Origin: Tubulanus polymorphus
Taxonomy: Eukaryota; Animalia; Nemertea
Assembly: GCF_964204645.1 (NCBI RefSeq)
Contig: NC_134033.1
Span: forward strand, 7,696,655-7,760,654
Length of the DNA: 64,000 nucleotides
Direction of reading: 5' to 3'
In this document: positions 1 through 64,000 of the stretch, one piece after another
Numbering within the stretch: the first letter of the stretch is position 1
How the letters are laid out: the number at the start of each line of letters is the position of its first letter
The notes under the pieces: model-generated
The model's database searches: none
What the model was told of the DNA's origin: nothing
What the model saw: only the letters and a program-made list of their open reading frames with translations
Program-made: the position numbers and the translations under genes

Positions 1-2662
1 TTTATTCGTTGAAAACGAGAGCAGAAAATATGCAGTCAATATGGCTCAGTTATTTCAGAATGTCAATGTAGGCCTATATAATGCCGACACTAAAAGCCCC
101 AGATCGTTGCTTGCTGGTGCAGGTTGAATGGAATTATTTACTGAACTGGAATTTCTTAACTGGATATTTTATATAAACTGAAATTTCAGTGAATCTGCGA
201 TAATCCATACATAGAATATTCGTTACCCCGAATTTTGACTTCAAATTCTGAGCCCGTAATTCAGTCCCGGCAGTTGTGGTGGGTTTGTAGGGACACGCCA
301 AATAAATAAGAGATGAACATAAGCTCTAAATAATGTTGACGGTATTAAAATGATAACAAGATGGCGACAGCGATTCCGATCTCAAAAGCCTATTTCAGGA
401 CTTTGAAACCCGTGAGGTTTGCTCCTATACTATATGCGTTGCCCGATTATGAGACAGATATCAGAAGATATTGAATGAGGACTTATGAATCAGGCGTTAA
501 AATCTTTTTTTTCAAATACTATAAGTTGATTCTTCAACTGGAGGTAATTCTATTTCGTCAGTAATAGAATTCCCGAGCAGACATCAAACCAATACGTCGC
601 TACCAATATGAAACAAAAAATTATTCAAAACAAGAAAATAGAACGCTGTAAGCAGATACCTAAATGAAAATATCATTTAGTTAAGTTAGACTGTTCAAAG
701 ACTAAAAACTGTTCTGCTGGTACTTAAGTACCTTTATTCATGTTCATGGTCAACGTCAATAGAACAAATAGCTCATTAATATCACTGCATCGTGTCAATG
801 CGAACTGTTTCACATATTTGATATATTTTCATGATATAGAATATCCATTCTATTTGTTTTGTTGTATGAAACCGGAACGTCCGATCATAAGTCCAACCTA
901 ATTTGCCTCATTCTCATAACAATGATAATCATATCTAATTTAACTCATTGTGATCGAAACTACACTAAATATATTAATATATTATTTAGATAAAACGAAA
1001 CTTGCTTAAACTAGTGGATTAACATAGTAGATTTTCCATCTGAGTTCTATAAGGGTTTCTATTTTCAAGAAAATGAACAACTGAATCAAACGACCAATTG
1101 TTATCACTACACGAAAATTAAAATATCATTTGGTTTAATCTTATCACACCATTCTCGCATCAGAATTACCACGAGCACCGGCTAAAACTATTAATCTAAA
1201 TGTGATATTTCTTAATGATGACACGACTATTTCGAATCAGTTGCAATGCCGCCTACTACCATGGCCTGATAATTCACATTATTTTGTAAATAACTTTCGC
1301 ATGGTTCACTCTTTCTTCGAGACCATGCATTTGACCGCTATAAAGACTTTCTTTGTAGGCCTATACTAGAGCATTTTATTTATAATTCCGTAACATTACA
1401 ACATAAAGCCACATAGACCGAAAGCGACCAGGCCATTCCGTCTACTCGATAATACCTATTGCACATGGACACGGACTTCAATAATACACACACTATACAT
1501 CACTGCTGGATATTAAGAACACTTAAAAGTCAGTGTATACATTGAACATCCTCAGATTCGTGATTATTTGCTGCATATGTCCTTTCTAGCTATTATATGG
1601 GCATATACACTAATACAGATTAAAGAGCTGACATTTTATCTTTAATCAGTATTCAATCACCATCACTATCCGCTCGCGTATTGTGAATCACTTAGAAAAT
1701 AACCCCAAAGTGGAAAAAGTATAATACACTGTGTCATAAAAGATCCAGTTGCGAGACGATACTGCGATTCAGCTAAACAACTTTTTCATCAATTCCGTTA
1801 ATAGAAATAAAAGCAAACAATACATTTAGAATATATCAAAAATTTAAATGTTTTTGAACATTTGAATGTTTTGCTTTGCATGCTAGTAACAAAATAGATA
1901 ACTGATTTGTGTTGAACCAGTTCCTTTAGGAATAAGATGAAAAGCTTATTTTTTGGTAGTAGTTCATGTCACCTAAATTCTATTATGGCTTGTTTAACTG
2001 AAAACTTCAATAATATCTATAATGCTGGGTATATATATATACACGTACGTGGGTAAGATGATAATTGTTCCGTATAATTTCCTACCGGTTAACTTTTATT
2101 CATGTATTAAAAATTGAATTAATTGAATTTCGTGGTCGATTCCTTGGCGGGTTTTGAATTCTTAATGTCGTGTCAAAATGAGGTCCGCAAATTATTTGAG
2201 TAATTGAGTCTATCGGGTCACGGTGGAGATGGGAAATTATCGAAGGCTTGGATTCCGACATTCCATGTCAAAATGAGTTCCCGGAACTCACTGTTGCTGG
2301 GTTTTTGGAAACGCTTGCCATCGAGGATGGGAATTTGATTATACTGGTGTCCGTTTTGTGCAAATCAATGACATAATAACTCAACATCGCCAATTCTAAG
2401 CCGGCTTGAAAATGAGGTTAAGTGGTTCCCGTGGCTTCAATTCAAAGAAAACAGGTTTTCATCTACTTCAAATTTAAGCCGAAAACAGGGAAATTAACTG
2501 TATTTTCCTTATTTGTCGCATACACCCTTTTATTCTGAATGCAATTGCAAGACCCTCTGATCTGAGAGCTCCAAGCTCTGATGCATGTACGCATGCAAAA
2601 CGTCGCAGAGAGCGATGCCGGCGTTGATGTCACTGAGGCCGGCTGATGATTGTTTGTTCGTC

Positions 2663-2872
2663 TTTTTGTTTGTTTGGCTTTACGTACGTCGTTTGGATCT
2701 TGGTTTCCCAAGACTATTCCTATTGGATTGTTCATTTAACCTCACGACGGTACGGCCTTTGAAGTGTTGCCCGCACACTGTTCGCAGCCAGCAGGACTCG
2801 AACCCACTTGTAACTCAGCATTGATAGTGGATTCAACAGCATCACGCCTTATCTCACTGAGCTACCGAGGCC
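2663..2872 (-). mobile_element. tRNA-derived SINE
   Basis: Minus strand begins GGCCTCGGTAGCTCAGTGAG (A box), has GGTTCGAGTCC (B box), a ~120-bp body and a GTAAAGCCAAACAAACAAAAA tail; a similar tail occurs near 23220. Confidence 0.65.
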
Positions 2873-3993
2873 GCTCGATTCAATTCCAAAAAAACTACAG
2901 CAGCCGCAAATAACCATCGCAATATTGCAATTTACGACGAACAACGTGTAAATTCAATCACTGTTGTTTAACGCATGGAAAAGATAATAAAAGGTATTTT
3001 TCCCGGCGCGCATTACAAAGCGAATCTCTGCCGAGTGCGTAAGAGGGTGCTACCGCCTTATGAGTGCGCAGCAGGCGGGTAGGGCGTCCTAAAAAGAAAA
3101 CTTGTATTAGAATATAGCCGAATCGAATTTTACAATGTCAGTCAACTGATTGATAATATAACATGGTTGTTCTCGGTGTACTTAACAATGATATTTTCCT
3201 CCGATAAACAACTCTGGTAAAATTGAATAAAATGATCTATCTTTATTGGTGATACCGTATCATGGTGGTAGCCTACCGTTTACCGTTTGATGTTTTGTGT
3301 CATCATGAAATGGTTTAAACTTCAGTAAAGGCGTTCCCGCACGATCACATACGGGTTTCAGTCACAAGCAGGCTGCCGTTCCACTGCTCTAGAAATACGT
3401 ATTCTGACGCTGAGAATTAATCCCAAATAATCCCATGGATACTGATAGTTGGAATAACAGTGATATCCAAACACTGTGATATTTATAAACCGGAGGTATA
3501 TAATTTTATGTTTTTCTATTCAGAAGAGGCTGTTCCCCATTCTTTACTGCCAATGTCAATGCGGACATATCGCTACGCGATTGTTTAACCCGCTCTCATC
3601 TATCAGATAATGAACGAGAAAAATGCGATCGAATAACTTTTTGGACCATTAAATCAGAAATATGGCGACGCTATGTTGTGGGGAATAAATGAAACATTTT
3701 TTTTCTAGTCATTTTCAGCTGTTTCTAATGTTTTACGTGAACGGAGTGACAATTTTAAGTTACTATGAAAATTAGAAGAGTCGGCGCGATTTTTTCGTAC
3801 TACTATTTTCGATCCATTTTACTAGCATTGGCATGACGTCATAGACGTCAACCAATGCTAACTAGTTTAAATCCGTTCGATGATAAAAGATATATTTTGG
3901 GTGATGGAATAAAAACATTACCTTATGGTCATTAAAAAAGAAAATCAATATCATCATACTCGAAATCACTATTGGCTTATTCATTTTCATTTA

Positions 3994-4230
3994 ATTAGGG
4001 TTTTCTGTTACATCACAGAAAACCCTATTGAGATTCGCGTGTTTCTTATTAGGGTTTTCTGTTATTTCACAGAAAACCCTATTGATATCCGCGTGATTAT
4101 TAGGGTTTTCTGTTACATCACAGAAAACCCTATTGAGATTCGCGTGTTTCTTATTATTATTATTATTAGGGTTTTCTGTTACGGGTTTTCTGTTACATCA
4201 CAGAAAACCCTATTGAGATTCGCGTGTTTC

Positions 4231-4268
<38 letters not shown>

Positions 4269-7200
4269 TTTTTCCACACATTTTTTGTCAAAAGTACATA
4301 GGCTTTTTTACATTACCGCTGTTGCCGATACAATCCGTCTGATATCATTCAGCTCAGTTCGATCTACAAATACTCCGTGCGAATTTTGAAGAATCAACGT
4401 TACAAAAGCACTGTCGGGCCGTAAACATCGAAAATTGAGCCCCATTCAAAGAGCCGACATGTTTTTCTAAGTCGTCTTTCCGAAATCTACCGCACGTTTC
4501 TTGTCACGTCGATTATCAATTCAAGCATAAATTAACAAATTTATTACCGAAAGATTGCACATTCTGTCGCGGTTTTTAAAAACTAATTTTAACAGTAACC
4601 CATTTTCCTCATCAAATTATATTACTGATACAGAGGAAATTTACTACTTTAGATTTTAAAAGCGCTGTCGAGCCGTAAACATCGACAAATCATCGTCGTT
4701 CCGGGGCTGAGAATCAAATCGAGTACAAATTAATTTATTACTACCAGTGATTTGGATGCGGGCGTTAAGCAGTTAATTTAGCAATACCTATTTTTCTTTA
4801 CCAAATTAACCGTGTATTTACTAAGATAAATCATGAGTGTACCGGGGAGTCGTAGGCCTAAAGTAAACACGCCGAAGAGATATAGCGGAGAAAAGCTCTT
4901 ATGTCGACGAGGTATCAAAATAAAAGAATATATTACTTTATTCGGCCGCGGGCTTCAACCATTTATCAATACTCTATATTTCCTACAGTACATACCGATC
5001 ATTGTCAAATGCACAAGGTATTTACTAAATACAAGTATATAACACACTCCTATCCATATGCTGGACTCACACTTGACTTTCGGAGTAAGCGTTCGCTGTG
5101 GGGGAAAGGAGATCGTTCGCTGTGTCGCTTGAAGCGTTTATCGAGTTTTACGCGACCTTAAGGCTTTAGTATGGTTGATAAGATAAAAAAAACACGAATA
5201 TGCAAATGAGGGCGACATTACGACAAAACGACAAAACTAAAATAACGCGAGAAAACAATGATTTTGATTTTGTCGCCCGCGACAATTCATTATTTTGGTT
5301 TTGTCGCCCGCGAAAATTCAATATTTTGGTTTTATCGCCCACGACAATTCACTACTTTGGTTTTATCGCCAGCGACAATTCATTATTTTGGTTTTGTCGC
5401 CCGCGACAATTCATTATTTTGGTTTTATATTTTGTTTTTGTCGCCCGCGACAATTTTTTTTTTTGGTTTTGTCGCCCGCGACAATTCAATATTTTGGTTT
5501 TATCGCCCGCGATAATTCATTATTTTGGTTTTGTCGCCCGAGACAATTCATTATTTTGGTTTTATCGCCGGCGACAATTCATTATTACGGTTTTATCGCC
5601 CGCGACAATTCATTATTTTGGTTTTGTCGCCCGCGACAATTCACCATTTTGGTTTTATCGCCCGCGACAATTCATTATTTTGGTTTTACCGCCTGCGACA
5701 ATTCATTATTTTGGTTTTATCGCCCGCGACAATTCATTATTTTGGTTTTGTCGCCCCGACAATTCTTTTTTTGGTTTTGTCGCCCGCGACAATTCATTAG
5801 TTTGGTTTTGTCGCCCGCGACAATTCAATATTTTGGTTTTGTCGCCCGCGTCAATTCATTACTTTGGTTTTATCTCCAGCGACAATTCATTATTTTGGTT
5901 TTGTCGCCCGCGACAATTCATTATTTTGGTTTTATCGTCCGCGACAATTCATTATTTTGGTTTTATCGCCCGCGACAATTCATTATTTTGGTTTTGTCGC
6001 CCCGACAATTCTTTTTTTGGTTTTGTCGCCCGCGACAATTCATTAGTTTGGTTTTGTCGCCCGCGACAATTCAATATTTTGGTTTTGTCGCCCGCGACAA
6101 TTCATTACTTTGGTTTTATCTCCAGCGACAATTCATTATTTTGGTTTTGTCGCCCGCGACAATTCATTATTTTGGTTTTATATTTTGTTTTAGTCGCCCC
6201 CGACAATTTTTTTTGGTTTTGTCGCCCGCGACAATTCATTATTTTGGTTTTATCGCCCGCGACAATTCAATATTTTGGTTTTATCGCCCGCGATAATTCA
6301 TTATTTTGGTTTTATTGCCCGCGACAATTCATTATTTTGGTTTTGTCGCACGAGACAATTCATTATTTTGGTTTTATCGCCCGAAGAAAATTTTGAAGAC
6401 GCTTTGATCAATTACCTTGATCTTACGTTTATATTTGAATCTACCAAAGGCCCATCAGCATAAGAAATTTGGGTCGATCTGACTCAAGATGGCCGTCCTA
6501 TGACCGTTTTAGTGCCCAAAAATGTCAATTTTGGCCAGAATTCTAGGTCCTGTAGCTTCCTACTGGTTTGCCATTTCTCATTGCAATTGCTGATGGATAT
6601 TCTTTAGAGAGGGATGTTTTATACCTGGGACAGGTATTATTGATCAGCCAATTATGACGCAATTGGCGGCCATCTTGGTGTCATCAGTACTCATTCGTAG
6701 GTGGGAAAAAGTTTTTCCACAATTAATTGATACCTAAGCATATTGTGTTACTATATTCAATTGGAAAGTTGTAGCCCATAAAGTGTTCTATGATTTTGGT
6801 GACTTTCAAGGTCATTGGTTTTTGTATGTGGCCATCAGGGGGCGTTGAATAATACAATAACTTAGTATCGCTATATTATATTTGTACCAAGGCATATTTT
6901 GTTACCATGATCAATGGCAAAGTTGTAGTTCATGACATCGTCTATGATTGTGGTGAGTTGTTAAGGACATTAGTTATTCCATATAGTCACCAAAGGGCGT
7001 TGAATAGTAGAAAAGCTTAGTTTTTCCTTATTAGATTGGTACCTAGGCATAGTTTGTTACCATGATCCATTGCAAAGTTGTAGTTCATGACATCGTCTAT
7101 GATTGTGGTGAGTTTTTAAGGACATTAGTTATTCCATATAGTCACCAGGGGGCGCTGAATAGTAAAATGGCTTAGTATTTCCTTATTAGATTGGTACCTA

Positions 7201-7345
7201 GGCATATTTTGTTACTATGATCAATTGCAAAGTTGTATTTCATGACATGTACTACGATTGTGGTGAGTTTTAAGGTCATTGGGTTTTGTATATGGTCACC
7301 AGGGGGGCATTGAATAGTAGAATAACTTGTTATAATAATTAATAT
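3994..7345 (+). mobile_element. Non-autonomous Helentron-type element (HINE family A), copy 1, 3'-truncated
   Basis: 5' hairpin head TAGGGTTTTCTG-TTACATCA-CAGAAAACCCTA, (TTA)n tract, ~1-kb body shared with 7490-8500 and 25385-26380, then a 31-bp array. A deletion at ~6385 fuses it to family-B internal sequence. Confidence 0.75.
5262..6385 (+). repeat. 31-bp minisatellite with internal palindrome
   Basis: Unit TTTTGGTTTTGTCGCCCGCGACAATTCATTA (TTGTCGC-CC-GCGACAA stem). Confidence 0.95.
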
Positions 7346-8509
7346 AATAATAATTATTATTATTAGGGTTTTCTGTTACATCACAGAAAACCCTATTGAG
7401 ATTCGCGTGTTTCTTATTATTAGGGTTTTCTGTTACATCACAGAAAACCCTATTGAGATTCGCGTGTTTCTTATTATTAATATTTTTTTCCACACATTTT
7501 TTGTCAAAAGTACATAGGCTTTTTTACATTACCGCTGTTGCCGATACAATCCGTCTGATATCATTCAGCTCAGTTCGATCTACAAATACTCCGTGCGAAT
7601 TTTGAAGAATCAACGTTACAAAAGCACTGTCGGGCCGTAAACATCGAAAATTGAGCCCCATTCAAAGAGCCGACATGTTTTTCTCGTCTTTCCGAAATCT
7701 ACCGCACGTTTCTTGTCACGTCGATTATCAATTCAAGCATAAATTAACAAATTTATTACCGAAAGATTGCACATTCTGTCGCGGTTTTTAAAAACTAATT
7801 TTAACAGTAACCCATTTTCCTCATCAAATCATATTACTGATACACAGGAAATTTACTACTTTAGATTTTAAAAGCACTGTCGAGCCGTAAACATCGACAA
7901 ATCGACGTGTGTCACTACATCGTCGTTCCGGGAATCAGCTGCGAGTTTCTCCTCATTCTGAGAATCAAATCGAGTACAAATTAATTTATTACTACCAGTG
8001 ATTTGGCTGCGGGCGTCAAGCAGTTAATTTAGCAATACCTATTTTTCTTTACCAAATTTACCGTGTTTTTACTAAGATAAATCATAAGTGTACCGGGGAG
8101 TCGTAGGCCTAAACTAAACACGCCGATGAAATATAGCGGAGAAAAGCTGTTATGTCGACGAGATATCAAAATAAAAGAATATATTACTTTATTCTGCTGC
8201 GGCCCTCTATATCAATACCATCAATACTCTATATTTCCTACAGTACATACCGATCATTGTCAAATCCACAAGGTATTTACTAATTACAAGTATATAACAC
8301 AATCCTATCCGTATGCTGGACTCATACTTGACATTCGGAGTAAGTGTTCGCTGTGGGGGAAAGGAGATCGTTCGCTGTGTCGCTTGAAGTGTTTATCGAG
8401 TTTTACGCGACCTTTAAGCTTTAGTATGGTGGCTGATAAGATAAAAAAACACGAATATGCAAATGAGGGCGACATTACGACAAAACTAAAATAACGCGAG
8501 AAAACAATG

Positions 8510-10420
8510 ATTTTGATTTTGTCGCCCGCGACAATTCATTATTTTGGTTTTATCGCCCACGACAATTCATTACTTTGGTTTTATCGTCAGCGACAATGCA
8601 TTATTTTGGTTTTGTCGCCCTCGACAATTCAATATTTTGGTTTTATCGCCTGCGACAATTCAATATTTTGGTTTTATCGCCCGCGATAATTCATTATTTT
8701 GGTTTTGTCGCGTGAGAAAATTCATTATTTTGGTTTTATCGCCCGCGACAATTCATTATTACTGTTTTATCGCTCGCGACAAGTCATTATTTTGGTTTTG
8801 TCGCCCGCGACAATTCATTACTTTGGTTTTATCGTCAGCGACAATGCATTATTTTGGTTTTGTCGCCCTCGACAATTCAATATTTTGGTTTTATCGCCTG
8901 CGACAATTCAATATTTTGGTTTTATCGCCCGCGATAATTCATTATTTTGGTTTTGTCGCGTGAGAAAATTCATTATTTTGGTTTTATCGCCCGCGACAAT
9001 TCATTATTACTGTTTTATCGCCCGCGACAAGTCATTATTTTGGTTTTTTCGCCCGCGACAATTCACCATTTTGGTTTTGTCGCCCGCGACAATTCATTAT
9101 TTTGGTTTTATCGCCCGCGACAATTCATTATTTCGGTTTTATCGCCCGCGACAATTCATTATTTTGGTTTTGTCGTCCCGACAATTCTTTTTTTGGTTTT
9201 GTCGCCCGCGACAATTCAATATTTTGGTTTAATCTCCAGCGACAATTCATTATTTTGGTTTTATCGCCCACGACAATTCATTATTACTGTTTTATCGCCC
9301 GCGACAAGTCATTATTTTGGTTTTGTCGCCCGCGACAATTCATTATTTTGGTTTTATCGCCCGCGACAATTCAATATTTTGGTTTTATCGCCCGCGATAA
9401 TTCATTATTTTGGTTTTATCGCCCGCGACAATTCATTAGTTTGGTTTTGTCGCCCGCGACAATTCATTAGTTTGGTTTTGTCGCCCGCGACAATTCATTA
9501 GTTTGGTTTTGTCGCCCACGACAATTCATTATTTTGGTTTTATCGCCCGCGACAATTCACCATTTTGGTTTTGTCGCCTGGACAATTCACCATTTTGGTT
9601 TTGTCGCCCCAACAATTCTTTTTTTGGTTTTGTCGCCCGCGACAATTCATTACTTTGGTTTTGTCGACCGCGACAATTCAATATTTTGGTTTTATCGCCC
9701 ACGACAATTCATTACTTTGGTTTTATCTCCAGCGACAATTTATTATTTTGATTTCGTCGCCCGCGACAATTCTTCTTTTTGGTTTTGACGCCCGCGACAA
9801 TTCATTATTTTGGTTTTATATTTTGTTTTTGTCGCCTGCGACAATTTTCTTTTTGGTTTTGACGCCCGCGACAATTCATTATTTTGGTTTTATATTTTGT
9901 TTTTGTCGCCCGCGACAATTTTTTTTTTGTGGTTTTGTCGCCCGCGACAATTCAATATTTTTGTTTTGTCGCCCGCGACAATTCATTATTTTGGTTTTAT
10001 GGCCCGCGACAATTCAATATTTTGGTTTTATCACCCGCGATAATTCATTATTTTGGCTTTATCGCCCGCGACAATTCAATATTTGGTTTTTATCGCCCGC
10101 GACAATTCATTATTTTGGTTTTGTCGCCCGCGGCAATTCTTTATTTTGTTTTTATCGCCCGCGACAATTCATTATTTTGGTTTTGTCGCCCGCGGCAATT
10201 CATTATTTTGGTTTTTTCGCACGTGACAATTCAATATTTTGTTTTTGTCGCCTAAGACAATTCATTATTTTGGTTTTATCGCCTGCGACAATTCAATATT
10301 TTGGTTTTATCGCCCGCGACAATTCATTAGTTTGGTTTTGTCACCCGTGACAATTCAATATTTTGGTTTTATCACCCGCGACAATTCATTTGTTTTGTTT
10401 TGTCGTCCGCAACAATTCTT
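8510..10420 (+). repeat. 31-bp minisatellite
   Basis: Same unit as 5262-6385, roughly 60 degenerate copies. Confidence 0.95.
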
Positions 10421-12086
10421 TTTCAGTCCACTTGGGACTTTAGTTATTTTGGGAAGTTTTGAAGACGCTTCAAGGTAATGTCTTGATATTTGGTGTATAC
10501 ATGTATCTACCCTAGACACATCGTCAGCCAAAAAACTGGCCCTGTCAGATTCAAGATGGCCGAATGGCAGCCATTGTTGTTCGCCAAAATCAGCACTTTT
10601 TAAACATTTTCGAATTTTTCGTGGGAAATTTTGAAGACGCTTTGATCAATTACCTTGATCTTTCGTTTATATTCGAATCTACCAAAGGCCCATCAGCATA
10701 AGAAAATTGGGTCGATCTGACTCAAGATGGCCGTCCTATGACCTTTTTAGTGCCCAAAAATGTCGAATTTGGCCAGAATTCTAGGTCCTGTAGCTTCCTA
10801 CTGGTTTGCCATTTCTCATTGCAATTGCTGATGGGTATTCTTTTGAGAGGGATGTTTTATACCTGGGACAGGTATTTTTGATCAGCCAATTATGACGCAA
10901 TTGGCGGCCATCTTGGTGTCATCAGTACTCATTCGTAGGTGGGAAAAAGTTTTTCCACATTTAATTGATACCTAAGCATATTGTGTTATTATATTCAATT
11001 GGAAAGTTGTAGCCCATAACGTGTTCTATGATTTTGGTGAGTTTCAAGGTCATTGGTTTTTGTATGTGGCCATCAGGGGGCGTTGAATAATACAATAACT
11101 TAGTATCGCTATATTATATTTGTACCAAGGCATATTTTGTTACCATGATCAATTGCAAAGTTGTAGTTCATGACATCGTCTGATTGTGGTGAGTTTTTAA
11201 GCACATTAGTTATTCCATATAGTCACCAGGGGGCGTTGAATAGTAGAAAAGCTTAGTTTTTCCTTATTAGATCGGTACCTAGGCATAGTTTGTTACCATG
11301 ATCAATTGCAAAGTTGTAGTTCATGACATCTTCTATGCTTGTGGTGAGTTTTTAAGGACATTAGTTATTCCATATAGTCACCAGGGGGCGTTGAATACTA
11401 GAATGGCTTAGTATTTCCTTATTAGATTGGTACCTAGGCATATTTTGTTACTATGATGAATTGCAAATTTGTATTTCATGACATGTACTACGATTGTGGT
11501 GAGTTTTAAGGTCATTGGATTTTGCATATGGTCACCAGGGGGCGTTGAATAGTAGAAAAGCTTAGTATTTCCTTATTAGATTGGTACCTAGGCATAGTTT
11601 GTTACCATGATCAATTGCAAAGTTGTAGTTCATGACATCGTCTATGATTGTGGTGAGTTTTTAAGGACATTAGTTATTCCATATAATCACCAGGGGGCGT
11701 TGAATAGTAGAATGGCTTAGTATTTCCTTATTAGATTGGTACCTAGGCATATTTTGTTACTATGATCAATTGCAAAAATGTATTTCATGACATGTACTAC
11801 GATTGTGGTGAGTTTTAAGGTCATTGGGTTTGGCATATGGTCACCAGGTGGCGTTGAATAGTAGAATAACTTAGTATTTTTATATTAAATTGGTAACGAG
11901 GCATATTTTGTTATCACAATCAATTACAAAATCATAGATGCTCACATGTTCTATGATTGTGGTGGGTTTCAAGGTCATTGGTTTTTGTATATGGTCACTA
12001 GAGGGCGTTATGTATTGAAATTGTTAGATTGTTGAGCATTTGAAACCACTTCCCAAGTGAGCATGGTGTCCCTGGACCCCTAGTTT
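10419..12086 (+). mobile_element. HINE family B nested in the 31-bp array, with internal ~155-bp tandem repeats
   Basis: Starts TTTTCAGTCCACTTGGGA and ends CCCAAGTGAGCATGGTGTCCCTGGACCCCTAGTTT (subterminal inverted repeat plus 3' stem), in T-rich context. The copy at 29608 keeps the (GTCC)n tract typical of DINE-1/HINE elements. Confidence 0.7.
10960..12010 (+). repeat. ~155-bp tandem repeat (about 7 units)
   Basis: CAGGGGGCG anchor recurs at 11074, 11227, 11382, 11536, 11691, 11845 (spacing 153-155). Confidence 0.9.
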
Positions 12087-12676
12087 TGTTTTGTCGCACG
12101 CAACAATTCAATATTTTGTTTTTGTCGTCCGTGACAATTCATTATTTTGGTTTTATCGCCCGTGACAATTCAATATTTTGGTTTTAACGCCCGCAACAAT
12201 TCATTATTGTTGTTTTTTCTCCCGCGACAATTCATTATTTTTGTTTTGTCGCCCGTGACTATTCAATATTTTGGTTTTGTCAAATCGCGACAATTAATAA
12301 TTTTGGTTTTGTCGCCCGTGGTTTTGTCGGAACATTAAGGTTTTTGGTCGAACAGTGTGTTAAGGTCGTTTTGGAAATTTACTCGGTCTGGTATATTTTG
12401 GATTACTGTGTATGTCATTTGTCAGGACATTAAACAGAAGACGACTTAGGATACTACCTTGCGTGACTCCACTAGTTAGACCGTCTCATTCCAAGATGAG
12501 GCGTTCCGTTGATTTCGGTTACAAGTTTCCGTTCAAAGATAACTGCTGAGCCATTTGGGCGACCTATCATTGATACTGTTTCCTAATAGCCTGTTTAGTA
12601 ATGGCTGATGTTGAGCCTTATCAAATGCTTTGTCGAAATCCACCGTTGAACAGGATTCTAACTCTTACGAAAATGG

Positions 12677-13070
12677 TACACGTGTAATTGTAAATGAAAA
12701 TACACGTGTATTTCAAGTACACGTGTAAAATTTGCCCAATTTTACACGTGTACTTTATCCCAATTACACGTGTACTTCATCCAAATTACACGTGTATTAC
12801 ACGTGTACTTCATCCAAATTACACGTGTATTACACGTGTACTTCATCCAAATTACACGTGTACTTCATCCTAATTACACGTGTACTTCATCCAAATTACA
12901 CGTGTACTTCATCCTAATTACATGTGTACTTCATCCAAATTACACGTGTATTACACGTGTACTTCATCCTTATTACACGTGTTTTTCATCTTGTATTACA
13001 CGTGTACTTTATCCTAATTACACGTGTATTTCATCCAATATTACACGTGTCTTACACGCTAAATACATGT
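12677..13070. repeat. 22-bp minisatellite built on the palindrome TACACGTGTA
   Basis: Unit CTTCATCCAAATTACACGTGTA; about 18 CACGTG cores. Confidence 0.9.
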
Positions 13071-13560
13071 ATCTTCAATTGCCATTTTTTGTTGAATTCA
13101 AATCAAACCACCATGTGAGGAAATCTCCTTAATCCATGTGCTGTTTAGAATGAACATACTCAAGAGATTCACATTTTCCATACTAACTGATTTATTCATC
13201 TTCATAAATTTTATAAATCTTTGAGTTATGGCATGTCTTATGTTGGCCTCTTTCGCACCCTTCTCCTTTCGACATTGTTCTGAAATGATAACCATTTGAA
13301 AAAATTAAGCAAAAGTATACAATGATTTCTTTACCCGGATAAATAATTCAACTTCAGCTGCTTGGGATGATGATTGAATTCTGTAGCTTTTTCTAAGATT
13401 CTTCTGCATATAACAGTTAACAGTTTTTGCACTCTTCAATGACTTGATTTTAAGCCATATGGTGAAATGCTTGACAATCTGGAAATTTCAATGTTCAACG
13501 CCACCTGATGAAAAACAAGGGGTCTAGGGACACCATGCCCATATGGTTTCGAATGCTAAC

Positions 13561-14904
13561 CTAGTATCGCTATATTATATTTGTACCAAGGCATATTTTG
13601 TTACCATGATCAATGGCAAAGTTGTAGTTCATGACATCGTCTATGATTGTGGTGAGTTTTTAAGGACATTAGTTATTCCATATAGTCACCAGGGGGCGTT
13701 GAATAGTAGAAAAGCTTAGTTTTTCCTTATTAGATTGGTACCTAGGCATAGTTTGTTACCATGATCCATTGCAAAGTTGAAGTTCATGACATCGTCTATG
13801 ATTGTGGTGAGTTTTTGAGGAGATTAGTTATTCCATATAGTCACCAGGGGGCGCTGAATAGTAGAATGGCTTAGTATTTCCTTATTAGATTGGTACCTAG
13901 GCATATTTTGTTACTATGATCAATTGCAAAGTTGTATTTCATGACATGTACTACGATTGTGGTGAGTTTTAAGGTCATTGGGTATTGCATATGGTCACCA
14001 GGGGGCGTTGAATAGTAGAATAACTTAGTATTTCCATATTAAATTGGTAACGAGGCATATTTTGTTATCACAATCAATTACAAAATCATAGCTGCTCACA
14101 TGTTCTATGATTGTGGTGGGTTTCAAGGTCATTGGTTTTTGTATATGGTCACTAGAGGGCGTTATGTATTGAAATTGTTAGATTGTTGAGCATTTGAAAC
14201 CACTGCCCAAGTGAGCATGGTGTCTCTGGACCCCTAGTTTGGTTTTGTCGCCCGCGACAATTCATTATTTTGGTTTTGTCGCACGCAACAATTCAATAGT
14301 TTGTTTTTGTCGTCCGCGACAATTCATTATTTTGGTTTTATCGCCCGCAACAATTCAATATTTTGGTTTTAACGCCCGCGACAATTCATTATTGTGGTTT
14401 TATCACCCGCGACAATTCATTATTTTGGTTTTATCGCCCGCGACAATTAATTATTTTTGTTTTGTCGCCCGTGACAATTCAATATTTTGGTTTTGTCACC
14501 CGCGACAATTCATTATTTTGGTTTTGTCGCCCGTGGTTTTGTCGGAACATTAAGTTTTTGGTCGATCAGTGTGTTAAGGTTGTTTTGGAAATTTACTCGG
14601 TCTGGTATATTTTGGATTACTGTGTATGTCATTTGTCAGGACGACTTAGGATACTACCTTGCGTGACTCCACTAGTTAGACCGTCTCATTCCAAGATGAG
14701 GCGTTCCGTTGATTTCGGTTACAAGTGTCCGTTCAGAGATAACTGCTGTGCCATTTGGGCGACCTATCATTGATACTGTTTCCTAATAGCCTGTTCAGTA
14801 ATGGCTGATGTTGAGCCTTATCAAATGCTTTGTTGAAATCCACCGTTGAACAGGATTCTAAGACTTTGCAGAAAACCCATTATCGCTGCTTTGCAGCTAT
14901 ATTT
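13561..14904 (+). mobile_element. Second copy of the 3' part of the A+B composite, with intact HINE-A 3' end
   Basis: Parallels ~11100-12660 and ends GCAGAAAACCC-ATTATC-GCTGC-TTT-GCAGC-TATATTT (subTIR, stem-loop, T-run). Confidence 0.75.
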
Positions 14905-15639
14905 AGGGTTTTCTTTTATTTTATTGAAAACCCTATTGATATCCGCGTGATTATTATTATTATTATTTTCTTCCACACTATTTTTACCAAAAGAACATGG
15001 GCTTTGTTACCTTACTGCTGTTTCATATACAATCCATATAATATCGTTCAGCTCACTCTACAAATAGCCCGCGTGTTTTTTCACGAATCATCGTTACAAA
15101 AGCGCTGTCGGGCCGTAAACATCGAAAATTTAGCCCCATTCAATGGGACGACATGTTTTTCGAGTCGTCATCCCGAAATCAACCCGCAGGCCGACTGTCA
15201 CTTCGATTATCAATTCAAGTATAAATGAACTAATTTATTGCCGCAACTTCAAATTCAGTCGCGGTCTTCAAACAGTGATTTTAACAATAGCCCATTTTCC
15301 TCATCAAATCATATTACCGATACACTGGAAATTTACTACTTTAGATTTTAAAAGCACTGTCGAGCCGTAAACATCGACGAATCGACGTGTGTTACTACAT
15401 CGTCGTTCCGGGGATCAGCTGCGAGTTTCTCCTCATCATGAGAATCAAATCGAGTACAAATTAATTTATTACTACCAGTGATTTGGCTGCGGGTTTCAAC
15501 GAGTTAGTATAACAATACCTATTTTTCTTTACCGAATTAACCGTGTATTTACTAAGATAAATCTTTAGTGTACCGGGGAATCGTAGGCCTAAACTAAACA
15601 CGCCGAAGAGATATAGCGGAGAAAAGCTGTTATGTCGAC
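14903..15639 (+). mobile_element. Diverged HINE-A 5' part interrupted by a Polinton
   Basis: Variant head and body homologous to 4270-4908; breaks after TATGTCGAC, where other copies continue with GAG. Confidence 0.7.
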
Positions 15640-18600
15640 AGTAATAGGGGTAATGGGCTTTCAGATCAAAGGTCGAACGGTCGAGCTCATTAAAAAACAA
15701 AACATTAAAAGTAATTTAAAACTATAATATATTTTCATAACCGTGTGCATTTTATATTATAACTAAATATTTATTCTAAGATATCAATAATTTAAAAAGC
15801 ATATTGATTTATTTACAATACACAAATTCATATAATCAAATGTATTCAAATAATAATTATTCTATTATTCAACTGAAATACACACGGTTATGAAAATATA
15901 TTATAGTTTTAAATTACTTTTAATATTTGTTTTTAATGAACTCGACCATTCAACCTTTAACCTGAAAGCCCATTACCCCTATTACTCTTAAAATGAATAA
16001 CATTTAAAAGTGTAAGCTCTTATAGAATAGATATATAGATATATTTACAACGTTATTTCAATATTCATATTTGTATGAGTTAGAATTTTGAACATTAAAA
16101 GTGTTAGTAAAGTGTGATTGAAATAATGCATGATATAAATCATTGAACTTCTAAAATCAATTTTAATAAAAAATTTTGTATTAAAATGGAAGCAAATAAG
16201 TACTACTGCCCAACATGTAATATCAATATAGATAAATCCCAAAAAGCAAGACACAATAAAACTAAAACACATTTAGAGAATAAATTAAAATTAGAATATA
16301 AAGATGATATATTAGAAACTAAATTGGATGAATTAAAGAATGAAAAAGAAACATACAAATGTGATACATGTAATCAATCATTCAGTGATAAAAGATATTA
16401 TAAAGAACATTTAAAATCTACAAGTCATATTAGAAATAAGAATAATGATATTTTAGGTGAAGATTATTTTGATAAAGATAATGATAAGAAACAGAAGACA
16501 ATTAAAAGCATAAGAAATAAATTAAACAATAAAAGACCATACATGGAAGATGTACGAAAATATATTAATTCATTAGATAATAAAAAAGATATAGAGATAA
16601 CCGAAGCATTTAAAAGTGATATTGGCCCAGCAGCTATCGAGTTTAAATTTCATAAAGGAAAAACGTTAGAAGAAAATAAAAAACATTTAGAAAATATGAA
16701 AGAAATAATAAAAATAATAACTGATGTTGAATACCCTAAAATTAGTATATCAGTTAAAGTAAAGTTTATAAAATCTGAAGATAAACCAATATATAATATA
16801 AATTCTCATTCACAACATATTATATATAAACAACATATAGATGATAAATTAGATAAATGTTATAATGAAGTAAAAACTAAAATAGAAGAGAAATATTTTG
16901 AAGGATCTGGTTTAATATTTGATGAAATAATATTTATGACTTTACATGTTTATAACACAAAATATAATAAGTTAACTAAATCAAAACCAATTGATGAAAA
17001 TAATGTATCATATTATAAAGAACCAGATATTGAAGCATCGAGTTATATCAAACTACCATTTAAAACTAATGCTGTAATAAATGTACAAAATGAAGATGAT
17101 AAATGTTTTCTATGGGTTATAATAAGTTGTTTACATCCTGCAACTTAAAATATTTGTAGATTAACTCATTATAAACCATTTGAAAATAATTATAAGATAG
17201 ATAAGTATCCTGTTATAATTAAAAACATCCCAAAAATAGAAAGAGATAATAATATAAAGATAAATGTGTTTGATTTAATCAAATTACCAAATACAAAAGG
17301 TAACAATATAAAACATTATACATTAGAACCTTTATACCTATCAAAAGATTATGATTCAAACAATGTTATAGATATACTATATTATGAGAATCATTATATG
17401 TGGATTAAACAAATCGATTTATTTTTTAAATCAGAAAGTGATCACCATAGAATATATCTTTGTAGAAAATGTTTACATAAATTCAGTAATGAAAGTACAT
17501 TATTAAATCATAAACAATTATGTGAAAATCATGATTATTGTAAATTAGTTTTACCAAATGAAAAAGATAAAATATTAGAATTCAAAAAATATGATTACAA
17601 AAATAAAGTACCATTTGTTATATATGGAGATTTTGAATCATTAAATAAAGAATTAACTGATCAAGATAGAAAAGAAATATATTATAAAAGAAAGAAATTT
17701 AATTCTAATGAAAATGATTTTTCAGATGAAACACCAAAAACAAATACAATTAAAAAGATTCATCAATCAGCTGCAGCTTTCGGGTTATATATTAAATCTG
17801 ATTATCCAGAACTAATTGAAAGTGAATATTATGATTATAGAAATGAAAATGTTATCAATCATTTTTGTGACTTATTAATTGAATATGAAATAAGATTTAG
17901 TAAATTATTGAATACAAATAAAGAAATAATTATGACAGAAGAAGATAAAGAAGAATTTGTGTTTTCAGATAAATGTTATTATTGTGAAAAGATATTTAAT
18001 TTTAAAGATAAAAAAGTAAGAGACCATGATCATTTGAATGGAAAGTTTAGAGGCGCTGCACATGAGAATTGTAACTTACAAGCTAAGAAAATTAATTTTG
18101 TACCAGTTATATTTCATAATCTATCAGGATATGATGCACATTTATTCATCAAACAGTTATGTCATAAAATAGAAGAAATTAATAATGAAATAGAAAGATT
18201 AAATTCAAATAGATCAAAAGATAAAATACCAACTTATAAATTTAAAATGTTAGCTAAAACATCTGAGAATTATATATCATTCCAATTTGGTTGCCTAGAA
18301 TTTATAGATTCCTATAGATTTTTAAATAGTTCATTAGATAACTTATCAAAATCATTAGTTGATGATGAATTAAAAATATTAAAGCAACATTACCCAAATA
18401 ATGATGATTTTCAATTAATGAGATATAAAGGAGCAATTCCATATTCTTTCTATAAAAATCATATTGATTTTAACATAACTGAATTATTGAAAGAACAATT
18501 CTATGATGAATTAAAAAATGAATATGTTAAAGATGAAGTCTATAATAGAACATTGAATATTTGGAATCATTTCAAAATAGAAAATCATGGGCAATTAGTA

Positions 18601-20135
18601 GATTCATATCTAAAATCAGATGTATTATTATTAACCGATATATTCGAAAGGTTTAGAGATGTAAACCTAAAATATTTCAATATTGATCCTTGTCATTGTT
18701 ATTCTAGCCCAGGTTTAACATGGGATTGTGGTTTAAAATTTACAGATATAAAAATGGATTTGTTAACAAATATAGATCAATTATTATTATTTGAAAAATC
18801 TATAAGAGGAGGAGTTTCAGGTGTATTAGGGGATAGATATTTCAATGTAAATGATAACCCTGGATATAAGTTATTATATATAGATGCAAATAATTTGTAT
18901 GGTTGGGCAATGATGGAACCACAACCTTATGGAGTATTTGAATTAACTGAAGTTTTACAGAATGAAAATAGTGATAAATTTGATTGGAAGAAAAGAATCC
19001 TAGATATTGCAGATGATTCAGATACTGGTTACTTCTTTGTTGTAGATTTAGAATATCCTGAAGATAAAAAATTTAAATCTAGAAATATAGCTTACTGTCC
19101 CGAACATAAAACTGTAACGCATGAAGAATTATCAAGTTATCAAATAAGAATTAAACCCGAAAATCATATTCATACAGAAAAGTTAATGGTAACTCGAAGA
19201 AGATAAATATAATTATGTAGTACATTATAGAATGTTAAAGTTTTATCTAAAATAAGGAATGGTTCTAAAAAAAGTACATAGATATATTTCATTCAGTCAA
19301 TCTAAGTGGTTAGAAAAATATATAGATTTTAACACCAAACAGAGAACTGAAGCTAAAACTGATTTCGAAAAAGATTTCTTCAAGTTAATGAATAATGCAT
19401 TCTATGGTAAGACTTGTGAAAATATTAGAAATAGAAATGATATTGAGTTAGTCAGTAATGGTAAAAGAATTAGACATTTACAATCATATCCTAAGTTCAT
19501 TGGTAACAGAATATTTGATGAAAATTTAGCTGCAGTTAAAATGAGAAGAACATCAATGAAATTTAATAAACCAATCTATGTTGGCGCTTCAGTTTTAGAA
19601 TTATCAAAATTACTAATGTATGAATTCTATTATAATGTATTACAACCTCATTTTGGAGAAAAGCATATAGAAATCTTATATTTTGATACTGACAGTTACA
19701 TATTAAAGATAAAAACTGATAACATAACTAATGATTTAAAAACATTAAAACATCATTTTGATTTTAGTAATTATCCTAAAGATCATGAATTGTTTAGCAA
19801 TGATAATAAAAAAAGTTCCCGGTAAATTCAAAGATGAATTAGGTGGTGAAGAAATGATAGAGTTCATAGGTATTAGATCTAAAATGTATTCATATAAAAC
19901 TAAAGAACATGAAGCTAAAAAGTTAAAAGGAATAACCAAAAGTGTAGTAGAAAAGAATATTCATTTCAAAGATTACATCAATTGTATATTCAATGAAGAA
20001 GTTAGAAAACATAAGATGAGATGTTTAAGATCTGAAGATCATGAAATATTTATTGAAGAAATTGAAAAGATAAGTCTAAACCCATTTGATGATAAAAGAT
20101 ATATTTTAGATGATGGAATTCATACAGTTGCTTAT
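15640..20135 (+). mobile_element. Truncated Polinton/Maverick (subfamily 1): terminus plus pPolB
   Basis: Starts AGTAATAGGGG, has a terminal fold-back (15640-15986), then a pPolB highly similar to 43425-47456; cut at 20135 by a MITE. Confidence 0.92.
16186..20135 (+). pseudogene. polB: Protein-primed family B DNA polymerase, disrupted
   Basis: Motifs YGDFES, FHNLSGYD, YIDANNLYGWAM, KLMNNAFYGK, YFDTDS; endonuclease-VII-like RDHDHLNGKFRGAAH. In-frame TAA at 17146, frameshifts near 19197 and 19810, a further stop near 19254. Confidence 0.93.
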
Positions 20136-21300
20136 CGGTGTTGTCATATCGCGGAAAGACGGAATCGCGGAATTTTCCAAAAACGCGGAATTTCTTCATT
20201 TTTACTTTAAATAGTAAACGGGTTTTTTCCCACGGGGATACCCACTGTCGGACAGGGCACCGGACCGATCGATGCAACGACTAAGGTTCGAATCCCATTA
20301 TTTGCAGGCAATTTTATATGGAATCATTATATTACGATACCGTTGACTGGCTGCCACCTGTAGAAGAAGTCAGAATCAAGTGAGGTGAAAGAGACCAGGC
20401 ACCTAATGTCTATTTCTACTAGGCAAACTTCGGCTATCGAAGTTCATCGACTTTTTGAGAACTTCAGAAACGAATATTATCAGATAAATATTGAGCACGT
20501 TCGCGGTGTCGGACTGTAGTTGTAGATGGTTGCAAACACGAAATCCTACGACCAAACAAGTACCGGTTCAAATTCCTATAAAATCATTATAATCATTGAA
20601 ATCATTATAATTTTACGGCCGTCCAGTACCGGTACGAATAAGATTCTTTTGATCCAAATAATCAGCATAGGAACATATATGTTATAGCAGTCACAAAGTA
20701 AACATTAAAAAAACGAAACCATTTTATAATCTTTCATATCATTTAATTCTAAAAGATAAACCACATTCTTCGCTTATAACAACAATGTAGACACACAACA
20801 CGCATGAACAATCCTAAACCAGAATGAAATATACATAATGTCTATTTATTTTCGTCTGACATCGATCCAGTTCCACAGTTGTGAGTTAACTCTGAGTCAC
20901 TTAGAATCAATTCATTTCCAATGTTTTAAATCCAGAGACCAGAGTCAAATCTTAACTCGGAAGTGAGTCCTTGAGAATGACCCATGGTGTCACAAATCCT
21001 ACGTTTACGTACCATCGATTTGTATTCATTCAGTTAATGCAGCGATACTCTGTATCACTGAATTCGCAAAGCACGTATTGCCTAGGTTCTCCATTATTTG
21101 GAAAAGTATCGTTAAGTTGTTGACTAGCGATATAATAAATTATCAAATACTAATTCCCAGTGTTGAAAAGCTGGGTCCGGTGCCGTCTGACAGTGGGTAT
21201 CCCCGTGGGAAAACCCGTTTACTATTTATAGTAAAAATGAAGAAATTCCGCGTTTTTTGAAAATTCCGCGATTCCGTCTTTCCGCGATATGACAACACCG
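20136..21300. mobile_element. Non-autonomous TIR DNA transposon (MITE-like), ~130-bp TIRs, no TSD
   Basis: CGGTGTTGTCATATCGCGGAAAGACGG... at 20136 is the reverse complement of ...CCGTCTTTCCGCGATATGACAACACCG ending 21300. Confidence 0.85.
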
Positions 21301-21313
21301 GTTTAGTTGTTCT

Positions 21314-21878
21314 AGATCAAAGGTCGAACGGTCTAGCTCATTAAAAACAAAATATTAAAAGTAATTTAAAACTATAATATATTTTCATAACCGTGTGCAT
21401 TTTATATTATATCTAAATATTTAATCTAAGATATTAATAATTTAAATTTTAAAAGCATATTGTATTAAATCAATTGGTCGCTCCGCTTCGCTACCGCTCC
21501 ACTCCGCGACCAATTGATTTATTTACAATACACAAATTCATAATCAAATATATTTTAATAATAATAATTATTCTATTATTCAACTGAAATACACACGGTT
21601 ATGAAAATATATTATAGTTTTAAATTACTTTTAATATTTGTTTTTAATGAACTCGACCATTCAACCTTTAACCTGAAAGCCCATTACCCCTATTACTCTT
21701 AAAATAATCATATACATGAATAACATTTAAATTGATAGATTATTCAATATAAAAGTGTGAGCTCTTATAGAATAGATATATAGATATATTTACAACATTA
21801 TTTCAATATTCATATTTGTATGAGTTAGATTTTTAAAAACATTAAAAGTGTTAGTAAAGTGTGATTGAAATAATGCAT
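21314..21878 (+). mobile_element. Polinton subfamily-1 terminal fragment
   Basis: Direct homolog of ~15663-16130; lacks the outer ~23 bp but keeps a central GC-rich stem-loop absent from the 15640 copy. Confidence 0.85.
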
Positions 21879-22175
21879 AGCTGTTTATACTAGAACATGA
21901 TTCTATTTGAGCCTATATACATTTCATGTAATGAACTATTGAATAAATCTATAAATTCACAGCTGTTACAGCTGTTACTATGACGCCGAGACATATGAGT
22001 CATAATATTGCAAACGTGTAGAACACTCTAGAACCGGAACCAGATGACGTGGCAGGCAGGAACTGAACAGACGCTGTAACATTACGCTTAGGATATTCTA
22101 TCTCTCGAAACGAAATTAGGAGCTCATACAGCAAGGCAGAAACCCATTATCGCTGCTTTGCAGCTATATTTATTA

Positions 22176-25100
22176 TTAGGGTTTCTGCTGCCTTCGCAGA
22201 AACCCTATTGTATTCCTGCTGATTATTATTAGGGTTTCTGCTGCCTTCGCAGAAACCCTATTGTATTCCTGCTGATTATTATTATTATTAGGGTTTTCTG
22301 TTACATCACAGAAAACCCTATTGAGATTCGCGTGTTTCTTCTTCTTCTTATTATTATTATTAGGGTTTTCTGTTACATCACAGAAAACCCTATTGAGATT
22401 CGCGTGTTTCTTCTTATTATTATTATTTTTTTTTTTTTTTTTTTTCACACTTTTAACGCGCAAAAACGAAATAATCCGTTTTTGCGCGCTAATAGTTTGT
22501 TTTTGCGCGGTAATATTTGTTTTTGCGCGCAAAAGATTTGTTTTTGCGCCGTCGTCTTGTAGCGCAAAAAAAACATATATTCAAATAATTTACGCGCGCT
22601 ACTATGATGTCACGCTGTCGCCATCTATTAGATTAAACAGTAACTAAAGAAGTAATTAATCTATGCAGTTGTATTGATTGATTTAAAAGGAAAACTAATT
22701 TTACTTAAATTTACGACCCCTTGATAAATACAAATATGCATATATCGCTTGTTATGGTCTTCGATTGATCACAATACAATGAAGTTATATTGAGCTTGAA
22801 AATACCGATAGTTGAATTTGATTGACCGGCAACCAGTCTAGCCCCATTATATATTGATGACGTAGGCACATCAACCCACCCGCAACCATATTAATAACGC
22901 GTGGTTGTTATTAATGTATATTAACATATCATAACGGTTTTTGCGGTGTCACAAAACCTTTTAAAATATGAGGAATAATACTGGCGTAATTTTCTGCTAG
23001 TTTTCTACCTTACATATAGAGATTTATCTTCATTTCTGAGCGATTCATTTTCTGAGAGACATCTAGCAGAAAATTTAATTTGAATCTGGAGCACTTAGTA
23101 CGAACGTGTTAGATAGAATTACCGTGCACGTTATATTTTCCATATTCCGATTCCCATATTACACCATGCATCCAGATTTGTAGATGCAGATTTATTAAAA
23201 ATAAGTGAAATTTGATGTTGTTTGTTTGTTTGCTTTACGTCGTTCAGAACTCTATTTGTCCCATGACTAACTGTATTGAATACTTTGTAATGCTTCAGCA
23301 GATGGGTATGATAGTTGGGTTGGACAAGCTATTTTCAGTATGTTCTACCAGTTCTTTTTTATATTTAAATCTCATGTTAATGAGGGCTGGGAATAGGCAG
23401 ATCTATCGAGTTGTCACATAGTTACTGTTTGTGAGTTCCTATAATCTGCAAATGCGCATGCGTGAAAGAATAGAGTTTGGGTTAGATGAGGCTAGGCTAT
23501 TTGTAAATCAAATTTCATCCACCCTGCAGTTACGTTCTGTGGCACCGTGGGTAAATCACTGGACTACAACTGGATTTTTTTTCGTTTGGTTTCGAATCCC
23601 AATACAGTCACGTACAGGTAACAACAGCATTTTAAGTATTAAGTGAGTACGACAAGCCTACCATGCCTATGTACTACAAACACAACTTTTCTCCTCTCGT
23701 CGGCCCTACAGTGATGTTACTATAACTGGTGCAATTATAAAATGGATAGGATTTGGTCAGGACTAGCCTAAAGTCTAATTCAGTCTTTGTACTTATTCAT
23801 TCGATAGGCCTATTTTTAAAACAATACAGTGAAGTATTCACACGCAGAAAGGCTAATTGATTTGAGCCATGTGATTAAATTTGGCCAGGCCTTCTCTGAC
23901 CTGCTGACATTAATAGTCAAACCAAAACGTTCATGTGGTCACGGCTTGTATACCAGAAATCATTGAAAGCCTGTACATTTTGCTGTTCGTAGGTTTGGTA
24001 TACCGATTTCTCCATACTTGACTGATAAGTACTGCTGTACGCATTATACAATTGTTCCAATGGGAATAGGGCCTATTTATTGGGCTTATTATTTCCTGCT
24101 TTAGAATACTGAAATAAGCCCAACGTTCATTCAAATATCCAACATCGGTGAAAGTTTGATTACTGTATACATGTACTGTAGGTTTTCATGTTGTATGAAT
24201 ATTTTGCAGTTCAAATGGGTAACGCATGAAGATAGATGATCAAGGACAGTCAACACCAAGATATCTCTCTTCGACCGATGTTGCACCATAGAAGATCTCA
24301 TTCTTTCAACTCAAGGAAAGTGATTCAACACGATCGGCATAACACTAGAATAGGTTTGCAGTAACTAACGGTTCATTTCATTTAGTCCTATGTACTTTTT
24401 AGCCAATTTGGATTCGATTGTAATTGAAACTCTGGAACTGTTAACAAAAGACAAGTTGAAAAAACACATATTACATCATATTTACAAAGCATATCATTGG
24501 TTCATACAGTGATAGAAATTAGGACAGAACAAATATTATTACAGAATTTCCAAAAAGGCAATGAATTTCTATAACTAAATGAACATTATTTTTCTAATAA
24601 CTCGGATCAAGAGTGACTCTCCCGTTTATAAGGAAACACACGCAACTAGTGGAATAGGTTTGATTTACACACATGTTGCAGGTATCAATTGTTTATCACT
24701 ATAGAATTTGTAATCCATAAAAGCCAAAATCAACATCAGCCGGAAACCCAGACCAGATCAATTCATAATTTATTGATTGAATCTACACTACAATATATGT
24801 ATTTATTCAAATATTTCAATAAAAACATTAACTTCTTAAATCTATTCTAAATCATAGTATGTTCTTATCTGTAAATTCACTCAATCTATCGACTCAGCAG
24901 GTGCTTAAGATGAGTTCTTAATAGGACAGATCCATTTATAAGCATGGTGATAATACAGTATCATGATGTTTGAATGCCAAAATAAATGCCTGGTCAAATA
25001 AATTAATATTTGTGATTGTACGTCCGCGTATGTTCGGTTTCAAAGCTGAATCATATTTGACGTTTACACAGCATATTAGGTTCGAATCTGTCAATCCATT

Positions 25101-25194
25101 TTATTCTATGTATCAATATTTCAATTTACTACAATTCCCATCTTTCTGAATGGCTTTGCAGAAAACCCGTCATCGCTGCTTGGCAGCTATATTT
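22176..25194 (+). mobile_element. Stacked HINE heads (two C-type, two A-type) and a HINE with a different ~2.7-kb interior
   Basis: Heads at ~22176, 22228, 22288 and 22360; 3' end GCAGAAAACCCGTCATCGCTGCTTGGCAGCTATATTT at 25158-25194. A C-type 3' end also lies just upstream (22132-22171). Confidence 0.65.
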
Positions 25195-26387
25195 ATTATT
25201 ATTAGGGTTTTCTGTTACATCACAGAAAACCCTATTGAGATTCGCGTGTTTCTTATTATTAGGGTTTTCTGTTACATCATAGAAAACCCTATTGAGATTC
25301 GCGTGTTTCTTATTAGGGTTTTCTGTTACATCACAGAAAACCCTATTGAGATTCGCGTGTTTCTTATTATTATTATTATTATTATTTTTTTCCACACATT
25401 TTTTGTCAAAAGTACATAGGCTTTTTTACATTACCGCTGTTGCCGATACAATCCGTCTGATATCATTCAGCTCAGTTCGATCTACAAATACTCCGTGCGA
25501 ATTTTGAAGAATCAACGTTACAAAAGTACTGTCGGGCCGTAAACATCGAAAATTGAGCCCCATTCAAAGAGCCGACATGTTTTTCTAAGTCGTCTTTCCG
25601 AAATCTACCGCACGTTTCTTGTCACGTCGATTATCAATTCAAGCATAAATTAACAAATTTATTACCGAAAGATTGCACATTCTGTCGCGGTTTTTAAAAA
25701 CTAATTTTAACAGTAACCCATTTTCCTCATCAAATCATATTACCGATACACAGGAAATTTACTACTTTAGATTTTAAAAGCACTGTCGAGCCGTAAACAT
25801 CGACAAATCGACGTGTGTCACTACATCGTCGTTCCGGGAATCAGCTGCGAGTTTCTCCTCATCATGAGAATCAAATCGAGTGCAAATTAATTTATAACTA
25901 CCAGTGATTTTGCTGCGGGCGTCAAGCAGTTAGTTTAGCAATACCTATTTTTCTTTACCAAATTAACCGTGTATTTACTAAGATAAATCATAAGTGTACC
26001 GGGGAGTCGTAGGCCTAAACTAAACACGCCGAAGAGATATAGCGGAGACGAGGTATCAAAATAAAAAAATATATTACTTTATTCGGCCGCGGGCTTCAAC
26101 CTCTATATCAATACCATCAATACTCTATATTTCCTACAGTACATACCGATCATTGTCAAATCTACAAGGTATTTACTAAATGCAAGTATATAACACACTC
26201 CTATCATTATGCTGGACTCACACTTGACATTCGGAGTAAGCGTTCGCTGTGGGGGAAAGGAGATCGTTCGCTGTGTCGCTTGAAGTGTTTATCGAGTTTT
26301 ACGCGACCTTAAGGCTTTAGTATGGTGGCTGATAAGATAAAATAAATTATGACATTACGACAAAACAAATAACGCGAGAAAACAATG

Positions 26388-28000
26388 ATTTCGATTTTGT
26401 CGCCCGCGACAGTTCATTATTTCGGTTTTGTCACACGCGACAATTCAATATTTTGGTTTTATCGCCCGCGACAATTCCTTATTTTGGTTTTGTCACACGC
26501 GACAATTCAATATTTTGGTTTTATCGCCCGCGACAATTCCTTATTTTGGTTTTATCGCTTGCGGCAATTCATTAGTTTGGTTTTGTCACCCGCGACAATT
26601 CAATATTTTGGTTTTGTCGCCCGCGAAAATTCAATATTTTGGTTTTATCGCCCACGACAATTCATTACTTAGGTTTTATCGCCAGCGACAATTCATTATT
26701 TTGGTTTTATATTTTGTTTTTGTCGCCCGCGACAATTTTCTTTTTTGGTTTTGTCGCCCGCGACAATTCAATATTTTGGTTTTATCGCCCGCGATAATTC
26801 ATTATTTTGGTTTTGTCGCCTGAGACAATTCATTATTTTGGTTTTGTCGCCTGAGACAATTCATTATTTTGGTTTTATCGGCCGCGACAATTCATTATTA
26901 CGGTTTTATCGGCCGCGACAATTCATTATTTTGGTTTTATCGGCCGCGACAATATTCTTCTTTTTGGTTTTGTCGCCCGCGACAATTCATTATTTTGGTT
27001 TTATATTTTGTTTTTGTCGCCCGCGACAATTTTCTTTTTTGGTTTTGTCGCCCGCGACAATTCAATATTTTGGTTTTATCGCCCGCGATAATTCATTATT
27101 TTGGTTTTGTCGCCTGAGACAATTCATTATTTTGGTTTTGTCGCCTGAGACAATTCATTATTTTGGTTTTATCGGCCGCGACAATTCATTATTACGGCTT
27201 TATCGGCCGCGACAATTCATTATTTTGGTTTTATCGGCCGCGACAATTCATTATTACGGTTTTATCGCCCGCGACAATTCATTATTTTGGTTTTGTCGCC
27301 CGCGACAATTCACCATTTTGGTTTTGTCGCCCGCAACAATTCACCATTTTGGTTTTGTCGCCTGGATAATTCAACATTTTGGTTTTGTCGCCGCGACAAT
27401 TCATTATTTTGGTTTTGTCGCCCCAATTCATTATTTTGGTTTTATCGGCCGCGACAATTCATTATTACGGTTTTATCGGCCGCGACAATTCATTATTTTG
27501 GTTTTATCGGCCGCGACAATATTCTTCTTTTTGGTTTTGTCGCCCGCGACAATTCATTATTTTGGTTTTATATTTTGTTTTTGTCGCCCGCGACAATTTT
27601 CTTTTTTGGTTTTGTCGCCCGCGACAATTCAATATTTTGGTTTTATCGCCCGCGATAATTCATTATTTTGGTTTTGTCGCCTGAGACAATTCATTATTTT
27701 GGTTTTGTCGCCTGAGACAATTCATTATTTTGGTTTTATCGGCCGCGACAATTCATTATTACGGTTTTATCGGCCGCGACAATTCATTATTTTGGTTTTA
27801 TCGGCCGCGACAATTCATTATTACGGTTTTATCGCCCGCGACAATTCATTATTTTGGTTTTGTCGCCCGCGACAATTCACCATTTTGGTTTTGTCGCCCG
27901 CAACAATTCACCATTTTGGTTTTGTCGCCTGGATAATTCAACATTTTGGTTTTGTCGCCGCGACAATTCATTATTTTGGTTTTGTCGCCCCAATTCTTTT
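26388..28000 (+). repeat. 31-bp minisatellite with a ~567-bp higher-order duplication
   Basis: Same unit; identical variant order at 27163 and 27730. The array resumes at 29178-29610. Confidence 0.92.
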
Positions 28001-29179
28001 TTTTGACGCCTTATAAAACGTTACCATTATGAAACCTAAACAATGTTGACCATTCAGCGTCATTTTACAAACGACAGCCGTAAATCGATGTGCAAAACGT
28101 CACAGGTCTATGTTTACACAAACAAGCTATCTGGCAAAATATTATTGACATAGATGTAGAATGGCTTCCTGTGATTATATAATGACCTATATTTGAACGT
28201 CGAAATGTTATATTGCATTGAATATCATTAGAAGACGTATTGTAATAGTAAAGGATGTATGATTATATCAGAAGCATAAATAGAAATGATAAGTAAATCG
28301 GATTATTCGGTTAAATGGCGGATGTATACACGATTTGGAAGTCTGATATAAAAGTCAGACCCTGACGTGGGCATGCCGGTGGAATGACGAAGCTATCTAC
28401 GATGTGTGTAGGGCCGGCGTGAATTTCATCAGCGGCTACAAGCGGTCAATATGAAAATGTGTAAACATATAATTTCAATATTCAAACGTTTTAGAAAATA
28501 TGTTTGATATAAGGAGTATGCAGGTTTCGTGAGATCAGCAATTTATAATAGCATAGCTGTCATATACGGCTCCGCGTCCTCTGATGGCATGTGTATTAGG
28601 TGACAATTCAATTCAATTCTTTATTGATCCTTATTACATTGAAATTCCGGGATAAAATTCCCAAATTCAATAAATACAAATTTTAAAATAAATTAATACA
28701 ACATACATGACACACGGGTAATTCATACAGAACAACATAAGCATGTTATTCTAAATGACAATGTCTACTTCAACCCACCCAGACTCAAGACTCTAGGATA
28801 TCGAGTGACAGCCAAACCCGTGGCCCGGGCCCGGGCCGGCTGGTTAGGCCACACGATATGCTCGAAGTCATGATGAAGCAGACATCAGAAGAGCTCTTTC
28901 TTCAACCATGGAGGCAATGAAGTTGCAGACCAGTTTAGAGGCATAAGTAAATGAAGTCGGTCGCAAGTTCGCGATCAATTATTGAGAATTTTCAATAAAA
29001 AAATTTAAACCACTACTAGAGTCGAATACCTGTATCATCTACCCAATGGCCAAATCTCATCATTCCCCAAATTTCTTAAAACTTCGATTCCAAATTTGCA
29101 ATTCCACATTAGCTTAGCCCAGAAATTCTACATTTTTTTCGCAGGCGTCAAATAATTTTCTAAAATTAATTTTCTTGTT
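28001..29179 (+). mobile_element. HINE-like family D, copy 1
   Basis: Starts TTTTGACGCCT, ends AGGCGTCAAA plus an AT stem plus TTTTCTTGTT; second copy at 49663-50760. Confidence 0.7.
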
Positions 29180-29823
29180 TGGTTTTGTCGCCCGCGACAA
29201 TTCATTAGTTTGGTTTTATCGCCCACGACAATTCATTACTTTGGTTTTATCTCCAGCGACAATTCATTATTTTGGTTTTGTCGCCCGCCACAATTCTTCT
29301 TTTTGGTTTTGACGCCCGCGACAATTCAATATTTTGGTTTTGTCCCCCGCGACAATTCATTATTGTGGTTTTGTCGCCCGAGACATTTTCATTATTTTGG
29401 TTTTATCGTCCGCGACAATTCATTATTTTGGTTTTGTCGCACGTGACAATTCAATATTTTGTTTTTGTCGCCCGTGACAATTCATTATTTTGGTTTTATC
29501 GCCCGCGACAATTCATTAGTTTGGTTTTGTCGCCCGCGACAATTCAATATTTTGGTTTTATCACCCGCGACAATTCATTAGTTTGGTTTTGTCGCCCGCG
29601 ACAATTCTTTTTCAGTCCACTTGGGACTTTAGTCTCAGTGGGCTATTGCGTTCACTTTTCGTCCGTCCGTCCGTCCATAGACGGAATCCAGTTATTTTGG
29701 GAAGTTTTGAATACGCTTCAAGGTAATGTCTTGATATCAGGTTTATACATGTATCTACCCTAGACACATCGTCAGCCCAAAAACTGGCCCTGTCAGATTC
29801 AAGATGGCCGTCTGGCAGCCATT

Positions 29824-30205
29824 AGTAATAGGGATAATAGGCTTTCATACCAAAGGTCGAAGGGTCGAGCTCGTAAAAAATGAAAATAACAATAATTTAC
29901 AGTTGAATTAGTCGCGCACACTCCTAATTCAACTGTAAATTATTATTATTTTCATTTTTTACTCACTCGCCCCTTCAACCTTTGATACGAAAGCCTATTA
30001 TCCCTATTACTCTTAAAATATTCACATAAATGAATAACATTTAAATCATTGAACTTCTAAAATCAATTTTAATAAAAAATATAGTATTAAAATGGAAGCA
30101 AATAAGTACTACTGCCCAACATGTAATATCGATATAGATAAATCCCAAAAAGCAAGACACAATAAAACTAGAACACATTTAGAGAATAAATTGAAACTAG
30201 AATAT
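29824..30205 (+). repeat. Left TIR (outer 188 bp is a fold-back palindrome)
   Basis: Reverse complement of 47343-47725 with 4 substitutions and one 1-bp indel by eye. Confidence 0.95.
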
Positions 30206-30343
30206 TTACAGTTATATTCAGAACAGTTAACAAAGGGAAAGAAATTTATTGAATTATGGAATAATGATCCAAATAATGAACAATACGTTGAGGAATTTAT
30301 TATCAAGGAATCGAAAGAACTTATCAAAAGCAGCGAGGAATGA
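30092..30343 (+). CDS. Chimeric 83-aa ORF: pPolB N-terminal zinc finger fused to an HNH-protein-like tail
   Basis: First 38 codons lie inside the TIR and match the pPolB start; the remainder resembles the C-terminus of 30423-31088. Confidence 0.6.
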   Translation: MEANKYYCPTCNIDIDKSQKARHNKTRTHLENKLKLEYLQLYSEQLTKGKKFIELWNNDPNNEQYVEEFIIKESKELIKSSEE

Positions 30344-30422
30344 AAAAGGATGACGTTGGTCGAAGAAATGGAAGAGGATTCTAAAATTATTAACCAATTT
30401 AGTAAAAAAATACGTATAATAA

Positions 30423-31088
30423 ATGGAACCAGAACAACCACAAACTATCAATATTACAAATAACACTGGCGTTATAAACATATATTACAAGAAGTGTTCT
30501 AAATGTGAATTAGATAAATCATTAACAGAATTTAGTAAGCGTAAGATTAGCAAAGATGGTTTTCAATATTGTTGTAAAACTTGTACTAAACTATATACCA
30601 AACAATATCGAGAAGATCATAGAGAATCTTATAATGATTATATGACAGAATACATGAGAGAAAGATATCAAACAGATCTTAATTTTAGATTGAAACAATG
30701 CTTAAGGACTAGATTAACACAATTATTCAACAAAGAAACACATTCAGAAACACTATCTAATCTATTGGGTTGTTCAGATGAATTTCTCAAATCATGGATA
30801 ATATATCAATTCGACGATAAAATGAATATAGATAATTATGGAGAATACTTTCATATTGATCATGTGTTGCCGATTTCTAAATTTGACATGAATGATGAAT
30901 ACAATAAAAAACTTATTTGGAATTGGAAGAATCTAAGACCTTTAGAAAAGAAGGAAAACATTATTAAATCCAATAAACTAGATTTACAGTTATATTTAGA
31001 TCAACTGGATAAAACAAAGACATTTGTTGAATTATGGAATAGTATTTCACAGAATCAACCGCATTCTGAGGTTTTGATCAGTGGTTAG
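30423..31088 (+). CDS. HNH endonuclease with N-terminal CxxC...CxxC zinc finger
   Basis: CSKC...CKTC, then LLGCS...NYGEYFHIDHVLPISKF...WKNLRPLEKKENIIKSNK. Confidence 0.8.
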   Translation: MEPEQPQTINITNNTGVINIYYKKCSKCELDKSLTEFSKRKISKDGFQYCCKTCTKLYTKQYREDHRESYNDYMTEYMRERYQTDLNFRLKQCLRTRLTQLFNKETHSETLSNLLGCSDEFLKSWIIYQFDDKMNIDNYGEYFHIDHVLPISKFDMNDEYNKKLIWNWKNLRPLEKKENIIKSNKLDLQLYLDQLDKTKTFVELWNSISQNQPHSEVLISG

Positions 31089-31436
31089 AAAGCTGGCAAT
31101 TCTATTTGAGCTTTGTATGTATATAATACATAGCTTTTGCTTACTACTAAAACATATGTTGCCAAATATATCTTGTTTTCAATTCTAAAGAATTAATTAA
31201 CTTCATCATAAAGAACATCTGTGCAGAAGTAATTAGTTTGGTCGAACGTGCGCCACGTCGGCAGTTAGAAATCAACTTTCACATACATAGTACGTATTGG
31301 ATATTCTCTCTCAAAACACAGTTTACAGTTCTAAATCTAAATGTAAGTACTGTTTTTTGTAGTTATTATGAAGTAGGGAAACCTTTAAACATATTTAAGT
31401 ACAGTAATTCATTTTCACGATATCTTTTAGATTAAA

Positions 31437-32165
31437 ATGGAACACAAAGATCAACCAGAAATTCTAAGCCAACCAACGGATGAGGAACGATTGCTTCTGG
31501 ATAGTGAAACTCAGGAATCAATAGAAATGGAGGATGAAACTCTCGTAATTGACGAACAAACTTCCCAAACATTACAAGAACATTTGGACTATCATCAAGA
31601 AATGGTGAAAATTCTGAGTGATGTAATACATAATAAACAATTACCGCGCGAACTACAATTACCAAAATTACCAGCAACGCGACTCAAATTGCTGTTGGGG
31701 CTCAAAGAATCGAAAACTAAGAAAATGAGTGGAGAAGAGTTGAACGAGTTTTTAAAATCTAAATTAATCATTAACACAGAACATTTAAACTTTCCGGAAA
31801 TACAAAGTGTAGAAGTTATTTCATTTGCTGAAATTACTGATATCTTAAAAAAAAGTTATAAAACCATATTAAATAGAAAAGCAAATCACGTATGGGACCA
31901 CATCATATTCGGGGGTTATCTAAATATAAGGTTTTCAATGTTTGATAAAGAAACTGAGGGGATTTCTTGGGGACTGTGGGTTAAAAAGAACATAGATATC
32001 AGTGCTGGTTTTGAAAGAAAACTGAGAAGAGTAGGTAGATTAATAAAATATGAAAAATTCAAAATATTAGGATTAGCATTTAGTGAAGTAGTAAGACATT
32101 TACCAGAAATTGAAGAAATGATTGGAAACAATCCAGTAATTAAAGAATTCTGGACAAAATTATAA
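31437..32165 (+). CDS. Hypothetical protein, 242 aa (possible 5'UTR intron upstream)
   Basis: Intact ORF with acidic N-terminus and a helical C-terminal domain; function not recognised. Confidence 0.7.
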   Translation: MEHKDQPEILSQPTDEERLLLDSETQESIEMEDETLVIDEQTSQTLQEHLDYHQEMVKILSDVIHNKQLPRELQLPKLPATRLKLLLGLKESKTKKMSGEELNEFLKSKLIINTEHLNFPEIQSVEVISFAEITDILKKSYKTILNRKANHVWDHIIFGGYLNIRFSMFDKETEGISWGLWVKKNIDISAGFERKLRRVGRLIKYEKFKILGLAFSEVVRHLPEIEEMIGNNPVIKEFWTKL

Positions 32166-32229
32166 ATTATAATACTGAAGGTCTTAGATATCAAAAATGT
32201 AATCTCGATTGTATATATCTGTTTTAATA

Positions 32230-32586
32230 TTGTATTGTTTACTGTTAACTGTGTATTGCGTAATAACCGGTCCGATTGAACCGCTTTTCTATTGTTCTCC
32301 ATTGTTCTACTATTGATCGTTGTTAATGGCGGCGGTTGTTCTGTATTGATTGTTTACTGTTAACTAAGTGTTTTGTAATAACCGGTCCGATTGGACCGCA
32401 TTTCTATTGTTCTCCATTGTTCTACTATTGATCGTTGTTGACTGAAACAGCTGCTCAATATTGATTGGTTACAGTTCTATGTTTGAATGTTGTAGTTTAC
32501 AGAATAAAAATATAACTGTGTATTGCATAATAACCGGTCCGATTGGACCGCATTTCTATTGTTCTCCATTGTTCTATTATCGATCG
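32230..32586. repeat. Three imperfect repeats with CGGTCC-GATT-GGACCG palindrome
   Basis: TAATAACCGGTCCGATTG(G/A)ACCGC.TTTCTATTGTTCTCCATTGTTCTA at ~32261, 32377 and 32528. Confidence 0.85.
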
Positions 32587-32970
32587 CTAAAATTTACATA
32601 ATGAATATATGTGTTTATGAAATAGAATTCCACCAGTCGTTTCTTTGAGTTTATTTTCAGTTGAGGATTTGATATCGAGGATCCGAAATGACTTATCTGG
32701 ACAGTTATAATTACTGCTCCTAATAGATAGACAATAGTAGTGAGATATCAAATAGAATTTAAATAAAATATAATAAAAAAACAATAACTTCAACTATCTA
32801 TTATTTCTATTATATTTTTAATATTTTCTTTTCAAAAGAGAATACTTTATATCACAAATAAAAAATACTTAAAAAACAATAACTAATACTAGAATTCTTT
32901 AACTTCAACTAGCTAGTATCATTTGAAGAATACTTATAATATTTTTTTTTGCTTTTTTCCTCTAATATAA

Positions 32971-33573
32971 ATGTCAAAGAAATCTAATAAGAATAGTATT
33001 GATATTGAAAAAACATTAGATGATTTGGGTATAAGTGATAATAAAGATACAGTTGTAACTAATTCTATTCAAGTTAATAACAATATAGATTATGAATACT
33101 ACTTATATTGTAAGCATCATCTAGAACTATTGATTGCCGGTGGAAAAACTAATGAGTTTTTAACTAAGACTATTACTTTTCAAGAATTAGATGCTATGAA
33201 ACCCGATAAAGTAATAAAATATTTTAAGATTTATGAAGAGGCAAGATTAGCTAGAATAAATGATTCTATTTCAGATGGTATTGTCAAATGTTATTCTAAG
33301 TTATGTAACCAGTTAATACCAATTGATGATGAAAATAAATTATATAATGATTTGAAAAATGACTATTTAGTTATGACTGAATTACAAAAATGGGTTGGAT
33401 ACGCTTCATTTCAATTAGGATCGGTTATGACATTGATTTCTACTGGAGTTATAACATTTTCGAATATCAAACCTATGGAATATAAATCAGGTAAGAACGA
33501 AACAGATGTACTACAACCAAACGTCGAAACAGAAAATGAATCAGAACAAAAATTAACTAAAATAAATGAGTGA
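32971..33573 (+). CDS. Polinton hypothetical protein, 200 aa
   Basis: Intact ORF with TAAATG start and a hydrophobic segment near the C-terminus. Confidence 0.75.
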   Translation: MSKKSNKNSIDIEKTLDDLGISDNKDTVVTNSIQVNNNIDYEYYLYCKHHLELLIAGGKTNEFLTKTITFQELDAMKPDKVIKYFKIYEEARLARINDSISDGIVKCYSKLCNQLIPIDDENKLYNDLKNDYLVMTELQKWVGYASFQLGSVMTLISTGVITFSNIKPMEYKSGKNETDVLQPNVETENESEQKLTKINE

Positions 33574-33961
33574 TGGAGTTAAGAAAAAGGCTAGATCCGA
33601 GAAACAAATTAAATGGGCAAGAGAATTAGGTAAAAGATCATCAGAATTAAAAAAAGCTAAGAAAAAGAAATTAACTGATATAAATGAATCACAGAAATTA
33701 TCTGATGGTGCCGTACAGCACCCACACGGTGGTATTGATTCAAATAATAATCCATCTGATTCTTCTAATAGTGGAAGAAATAATTACTTATATATTACAA
33801 TTGGGTTAATCACAATTATTATATTCTCCGGTGTAATATATAAATCAAAATTCAAATCTGATGATAAAGATGATTCCAATGATGATAAACCTATCATACC
33901 CGAAAATAAGTCAAATCATAAATCAAATGAAAATAAATCTAAAATATTATTAATGGATTAA
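33566..33961 (+). CDS. Basic single-TM protein, 131 aa
   Basis: Lys-rich N-terminal helix; TM YLYITIGLITIIIFSGVIY. Confidence 0.7.
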   Translation: MSDGVKKKARSEKQIKWARELGKRSSELKKAKKKKLTDINESQKLSDGAVQHPHGGIDSNNNPSDSSNSGRNNYLYITIGLITIIIFSGVIYKSKFKSDDKDDSNDDKPIIPENKSNHKSNENKSKILLMD

Positions 33962-33964
33962 AAT

Positions 33965-35053
33965 ATGATGAAAAAAGAACAATATTTAAGAGATTTATAT
34001 TATAACCCAGAAAGTGAAGTTTCATATTCAAGTGTTTCGGAATTATGGGATAAAATTAAATCTGATAATAGCAATATAAAATATAGTGAATTAAAATCAT
34101 GGTTACAAAATCAACCCACATATCAAATTCATAAAAAGATGGATTAAAAATATTTAACAAGAAAAGTAATGGTTTCATATATCGATCAACAATGGCAAGC
34201 AGATTTAATTGACATGAAGAACTTAGAAGAATATAACAAAGGATATTTTTGGATACTAAATGTTATAGATATATTCAGTAGATACGCATGGAGTATCCCG
34301 ATTAAAAATAAAACTGGTATAGAAGTAACAAATGCTTTCAAATTAATATTTAAAGAAGCTATCCCAGATAAAATACAATTTGATGAAGGTAAAGAATTTT
34401 ATAACAAACATTTTAAAAAACTATTAACTGATAACGATGTAGAATATTTTTCAACACATTCAGATAAAAAAGCATCTGTTATAGAAAGATTTAATAAAAC
34501 ATTGAAAACTAGAATGTGGAAATATTTCACCGCTAATGAAACATATAAATATATCGATGTGTTAGATGATTTAGTTAAAGGTTATAATAATTCTAAACAT
34601 AGTTCTATAAATATGAAACCTATACAAGCTAGAAAAGAAGAAAATTCAGAAATAGTTTGGAATAATTTATATGGAGCATTTGTTACACATGATTTCGGTG
34701 AACCTAAATTTAAAATAGGACAACACGTTAGAATTTCTAAATATCGAAAAACATTTTATAAAGGTTATACCCCTAATTTTACAGAAGAAATATTCAAGAT
34801 TAAAAAGATAATATTAACTAAACCATTTGTTTATAAATTGTTTGATTTAAAAGATGAAGAAATATTAGGTTATTTCTATGAACAAGAATTATCATTAGTA
34901 CCAAATCCAGATGAAATAGAATACAAAATAGAAAAAGTATTGAAAACAAAAACTCTTAAAGGAAAAAAGTATTCTTTGGTGAAATATAAAGGATATGATG
35001 ATAAATTTAATGAATGGATTTCATCTAGTAAAATTAAAAGAATAAATGAATAA
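33965..35053 (+). pseudogene. int: Retroviral-like (rve) integrase with C-terminal chromodomain; one in-frame stop
   Basis: WQADLID / FDEGKEF / IERFNKTLK DDE motifs; YKIEKVL...VKYKGY...EWI chromodomain. ORFs 33965 and 34169 are in frame across TAA 34145-34147. Confidence 0.93.
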
Positions 35054-35657
35054 AGATTTATTTATATTTGAACCACATAATATATTAGTTACTGGAGTTA
35101 CAAATTGTGGTAAAACACATTTCATATTAGACTTGTTAGAAACTATTTATAAAAATCATTTTGATAATATAATATTATTCTGTCCTACATATGAAATGAA
35201 TAAAACATATAATAGAGATATAGTTAAGATAAAAAAGTTTATTATATTAGATCCTAAAACAGTAAAAGAAAATTTAGATAATTGTATAAAAATTGCATTA
35301 GATATTTATAAAGGATCAAATACATTATTCATTATAGATGATTGCGCAAATTTACATGATTCTAAAATTAGAGAAAGTGAGTTATGATATTTAGCTTTCT
35401 CTGGTAGACATTTTGGGATAACAACTTGGGTTTTAAATCAAAAATATAATTCAATTGTGAAAGATTTTAGAGAGAATATAAGATTTCTAGTTTTATTCTA
35501 CAACAAAGATAGAAAATCTATGCAACAATCATTAGAAGAAAATCAAATTATACCTACTGAATTACATGATGAATATATGAATAAATTAAAAAATAATAAA
35601 GGTTCAAAATTATTACTGAGATTACAATTTCCTTATGAATATAAATTTATAAAATAA
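35046..35657 (+). pseudogene. A32/FtsK-like DNA packaging ATPase; one in-frame stop
   Basis: Walker A GVTNCGKT, Walker B FIIDD; TGA at 35385, then YLAFSGRHFGITTWVLNQKY...REN in the same frame. Confidence 0.9.
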
Positions 35658-35679
35658 CTATTTGTATACCTATGTATTA

Positions 35680-35758
35680 GATACCCTAATACCTGATACC
35701 CTAATACCTGATACCCTAATACCTGATACCCTAATACCTGATACCCTATTAGATACCT
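35680..35758. repeat. 15-bp tandem repeat between convergent gene blocks
   Basis: (GATACCCTAATACCT)x4 plus partial units. Confidence 0.9.
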
Positions 35759-35831
35759 TAAATAATTTAAACCCCCTTTTTTATTTACTATTATTTTATA
35801 CAATTTTCAACCTTTATTATTCGAGTTTTAG

Positions 35832-36788
35832 TTAATCAATTTCTGAATCACTTTCACTATAAGACGCTAACAATTTATTTAAATGCTCTACCGAATCTTC
35901 TTCAATATCTTTATAATTTTTTTTCACCTTTTTCACCTTTTTCACCTTTTTTACCTTTTTCATATTTTTTACTAAATCATCAATAGTTGTTTTATTGTTA
36001 AGTTTATTGATCCAATCAAATTTATCATTATTTTCTACTTTAAGTTTTATAGAATCTTTATTATCAATATGTTTAACTGTAACTATATCATCATGTGGGT
36101 GTATAACACCATTTTCATTATCATCTTTATTAGTGTTTGATCCTAATATTTCATTTACAGTGTTTGATCCTAATATTTCATTAGCATCGGTTAAATCTAA
36201 TTCATCTTTATTAGGTGTTGCTAATAATAAATCTTCATATATTTTTTCACCATTTACTTTTTTATTTGAAACAAATTTTGTAACATATCTAAATGGGTGT
36301 TCTATAAATTCTTTTTTACCAACACGTTCTATAACATTAGTAATATGTGAATTTGTATTCATATGTTTATTCCAATTTGATGGAGCGTTTGAAAATTCAC
36401 CATTACAATAATCACAATAATTTCTATTTTCACTAACATTTAATATTATTGCATTATTATATGTAGAAGGTATTATATTATTTGATGTAGAGGGTATTAC
36501 AGATGTAGAAGGTATTATGTTATTAGATGTAGAAGGTATTACATTATTAGATGTAGAAGGTATTACGTTATTAGATGTAGAAGGTATTACATTATTATCA
36601 ATTACATTACTTAAATTATCAACAACTTCACTTTTATTATTATCGATTTCTATTAGTTTAGTTTTATAATTTTTAAAAATAGGATCAAATATCGAAGCTA
36701 TATTACAAGGTATTACATAATATAAACCATCATTATTTTCATGTGTATCGATGTATGGAATATGTTTATATACTTTACCTCCTTCCAT
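35832..36788 (-). CDS. Hypothetical 318-aa protein with C2H2-like finger and NNVIPSTS repeats
   Basis: CDYC...HMNTNSH; about six 8-aa repeats; (KKV)n tract. Confidence 0.75.
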   Translation of the reverse strand: MEGGKVYKHIPYIDTHENNDGLYYVIPCNIASIFDPIFKNYKTKLIEIDNNKSEVVDNLSNVIDNNVIPSTSNNVIPSTSNNVIPSTSNNIIPSTSVIPSTSNNIIPSTYNNAIILNVSENRNYCDYCNGEFSNAPSNWNKHMNTNSHITNVIERVGKKEFIEHPFRYVTKFVSNKKVNGEKIYEDLLLATPNKDELDLTDANEILGSNTVNEILGSNTNKDDNENGVIHPHDDIVTVKHIDNKDSIKLKVENNDKFDWINKLNNKTTIDDLVKNMKKVKKVKKVKKVKKNYKDIEEDSVEHLNKLLASYSESDSEID

Positions 36789-36820
36789 TTATTATATATA
36801 TTTTTATTAAAGTTAAAATT

Positions 36821-38068
36821 TTAGTACATAACACTATCTAATTGTGAATTTACAATATTTATTTGCGCATCAGATATAATATAAATATGCATTTTAAAAT
36901 TTTTAATTCCTTTTTTCTTTGTCATGAATAATTGTATTCCATCTTTTGTATTTTGTAATTTTTTCCCAGAACCATGTAATGAATTATCTTCAGTTGTTCT
37001 AAAATCTAACCATAATGCATATTTATTACCGGTATAATAATCAATTTGATTAATGTTACAATTTTCAAATGATTTTACTTTTTCATTCATAAAATGTTTT
37101 TTAATTTCTACCCATTGATCAATCATTCTCATTCCTTGACAAAATATTTTATTTGCTATTCCTTCGATAGTTATTTCTACTTTTGTTATTTCAGGATTAT
37201 AATAATTGTCAACATTTATTGCGCCATTAGTATACGTTCCAATAGTAAAAAATATTAATATACCTTTAATAGATCTTCTAGGGAAGTTAATATTCTCATT
37301 TATTATTTCATCATTTGCATTAATAGTTACAGTTTTAAATTTATCAATATAATCATATAATAATGAAAATCCTTGATTGTATTGAGTTTGAATTATACTT
37401 GAAATATTTTCATCAGTTACTGTATCATATTCTAAACATATATTCGATAATTTATAACTCATATCTTTATTAACGCTAGATAATACAATTTCATTTACAG
37501 GAGCAAATGTTATCTCGAATATAATATCTTCTTGAATTGCGTATTTATATAAAGGTGCATTATTATTTATCAATTCAAAGTCTAATGGAATTTTATATTT
37601 GCTTCCATATATACTTTTTATCAATTTATCTACATCATTTGTTAATATTGCGCTATTAGCTTCTGATCTAAATTTATTTTGGTTTTCTGATTGGATTCCT
37701 TGAAATATCATATTATTTCTATTTTCTTTAGTTAACCATAAATCTTTATAATGCATAAATAAATTATAATCATCTAATGAGAAAACTGTTTCTGGTCCAA
37801 TCTTTATTGTTAACTTTTTAATCAAATATCTTCCAACATTATCAACGACATAATTATTATTATTACCGATTACTTTTATATCAGCTGATAAATAAATACT
37901 GTTTGGAACGTAAAAAGTATTTTGTGTTAATCGAGGGATTCTAACGTATAAAGTTTCATCGGGATTAATATTTGAAGGGTTATGAGTAATTATATGATGT
38001 GATCTTTCTGCTTTAATAGCATTAGATATTCTATGATTCTTAGAAGGATTGATATAACTCCCACTCAT
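36821..38068 (-). CDS. Major capsid protein (double jelly-roll), intact
   Basis: 415 aa, beta-rich; NPSNINPDETLYVRIP, YKIPLDF, LEYDTV, RRSIKGIL and ALWLDFRT resemble Polinton MCPs; size and context fit. Confidence 0.8.
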   Translation of the reverse strand: MSGSYINPSKNHRISNAIKAERSHHIITHNPSNINPDETLYVRIPRLTQNTFYVPNSIYLSADIKVIGNNNNYVVDNVGRYLIKKLTIKIGPETVFSLDDYNLFMHYKDLWLTKENRNNMIFQGIQSENQNKFRSEANSAILTNDVDKLIKSIYGSKYKIPLDFELINNNAPLYKYAIQEDIIFEITFAPVNEIVLSSVNKDMSYKLSNICLEYDTVTDENISSIIQTQYNQGFSLLYDYIDKFKTVTINANDEIINENINFPRRSIKGILIFFTIGTYTNGAINVDNYYNPEITKVEITIEGIANKIFCQGMRMIDQWVEIKKHFMNEKVKSFENCNINQIDYYTGNKYALWLDFRTTEDNSLHGSGKKLQNTKDGIQLFMTKKKGIKNFKMHIYIISDAQINIVNSQLDSVMY

Positions 38069-38109
38069 TTATTTAACAAAAAAATTAATTATTTATTTTT
38101 AATCATGGT

Positions 38110-39589
38110 TTACTTGATATTTTTTGATATCATATTCACTAACCCAAAAATAATAGCACTTACAACTGTAATTAAAAATAAAATAATATGTTCAGCAGCA
38201 AAGTTAATAATGTTTCCTGCAGATTTCAATATAAAACCAACAATTGAAGCAATAACTCCTGGTAAAGCTGCAGCAGATTTTTTAGATAGTTCCCATAAAT
38301 ATTTTGCTAATTTCTTTAAACCATCAACTTTAACTTTATCTTGTATAGAATTATTACCTGGAGGTTTATCTGGTTTATCCGGTTTATTGGGAGTAGGAGT
38401 AGATTTCAAAGCATTTGAAATAGCTAAACCAATTGTTGTAAATACCATAGTTACAGCTGTTAGAATTGAAAGAATTGTTATTCCTTCTAATTTAAATAAT
38501 AACTTTATTCTATCTTTTAATGATATTTCAGAATTTGGTTTAATCAACAAATCTTTAAAAATAACTTTTAATCTATTTATATTATAATCATATGATTTTA
38601 ATAATAATTTAATTTCTTCTTTTTGTAATTCTATGTTATATTCTAAATCATCAATTTCTTTTTCTAAATATGCATTTCTTTTTTTAAATTCAATTTCTTC
38701 AATAACTTTATTATCTCTATCTAATTTTAATTGTTCTATTTCTTTTCTTGATTTTAATAATTCATCTTCTAAAGTTCTAATTTTTAAATCTCTTATACTT
38801 TTATCATGCGCAATTTTATCAGATGCAAGTCTTATACTAATAATTTCTTTAATTGCTTTATCAGAAAATATATTTAAATCTTCTAATTCTTGTTTTGTTG
38901 CATCAATTAATCCATTCGGTAAAAGTTTTTCAATTGGAATTTTATTTGATTTAAGTTTACTAGTTTTGGAAGTTTTATTCTGTTCAGAACTTGTTTCTGG
39001 TTCTAAATTATTATCGATTGTTTCAAATAATTCATTAATTCTTTGTTTAAATACTCTTTCATTTTTAATAATTTCTTCTTGTGTTACATCTTCTATTTCA
39101 TTACTATTTCTTATTCTTTTAATTCTAGATAGTAATGAGTCAGACTTAAGCAAAGTTGATTCTGCTAATATTTTGTTTTGTTTTTTTATAAGAGATATCA
39201 ATATAATAATCATCTTTCAAATGATAATAATATTCACCATCTAAAGATTTTAATTCTTGTACTAAAAGTCTGGCGCCTCTAGCATTGATATTATATCCAG
39301 ATTTTTCAAATATAGGTTTGAAATTATAAATATATTCATTATATTCTAAATTTTGTTTTACTAAATCTGGATTTTCATTTTCAGGATTTATTCTCGATCT
39401 AGTTCTTCTATCAAATTCATCTGTTGATTGACCTTTAGAACCACTATCTGCTAAATTAGAATTATATGCTGATTCATCATCATTATCAATATTAGTTTCA
39501 TTAAAATCGGGTTGTGGTTCATCATCAATATATCCTTCATTATTATTTCCCATTTCTCCCATTTCATAATCTTCTACACCTTCTGCCAT
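38110..39589 (-). pseudogene. Coiled-coil plus membrane protein, probably one gene frameshifted in an A-run near 39184
   Basis: Removing one A joins ...DISYKK to QNKILAESTL...; only the 39589 start has TAAATG; several C-terminal hydrophobic helices. Confidence 0.7.
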
Positions 39590-39606
39590 TTACATAATAA
39601 AAAAAA

Positions 39607-40778
39607 TTAAAATTTAAAATATAATATTCCTCCGATTACATTTCCTATACAAGTTATAGCTAATTTAGTATTTTCATGGGATTTATTATCATCATTTAGT
39701 TTAATTATATCATGTTGAATTTTATCAGTTCTATTATTTTCTGATGTATAGAAATAATTAATAGATTAGGGCCTATACAATAATTTAGTCTTACATGAGA
39801 TTTATCTAAATAATTTTGATATCTTATAATGTTTTCTGGAATCGATCTATTTTTATCATTATGTATGGAATCTTCAAATAAAACTTTAAACTGTTTTTGT
39901 GTATCGAATGATGTATTAAAATTTCCAATTATCGGTGATCTTGTTTCAACTTGTGATCCTAGAATACAAATCAAATAAGTTCTAATAGATTGATTTATTC
40001 TTTCTATACCTGATTTAGTAAAACCTTCACTATTTTCTAAAATAAAATAAACCCAACCATTATTGTTTTCTTGTTTTAAATTATCATAAAATTTCGGTAA
40101 TTTATTGAAATTTAATGTTTCTAAATCCTTTGTTTCTATTTTACCATAACCTAATTTATTATTATAGATATTATAAAAACTATCAGTTGGTATGGGAAGT
40201 GCACAATATTCTGCAATCTTTTTAGGGCAAGGAAGTGATCTTATTGTTCCAATTTTTGTTCTAAAATCAGAATTATTTATATCTATATTAAATTCATTGC
40301 AAATCTTATAAAACTTAGATAAATTAATATTATTATCTAATTCTTTAAAATATCTAGATCCTGGTAAAGCACACTCTAATTCATTTAATATTATTCTGAT
40401 TTGAAAGTATGTATGAAATCTAAATAAACTTTGAATTAGTTTATATTTAGAATTATTCAAATGATCATTCCAACTAATTCCACATCCTGTTGTTGCACAA
40501 TAAACAGCAAAATTTAATTGGTTCTGCCAATACTTCATATTAGATTTTAATAACCATTGTTTTTCATCTTTCAATTTTTTAAAATTAATTAAATATACAT
40601 GAAATATATTTTCCATCTTTGCATTAAAATTATTAGTTTCAGTAACATAAATTTCTAAATTAGTTAATGAATCTAAAACTTCATTTCTATATGTAATATC
40701 TTTATTAAAATCTATTGCTGGAATATTATATTTAATTGATTTATTATATCGGAAAGCTTTTGGAAAACTATCTACCAT
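39607..40778 (-). pseudogene. Polinton-type virion protein, C-terminal TM tail out of frame
   Basis: WQNQLNFAVYCATTGCGIS core; a different frame beyond 39715 reads HENTKLAITCIGNVIGGIIYFKF-stop. Confidence 0.6.
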
Positions 40779-40795
40779 TTATATAATTAAAAAAA

Positions 40796-41230
40796 TTAAT
40801 AATATATTAATTCTTTTAATAATTTATCTTGTTCTTCAACTGTTATATGACCATTTAAACTTATTATATTATCTAGTGTGTTCTTAAATTTATTTATTTC
40901 TTTTATATTAGTTTTAATTTTTTCTTTATTACTTTTTATATTTAATTTTGAACTTATACCAGTTAAAACACTTGAACTTAATCCTAACACACCAATTGAT
41001 ATAGCTAAAGGTGTTAATGGGCTGAATATTGCTAGAAATGTTATTACAGAACTAATTGTAACCGAACCACTTATAATCAAATAATATATAATTTTACTTT
41101 TTAAATATTTTTTCTTTTTTATCTTTAAGTCACTTTCAAATTCTAATATTTGTTTTTCTAAATATGTTTTTAATTTAGTTTTATTTATATCATGAGGAAT
41201 AATATCAATACTATCAACTTTATCTTCCAT
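40796..41230 (-). CDS. Two-TM membrane protein, 144 aa
   Basis: Two adjacent hydrophobic helices flanked by charged helices; TAAATG start. Confidence 0.75.
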   Translation of the reverse strand: MEDKVDSIDIIPHDINKTKLKTYLEKQILEFESDLKIKKKKYLKSKIIYYLIISGSVTISSVITFLAIFSPLTPLAISIGVLGLSSSVLTGISSKLNIKSNKEKIKTNIKEINKFKNTLDNIISLNGHITVEEQDKLLKELIYY

Positions 41231-41249
41231 TTATTTAGAATAAAAATTA

Positions 41250-41672
41250 CTAATTAGTAAACTTATAAGCAATAAATATAACAATAACTGTTCCACCTAA
41301 AATCCATATTATTTCATATTTCTGTTGTTCTTTACTTGGGGTATAATAATCTGATAATTTAGGTTTGTATAGATGTAATTTTTCTTTATTGGTTACTGCG
41401 TTATATAAACTCATTGCATCATCAACTGATTGAAAATCTCTACGTGAAATCTTCTGATCATATAATTCTTTATTGATGTAATCCATATAGTTTTGTCTCT
41501 TTTCTCTATATTCTTCTGCAGCTTTATTGTATTTCTCTAACGCTAAGTTATGTCTTCTCTGTTCTCCTAATGAACTATTTTTATCAATATGTTTAAATAA
41601 ATAACCACCACCAGTAAATGCTAAAGCGTTAACAATTGCCGATCCTATAATAGTTATAATTGCAGAAGCCAT
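41250..41672 (-). CDS. Small membrane/virion protein, 140 aa
   Basis: Hydrophobic N-terminus (VNALAFTGGGYLF), EQRRHNLALE helix, C-terminal TM. Confidence 0.75.
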   Translation of the reverse strand: MASAIITIIGSAIVNALAFTGGGYLFKHIDKNSSLGEQRRHNLALEKYNKAAEEYREKRQNYMDYINKELYDQKISRRDFQSVDDAMSLYNAVTNKEKLHLYKPKLSDYYTPSKEQQKYEIIWILGGTVIVIFIAYKFTN

Positions 41673-41697
41673 TTATTTAACAAAAAAAATTATACAT

Positions 41698-41919
41698 TTA
41701 TATGGGAGGAATATATTTTTGTTTTTCCAAATAATCAATAGTTAAATTAGATAAAGTAACTGCTAATGTTAACTTTAAAATATCATTTATATCAAATCTA
41801 TCAACATTAACACTTCCCATTTTGAATACTTTTTTTAATACCATTGAATAACCAACAGTTCCAACTGATAGTAATGCGCCATTATATAATCCAGTTATTA
41901 TCCACTTATTATCACTCAT
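41698..41919 (-). CDS. Small hydrophobic protein, 73 aa
   Basis: Intact, TAAATG start, tightly packed in the virion block. Confidence 0.7.
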   Translation of the reverse strand: MSDNKWIITGLYNGALLSVGTVGYSMVLKKVFKMGSVNVDRFDINDILKLTLAVTLSNLTIDYLEKQKYIPPI

Positions 41920-42261
41920 TTATTTATCAAAAAAATTACTATCATCAAAATATTTAGTTAACTTATTTATGATTAATTCAACATTTATTTCATTACTACT
42001 TTTATGATTATCATATATTTTGGATAATATGTTTTTGATATCTTCAATAATTCCATCTTCATTTAATTCATAATATTCTAAAGGTGATTTAATTAAATCA
42101 ATTACTTTTTCTATATTATACTTTTCTTTATCAATCATTGATGCATTGTTAAATGATTTACTTTTTATATCAGTAATTACATCATTTAGTTTAATTCTCA
42201 TTTCTTTACCATGTTTAAAATCAAACCCAAAACATATACTCGGTCCAACAGTTATATTCAT
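41920..42261 (-). CDS. Hypothetical protein, 113 aa
   Basis: Intact, TAAATG start; its stop abuts the next start. Confidence 0.7.
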   Translation of the reverse strand: MNITVGPSICFGFDFKHGKEMRIKLNDVITDIKSKSFNNASMIDKEKYNIEKVIDLIKSPLEYYELNEDGIIEDIKNILSKIYDNHKSSNEINVELIINKLTKYFDDSNFFDK

Positions 42262-42278
42262 TTATATAGTGAAAAAAA

Positions 42279-43037
42279 TTACTCTCTACATCTTATAACT
42301 AATTCATAAATTACAGGGAAATTATTTAAATCAATTAAGTATCCATTATGATTTCTAATTTCTAATCTAAAATTATTAAATTTAGGAATGCAAGGTTTGA
42401 AATCACATTCTGTTAAATTATAATTTATTTGCGTTCCAAATTCTTTAACATTCTTCAATGGTAAAATGTTTAGTAAACCAGAATTACAAGTTATATCTTT
42501 AGTTGCTTCGAATGTTTTTGTAGGATCGATTAAATTGCAATAAATATAAAAATGTGTAAAAGGCATTATATTTGGTGTAGCATCAGCATTGCGTATCCTT
42601 ATATCTGGGGTTATTCCTAAAATTTTAGCTAAAGGTTTTTTAACTAGAAATTGATGTTGATCTTCATTACCTAATTTTATTCTTATTTTATCAGAGCTAT
42701 CACTTTTAATCAGTCTTAATCCAAATCCAGCAGATGCACCCATTTTTAACCGAGCTCTTCTATTAATTTCTTGAGCTAATGTATCTAAATTATATAATCC
42801 TGGTTTAAGATAAAGATGAAACCATTTACTTTTATTTCTATCATGAATTAAAAAGACTCTATGTTCAATAGACTTATCCGATATATTGTAAAAAGAATTA
42901 CATAGACTTATATTAACTAATTTTAAATCAACACAATTCTTAAATTCTCTATCTAATTGTACTAGTAAATTATGTGATTTATAATTTGTAAGTTTTCTAG
43001 AATCAACAAATATTCTGTATTCTTTTAATTCCGCCAT
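42279..43037 (-). CDS. Probable minor capsid (penton, single jelly-roll) protein
   Basis: PGLYN, FYIYCNLID and RLEIRNHNGYLIDLNNFPVIYEL resemble Polinton penton motifs; 252 aa. Confidence 0.7.
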   Translation of the reverse strand: MAELKEYRIFVDSRKLTNYKSHNLLVQLDREFKNCVDLKLVNISLCNSFYNISDKSIEHRVFLIHDRNKSKWFHLYLKPGLYNLDTLAQEINRRARLKMGASAGFGLRLIKSDSSDKIRIKLGNEDQHQFLVKKPLAKILGITPDIRIRNADATPNIMPFTHFYIYCNLIDPTKTFEATKDITCNSGLLNILPLKNVKEFGTQINYNLTECDFKPCIPKFNNFRLEIRNHNGYLIDLNNFPVIYELVIRCRE

Positions 43038-43054
43038 TTATTTTACATATTTTC

Positions 43055-43396
43055 TCATTCGAAATCTATTTCATGGTGTCCTTTTTCATTCTTACCTTTA
43101 TATACGAAATAGAAATCTCCAGAACATAATTCTTCTAGATCTTCACTTGATAATCTATGAAATCTATCTGGTAAATAAGTTCTGAATTTATGTGTATTTC
43201 CTTTTAATCCTTCATATTCTAAATGAATTATTAATTTATCTCCATATTTGTTAGTAACTGTAACAATATTTGTAATTAAATATTTCTTGTGAATTGTTAA
43301 CTCAGTTAGTTTTTTGAATTTATAATCTACAGATTTGACGCTTGAAGTATCTTTAATTCTATCTAAGAATTCACTGTGTACTTGTTTACTCTCCAT
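43055..43396 (-). CDS. Small beta-rich protein, possibly OB-fold ssDNA-binding
   Basis: FKKLTEL...Y.I...TNKYG...YLPDRF pattern, directly downstream of pPolB; fold is inference. Confidence 0.55.
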   Translation of the reverse strand: MESKQVHSEFLDRIKDTSSVKSVDYKFKKLTELTIHKKYLITNIVTVTNKYGDKLIIHLEYEGLKGNTHKFRTYLPDRFHRLSSEDLEELCSGDFYFVYKGKNEKGHHEIDFE

Positions 43397-43424
43397 TTAT
43401 TATACAAATTTTTATTGAAATTGA

Positions 43425-46400
43425 TTAACACGTTAGAATCCTTTTCATAATCTCATTTTCTTTTGTTTCTTCTCTTTTGAATTTTATATATTCATCTAAA
43501 TTGCAACCATAGGCGACTGTGTGGATTCCATCATCTAAAATATATCATTTATCATCAAATGGGTTTAGACTTATCTTCTCTATCTCTTCAATATACATTT
43601 CATGATCTTCAGATCTTAAACATTTCATTTTATGTTTTCTAACTTCTTCATTAAATATACAATTGATGTAATCTTTGAAATGAATATTCTTTTCTACTAC
43701 ACTTTTAGTTATTCCTTTTAACTTTTTAGCTTCATGTTCTTTAGTTTTATATGAATACATTTTAGATCTAATACCTATGAACTCTATCATTTCTTCACCA
43801 CCTAATTCATCCTTAAACTTCCCAGGAACTTTTTTATTATCATTGCTAAACAATTCATGATTTTTTGGATAGTTACTAAAATCAAAATGATGATTTAATA
43901 TTTTTAAATCATCAGTTATGTTATCAGTTTTTATCTTTAATATATAACTGTCAGTATCAAAATATAATATTTCAATGTGTTTTTCCCCAAAATGGGGTTG
44001 CAATACATTATAATAGAATTCATACATCAATAGCTTTGAAATTTCTAAAACTGCAGCTCCAACATAAATAGGTTTATTGAACTTCATAGAAGTTCTTTTT
44101 AATTTAACTGCAGCTAAATTTTCATCGAATATTCTATTACCTATGAATTTCGGATACGATTGTAAATGCCTTATCCTTTTACCATTACTAACTAACTCAA
44201 TATCATTTCTATTTCTTATGTTTTCACAAGTCTTACCATAGAACGCATTGTTCATTAGTTTAAAGTAATCCTTCTCAAAATCAGTTTTAGCTTCAGTTCT
44301 CTGTGTAGTATTAAAATCTATATATTTTTCTAACCACTTAGATTGATTAAATGAAATATATCTATGTACTTTTTTTAATATCATTCCTTGATTCAAATAG
44401 AATTTTAACATTCTATAATGTACTACATAATTATATTTATCTTCTTGAGTTACCATTAACTTTTCAGTATGAATATGATTATCGGGTTTAATTCTTTTTT
44501 GATAATTTGATAATTCTTCATGTTTAACAATTTTATGTTCGGGACAATATGCTAGATTTCTAGATTTAAATTTAATATTTTCAGGGTATTCTAAATCTAC
44601 AACAAAGAAGTAACCAATATCTGAATCATCTGCAATATCTAGGATTCTTTTCTTCCAATCAAATTTATCAATTTGTAAAACTTCAGTTATTTCAAACATC
44701 CCATAAGGTTGTGGTTCCATCATTGCCCAACCATAAAGATTATTTGCATCTATGTATAATAATTTATATCCAGGATTATCATTTACATTGAAATATCTAT
44801 CACCCAATACACCTGAAACACCTCCTCTTATAGATTTTTCAAATAATAGTAATTGATCTATATTTGTTAACAAATCCATTTTTATATTTGTAAATTTTAA
44901 TCCACAATCCCATGTTAATCCTGGTGATGAATAACAATGACAAAGATCAATGTTAAAATATTTTAGGTTTACATCTCTAAACCTTTCGAATATATCAGTT
45001 AATAATAATACATCTGATTTTAAATATAAATCTACTAATTGCCCATGATTTTCTATTTTGAAATGATTCCAAATATTCAATGTTCTATTATATACTTCAT
45101 CTTTAACATATTCATTTTTTAATTCATCATAGAATTGTTCTTTTAATAATTCAGTTATTTTAAAATCATTATGATTTTTATAGAAAGAATATGGAATTGC
45201 ACCTTTATATCTCATTAATTTAAAATCATCATAATTTGGGTAATATTCTTCTAATATCTTTAATTCATCATCAATTAATGATTTTGATAAGTTATCTAAT
45301 GAACTATTTAAAAATCTATATGAATCTATAAATCTTAAACAACCAAATTGAAATGATATATAATTCTCAGATGTTTTAGCTAACATTCTAAATTTATAAG
45401 TTGGTATTTTATCTTTTGATTAATTTGAATTTAATATTTCTATTTCATTATTAATTTCTTCTATTTTATGACACAGTTGTTTAATGAATAAATGCGCGTC
45501 ATACCCCGATAAATTGTGAAATATAATGGGGACAAAATTTACTTTTTTAGCTTGCAAATTACAATTCTCATGTGCAGCGCCTCTAAATTTACCATTCAAA
45601 TGATCATGGTCTCTTACTTTTTTATCTTTATAATTAAATATCTTTTCACAATAATAACATTTATCTGCAAACGCAAATACTTCTTTATCTTCTTCTGTCA
45701 TTATAATTTCTATATTTCTATTCAATAATTTACTAAATCTTATTTCATATTCAATTAATAAGTCACAAAAATGATTAATAACATTTTCATTTCTATACTG
45801 ATAATATTCACTTTCAATTAGTTCTGGATAATCAGATTTAATATATAACCCGAAAGCAGCAGCTGATTGATGAATCTTTTTAATAGTATTTGTTTTTGGT
45901 GGTTCTTCTGAATAATCACTTTCATTAGAATTTAATTTCTTTCTTTTATAATATATATCTTTTCTATCTTTATCTGTTAATTCTTTATTTAATGATTCAA
46001 AATCTCCATATATTACAAATGGTATTTTATTTTTGTAATCATATTTTTTGAATTCTAATATTTTATCCTTTTCATTTGGTAAAACTAATTTACAATAATC
46101 ATGATTATCACATAGTTGTTTATGATTTAATAATGTACTTTCATTACTAAATTTATGTAAACATTTTCTACATAGATATATTTTATTATGGTGATCACTT
46201 TCTGTTCTAAAAAATAAATCTATTTGTTTAATCCACATATAATGATTCTCATAATATAGTATATCTATAACATCATTTGAATCATAATCTTTTGATAGAT
46301 ATAAAGGTTCTAATGTATAATGTTTAATATTATTTCCTTTTGTATTTGGTAATTTAATTAAATCAAATACATTTATTTTAAGATTATTATCTCTTTCTAT

Positions 46401-47456
46401 TTTTGGAATATTTTTAATTCTAACAGGATACTTATCTATCTTATAATTATTTTCAAATTGTTTATAATGAGTTAATCTAAAACTATGTGTAATATCTTCT
46501 GTTGGATGTAAACAACTTATTATAGCCCATATAAAACATTTATTATCAAAATTTTGTATATTTATTACACCATTAGTTTTAAATGGTAGTTTAATATAAC
46601 TTGTTCCATTTATACTATCATCTTTATAATATGATAAATTATTTTCATCAATTGGTTTTGATTTTGTTAACTTATTATATTTTGTGTTATAAACATGTAA
46701 AGTTATAAATATTATCTCATCAAATATTAAACCAGATCCTTCAAAATATTTCTCTTCTATTTTAGTTTTTACTTCATTATAACATTTATTTAATTTATCA
46801 TCTATATGTTGTTTAGATATAATATGTTGTGAATGAGAATTTATATTATATATTGGTTTATCTTCAGATTTTATAAATTTAACTTTAACTGATATACTAA
46901 TTTTTGGATATTCTACGTTTGTAATTATTTTTATTATTTCTTTCATATTTTCTAAATGTTTTTTATTTTCTTCTATTGTTTTTCCTTTATGAAATTTAAA
47001 CTCGATAGCTGCTGGACCAATATCACTTTTAAATGCTTCGGTTATCTCTATATCTTTTTTATTATCTAATGAATTAATATAATTTCTTACATCTTCCATG
47101 TATGGTCTTTTATTGTTTAATTTATTTTTTATTCTTTTAATTGTCTTCTGTTTCTTATCGTTATCATTATCAAAATAATCTTCACCTAAAATATCATTAT
47201 TCTTATTTCTAATATGACTTATAGATTTTAAATGTTCTTTATAATATCTTTTATCACTGAATGATTGATTACATGTATCACATTTGTATGTTTCTTTTTC
47301 ATTCTTTAATTCTTCTAATTTAGTTTCTAATATATCATCCTTATATTCTAGTTTCAATTTATTCTCTAAATGTGTTATAGTTTTATTGTGTCTTGCTTTT
47401 TGGGATTTATCTATATCTATATTACATGTTGGGCAGTAGTACTTATTTGCTTCCAT
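43425..47456 (-). pseudogene. polB: Protein-primed family B DNA polymerase (1343 codons) with two in-frame stops
   Basis: All exo/pol motifs present. TAA at 45420-45422 and TGA at 43545-43547 replace Arg codons of the 16186 copy; the frame continues to TAA at 43425. Confidence 0.95.
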
Positions 47457-47725
47457 TTTAATACTATATTTTTTATTAAAATTGATTTTAGAAGTTCAAT
47501 GATTTAAATGTTATTCATTTATGTGAATATTTTAAGAGTAATAGGGATAATAGGCTTTCGTATCAAAGGTTGAAGGGTCGAGTGAGTAAAAAATGAAAAT
47601 AATAATAATTTACAGTTGAATTAGGAGTGTGCGCGACTAATTCAACTGTAAATTATTGTTATTTTCATTTTTTTACGAGCTCGACCCTTCGACCTTTGGT
47701 ATGAAAGCCTGTTATCCCTATTACT
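47343..47725 (-). repeat. Right TIR (47537-47725 fold-back palindrome)
   Basis: Inverted copy of 29824-30205. Confidence 0.95.
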
Positions 47726-49270
47726 GCCATTGTTGTTTGCCAAAATCAGCACTTTTTAAACATTTTCGAAGTTTTCGTGGGAAATTTTGAAGACGCTTTG
47801 ATCAATTACCCTGATCTTTCGTTTATATTTGAATCTGCCAAAGGCCCATCAGCATAAGAAAATTGGGTCGATCTGACTCAAGATGGCCGTCCTATGACCT
47901 TTTTAGTGCCCAAAAATGTCAATTTTGGCCAGAATTCTAGGTCCTGTAGCTTCCTACTGGTTTGCCATTTTCATTGCAATTGCTGATAGGTATTCTTTAG
48001 AGAGGGGTGTTTAATACCTGGGACAGGTATTTTTGATCAGCCAATTATGACGCAATTGGCGGCCATCTTGGTGTCATCAGTACTCATTCGTAGGTGGGAA
48101 AAAGTTTTTCCACATTAAATTTATACCTAAGCATATTGTGTTACTATATTCAATTGGAAAGTTGTAGCCCATAACGTGTTCTATGATTGTGGCGAGTTTC
48201 AAGGTCATTGGTTTTTGTATGTGGCCATCAGGGGGCATTGAATAATTCAACAACTTAGTATTGCTATATTATATTTGTACCAAGGCATATTTTGATACCA
48301 TGATCGCTTGCAAAGTTGTAGTTCATGACATCGTCTACGATTGTGGTGAGTTTTTAAGGACATTAGTTATTCCATATAGTCACCAGGGGGCGTTGAATAG
48401 TAGAATGACTTAGTATTTCCTTATTAGATTGGTACCTAGGCATATTTTGTTACTATGATCAATTGCAAAGTTGTATTTCATGACATGTACTACGATTGTG
48501 GTGAGTTTTAAGGTCATTGGGTTTTGCATATGGTCACTAGGGGGCGTTGAATAGTAGAATAACTTAGTATTTCCATATTAAATTGGTAACGAGGCATATT
48601 TTGTTATCACAATCAATTACAAAATCATAGCTGCTCACATGTTCTATGATTGTGGTGGGTTTCAAGGTCATTGGTTTTTGTATATGGTCACTAGAGGGCG
48701 TTATGTATTGAAATTGTTAGATTGTTGAGCATTTGAAACCACTGCCCAAGTGAGCATGGTGTCCCTGGACCCCTAGTTTGGTTTTGTCGCCCGCGACAAT
48801 TCATTATTTTGGTTTTGTCGCACGCAACAATTCAATATTTTGTTTTTGTCACCCGCGACAATTCATAATTTTGGTATTGTCACCCGTGGTTTTGTCGGAA
48901 CATTAAGGTTTTTGGTCAAACAGCGTGTTAAGGTCGTTTTGGAAATTTACTCGGTCTGGTATATTTTGGATTACTGTGTATGTCATTTGTCAGGACATTA
49001 AACAGAAGACGACTTAGGATACTACCTTGCGTGACTCCACCAGTTAGACCGTCTCATTCCAAGATGAGGCGTCCCGTTGATTTCGGTTACAAGTTTCCGT
49101 TCAGAGATAACTCCTGAGCCATTTGGGCGACCTATCATTGATACTGTTTCCTAATAGCCTGTTTAGTAATGGCTGATGTTGAGCCTCATCAAATGCTTTG
49201 TTGAAATCCACCGTTGAACAGGATTCTAAGACTGTGCAGAAAACCCGTTATCGCTGCTTTGCAGCTATAT

Positions 49271-52234
49271 TTAGGGTTTCTGCTGCCTTCGCAGAAACCC
49301 TATTGTATTCCTGCTGATTATTATTATTATTAATATTATTATTATTATTATTATTATTATCATTATTATATTCTTTTTCACACTGGATCTTACTGAAAGC
49401 ATATAAACTACTGCAACTTACTTTCACTGTCGGTGAATCCATTCTGTTACACAAGTACTACACTGCATTGACAAATACTGCGTATAATATTAATCAGAAT
49501 GCCACTGTTTACTCACTGTTAGCCTCTAAACATCGAAATTTAAGCCCGATTCAAACAGTATCCATCTACGTATGTGTATTGCCTACGTGTCATTCCCACA
49601 GCGCGTCTGTTTGTGTCAGTGTCACTATAAGCATTGATAGAGCTGGTGTACTAGATCTGTAGTTTTTTGACGCCTTATAAAACGTTACCATTATGAAACC
49701 TAAACAATGCTAACCATTCAGCGTCATTTTACAAACGACAACCGTAAATCGATGTGCAAAACATCACAGGTTTATGTGTACACATACAAGCTATTTGGTA
49801 AAATATTATTGATAAAGATGTAGAATGGCTCCCTGTGATTATATAATGACCTCTATTTGAACGTCGGAATGTTATATTGCATTGAATATCATGAGAAGAC
49901 GTATTGTAATAGTAAAGGATGTATGATTATATCAGGAGCGGCAGGCATAAATAGAAATGATAAGTAAATCGGATTATCCTGTCATGGGGATGCTAGTGGA
50001 ATGACGAAGCTATCTACGATCTGAGTAGGGCCGGCGTGAATTTCATCGGCGGCTACAAGCGGTCTATATAAAAACGTGTAAACATATAATTTCAATATTC
50101 AAATGTTTTAGAAAATATGTTCGATATTAGGGGTATGCAGGTTTCATGAGATTAGCAATTTATAATAGCATAGCTGTCATATACGGCTCCGCGTCCATTG
50201 ATGGCATGTGTATAAGGTGACAATTCAATTCAATACTTTATTGATCCTTATTACATTGAAATTCAGGGATAAAATTCCCAAATTCAATAAAGTTACAAAT
50301 TTTAAACTAAGAAAATACAAAATACAAGACACACGGGTAATTCATACAGAATAACATGAATAAGTTATTTAAATGACAATGTCTATTTCAACCCAGACTC
50401 AAGTCTAGGATATCGAGTGACAGCCAAACCGGGTCCCGGGACCGGGACGGCTGGCTACACGATATGCTCGAAGTCATGATGAAGCAGACATCAGAAGAGC
50501 TCTTTCTTCAACCATGGATGCAATGAAGTTGCAGACCAGCTTAGAGGCAAAAGTGAATCGAAGTCGGTCACAAGTTGACAATTTCTTTTAAAAATTAGAC
50601 CAGTCGAAGACTGTATCATCTACCCAATCGCCAAATCTCATAATTCCCCAAATTTCTTAAAACTTCGATTTCAAATTTGCAATTCCACATTAGCTTATCC
50701 CAGAAATTCTACATTTTTTCGCAGGCGTCAAATAATTTATTAAAGTTAATTTTCTTGTTTAGTATTTTTATCTCTTCTTCTATTGTGGCGCACTGAATGA
50801 GGTCAGTCTCGAGTGAACGCAACTGAGGAATTTAGCCTTGTTTGTGCCTCCTATACAAGCAATAGCAATCCTGGCAGTATCTTCCCTGTATAGAGCTAAT
50901 TAATGCAGCTATACGCGAGAGCCTGGATGATTATATTCTGCTAGCATTACAATATTCCTTTACGGATTTACTTGAAACTTTCGTGAGATGTACGGATCAC
51001 AGGTACCTTGAGGTAAGTCGAAGGGATCTTTGATTGGGGACCCCGTTCACCCACCAGGGGGCGTTTTACTTTTGAAAATTCTGACATCGAAAAGTTACTG
51101 TGAGAAAAATTTTTGTCTCTTTGTTTTCAGCTTCAGCCGAGCACGAAAGTTGTTCATAACAGCCTGGAGGCTAAAAAAGTCATTGGGACGCCCTATCTGC
51201 GATTAACCGTTTGGGCTCTATGGGCTCGAAAATGGGCCCCCAAATTTTTTAATGAGATTTTTGCTCCTAGCTCCTTAACCGTTGGAGATAGAATCGTGGT
51301 TGCAAAGAGTGATCAGTAGCCCTTGCGAAGTCGCTTTTATTGATGTATGGTATAACTATGTAACTCATATGGTTCTCCAGTAGCGCCACCTATAAGATGC
51401 TGGAATACGCATTTTCATCTATATCGACTAAGGGTATCAATGGATTTCTATAAAAATTGATACACATGTACCTGGTTAGAAAACGAAACGAACCCCTTAT
51501 ATGATTAGTTCCCATTTTAACCACTAGGGGGCGTAAATTTTGAAAAATCGATTTCAGCATCCATTTTTCGCATTTAATGCGGTCTGTTTATTATGAAAAT
51601 CACGAAACTTGGTATAAGAACAAAGACATGTGTGTAATATGCCATCCTGCATGATTAGTTCATACAACTGCCACCAGGGGACTGTGAAAATAACGATTTT
51701 TGCTCCTAGGTCCTAAACCGTTGGCGATAGAATCGAGGTTTCAATGTGTGGTTAGTAGCCCTTTTCAAGATACTTGGATTTATGTATGGTTTAAGTAGGT
51801 AACTTATATTGTTCTCCAGGAGCGCCACCTTCATTTTGCTGGAAATGCATTTTCATTGATAGCTACTAAGCGGATAAAGGGATCTCTATAAAAATTGATA
51901 TACATGTACCTGGATATAAGATACAACGAATCCCTAACATAATTAGTTCCTATTCTAACCACTAGGGGGCGTTAATGTTGAAACTCATTCTAGCATCAGT
52001 TTTTTCGATTGTAATTCAGTAGTATGCTAACCGGCAAATTACCGGCCACTTGGGCATGGGAAAAGTACCGTATCTTCGTTATTCTCGGTGTCATATCCCC
52101 TAACCTTGGTACATTAGAACTTTTCGCGTAGTATCCCATGTGAATCAACATAGCCATGTTATCAGCTGACCCCTAGGTGGCGCTCCTCATCCAGCAAGGC
52201 AGAAACCCGTTATCGCTGCTTTGCAGCTATATTT
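49271..52234 (+). mobile_element. HINE family C with nested family D
   Basis: Head TAGGGTTTCTGC-TGCCTTC-GCAGAAACCCTA, (TTA)n tract, end GCAGAAACCCGTTATCGCTGCTTTGCAGCTATATTT; internal ~440-bp duplication. Confidence 0.7.
49663..50760 (+). mobile_element. HINE-like family D, copy 2
   Basis: Collinear with 28001-29179. Confidence 0.7.
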
Positions 52235-52457
52235 ACTATTATTATTTTTCACCTTTTCACACTGGATCTTACTGAAAATCTATTAACTACTGTCCTCGCG
52301 TCTATTCTCAATGAAACCATATTTAATCACAAGCACTACGTTGTATTGACAAATACTGCATGGGTTTTTCATCTGATCCTCACAGTTCACACTTCAAGCC
52401 TCTGAACAGCGCAAATTAGCCCCGTATTGAATAGTTTGCCATTTTAGTGGAGTGTCA

Positions 52458-53204
52458 GCAAGTTAGGCAAAAACCGTAATGTTTCCAATGTCTCTGTTTT
52501 TAACGCATGCGCATTAGGCTAAGTAAGTGTTGGAAAAGTCTAAGTCGAGAAATGAGTACAGTGCGCAGGCGTCATGAAAGTTTTTACATGTTTCAAAACT
52601 GGGTCATGTAAGTACGGTATTCGCTTGAAATGAACCAGCGTGAACTTTAGCAGCGGGATCGTGATGTCTAAATAATCTTGTATCATATGCTTGCGTATTA
52701 TATCTTAATACAATTAAATGAATTGTCAAAATAAATAAACAGTGACATTGGGATCACCATAGAAAGTGCACCAAAGTTCATAATGGTTAGCATTTCGAGA
52801 TCAGCATTTTCGGGATTCGAACATGATAGCGTCGTATAAAATAAATCAGTGTCACTGGAGTCATCTAAGTTCAAATTCAATTGAAATAAGTTCAGTATTT
52901 TTCGGGGCTCGAATGTGATAGCGCCGCAAAAATAAACGAGTGACACTCGGGTCATCAATGTTCAAATCGAATTGAAATAAGATAATTATTTATTGTGGGA
53001 TTCGAATCTAATAGAAACGGAAACATTGGAGTCATCAAAACACTCATTCGTTATGCGTACACTGACATGACCCAGTTTTGAAAGTTCTGACATGAAGTGA
53101 CGCCTGCACACTCAACCGATTTCTGGACTTAGAGAGAATTTCCCCAACACTCACTAATGCGCATGCGTTAAAAACGGAGACATTGGAAACATTACGGTTA
53201 TTGC
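52458..53204. mobile_element. Mutator-like MITE (9-bp TSD)
   Basis: GGAGTGTCA at 52449-52457 and 53205-53213; long imperfect TIRs AACCGTAATGTTTCCAATGTCTC... Confidence 0.75.
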
Positions 53205-53215
53205 GGAGTGTCATG

Positions 53216-54005
53216 CACAGGGGTTTGGCGATGGGCTTGGATTTTATTTCCGGGTTGTTGATAATCTCGCGAGAATGGTGCTAAATATGAACTGCGAATA
53301 AATTCAAAATATCACGGAAATACCTTGTGTTTATATTGTTTATTTATCCGCTATAAAGTTCTGATAAACAATTGGTCGTTAAGGATCATTATCAGACGGT
53401 CGTTACGCTTTACTATATAAAATCACAAGGGATGAAACGCAGTTCAAGTCGTGCCAGCCAGAGAGTTGGGACAGTCACGTGACTTAACGCTTCTTATTTG
53501 ACTGAACGCGAACCTGAAGCATATAAGATGGAAACTATGATACGAAAAATGTTTGAGAATAACTTACATTCAAATGCATTTTTTGACTATGAATTATATA
53601 TTTCATCATAATTTATTCTTTATAAGTTATTTATTTCATATGAATCATAATCTGACAATTGATATCGGTCGGTGAATATGTTAACTTTTCGTTTTGAAGT
53701 TTTAAATGCGATGACGTCATCAGAATGTCACGTGACTGTCCCAACTTTCTGGCTGAAAATTTAAGTACAGCGGAGGCCTGGCGTTTCATCCCTTGTGATT
53801 TTATATAGTAAAGCGTGACGACCGTCTGATAATGATTCTTAACAACCAATTGTTTATCGAAACTTTATAGCGGATAAATAAACAATATAAACACAAGGTA
53901 TTTCCGTGATATTTTGAATTTATTCGCAGTTCATATTTAGCGCCATTCTCGCGAGATTATCAACAACCCAGAAATAAAATCCAAGCCCATCGCCAAACCC
54001 CTGTG
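53216..54005. mobile_element. MITE with long (>200-bp) TIRs and 8-bp TSD (P- or hAT-type)
   Basis: CACAGGGG...CCCCTGTG flanked by GTGTCATG (53208-53215, 54006-54013). Confidence 0.85.
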
Positions 54006-54256
54006 GTGTCATGTTATTCTTGAAAGTGGAGTATGTTGCCTAGGAGTATGTTGCCTACAGTTATAATCCCAGAAAGTCAAATTCAAATTGTGTACTTTAT
54101 TGTTTCTTTTCCCAATATCGTGCAAGTAATATTCCGAAGTAACGATAATATAAGATGATGAATAGTGATACGTTTTAACATAAAATAATTCATATGCTGT
54201 AGTCAATTTGGGAGTGTTGTGCGGAACGACTAGTAGCAAGCAAGGTAGTATCCTAA

Positions 54257-55045
54257 GGCCTGTTTTTTAAATTGCTTGCAGCACGGATTTTATTACCCAA
54301 AAAATGGAAGGGTGGAGGGAAAAATAAGAAAAAAAAATTTTTCCAAAAGACCTTGTAAAAAGTGGAAGGGTGAAGGGAAAAAAATAAAAAAAATAATTTT
54401 ATTTTTTTTCCTTTCAAACAGGAGTTTCATCGCATAATCTGGAAGGGTGAAGGGAAGAAAAACAAACAAAAAATAAAAATTTTCCCATTTATTGCCTGCT
54501 ATAATGGGATATCCTGGAGGTATAAAAGAAAAAATATAAAATTGTTAAATCACATATTTCTTTATTTCAGAACAGAACACAATCTTATTGATTTCCTTAT
54601 TTTTTGCCCCTCCCAACCACGCACAGTCCAGCATCAAGGCACGTAATGCAAATTGGACCCACAGTCTTGTATAATGCCTCTGCCTCTTTCCATCTTTCAT
54701 CGTCTTGGACTCTGCTGTGGCGCCTCCCTCCACTCTCACCACCTTTCCGCCATCTGTATCTACCATCAATGCCACATCAGACCCCCTGAGACCAAGTGAC
54801 AGCCTTGATAGTCGCCTGTCAAGCTCTTTGCTTCCTTTCCAACAAATGAGTTGGAAAGCTGCCGCCGCCATTTTTTCTCTAATTTAGCGGTCAGAACGGC
54901 GGGCGGGAAAAATAAAAATATTTTTTATTTTTTTAAAAGTTCACGGATTTTCAGCACGGGTGAAGGGAAAAAAAAAGTTTCTTTTTTCCCAAATTGACGG
55001 AAACGACAGCGCCGGATCCGTGCTGCAAACAATTAAAAAAAGGCC
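54257..55045. mobile_element. PIF/Harbinger-type MITE (TAA TSD)
   Basis: GGCC...GGCC ends with ~30-bp TIRs and TAA on both sides; removal restores GTATCCTAAGTCGTCTTC, the reverse complement of HINE-A 3' sequence (e.g. ~12436-12455). Confidence 0.8.
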
Positions 55046-56137
55046 TAAGTCGTCTTCTCTTTAATGTCCTGATAAATGACATACACAGTAATCCAAAACG
55101 TACAGGACCAAGTAAATTACCAAAACGACCTTAACACGCTGTGTTCCATACATGGCCAGAAACATGGAAGATAGGCTTCAAGCTAAAAGGCATGATATGG
55201 ACATTGGATACGAAGAAAACCCAGGTTCAGATTATACCTTTTTGTTCGAATTAGAAGATTATTTTATTCGAATAAAGATTACTCATTATAATGAAAAGAC
55301 TATTTAGTTCCTACAAAATTTTGCTCTTTGGTACAAAAAATGCTTCGTTGAAACAATATATTTGTTCGAACAAAAAAAACTTAATGTTCTGAAATCTTAT
55401 GTATATGATTTGTATGTGACAGTCAAATAGTTTCGAGTTGGGTGACTGGAGAAAAGGAGCAGAAACCTATTGGTGCTTCAGAGTAAACAAAATCGCCAAT
55501 ATAACGGTAACGCCGCTGATGTATCGCAAGACGGCTGAAAATCCAGCTGATCCGTTGTCCCGAGCGATAAAATATGGCAATTTGACACGGTGAACTATGG
55601 TGGCATGGGCCAGCCTGATCATCAAAGTTTTCAGTGCACGACAACATTCTTCTGTTTCAGTGTGTTACAGTCAATCTTGCTGAAGATGTGGTTCTTGATA
55701 ATGCAATTATACTTTGCGTACAGTGTCACCTTCTCATGTCATTTAGCAGACATTACACAATTTGATGTTAAGAGACATTTTGACAGTATACTATGACATT
55801 TTGTCAAAGTACAAATAATTCGACGAAACGAAGATTTTTGGCGAGAATGCCCATATACGTGCACCGTTACACGCCGTGTCCATCTCAAGTTAACTTCTGA
55901 TAGGACAGCCCCTACCTTTATACACTGTCTCTAGGTTTGCTGGTCGTCGTTTCGTCCCAGAATAGTTTCTGATAATACCTCTACGTTCAATTGCGCAGCT
56001 GAGGTACTCCATGCAATATGTGAGGTACTCCATGCAATATGTGATTCCTAGATTGTTAAATCATATCTTATCTAACTAAGAAGGGATGTGCATGGCGTTT
56101 TATCCCTAAACATTGTTACATTGATAAGCCAAATCGA

Positions 56138-56545
56138 GAGGAGCTTCAGACTTTGCTAGTAGAATTTGAAGCGGTAATAAATGATCAACCGCTCACTTAT
56201 GTTTCATCGCAATTGAGCCTTATCCACTCACTCTGTCTGAACTTTTTCAAGGCACAAGTTTGAGCGCATTAATATGCCAGTAATCAGTTTGTTAACAGGT
56301 GGCATTCAGAGTATCAGCATTCAGAGTGAGAAACTCATGGTTTGTCAGGTTCTTAAGATCGGACTATTGCCGTTGGTAATACCGTGCAGATTCATGGGGA
56401 TGAGTAGCGTCCGTTTTGGACAAAGCCGTAGTTGCTGGTCTAAATATCGGAGGTGATGGAATTGTACAATCGGCGTGCCATTCTCAGGACCGTCAGAGGG
56501 GTGACGAATAGACCAATAAACTGTATCCATTAGAAATACATGCAT
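56138..56545 (+). pseudogene. BEL/Pao LTR-retrotransposon integrase remnant
   Basis: Manual translation: EELQTLLVEFEAVINDQPLTYVSS, VGNTVQIH, GGDGIVQSA, RPI / KLYPLEI across frameshifts. Confidence 0.75.
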
Positions 56546-57264
56546 CACCTGATATGCGTGGAGATCGGGAAATAATTCAATAATTCATACAGAGCAAGTA
56601 CCTCAGCTTTTTCTGCAGCTGAAGCGTTGTGCACGGAAATGTATTAAACGATTATTCGAATCTGAGGATAATGATTAATATGCAACAGAAATGTACTGTG
56701 TAGTGTCTTTAATTGTGCCATGGTCATTTTGGACTTTTTTAAGTCTATAACTTAAAACAACGACCATTGTCAAAATACTTATTCTCATGTTGCGTTTGAG
56801 ATTTTCTATCGAACGTTTGCAGTTTATGAATGTTACTCTTTTATGCTAGGCTGTCGATCCTGACATACCAGAAGGTTTATACTCTTTGGGATTCAATTCA
56901 AATGAATTTTCATATCATTTCAGTTGAAGGCTACATTAAAACTCAAGTCACTTGGTTTGTTCCTTTTCAGGTCATTGTACAAGAAACAATTGCGGAGTTT
57001 AAAGCTTAACACCCGCAACAACTATTCGTCAATTGTTTGCTTGATACATAATCTTGAAATAATCCTCATAATAAAGTCGTGTAAAATTTATATCAAAATG
57101 TTTTATTATCAATCAGAATATATGTTTATTAGTTCAAAATTAGTTCAACAAAATGTGAATGCAATAGTTCCATGTGGGCTAAAAAGCAAAAGATGTGTAA
57201 AAACTCTGGTTCACAGGCCTTTGTGTAATTGCGATAAGGCTTTCCATTCACTGATTATAAAACA

Positions 57265-57420
57265 CTACACTGTTCCAGTGTATTTATAATATTTGTTATA
57301 GTCCGCATACAGTCCTTTCAAAAGTTCTCTGATTCCATGATCTAAAACCCCGAACATCATCACCGATGCATGATCATCGCATAGACTCATTAACGCATAG
57401 ATTCCTGGTAGCAGTGCCCT
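57265..57420 (-). CDS. URB2: URB2 (Npa2) ribosome biogenesis factor, terminal coding exon
   Basis: TTTTTTATAG acceptor, then RALLPGIYALMSLCDDHASVMMFGVLDHGIRELLKGLYADYNKYYKYTGTV-TAG, resembling the Urb2 C-terminal domain. Confidence 0.85.
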   Translation of the reverse strand, partial: RALLPGIYALMSLCDDHASVMMFGVLDHGIRELLKGLYADYNKYYKYTGTV

Positions 57421-57895
57421 CTATAAAAAACATAAGACACCTTTCAAATTATAAAGATCACAAATTGTAATATAAATGGTATTATACAAGATTATTTTCA
57501 GCACAGGCTGGTCCCACCCAACAGACATTTTACCATTCTTCCAATTCTTGATTGTCCAAGCAACACATGTATTCACCACCTCGTCCAGACATTTAAATTA
57601 AAAATTAACTAATAAATGAACTACAAAAGCCAGACACAGGGTGGATCCAGCACCACATGCAGACATTTTTCAGTTAAGAGTGCACTTATTTAGTTTTATC
57701 CAGACTAGTGAGCGCAGACGGAACCCCAAAAAAAGTTTTGGATTTTGGGATACATGAATTTCATTTTGTTCTCCCACAATAGGAAGTGCCCCTCTTTGCC
57801 CTGAAATTGATTAAATTTTCATGATTTTGAAAATACTAAATCGCCATTTAAAAGGCCACTGAGTTTTGGACTGTCTTTGAAAAAGCGTATCATAC

Positions 57896-58007
57896 CTTAA
57901 TGCTGGGAACTAAGGTCACTTTCTGTACCTCAAATACATAATCTGAAACTATGTAACAAGCAAGACGACAGAATTCAGTCCTATGATAGCTGATGTTCGT
58001 CAATAAC
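57896..58007 (-). CDS. URB2: URB2 penultimate exon
   Basis: TTTTTGCAG acceptor and GTATG donor; LLTNISYHRTEFCRLACYIVSDYVFEVQKVTLVPSIK matches the YVxEVQKVTLxPxxK stretch of vertebrate URB2 and splices in phase to the last exon. Confidence 0.85.
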
Positions 58008-59529
58008 CTGCAAAAAATTAAATACAAATAATTTCAATTCATTCATCCTCTCATTGCCTTGCCCCAGCGCCCTTATTCAACAATACAAGAGCCCCAAGGG
58101 ATGGCCAGCCATCACATTCGCTTTACATAAATGATGCAATCGATAAAAACAAATAAAACACTATTAATATTATCATAATTATCTGTGGCTTATATCCTTC
58201 AAAATACATTCCCTGCGGAATTCAATATATATAGTACGAGCGCGTTTTTACAAGAAGCACAGACAGAATGAAGGAATACAGTCAAACCTCATTACAGCAA
58301 AGTTCTGGGGGCAAAACACAAACTTCGTTGTATCCAATACTTCGTTGTAAAGGTTGAAGAAAACAAATAAATCGTAGCTTCTAAACATATGCGCTTATAG
58401 TCGAAACGGACGTTTCATAACTTAAAAACGCAAGAAAAGTTCTTAGGCACCGTGACTTTTATGATGGACCATTCAAAAGATCTCGCGCAACGTATCACTG
58501 AACACGCTATGAAACGACCAACACAACATTTCCTACCATAAGCTGAATTAACCAAAAAAGAAACTAATTTGGACTAACAAATTGCTTCTTGAGCTTATCT
58601 GTTCGATGAGCCGCTCCAAGCCTTCAAATTGAACATACATCCACTTTTTTTCGTTCCTTTGTCAACTTTTTAAAGTATTTCGACATGAGTGGCCAAACCA
58701 AACAAGAGCCCCAAGGGGCACTATGGCCAGCCTGTCAGCTTTTCCAAAATGGCAAATGATGCATTCTGTGGGTTAAATTTGTCAAAATATACTCCCAGCT
58801 CATAGACTTAGTCAATCCCAGGCTAATATCGTGTTTTCAGTAGTAGCACAGACAGCGACTGGAGCTGGCAGAATACCTCAGATAAATCTTTTCCCTTGGT
58901 CTTATTGATTTGAATGCAGAATAGAATTGAATTTTCTAAAATTTGCTCAATAAAGCAAAATTGAATTGGATTTGCTGTTTTACCTTGTTCAATAAAGTAA
59001 AATTGAATTGGATTTGATATTTTTTTGCAGAATAAAATTTGATTGAATTTGCAGTTTGAGCACATGGCTAATTAGCATATCAAGGTCATCTGTCCGATTT
59101 GAGAAAAAGCTATTTTTCCCAGACTTTGCACAATTGTCAATGATATTTTCTGTAGTGCAAATAAAAATATAATCAAAATATAATTTAAAAAAATATTCAA
59201 AAAACCAAATCAACTAAAAATTTTCACAGAAATCGATATTGAAATACAATTTTAGATCTTACAATAAAACCCGGAAGTAAAATTGTAGACCATACCGCAG
59301 GTTCGTGTGAACACCTGCTAAGCCAATCATGCGATCAGATTTTCGCGAAAAAGCTCATATAAATTTTAACGAGGCGCTCTTTCAAAATTCAGCTTCAAAG
59401 GGGATGGAGAATGGATAATGCTCTAATGAATGATTTGTATGAATATATGCTCAGTTGCACAGTCAAAGAGCCTTTACTCTGGAAACCATGTCATTTAAAT
59501 TCGCTCCATTTGTATAGTAATAGGCTCAG

Positions 59530-60935
59530 CCTACGGCTGGCCTAAACATGCATTCGTTTGTGAGGCGCCGTTGTAGAAAATATGAACAGATAAGGTGAAG
59601 CTGACAAGGCCTGAAGCTGACGAGGATCGCTGGACAATGGCCAGGCGAGTAGATTTAACCACTGGCTGTTCGGATGATGCCGAAAGTTCCCCTGAGACAG
59701 AATCAATGGGAAATTCGGAAGAATCCTGGGGTTGTCGCACAGAAAGTTGAGAAATGGTAGGAACCATTTCTGCACCGACCTTCATGGTGCTACCAGAACT
59801 GTTGCAATTGACTGATCTCTTCATTTGATCTAGCAAGCGCAGGAGGACTGGTGTGGGCGGGAATGCATACGCATGCATCCCTGACCAATACAGAGAGAAG
59901 ACGTAGACCCCCACGCTTCCGTGTGTGGAAACAGGGAAACAAACAGTGGACACCTCCGATTGAACCGGGTGGCAAACAGAATGATCCAGCAGCGGATTGC
60001 CGAACATGTCTCGAACCCGATTGGCTACTTCTTGGTGGAGAATCCATTCTGTCACTAAAGCCTGACCTTGGGCCTTCCACACGGCCAGCAGTTCCAGGAA
60101 ATTTATGTGGTTGGTGGCCTGGTAGTGAGACCAGCTGTGACTCGGTTCTCCAGATGCGCCCTCACCCTTGGTGACTGACATCCGTAAATACACGAACTGG
60201 GGCCTCTAGCGGGGACAGTGACACCCTGCGACGAAGATTCGTAGTTGTCGCCCACCAATGAAGATCTGGACTAAGATCGGTTGGGGGTACGGGAATAAAA
60301 GTCTCCCAGTTGCCCTTTGACTAAGACAGAAGACCTTCCAATATTTTTGCCAGTTCCTGCTTCTGAGGCGGCCTAAGGGCACCGCCAGACCCATGGAGCT
60401 GATGGAGCCTAGAAGCCGTGACCATTAACAAGCTGTTCTCGGGGTTGTGGTAACTCCCGCTACAGCTTCTTGAAGTTTGGTTACACAAGCCATGGATGGA
60501 AAGACTTTGCCGATTCGGAGATCGAAGTCCATGCTGAGATGAACTAATGGGCCGGCGTCAACTGAGATTTTTCCCTGTTTACGTGGAACCCTAGCCGATG
60601 GACAAAGTCCAAGACTGAGGTAATTTCGACAATCTTGAGCCGAGATTGAGACTATTAACCAGTTGTCGAGGTTAATGAACAGCCGAACACCCCTGGTATG
60701 AAGTACCTTCTTAGCGGACTTACCAACTTGGTGAAAACCCACAGAGCCGAACTGAAGCGAAATGGAAGAGACCTGGACAGGAACTGGCGGCTTTTCTACT
60801 TTATCCTCAGAAAGCGCCGATTTCTTGGGTGAATTGGAACCTGAAAATAAGCATCGTTCAGGTCCAATGAAGCTGCCGATTGACCCAGACACAGCCATTG
60901 AATCACGTCCCTGGGTTTGACCTTGAAACTCACTA
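59530..60935 (-). pseudogene. DIRS1-like retrotransposon pol remnant (RT, RNase H, methyltransferase-like), probably in a URB2 intron
   Basis: RLFINLDNWLI (YLDD), HINFLELLAV (RNase H), EWIL...YAFPP (MT-like). An upstream gag-like stretch probably lies at ~61370-61990. Confidence 0.8.
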
Positions 60936-60939
60936 CAAT

Positions 60940-61365
60940 CATAGAACATGTCAGCAGCTACGATTTTGTAATTGATTGTGATAACAAAATATGCCTCGTT
61001 ACCAATTTAATATGGAAATACTAAGTAATTCTACAATTCAATGCCCCCTGGTGACCATATGCCAAAGCCATAGAACATGTCATAAACTACAACTTTGCAA
61101 TTGATCATGGTAACAAAATATGCCTAGGTACCAATCTAATAAGGAAATACTAAGTTATTCTACTATTTAACGCCCCTGGTGACCATATAGAATAACTAAT
61201 GTCCTTAAAACTCACCACAATCATAGACAATGTCATGAGCTACAACTTTGCAATTGGTTGTGGTAACAAAATATGCTTAGGTATCAATATAATGTGGAAA
61301 AACTTTTTCCCACCTACGAATGAGTACTGATGATACCAAGATGGCCACCAATTGCGTCATAATAA
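60940..61365 (-). mobile_element. HINE-B fragment (155-bp repeats) inserted in the DIRS remnant
   Basis: Reverse complement of family-B internal sequence. Confidence 0.75.
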
Positions 61366-62674
61366 GTCCCCGTTATGTGGGGCAACCTAAAATTGCTTGC
61401 AGCAGGAACAACACCAGAAGGAATTGCCGCTTCTGGGACAAGATCCTCATTGAAATCAGATCCTACCCCAGCATCCAGGAATTCAGTCAGAATTCCGAAT
61501 AACTGAGAACTTCTAACAATCTTCTTCGGACAATCAGGAATAGGCTAACCTGCTGTAGAAGTTGTAGTAACAAAATTTTTTCTTCGAACACACGGATATC
61601 CTTCTGAGTCAGGAATTTTCCCGTATCCAGACGACTTTGGTGACGGTCCCTTGAACGGGATCTAGACCTGCAAGAAGAATGGCCTTCTTCTTCGCTAACC
61701 AATGTTGATGAACGATGAGGCGACTTACGGCGAAACATTCCTGCAATAACGAACGTAATCTCGGGATCTATCCTTGATCTGCATGGAGACTGCGCGTCTA
61801 CTACGATCACGGCGTCTAGACTACGATAACTATGATTCGAAACGTCAGAATCACGAACCGCATGCCGATGTTCAAACCAGAAGTTCAGAACCGGGTGACG
61901 TCATATTTTAGTTTCCGAGCCTTATCGACCCGAATTCAAAGACCCTCGGACTGCAAGTCCTGCAAGGATTACTCCTGGAACAAATTTGCCCCGCTTTATG
62001 CCTACACGACGCACACGAAACGTAGTTGTCCCAGGCACCGAATAAATGACCACATCCCTCCCCACCACAATGACCACATCCCTCCCCATGCTGACCTTGG
62101 AGGGTGCAGCATTATTCCTTCAATTAATCACACAATAATAAATTCAATTCAATTCAATTTATTTAGCTTATTCGAAAAGAAACAAGGGATAGCCCCCAAA
62201 CCGAATGAACTCACCAGAAAGAGAGTGAAAACTCCCTCACTTCCTAATCCCTTTGTAAATATAAATTTTTTGCAAAAAATCCAAAAGGCGTTCTGAATGC
62301 GAGAACGCCAAGAAAAAAGATGGCGGATGGTGACAGTGGCTATGTGCAATACCACAGGGTCGGGTCGTATAGAAAAACCATTGGCGATCAATCCAAATTT
62401 AGAAAATATTGGCAAAAACCATAGGAAAGGGAGCAGTACCCAACGGAAATGCAGGGTTTTTACGTGTTTTTCAAGAATAAGTCCCCTAAAAATAACTTGA
62501 TCACTATGAAATTTGTGTGGGCTCGAGAACTCATTAAGCCAAACCATGACACCAAAAAATCAACAGTTGGTTCAACAGCCAATGTTTGTGCCTTGTTGAC
62601 ACACCGTACTCTATTCGTTTTCTATAAAAACTGCTTCACCAGACCGTTTGCATAAGCAAACCTATGGTTTGCCT

Positions 62675-62952
62675 AAAATGTGTAAAAAGTGCTGATTTTG
62701 GCGAACAACAATGGCTGCCAGTCAGCCATCTTGAATCTGACAGGGCCAGTTTTTGGGCTGAAGATGTGTTTAGGCTAGATACATGTGTAATCCAAATATA
62801 AAGACATTGCATTGAAGCGTCTTCCAAAAATAACTGGATTCAATCGGACGAACGAACGAACCATAAACACCTTTCAGGTTGAAAAGTTATGCAAGGGTTC
62901 ATTGATACCTATGAACAAAAGGACTGACAATGGACGAAAAGTGAATGCAAAA
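62675..62952 (-). mobile_element. HINE-B 5' fragment containing an empty Polinton target site
   Basis: Reverse complement of ~10445-10610; single AATGGC at 62710-62715. Confidence 0.7.
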
Positions 62953-64000
62953 GTAAAACTGGAAGTATTGAATATACATTGGTGCAGTGACAGGGTTCAT
63001 AGCCTCCAGGCCCAACTTAATTCAAGTACTTTCAAGGACCTATTTCAACAAAATTCAAGTACTATTTTCTGAAAAATACCATATAAACACTACTATTTAA
63101 GGCGAATTTATTGCAATGAAAATTCCTTTATTGCAGAAATTTAAAAGAAGTACAAACGCAAATCGTCATAAAGAAACATCCACGCGTAGCAGAGTACTTG
63201 ATAACTTTGGAATCTTTCAGCTTTATTTTAAGAAAGATTTTCTACATGCATCAGAAATAAATAACTTAAAAACAAGAAATCTGTGGGCCTTTCAACAGAA
63301 CTACAGGTAGACCTCGCCATCAAAAAGCTATACTATCGAAAGCAAAAATAACAAAATTATACAAAATTAAATTACAGCTCATCTACCTATTTACAATCGA
63401 TTAATTTGCTCCTTTTGAGTTTCGATGGCTGAAATTAGCTCTTTAGAGCCGCTTCTCCCATCGAAGATATGTAAATGGTTTTGGCGCATATCTTGCACCT
63501 AGCTTCTGTTGAAATTGGTCTGCGTTGAATCCAACTTTTGTATGATTCATGCACCAACCAGGAGTCAGAGAAATGGCACTTTCCCATACTGGCCTATCTA
63601 ATTTTGAATGCAACAAATTTCGATGACCGGCTTAAACGTCTAAATGATAACAGCTTAACGCTTAATCATGATCAGCTCGGGATACTCTGACATAAAAAAT
63701 CACTTTTTGATAGTTAATGCTCCAAAGATCGTCAAAATCAAAAAACAGTCTTTATATTAATTTGAGGTCATTATTTACTACCAATAATCTATTTAGAATT
63801 ATTTTGAAGTATTTTGTTTGTTTATTTCATCACAACGGCATTTGTATATACGCGGCGCGCGATAGCGGTAGTGCCGCCACGTGTCTACTAATAGATTTGT
63901 ATACGCATTGTCAGCAGTGAGCCACGTGCCTAATACATTTGTACTGTATATATACACAAGTCAGCAGTGTATAAGTGTCTATAGCACGCTGACAGTACAG

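Follow-up and report, generated by a model that had tools for sequence, protein, structure and literature searches.

Polintons (Mavericks; Polintoviricetes, adintovirus type), as described in PMC8097293 and bioRxiv 2024.03.18.585575, carry inverted ends, a 6-bp target site duplication, an AGT-type end motif, a protein-primed polymerase (pPolB) with a terminal-protein (TP) domain and a vOTU domain, an rve integrase, an ATPase, a double jelly-roll capsid protein and inward-pointing genes, and the element described here resembles them in all these respects. For Polinton replication and exit from the chromosome there have so far been models only. Palindromes within terminal repeats, with hairpin priming as the proposed role, have been described for endogenous virophages of Halocafeteria seosinensis and for PLV subtype 4 (bioRxiv 10.64898/2026.07.28.741278). 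Like the structures reported below, they lie inside the terminal repeat and next to the target duplication, but they belong mostly to elements without pPolB, measure 52 nt in the figured case and come from a protist host, whereas our elements have a pPolB with TP and vOTU in an intact-looking module; section 7 of that preprint describes neither a strand bias nor an orientation test.

Two further systems offer partial parallels. In Streptomyces telomeres, as presented in PMC4513846, the 3' strand is folded, contains sheared G.A pairs and is the template on which TP priming takes place. There, too, the terminus pairs with an internal inverted copy, and the sheared G.A pairs and GNA loops may have counterparts in the GA and GCGNAGC sequence motifs on the 3'-terminal strand here. 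The Streptomyces palindromes are short and packed, they occupy an overhang of 300 nt that arises because the origin is internal, and they are read by Tap/Tpg; there is no homology, and Polintons encode pPolB with a little-finger-type TP and integrate. Vaccinia telomeres (as treated in PMC8956199) likewise keep structure over sequence and retain mismatches, but they are covalently closed, occur as flip and flop, and have packaging mismatches without the strand polarity seen here, where only integrated copies are at hand. The words hairpin and palindrome are absent from the main text of PMC8097293 and of bioRxiv 2023.08.22.554363, and our literature searches returned no account of terminal fold-backs in animal pPolB Polintons or of strand-specific mismatches, with an earlier remark possible in the founding papers of 2006-2007 or in Repbase. 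Palindromic ends, reported this year for protist virophages and PLVs mostly lacking pPolB, are thus extended to animal pPolB elements, and what was not found in the literature searched is the strand-specific mismatch code.

The window analysed is a stretch of 64,000 nucleotides from the nemertean Tubulanus polymorphus. Positions 15640-15986 form the pPolB-side end of a truncated Polinton/Maverick (copy A), and a second end of the same type (copy D), probably the non-pPolB end, follows behind an insertion:

15640..15752, plus strand: outer arm of fold-back A, 113 nt, opening at the element terminus with 5'-AGTAAT
15753..15875, plus strand: loop of fold-back A, without the 54-nt GC-rich tip; compared with copy D it breaks at a 4-nt repeat, 15803-15806
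15876..15986, plus strand: inner arm of fold-back A, 111 nt, an inverted copy of the terminus
15987..16131, plus strand: remainder of the A-type terminal repeat, common to copy D (blastn); reads diverge at 16128-16131
16186..20136, plus strand: pPolB of copy A, broken into four ORF pieces, with zinc fingers, TP-like region, endonuclease VII-like domain and polymerase; Ser codon at 16906
20136..21300, no strand assigned: 1.16-kb insertion truncating copy A, with inverted ends of ~131 bp
21314..21878, plus strand: copy D, the second A-type end, without its outer 23 nt
21463..21516, minus strand: GC-rich tip of 54 nt on the axis of fold-back D, its 3'-terminal strand carrying the mini-hairpin motif GCGNAGC twice

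A full-length sister element at 29824-47725 measures 17.9 kb and has 382/383-bp inverted ends and a 6-bp target site duplication; its fold-backs B and C, present at both ends, are 188-189 nt long and thus shorter than A:

29818..29823, plus strand: left target site duplication GCCATT, 6 bp
29824..30205, plus strand: left copy of the terminal inverted repeat, 382 bp, which matches the right copy at 378 pairs
29824..30011, plus strand: fold-back B at the left end, with 5 G.T and 5 G.A on the 3'-terminal strand, including two tandem GA/GA
30423..31088, plus strand: endonuclease VII-like ORF adjoining the left end (phrog_1035, E 3.4e-18)
34169..35053, plus strand: rve integrase with chromodomain (Pfam rve, E 2.3e-9)
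35046..35387, plus strand: A32-like packaging ATPase, partial ORF (Pfam Pox_A32, E 1.5e-5)
36821..38068, minus strand: predicted double jelly-roll capsid protein (Foldseek match to iridovirus/PBCV-1 capsid, E 1e-12, model pLDDT 62)
43545..47456, minus strand: pPolB in two ORFs, the N-part with TP-like, vOTU-like and endonuclease VII-like domains
47537..47725, minus strand: fold-back C at the right end, with 6 G.T and 4 G.A on the 3'-terminal strand
47726..47731, plus strand: right target site duplication GCCATT, 6 bp

The pPolB region of copy A is 89-94% identical to 43504-47509 of the full-length element. The polymerase is recognised by Pfam DNA_pol_B_2 (E 1.6e-14 and 8e-12), and its gene is broken in both window copies. 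The full-length element thus has two endonuclease VII-like domains, one in the left-end ORF and one inside pPolB. The capsid protein went unrecognised in sequence searches of PHROG and PDB and was identified by its predicted fold. The AGTAAT at the ends is a variant form of the motif (AGT)2, the ends are of the AG..CT type, and the genes at both ends point inwards. Among 22 ORFs scanned there was no Pfam match to a maturation protease and a motif scan was empty (the gene may be diverged or broken); no Rep/HUH family was found among these ORFs, which leave out short or broken ones, and no Tap/Tpg family either. These are otherwise ordinary members of the Polinton family, with a real, conserved and strand-specific terminal structure. 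They differ from known Polintons in that each terminal repeat opens with an imperfect hairpin of 90-113 bp carrying a one-strand mismatch code.

The stem of fold-back A, whose arms the initial annotation had given as ~112 bp, has 104 Watson-Crick pairs when paired arm to arm, interrupted by 7 substitutions and by two bulges of 1 nt. The substitutions, at stem positions 26, 28, 35, 39, 47, 64 and 109, are all G.T pairs when the bottom strand folds and A.C mismatches when the top strand does, exactly as the annotation had counted them. The outer 14-25 stem pairs of the fold-backs are perfect, and the structure is flush with the element terminus. Strand-specific folding, which the annotation had proposed as a check, gives -106.2 kcal/mol for the bottom and -98.2 kcal/mol for the top strand of A as DNA (z ~ -23; equalled by 0 of 100 shuffles). 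Because these energies merely re-express the mismatch classes, they are not independent evidence.

Raw genomic reads under the same species label from another study (run X6, of which ~12% was read) show that many copies share these ends; 16867 reads fell on A and 6185 on B. Just before the terminus the flanks are unlike one another, both at 15639/15640 (609 + 1882 = 2491 reads, agreement 0.34) and before 29824 (1438 reads), agreement being 0.33-0.34 throughout. This indicates many insertion sites and identifies 15640 as a true element end, which bears out the earlier assignment of a Polinton terminus. Frequent loss of the inner arm, named by the annotation as a result that would speak against a conserved fold, was not found: read depth on the inner arm is ~0.6 of that on the outer arm for A (1117 vs 1807) and about equal near the tip for B.

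The fold-backs begin at the terminus, so the element's 3' terminus belongs to the bottom strand at A, B and D but to the top one at C. On this 3'-terminal strand every stem mismatch presents a G (7/7 in A, 10/10 in B, 10/10 in C and 7/7 in D). Counting sites shared among the four fold-backs once, 17 of 17 distinct mismatch sites are G-type, 11 of them G.T and 6 G.A. The naive p is 0.008 for A alone (7/7) and 7.6e-6 for 17/17, the latter somewhat overstated because two tandems are linked. Six control inverted repeats of the window show no such bias (G-type counts of 1:1, 4:9, 8:11, 2:2, 17:18 and 37:32), and the strand-neutral mismatches that the annotation had named as refuting its idea were not encountered. 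Four of the G.A pairs make up two 5'-GA/5'-GA tandems, the context in which sheared pairs occur. On the other strand the same sites read C.A and C.T, which would weaken a 5' hairpin as well as cruciform extrusion in the integrated duplex. At the tips, GCGNAGC motifs are present in D and in one distant relative (L045, below), while tandem GA/GA near the tip on the 3'-terminal strand occurs in B and C, in a third subfamily of the reads, in L045 and at both ends of L091. According to PMC13037366, GCGNAGC/GCGNNAGC form extraordinarily stable DNA mini-hairpins found at single-strand origins and in the N4 promoter; an RNA version of the tetraloop form is far less stable than the DNA. We consider it probable that selection maintains the fold, as a DNA structure formed by the 3'-terminal strand.

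The initial annotation had also argued that the arms change together between subfamilies. In the first 52 pairs, 14 positions vary among A, B and C, and both arms have changed at 6 of them (11, 16, 25, 39, 50 and 52), so that the statement holds for this part; the remaining varying positions comprise 7 one-sided differences between A and B and one change in C only, all of which lead to G.T or G.A on the 3' strand. Its further observation that the inner stem halves are unrelated yet still pair is upheld too, as 266 of 2000 shuffles score as well as the best alignment between them, with a weak 28-column match. Covariation alone is nevertheless weak evidence, because template switching can produce double changes in palindrome arms without selection, as described in PMC8794818. 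Positions 35 and 47 remain mismatched in both subfamilies beside neighbours that have co-changed, and no other letter at these positions appears in the reads on B among the 40 of 81 rows listed (lowest listed share 12%); this persistence is not explained by template switching. The conclusion is supported by the strand-specific mismatches, including the transversion-type tandem G.A, by the conserved tip and by the distant relatives, and its weight does not rest on covariation.

Among copies in the reads, partner sites change at similar rates (15655/15971, 37%/35%; 29834/30001, 44%/53%; 29839/29996, 40%/50%; 29899/29936, 38%/48%; 29900/29935, 21%/34%; 29902/29933, 16%/24%), these being single-site shares and not both arms of one molecule, so that some top-strand G.T is possible. 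Rows 29942 and 29953 are without a partner among the 40 of 81 rows listed and could be top-strand G.T; the second of them suggests a compensated subfamily. Three of the seven G.T sites of A (26, 64 and 109) are polymorphic among copies, with 29-41% of another letter in the outer arm, and site 67 is polymorphic as well. For A these shares come from a listing that stops 138 rows before the end of its table.

We scanned 175 pPolB loci for terminal fold-backs and found them at four (L085, L091, L045 and L063, the last with an ambiguous terminal side), a count that is not a frequency since most contigs do not reach an end. In L085, L091 and L045, whose pPolB identity is ~40%, the fold-backs lie upstream of pPolB and have arm sequences unrelated to those of the window beyond the first bases. 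The 129-nt AGTAGT fold-back of L085 lies 150 nt before the pPolB start, has G-type mismatches in the ratio 6:0 and folds at -42.2 vs -33.3. L091, a 19-kb element in genome G001, has 159-nt fold-backs at both ends, with ACACACA termini, bulged stems and a tandem-GA tip on the 3' strand; its stem is almost without asymmetry in model energy (-82.1 vs -81.7). The fold-back of L045, which ranks second closest in the tree, is decayed, with a stem of 3:2 and several GA steps around a GCGGAGC loop at the tip. The fold-back of L063 (3459-3590) has AGTAGT ends, G-type mismatches of 4:0 and a related tip motif. An AGTA-anchored scan returned 2 of the 175 loci and no match in three shuffles, missing L091 with its ACACACA ends and L045. 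In a weakly supported pPolB tree (148 sequences with at least 300 aligned residues) the fold-back elements do not appear as one clade, standing at ranks 2, 64 and 99 of 147, with the rank of L091 not among them.

Other candidates gave different pictures. L080, a complete relative with AGTAGT ends, has no terminal fold-back, and there is none in the contig-end repeats of L174; the sequence of the closest relative, L001 (83% identity), stops short of its end. Fold-backs in L097, L144, L162, L080 (250-415), L091 (6621-6788) and L068 were left uncounted, as they had no recognisable terminus or were strand-neutral. Viral contigs gave no match when scanned with a single protein or with a terminus pattern, and a pattern search in G003 returned chance matches only, its copies extending past the compared stretch with their ends not found.

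The priming protein was examined by a structure model of ORF residues 120-539 built on a 42-row alignment (pLDDT 82). Its N-part is modelled as a domain of four strands and two helices that matches Y-family little fingers (Z 8.2), with a vOTU fold behind it (Z 7.5); both Z values are middling, and the two expected folds stand in the expected order. In a viral structure library the N-part matched adintovirus and MELD polymerases. Of the 42 rows, 40 have a Ser in the loop that joins helix 2 to strand 4 and all 42 have the catalytic Cys and His of vOTU; L085 and L045 have these residues as well. Linking Ser and vOTU Cys/His are the criteria by which TP and vOTU are recognised in pPolB in bioRxiv 2024.03.18.585575. 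Judged by this model, pPolB is predicted to keep terminal-protein and vOTU domains with their key residues.

We tentatively propose that the 3'-end hairpin of single-stranded element DNA is a local origin for protein-primed synthesis. A single strand would be freed by strand displacement or excision, and its 3' end would fold back at once in the cell. The stem would re-create the duplex of the terminus, in which the natural 3' end is the template, and shield that end. Within a single end, the hairpin would thus be a protected double-stranded copy of the origin, at which the predicted TP/pPolB could start second-strand synthesis, initiating while the inner arm is displaced. For the origin role, the Streptomyces telomere may serve as a working analogy. 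Against the proposal, one strand can pair its two terminal repeats into a panhandle far more stable than the local hairpin (-427 vs -85 kcal/mol). Thermodynamically the hairpin is thus not needed, and what it gains would have to lie in kinetics or in protection. The ends of L080 and L174 without a fold-back, the nearly symmetric stem energy of L091 and the 3:2 ratio of decayed L045 also count against it. The reads show no free molecules, as no place on A or B has many common read starts or ends.

The reads show no sign of equimolar flip-flop, and copies have a single orientation. Sites diagnostic of flop (29858/29977 and 29870-72/29963-65) show no change among the 40 of 81 rows listed, apparently ranked by share (lowest 12%), and none of the six largest groups of loose ends (at least 354 reads) lies behind 30011, against 1438 reads before 29824. 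On the opposing side, strand-change joints occur in 42 of 6185 reads, among the 15 of 49 joints listed. Protein priming copies an end without inverting it and thus fits the lack of flip-flop. This lack counts against self-priming, in which the paired 3'-OH at the hairpin foot would prime synthesis on the excised strand in the manner of parvoviruses, the hairpin being opened later in a way that keeps one orientation. Parvovirus ends replicate by a rolling-hairpin mode, and like them the ends described here have a 3'-terminal fold-back flush with the end and a structured tip. They are unlike parvovirus and AAV-type ends in that no Rep/HUH was found, equimolar flip-flop is absent and the element is a duplex with a TP. 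A perfectly paired stem with the element 3' end exactly at its foot, the parvovirus-like folded tip and the two endonuclease VII-like domains would suit self-priming, and such a scheme is drawn as model D for palindromic virophage ends in bioRxiv 10.64898/2026.07.28.741278. The same source ties palindromes mainly to non-pPolB elements, and the conserved TP Ser and vOTU Cys/His, together with the missing Rep/HUH family among the 22 ORFs, point away from it, which leaves self-priming doubtful in our estimate.

We regard it as unlikely that the hairpin is an excision or integration signal, forming on the single-stranded template at a host fork and marking the exact end for the integrase or the endonuclease VII-like domain. 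IS608-type transposases and integron attC sites use strand-specific imperfect palindromes, and strand-specific folding, the fixed mismatches at 35 and 47 and a hairpin foot flush with the host junction would all be in keeping with such a use. An endonuclease VII-like ORF adjoins the left end and another such domain sits in pPolB; however, rve integrases act on duplex ends, and the pPolB domain occurs in many homologues, including families in which no fold-back was seen. In favour of a signal, HNH or VSR nuclease domains are present in the pPolB2 of other Polintons, as described in bioRxiv 2023.08.22.554363. Origin, self-priming and excision or integration are not mutually exclusive.

A fold-back without function, made and homogenised as an inverted copy by fold-back or template-switch replication, with deamination on a single strand (C to T, A to G) as the source of the G.T bias, is already weakened and strikes us as improbable. 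Template switching does create and repair perfect stems (PMC8794818), 3 of the 11 G.T sites stand in a CpG context, tip and inner stem can be lost, and many relatives are without a fold-back. However, one-strand deamination gives only G.T, and 6 of the 17 mismatches are G.A; the tandem GA/GA near the tip recurs in lineages with ~40% pPolB identity; positions 35 and 47 escaped homogenisation while their neighbours co-changed; the element body is free of strand bias (the 17:18 and 37:32 controls); and the longest-displaced strand at an end would be the 5'-terminal one, opposite to the observed bias. A hairpin acting in a bottom-strand transcript through G.U pairs, for instance in termination or silencing, is very improbable, for although G.U and G.A pairs are stable in RNA too and the strand asymmetry of folding is larger in RNA (-178.5 vs -145.7), the end genes point inwards so that no gene terminates in the hairpin, the GCGNAGC tips are DNA-type motifs and the fold lies exactly at the terminus of the DNA. 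A transcript-end hairpin of the giant-virus type was rejected, as no gene ends at a fold-back.

Taken further, the local-origin proposal leads to a wider one, which we advance with similar caution: a widespread subset of animal Polintons may have a structured single-strand telomere, a 3'-only hairpin whose stem includes G.T and sheared G.A pairs and whose tips are mini-hairpins. Such a telomere would have converged on those of Streptomyces and on the ends of parvoviruses, and would be read by the element's own pPolB/TP, possibly with the endonuclease VII-like domain, to start copying and release the element. If so, this would be the first defined cis-acting Polinton replication origin and direct sequence evidence for a single-stranded intermediate. 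A terminal sequence that indicates the folding strand, its DNA nature and the lack of flipping also provides short substrates for first biochemical tests of origin and excision, and such substrates would separate protein priming from hairpin self-priming. The terminal fold-back is in addition a sequence-independent mark by which Polinton ends can be located.

The fold-back persists despite changed sequence and stem length, and the initial view that structure rather than sequence is conserved agrees with the variation among copies. Stem-length variants centred on the axis occur in the reads: 10 of the 12 skipping joints listed on B are centred at most 4 nt from the axis, including the three largest (107, 57 and 29 reads), and the letters between these joints keep the tandem-GA tip. 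At 15803-15812, ~984 of 1156 reads break as expected for a D-type tip (568 loose ends, and 313 joints at 15803/15806), so that A is a minority deletion form without the 54-nt tip. An origin of the tip of D as an inserted micro-element is unlikely, given that it sits on the axis of the fold-back and that most reads have it. Copy A itself is fixed without the tip, and shorter stems exist.

In reads mapped to the fold-back at the left end of the full-length Polinton (29824-30011), joints 29859-29976 and 29870-29964 indicate that the entire inner stem has been removed symmetrically in some copies; what remains there is a hairpin of 36-47 bp, closed by a new loop. These symmetric deletions constitute a natural deletion series that defines a minimal end. 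Two other inverted-repeat pairs in the window served as controls for the strand bias of mismatches, and in both the mismatches are strand-neutral:

53216-54005, inverted-repeat pair, arms of 268 bp
52467-53204, inverted-repeat pair, arms of ~150 bp

At the left end of the same full-length element, the pPolB start and ~37 codons fall inside the terminal repeat (30093-30205), and the left end therefore has a duplicated zinc-finger stub. The element also carries a stand-alone ORF:

30423-31088, endonuclease VII-like ORF (phrog_1035, E 3e-18)

This ORF adjoins the element end opposite pPolB, unlike its counterpart in the closest relative (L001, 4079-4846), which comes immediately after pPolB.

The truncated Polinton beginning at 15640 (copy A) interrupts a high-copy repeat of the host (15540-15639), which reaches a depth of ~4400 in the raw genomic reads of X6; uninterrupted copies of the insertion site are found at 4903 and 8154. 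Its truncated pPolB is linked to a second Polinton end (21314-21878), which has the same direction, by a single-copy insertion:

20136-21300, 1.16-kb insertion, inverted ends of 131 bp

This is probably a non-autonomous DNA transposon sited at a rearrangement point. Three unit arrays belong to a larger repeated module that is present several times:

5136-14172, 31-bp units
26500-28000, 155-bp units
48100-48700, 11/22-bp units

Among the fetched pPolB loci, integrase adjoins pPolB in L063 (2-3590) and L162 (2740-8745), and a fold-back of 132-184 nt lies beside the pair, on the far side of integrase; the two loci may be compact units of pPolB and integrase, or else junctions of elements joined end to end. 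L080 (1-700), a complete Polinton, has TTAGGG runs within its terminal repeats and a 166-nt sub-terminal hairpin at only one end. Polinton-like pPolB is encoded at 69 loci from prokaryote genome bins (L081-L149), several of which (e.g. L085, L091 and contigs of source genome G003) resemble DNA of a eukaryotic host that ended up in the bins of its symbionts.

Follow-up and report, generated by a model that had tools for sequence, protein, structure and literature searches.

The ends of E1, a Polinton in the 64,000-nt stretch of Tubulanus polymorphus DNA analysed here (the window), fold back on themselves, and judged from its sequence the E1 terminus is a real, selected and strand-specific structure of an ordinary Polinton, for whose mechanism we offer a proposal. 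At the left end an 88-nt outer arm (29824..29911), the first 23 bp of which are perfectly paired with the inner arm, is followed by a 12-nt loop (29912..29923, reverse strand) and by an 88-nt inner arm that, on comparison of the arms, is an inverted copy of the terminus (29924..30011); the right-end fold-back (47537-47725) has the form 89+12+88, with one additional A. A re-check of the sequence agrees with these coordinates, which are those of the first-pass annotation, and the base of the hairpin is the exact element-host junction. We know of no demonstration so far of how Polintons exit the host chromosome or start to replicate, and the standing model of their replication is a TIR panhandle. 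A one-strand fold, kept in one orientation over many insertions and with arms rebuilt in sister subfamilies, provides sequence evidence for a single-stranded DNA intermediate, and the 188-nt end is a defined substrate for simple biochemistry.

E1 (29824-47725) is AT-rich and 17,902 bp long, with a TIR at each end; these are 382 bp at the left (29824..30205) and 383 bp at the right (47343..47725, holding the mirrored fold-back), and are 98.7% identical. The element is flanked by matching 6-bp TSDs, GCCATT, at 29818..29823 and 47726..47731 (forward strand), and a copy of the host repeat without the insertion lies at 10442-10794; because the overlap in this empty copy is 6 bases, again GCCATT (10570-10575), the boundaries of E1 are fixed. 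The target is a very high-copy host repeat, which the window also shows at 6388-6556, 47726-47950 and 62675-62861. Size, TIRs and TSD all lie within the ranges applied here to Polintons (13-25 kb, TIRs of 100-1500 bp and TSDs of 5-8 bp), and its genes, for a pPolB, an A32-like ATPase, an RVE integrase bearing a chromodomain and, likely, a capsid protein, make E1 a Polinton. The left TIR also takes in the start of the polymerase reading frame (its first 113 nt), giving rise to a short left-end ORF (30093-30343; compare 47343-47456) with the first zinc finger of the polymerase.

This copy of E1 is decayed, with one in-frame stop in the polymerase and one in the ATPase. The pPolB gene (reverse strand) is thus read in two parts, an N-terminal one that ends at the stop (45420..47456) and a C-terminal one (43545..45419) with a match to PF03175 (E 1.6e-14) and 3376 long homologues. 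The integrase (34169..35053, forward) matches PF00665 at E 2.3e-9, and the packaging ATPase (35046..35657, forward, with its stop at 35385-35387) matches PF04665 above the cut-off. The likely major capsid protein (36821..38068, reverse, 415 aa) has no direct Pfam match; it has 955 homologues, and PF16903 is found on one of the 120 listed. Neither a maturation protease nor a nickase of the Rep/HUH/NS1 family gave a Pfam match in the 18 of 21 E1 ORFs (of at least 100 aa) that were scanned. Among the remaining features are a 221-aa ORF adjoining the left TIR (30423-31088), a candidate second nuclease with a weak HNH match (E 0.18); a 144-aa ORF (40796-41230) for a two-helix membrane protein with a weak, SLATT-like match under the cut-off; and, in a part of E1 without coding sequence where neither strand folds strongly (32228-32586), three direct repeats of ~75-120 nt that have diverged from one another.

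The N-terminal part of pPolB contains zinc fingers, a predicted TP domain, an OTU-like protease and an exonuclease with an HNH/EndoVII-like insert. In the 678-aa part that was modelled (mean pLDDT 76.5), residues 136-256 form a sheet and two-helix domain; its Ser241 sits in the loop that links helix 2 to the last strand, strand 4, and is present in 33 of 34 alignment rows. Polinton terminal proteins have such a topology and Ser position in the parts consulted of their description (10.1101/2024.03.18.585575), and we designate residues 136-256 a predicted terminal-protein domain, on topology alone. The OTU-like domain has a structural match with a middling Z of 7.6 (rmsd 3.7, 106 residues aligned), and keeps its Cys307 and His405 in 33/34 rows. 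Inserted in the exonuclease is a beta-beta-alpha-metal domain that matches PF02945, with its Cys, His617 and Asn633 likewise in 33/34 rows; its best structural match is Hpy99I, again at a middling Z (6.3, rmsd 2.0, 56 aligned), and T4 endonuclease VII is not among the best 50 structural matches listed. A Foldseek search with the 678-aa model returned nothing at E<=0.001. Since the key residues are kept in 33 of the 34 rows, protein priming looks retained. HNH and VSR insertions are known in Polinton polymerases, and are given no role at the ends in the parts consulted of 10.1101/2023.08.22.554363.

Folding as DNA gives -80.5 kcal/mol for the 3′-terminal strand versus -69.1 for the opposite strand, and no shuffle among 200 was as stable as either strand's fold. 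Read on the 3′-terminal strand, the mismatches common to both E1 ends are G·T at arm positions 24, 27, 35, 47 and 67, together with a tandem G·A/A·G at positions 48-49. Four shared isolated mismatches had been described as G·T on this strand, and all four (24, 27, 35 and 67) are; however, in population reads the wobble at 24 is found in only ~19%, with an A-T pair in 81%, and position 67 is polymorphic, so that individual wobbles are unfixed, which counts against a neat wobble picture. What had been called a 3-nt bubble is present, but is actually a T·G plus a tandem 5′-GA/3′-AG on the same strand. This tandem has the pyrimidine-GA-purine context that, according to the parts consulted of PMC10085684, gives sheared G·A pairs in DNA. 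At both loop ends the 3′-terminal strand has GA, a predicted tandem G·A closure where the fold shows a 2x2 internal loop.

Two mismatches are private to one end: a G·A at position 42 of the left end, retained in up to ~80% of reads, and a transition at position 15 of the right end (E1R), G·T on the 3′-terminal strand, which probably arose after insertion. The outer arm also contains two GGTCGA hexamers (29852-29872), the first of which is altered in the inner arm by the wobble at 35, in E1 and in the related ends E2 and E3 alike; judged by its sequence, GGTCGA is a possible protein-binding site that would tell the outer arm from the inner.

The window contains two related ends that the first-pass annotation had overlooked and that by sequence belong to a sister subfamily of E1. 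E2 is the terminus of a related truncated Polinton (15640..15986, with arms of ~110 bp, a 125-nt loop and a 2-nt bulge), followed by a broken and truncated polymerase region (16133..20135, forward strand) with 92.5% identity to E1; E3 is a terminus fragment without the outer ~23 nt (21314..21697), in which 113 nt of the inner arm are identical to E2. Between the truncated E2 polymerase and E3 lies a 1.16-kb insertion (20136-21299) whose terminal inverted repeats are 131 bp long and which is probably a non-autonomous DNA transposon. The E2 and E3 fold-backs have arms of ~110 bp, loops of at least 125 nt and the same polarity as E1, and orientation is alike in all four ends within the window. 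The terminal 23 nt of E1 and E2 agree at 21 positions, and beyond approximately position 58 the E2/E3 arms are unrelated to those of E1 (16/37 identities over positions 52-88). Within the first 51 pairs, five differ between E1R and E2 by changes on both sides, and the wobbles at 35 and 47 persist.

The strand bias recurs in these arms. All seven isolated mismatches of E2 are G·T on the 3′-terminal strand, as are 10 of 10 distinct transition mismatches of E1 and E2 (binomial p=0.002, calculated by hand), a count from which position 15 was left out as private to the right end and which becomes 11/11 (p=0.001) with it; the three transversion mismatches are all purine·purine on that strand. The E3 loop carries an extra hairpin (21469..21517, reverse strand) with three overlapping GCG-N(1-2)-AGC mini-hairpin motifs on the 3′-terminal strand and none on the opposite strand, a number reached in 9 of 200000 core shuffles in what was a post hoc comparison. 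Such mini-hairpins are reported, in the parts consulted of PMC13037366, to be far less stable as RNA than as DNA and to be found at ssDNA origins. The claim that the fold is tuned to the 3′-terminal strand, made for E1, is thus seen again in further ends of the window and in reads.

Population reads over the left end came from 12% of a 2026 short-read run on total DNA from a different sample with the same species label; they are unphased, and cross-mapping between the arms is possible. Position 29824 is linked to unrelated flanks in 1576 reads, a read count uncalibrated for copy number, and the E1 terminus is therefore present at many insertions. Variant shares in the outer and inner arms agree at position 11 (0.42/0.51), and also at 16, 25, 76, 77 and 79, and the two arms change together. 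Among the best 40 of 61 variant rows, inner-arm variants at positions 59 (26%) and 70 (19%) would give A·C on the favoured strand unless the outer arm compensates in the remaining 21 rows. The loose-end and joint rows, read by eye, suggest an abundant E2-like subfamily and a shorter-armed one, with a CGAG/CGAG block closing the loop on the 3′-terminal strand. Joints between opposite strands, with 10-18 reads each, are sited where subfamilies diverge, and we rejected them as evidence of snap-back molecules.

Flipping should show up as variants at both members of pair 35 and as random flanks behind 30011. The former are absent from the best 40 of the 61 variant rows (smallest share ~14%) and the latter from the best 6 of the 172 loose-end rows, the smallest of which has 401 reads, and the orientation thus reads as fixed. 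A fixed orientation without flip-flop had been claimed for the two E1 ends, which alone say little; it is borne out by the four ends in the window and by the read rows.

We prefer, tentatively and as a proposition slightly short of evenly balanced, a reading from the sequence in which the released 3′ strand would fold into a local duplex origin for TP-pPolB protein priming. Its starting points are observed, namely the geometry of the fold, the bias to one strand, the fixed orientation, the arms that change together and the motifs of the polymerase; the steps beyond this anatomy are inferred. Strand displacement, or release from the host, would free the 3′-terminal strand, whose 3′ end could snap flush onto the inner copy; the fold would make the terminal 23-25 bp resemble the end of a normal genome, with no need for an 18-kb panhandle, and the terminal protein of the polymerase would prime a new strand on it. 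Protein-primed synthesis would then open the hairpin and copy it unchanged, so that no inversion would arise, and the retained mismatches at 35 and 47 would make the palindrome imperfect and may keep the inner copy from serving as an origin or as an end for integration. Several observations count against this reading: individual wobbles are unfixed, the inner-arm variants at 59 and 70 would be A·C unless compensated, the skew at fourfold sites of the pPolB 5′ frame leaves room for strand-biased mutation, the distant pPolB relatives L004 and L005, which have apparent termini, are without a terminal fold-back, making it unnecessary for this polymerase class and lineage-specific, and the 382-bp TIR panhandle already supplies a duplex origin, so that the hairpin looks redundant. 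Of the uses first suggested for the fold, the duplex origin fits best, whereas simple self-priming with hairpin transfer conflicts with the read rows listed, which show no flipped ends.

Self-priming in a modified form is unlikely. The hairpin would prime from its own 3′-OH, and the closed end or dimer junction would be resolved asymmetrically, likely by the HNH/EndoVII-like domain of pPolB, keeping one orientation. The flush 3′ end could serve directly as a primer, the conserved Cys, His617 and Asn633 and the PF02945 match of the inserted nuclease fit such a role, and the wholly different distal arms of the subfamilies suggest occasional fold-back copying. In the parts consulted of the respective sources, such priming is proposed for protist elements (bioRxiv 10.64898/2026.07.28.741278), the dimer junction of minute virus of mice (MVM), whose left end likewise keeps one orientation, resolves asymmetrically and the LuIII left end is flip-only (PMC1185569). 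Symmetric transfer, however, predicts about half of the ends to be flipped, and none is seen in the read rows listed; no Rep/HUH family member was found in the 18 of 21 ORFs scanned, the TP and OTU motifs are retained, the literature takes Polinton nuclease insertions as homing-type, and Hpy99I, the best structural match of the domain (Z 6.3), is a restriction enzyme.

The same nuclease figures in a reading based on excision, to which we give little credence: the palindrome would extrude as a cruciform right at the host junction and be cut by the EndoVII-like domain of the polymerase, the cut would leave the element with a 3′-strand hairpin stabilised by G·T and G·A, and TP priming would reopen it without inversion. 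If true, replication would combine the protein-primed and the hairpin mode in one hybrid, and the exit of integrase-inserted Polintons would have an explanation.

It is quite doubtful that the fold is instead an end cap or recognition signal that shields the 3′ end, marks the limit for excision where element and host meet, or is bound in packaging. The position of the hairpin base exactly at the element-host junction speaks for it, as do, in the parts consulted of the sources, vaccinia hairpin mismatches that matter in maturation and not in replication (PMC8956199) and the nuclease resistance of mini-hairpins (PMC13037366). A cap would leave unexplained why an origin-like terminal sequence, rather than any stem, is duplicated and conserved, and a linear duplex genome bearing TP exposes no 3′ single strand.

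An outward-transcribed hairpin RNA, its stem held by G·U and G·A pairs, is an alternative raised by the first-pass annotation, but is very unlikely to be what selection acts on. RNA accommodates both G·U and tandem G·A as ordinary pairs, and RNA parameters favour the same strand by 26-38 kcal/mol in all four ends; what disfavours it are the DNA-type mini-hairpin motifs of E3. In addition, transcripts could be cut short, those of Pol II by AATAAA in the E2 and E3 loops and those of Pol III by T runs within the 3′ arms of 3/3 ends checked, both weak points in AT-rich DNA, and the seven Rfam matches are all sub-threshold and of a generic long-stem kind. Given selection on a one-strand structure, we hold with considerable confidence that the selected molecule is DNA rather than RNA.

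Selection on a one-strand structure is itself very probable. A host control inverted repeat, I7, is unbiased (three transitions in one direction and four in the other), and we discounted CpG decay as a source of the bias, since in duplex DNA it affects both strands equally and the majority of the sites are non-CpG. The reverse possibility, that occasional fold-back copying duplicates ends and strand-biased deamination leaves G·T as a neutral by-product, has little to commend it: C>T and A>G changes confined to one strand yield precisely G·T, fourfold sites in the pPolB 5′ frame are skewed (A73:T36), so that mutation close to the right end may be strand-biased to some extent, and accidental annealing is named as an alternative in the parts consulted of bioRxiv 10.64898/2026.07.28.741278, but mutation bias makes neither G·A pairs nor mini-hairpin clusters, the wobbles at 35 and 47 persist amid neighbours changed on both sides, the keto share over the fourfold sites of all ORFs (18 frames) is 0.48, read variants in a 1.3-kb stretch including host flank show strand symmetry (C>T 53, G>A 46, A>G 30, T>C 31), and the 3′-terminal part of the displaced strand would be single-stranded for the shortest time.

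The exact terminal pattern had no match in viral contigs or in metagenome contigs, and single-protein locus searches returned no locus from viral contigs or metagenomes, whereas alignment searches gave at least 7 and at least 13 related loci. No flush terminal fold-back was found among the ten loci checked for inverted repeats (L001-L007, L009, L011 and L012; L008 and L010 show the loci of L004 and L005 over a shorter span, and L013-L018, which align over the nuclease stretch only, were left out). Only L004 and L005, distant relatives from IMG/VR, have apparent termini, AGTAGT, and these are without a confirming partner TIR. In L003, another distant IMG/VR relative, a branched 184-nt fold-back (4657-4840) separates divergent genes and is located 143 nt upstream of pPolB; with ACTACT and AGTAGT in its outer stem it resembles a joint of two ends, and it has no clear strand bias. 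A sigma-70 scan was set aside as meaningless for a eukaryote.

Among known systems, the Polinton/adenovirus model of Kapitonov and Jurka (2006) reportedly has a TIR panhandle with protein priming by pPolB at a duplex end. E1 shares the TIRs and the pPolB and, in our proposal, the protein-primed duplex end; the panhandle pairs the two ends, whereas in our proposal the duplex would be local to each 3′ end, instead or additionally. The following comparisons draw on the parts consulted of each source. In Streptomyces telomeres, as in the duplex-origin proposal, the 5′ end is protein-capped and the 3′ strand folds with sheared G·A and templates protein-primed synthesis; they differ in starting replication from an internal origin, in having their ends patched by Tap/Tpg and in carrying several short palindromes, where E1 has one long stem and its own pPolB (PMC4513846). 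The left end of MVM/LuIII, like that of E1, is a 3′-terminal hairpin with a mismatched bubble and a single orientation, although these are ssDNA viruses with an NS1 nickase and a rolling hairpin, whereas in E1 a Rep-type gene was not found among the 18 of 21 ORFs scanned and the hairpins of both ends are equal (PMC1185569). Poxvirus telomeres are also imperfect terminal hairpins, with functional mismatches, but are covalently closed and occur as flip and flop, whereas the E1 end is fixed in orientation and the element RVE-integrated (PMC8956199). The flip/flop of rolling hairpins of the AAV/poxvirus type is thus not a feature of E1, all four window ends being alike and the read rows listed being without a flipped signal.

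A close structural parallel is in Halocafeteria seosinensis, where endogenous virophages (subtypes 1, 2, 5 and 6) and PLV subtype 4 have terminal palindromes for which a hairpin-priming model is given (bioRxiv 10.64898/2026.07.28.741278, in the parts consulted). The fold-back had first been taken as unknown as a standard Polinton feature, and this holds for the strand-biased form, for which no report in print was found at Polinton ends in a literature search whose scope stopped short of Repbase and subscription papers; it does not hold for terminal palindromes as such, given this 2026 preprint, whose supplements may list palindromes in pPolB subtypes. In those elements as in E1, the palindrome lies within the TIR, flush with the TSD of an RVE-integrated element, and a role of the hairpin in replication is proposed there. 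E1 has this palindrome within the TIR and next to the TSD; it departs from the association with non-pPolB genes, as it encodes a pPolB. The Halocafeteria example is 52 nt long and accompanies mostly non-pPolB replication genes, whereas the Polinton ends in the window are of 188-350 nt, with pPolB and TP motifs, and are imperfect, strand-biased and fixed in orientation, properties not described for the Halocafeteria palindromes in the parts of the preprint consulted. Terminal palindromes, earlier found mainly in protist elements without pPolB, are now extended to an element that encodes it.

Follow-up and report, generated by a model that had tools for sequence, protein, structure and literature searches.

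An integrated Polinton/polinton-like virus of 17,902 bp, lying within the 64,000-nucleotide stretch of Tubulanus polymorphus DNA analysed here (the window), carries one common start signal at nearly all of its genes: an A/T tract whose last base is a fixed T, then a spacer of eight bases and TAAATG across the start codon. This signal is confined to a single lineage of elements, in which gene order is scrambled. The fixed T-N8-TAAATG spacing and the lineage-specific scrambling are new here; no report of TAAATG starts in Polintons was found in a literature search that took in few subscription journals. From the pattern of the sequence we lean towards the signal being a self-contained promoter on which the RNA polymerase of a large DNA virus infecting the same cell, and not host Pol II, would act. 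At stake is whether the Polintons of animals live as autonomous viruses of the nucleus or parasitise larger viruses, and a lineage-wide start signal of fixed spacing provides both a direct test of Polinton lifestyle and a barcode for locating a helper.

The element has the defining features of a Polinton/Maverick (Table 1): terminal inverted repeats (TIRs), a 6-bp target duplication, a protein-primed family B polymerase (pPolB), an rve integrase, an A32-like ATPase and a double jelly-roll capsid, the structure model of which (pLDDT 88) matches the capsids of PBCV-1, iridovirus and mavirus. Its GC content is 24%, compared with 35-39% in the flanking host region. An adenovirus-type cysteine protease, which is usual but not universal in capsid-encoding Polintons/Mavericks, had no match among 22 ORFs in Pfam, which may miss remote homologues. 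Our reading of the 252-aa ORF as a minor capsid is a guess, a search with it having given no match. The nearest named viral folds to the HNH endonuclease are from mimi-, marseille- and pithoviruses and phages, with no poxvirus protein among its named top-50 folds, and the related locus L001 encodes a deoxynucleoside kinase that has a TAAATG-type start like the window genes and retrieved unnamed proteins only; the two genes are cargo typical of large DNA viruses. In one DNA run the element family is present at high copy, with 13,721 reads matching 2.9 kb out of 1,934 million letters, and these reads are mostly 90-99% alike. Alignment of reads to 40650-43560 only (four runs, three of them contigs) revealed no site with many molecule ends, and no poly(A)-like loose ends among the matches listed.

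Table 1. Features of the integrated element, in window coordinates.
Feature	Position	Strand	Details
Target-site duplication, left copy	29818..29823	+	6 bp, GCCATT
Integrated Polinton/polinton-like virus	29824..47725	.	17,902 bp; at least 5 genes interrupted in this copy
Left terminal inverted repeat	29824..30205	+	383 bp, 98.7% to right TIR; outermost 188 nt form imperfect terminal hairpin (z=-21)
83-aa ORF	30092..30343	+	TIR duplicate of pPolB N-terminus; TAAAATG start
HNH-type endonuclease, 221 aa	30423..31088	+	A-run T-N8-TAAATG start
242-aa ORF, no assigned function	31437..32165	+	TAAAATG start
200-aa conserved ORF	32971..33573	+	T-run TAAATG start; sole window TAAATG start without T at -9
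131-aa ORF, one hydrophobic segment	33566..33961	+	A-run T-N8-TAAATG inside 3' end of preceding gene
rve integrase with chromodomain	33965..35053	+	PF00665; interrupted near 34145-34168; TAAA five bases ahead of ATG
A32-like packaging ATPase	35046..35657	+	PF04665; internal stop 35385-35387; A-run T-N8-TAAATG within integrase end
318-aa ORF with zinc finger	35832..36788	-	A-run T-N8-TAAATG start
Major capsid protein, 415 aa, double jelly-roll	36821..38068	-	T-run T-N8-TAAATG start
Membrane protein gene, two frames (147 + 367 aa)	38110..39589	-	T-run T-N8-TAAATG at 39589; single 485-aa ORF in L001
357-aa conserved ORF	39705..40778	-	T-run T-N8-TAAATG; 442 aa in L001
144-aa two-TM protein	40796..41230	-	T-run T-N8-TAAATG
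140-aa two-TM protein	41250..41672	-	T-run T-N8-TAAATG
73-aa conserved ORF	41698..41919	-	T-run T-N8-TAAATG; TAA doubles as preceding gene's stop
113-aa ORF	41920..42261	-	T-run T-N8-TAAATG
252-aa ORF	42279..43037	-	A-run T-N8-TAAATG
113-aa ORF	43055..43396	-	A-run T-N8-TAAATG
pPolB, two ORFs	43545..47456	-	PF03175 E=1.6e-14; A-run TAAAATG start; break near 45400, early stop near 43545
Right terminal inverted repeat	47343..47725	-	Hairpin as in left TIR; carries pPolB promoter and start
Target-site duplication, right copy	47726..47731	+	6 bp, GCCATT

The earlier note on this DNA had placed TAAATG over 14 start codons, and TAAAATG at pPolB (47456), 30092 and 31437, and every one of these positions proved correct (Table 1). 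The start at 30092 repeats that of pPolB through the TIR, which leaves 17 independent starts. TAA immediately precedes 63 of the 688 ATGs of the element, and 49 of 476 (10.3%) null sites, defined as a non-gene first ATG after a stop; against this chance level of about 10%, the 14 of 18 starts with TAAATG yield p=3e-11. Under two additional nulls based on composition p is below 1e-12, so that the enrichment holds over AT composition in all three nulls. Also recovered, as described previously, were the T-run ahead of the genes for the capsid and the membrane block and, at 30423, 36788 and 43396, the AAAAAT-N3-TATAATAAATG form. A T nine bases upstream of the motif is present at 13 of the 14 TAAATG starts in the window and at 56 of 61 dereplicated starts, compared with 49 of 157 non-start TAAATG sites (p=6e-17), and T at N9 (46/61) falls below this N8 peak. 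An AnTm tract of at least five bases spanning the T at -9 accompanies 46 of the 61 starts, as against 27 of 143 comparison sites. The proposed division into two promoter classes linked to gene function is strong in the window plus its closest relatives, L001-L004 (p=2e-6, for loci that share descent and classes defined from the window) but absent in distant members (p=0.28). T-N8-TAAATG is present in 23 of 25 A-rich promoters. The motif also heads both genes of divergent pairs. These sequence features support a role for TAAATG as a putative per-gene promoter or initiator, and it is likely that each gene carries its own portable promoter of about 20 bp. Tight spacing of head-to-head ATGs (24-30 bp in most motif pairs) was rejected as an argument, as it is found in all groups, including motif-less relatives.

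The TAAATG start signal is lineage-specific. Among 62 loci, TAA-ATG stands at the homology-fixed capsid start in 15 (L001-L013, L034 and L080; 20-44% GC), and many of the loci compared may derive from few hosts. At anchored starts, TAAATG occurs in 71 of 82 in the capsid lineage of the window (19 motif-side loci, a group partly picked after the motif was seen), in 1 of 68 in AT-rich relatives (19 loci) and in 3 of 292 in GC-rich relatives (46 loci). The underlying capsid tree is a quick tree with no outgroup and one spurious row (L018_TTTA), and it places L015, which has no motif, on the motif side. T is found at -3 in 73 of the 82 motif-side starts, while AT-rich relatives have A at this position in 54 of 68, and G directly follows the ATG in 49 of the 71 TAAATG starts. 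Gene order is scrambled in the motif lineage and frozen in its relatives: in 37 of 42 other loci the gene following the capsid is that for the ATPase, compared with 2 of 14 motif-side loci, where eight kinds of capsid-gene neighbour are found. Set against sister lineages that have frozen order and no motif, the motif lineage suggests that both lifestyles occur within one Polinton family. A search of viral contigs found no relatives of the capsid and pPolB.

The signal had originally been equated with the poxvirus late promoter, and this is correct for the TAAATG sequence and its overlap with the ATG, but not for the position of the fixed T. In vaccinia, according to the available text of PMC11980589 and PMC12917281, TAAAT+G lies over the start codon with a conserved upstream T, the polymerase reads TAAA, and the promoter core is recognised by shape. 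The vaccinia late and intermediate promoters share with the window element TAAATG over the start, at the frequencies given above for window and lineage, as well as an AT-rich core with a conserved T among Ts and a preference for G after the ATG. In contrast, measured against published vaccinia consensus strings, with entomopoxvirus spacing outside the comparison, the T is at N8 here and at N9 in the late consensus (T-N9-TAAATG; PMC11423596 Table 1), and the A-rich class has TAAAAA-N9 to N11-TAAA (30423, 36788, 43396 and 47456) rather than the intermediate spacing TAAAAA-N14-TAAA, in which an AT-rich core precedes TAAA by about 12 bp. Further differences are that there is no early promoter, and that the signal is on an 18-kb element without a recognised RNA polymerase gene. 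An asfar-like helper, also suggested earlier, fits poorly, because the ASFV late initiator is TATA-type in the available text of PMC7163114 and PMC5294985, while the invariant word here is TAAATG. Among the matches listed from three motif scans of viral contigs, giant-virus-like contigs, some of them prasinovirus-like, had TAA-ATG starts on as many as 5 of 10 genes, so the motif is not diagnostic of a poxvirus; none of these matches was a large virus in which most starts carry the motif.

Other possible signals were considered and rejected. AAAAAATGAAAATAA is present at 29875-29889 as the earlier note described, but its resemblance to a poxvirus early core is a chance match: the four window matches are one palindromic site multiplied by hairpin and TIR symmetry, with 2.94 expected by chance, and the site is absent from the sister copy at 15640. 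An early core (AAAANTGAAAA) just 5' of genes was likewise rejected, this single site being about 200 bp from an ATG. TTTTTNT is depleted within genes (O/E 0.34), but this avoidance is not specific evidence for an early terminator because T6 (O/E 0.21) and A7 (O/E 0.29) are depleted too, runs of A and of T being scarce in general, and there is no enrichment after stops (11 sense versus 15 antisense of 71). A trans-splice acceptor was dismissed, AG being absent before the ATG.

If the signal is read by a viral polymerase, a viral factor of the TBP/TFIIB kind would recognise the A/T tract from its shape, and the polymerase would initiate at the first A of TAAA and slip as in vaccinia, producing a 5' poly(A) leader, such that the T at -3 would never be in the mRNA. 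Vaccinia poly(A) leaders arise by slippage, as described in the available text of PMC6211774. By analogy with mavirus, integrated copies may be near silent until a large virus infects the cell. In mavirus, promoters shared with the helper mark helper dependence (PMC8547959, in the part available), and we infer helper dependence for the present element. That the helper is pox-like is a tentative identification, and another nucleocytovirus with a TAA-ATG late start is an only slightly less likely one. It is conceivable, though we put it forward with reserve, that this animal Polinton lineage comprises provirophages of an undescribed pox-like invertebrate virus, with all genes rewired to its late promoter and gene order thereby freed, in which case T-N8-TAAATG would predict the promoter of the unsequenced helper. 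If the helper is pox-like, provirophage biology would reach beyond protists into animal genomes, and the finding would point to unknown cytoplasmic viruses of invertebrates.

The main rival, unlikely in our judgement but a serious one, is that the motif serves host Pol II as an initiator peculiar to this lineage and gives rise to nearly leaderless mRNAs, perhaps with guidance from a factor that the element encodes (ORF242, ORF318 or a further gene without assigned function), the element being an autonomous nuclear Polinton. The chromodomain of the integrase, the several ORFs without assigned function and the great compactness of motif-less relatives too are consistent with this, as is the distribution of AATAAA around 71 stops, near 31 of them in sense and near 10 in antisense, although this is due in part to the motif of the next gene. 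The many copies found in the host DNA run also favour host transcription, with which such a number would be easier to reach, and count against a helper. However, AATAAA is not depleted inside the AT-rich genes, at about 5 per kb (62 in 11.7 kb of window coding strands, O/E 1.05; O/E 0.97 in the motif lineage), and the motif exactly matches a known viral-polymerase initiator. Cap-dependent scanning is, in addition, poor both with the 2-base leader of a start at TAAA and with the T at -3 that would follow from an upstream start.

A polymerase supplied by a linear cytoplasmic element living in the same cell, instead of by an infectious virus, is improbable; the model would be yeast pGKL2, which serves pGKL1 and uses a TAAAN initiator. 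Yeast virus-like elements are AT-rich and pPolB-based, but we know of no cytoplasmic pGKL-like element in animals. In PMC6211774 the yeast elements are reported to have polymerases related to those of poxviruses, as well as TAAAN initiators and 5' A leaders, but no RNA polymerase gene was recognised in our element or in the 18 related proteins scanned. Equally hard to sustain is a role for the motif as punctuation, whether an in-frame stop for translational coupling on long mRNAs or the poly(A) signal of the upstream gene. By its very position TAA is in frame with the ATG, and AATAAA is part of 10 of the 14 motifs in the window; however, the TAA doubles as the upstream stop in only 3 of 61 cases, AATAAA overlaps the motif in 28 of 82, all 11 ORFs listed for L034 have the motif, with AATAAA absent from 10, both genes of divergent pairs carry it, and neither model requires a fixed T at -9. 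Finally, AT-rich composition together with Kozak bias, which the earlier note had named among the findings that could undo its case and which the low GC of the element would favour, is effectively refuted by the three nulls, by the lineage counts including the AT-rich relatives, by retention of the motif at 40-44% GC in L007 and L008, and by the T at -3, the opposite of Kozak bias.

Several known systems resemble the element in part. The mavirus/EMALE provirophages of Cafeteria, with the CroV late TCTA motif, are similarly integrated, have pPolB, rve integrase, ATPase and double jelly-roll capsid, and carry a single motif ahead of the genes of the element; the window element differs in its probable animal host, its capsid lineage and motif and the lack of a recognised protease, and its helper dependence is putative. 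The entomopoxvirus-associated polinton-like viruses of Barth et al. 2024 (PMC11296320), a study containing no promoter analysis, are likewise Polinton-like elements in animals and are proposed poxvirus hyperparasites, but by description they are set apart by their origin from occlusion bodies, their size of about 12 kb, a protease, and no rve integrase. Yeast pGKL virus-like elements are also linear and AT-rich with a TAAAN initiator near the ATG, but have their own polymerase, an upstream UCS, no capsid and no integration. Halocafeteria virophages and polinton-like viruses (10.64898/2026.07.28.741278) share palindromes at the outer TIR end beside the target duplication; these are 52 nt long and mostly in non-pPolB elements, in contrast to the 188-nt palindrome of the window element, a pPolB element, and the 347-nt palindrome of its sister copy.

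TAAATG lies across the start codon in 14 of the 18 genes of the element, TAAAATG is found at three further starts, and the integrase carries TAAA just upstream. Composition is excluded as the cause, since TAA precedes 49 of 476 non-gene first ATGs after a stop (p=3e-11 for the gene starts) and two other composition nulls gave p values below 3e-11. The observation of the earlier note is thus confirmed and strengthened, and its helper-virus interpretation is supported in part. The 'early core' that it reported in the hairpin amounts to a single site repeated through symmetry; it is at chance level and is absent from the sister copy, the truncated second copy in the window, which itself retains the TAAA form at its pPolB start.

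The terminal inverted repeats (TIRs, 383 bp), 6-bp target duplication, protein-primed PolB (pPolB), rve integrase with chromodomain and A32-like ATPase (Pfam), together with a 415-aa ORF modelled as a double jelly-roll (pLDDT 88) and matching the capsids of PBCV-1, an iridovirus and mavirus, identify the element as a capsid-encoding Polinton/PLV. Pfam detected no protease among its 22 ORFs. At least five genes of the window copy are interrupted, among them PolB, integrase and ATPase. The flanks rich in repeats and a named PolB relative from a lacewing point to a probable animal host. In one DNA run 13,721 reads fell on 2.9 kb, mostly 90-99% identical, which implies that the element family is high-copy. 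The TIR hairpins could have a role in replication priming; a Halocafeteria preprint treats such a terminal hairpin as unusual for a pPolB element (10.64898/2026.07.28.741278).

Features of the element and its surroundings in the window
Feature	Position	Properties
Polinton/PLV element	29824-47725	AT-rich island, 24% GC vs 35-39% in surroundings
Long imperfect hairpin at outer TIR ends	29824-30011 and 47537-47725	188 nt, z=-21
Truncated second copy	15640-20135	TIR + pPolB, 92.5% over 4,012 bp
Sister-copy hairpin	15641-15987	347 nt, z=-23; differences matched on both arms
Solo TIR remnant	about 21315-21732	
Short tandem repeats	32228-32586	within the element's long intergenic stretch
Host satellite arrays	26400-29600	31-bp unit; adjoin the insertion

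A capsid search returned 955 homologues, and 83 loci were compiled; with the start fixed by homology 62 loci were usable, the others having no ATG (three) or no N-terminus. TAA precedes the capsid ATG in 15 of these 62 (L001-L013, L034 and L080; 20-44% GC). Among anchored starts, in groups drawn partly after the motif was seen, the motif is present at 71/82 on the capsid-lineage side that holds it (19 loci), at 1/68 in other AT-rich relatives (19 loci) and at 3/292 in the GC-rich group (46 loci), where some starts are probably mis-called. A quick capsid tree, with no outgroup and one spurious row, splits a 39-row motif-free clade from the motif-holding side (branch 1.05, SH-aLRT 100), yet L015 is on that side and has no motif. 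At position -3, T stands before 73 of 82 motif-side ATGs, whereas 54 of 68 starts in AT-rich relatives have A there; this is the reverse of Kozak bias, and that explanation therefore fails. These AT-rich relatives (L022-L028, L052, L053, L071, L082) mostly have AAA before ATG, and TAAA within seven bases in 33/68; Kozak context could explain this, or it may be a less strict version of the same initiator. L214 (= L114; 1-9034), an unrelated pPolB element with 35% pPolB identity and an integrase whose long N-terminal part is protease-like by eye, has TAAATG at 7/7 plausible genes, one of them chosen by the search pattern, and is possibly a second lineage with the same signal. The closest relative, L001, has a deoxynucleoside kinase (dNK) gene under a T-run TAAATG (10340-10981), and protein entry P0180 joins a dNK domain to a match to the HNH gene. 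Some capsid homologues bear the name Bartonella or that of a bacterial or archaeal MAG (P0046 cluster; L081-L083) and are probably host-DNA contamination.

The signal extends upstream. T occurs nine bases before TAAATG at 13 of 14 window starts and at 56/61 dereplicated starts, against 49/157 TAAATG sites that start no gene, and an AnTm tract of at least five bases covers this T at 46/61 starts against 27/143 comparison sites. The T is also present in 23 of 25 A-rich promoters, so that the two promoter classes proposed earlier are two ends of one design. The T-run/A-run split tracks gene type when the window is taken with L001-L004 (p=2e-6, not independent); distant members show no such link (p=0.28), and orthologues change class. 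Motif-free relatives keep a near-fixed order of capsid, ATPase, ORF200, ORF73, ORF140 and integrase (ATPase after capsid in 37/42), and the median tandem gap of the GC-rich group is 7 bp. The ATPase comes after the capsid in 2/14 loci of the motif lineage, which show eight kinds of neighbour, and even the more GC-rich members of this lineage have AT-rich upstream stretches; a portable promoter for each gene would account for both. Tight head-to-head spacing, present in all groups, was dropped as evidence.

It is somewhat more likely than not that integrated copies are transcribed once a large DNA virus supplies the polymerase, and we infer every step: a factor would bind the A/T tract, the polymerase would initiate in TAAA, and slippage, with precedent in PMC6211774, would add an A leader and take the T at -3 out of the message. 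Motif-side coding strands strongly avoid A and T runs (A7 O/E 0.29, T6 0.21), unlike those of AT-rich relatives (A5 0.94), possibly because the polymerase is prone to slippage; TTTTTNT avoidance is no specific sign, all such runs being likewise avoided, and AATAAA inside genes is not avoided. In sequencing runs X2 and X3, matched to window 40650-43560, summed contig depth, which is not an expression measure, was highest over the 140-aa gene and fell steeply over the two genes downstream, far more so than in DNA run X7, which is at most a lead. The main rival to a viral polymerase, an unusual initiator read by host Pol II, better fits the high copy number, and we rate it as unlikely. Supply of the polymerase by a pGKL2-like partner is improbable, and equally so is pure punctuation, given that TAA is the stop of the upstream gene in 3/61 cases and AATAAA overlaps the motif in 28/82, counts that speak against both coupling and a poly(A) signal.

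In published descriptions of vaccinia, late promoters place TAAAT, followed by G, over the start codon and conserve one upstream T amid other Ts, and intermediate promoters combine TAAA with an A-rich core (PMC11980589, PMC5294985), the TAAA being read by the polymerase and the AT-rich core by a factor through its shape, at fixed spacer length (PMC12917281). The signal seems to work like a poxvirus post-replicative promoter, but it departs from vaccinia spacing: N8 rather than the N9 of late T-N9-TAAATG, and N9-N11 rather than the N14 of intermediate TAAAAA-N14-TAAA (PMC11423596 Table 1). Salmon gill poxvirus and one entomopoxvirus are reported to retain TAAATG (PMC4542343, PMC3061580), and the ASFV late initiator is described as TATA-type (PMC7163114). 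Motif scans of giant-virus-like contigs found TAA-ATG at up to half of starts, and the HNH gene resembles, among the matches listed, mimi-, marseille- and phage proteins; a non-pox nucleocytovirus would therefore be about as likely a helper as a pox-like one. PLVs have been described in entomopoxvirus occlusion bodies by Barth et al. (PMC11296320), the consulted text of which contains no promoter analysis, and in Cafeteria shared promoter motifs are given as the accepted mark of helper dependence (PMC8547959).
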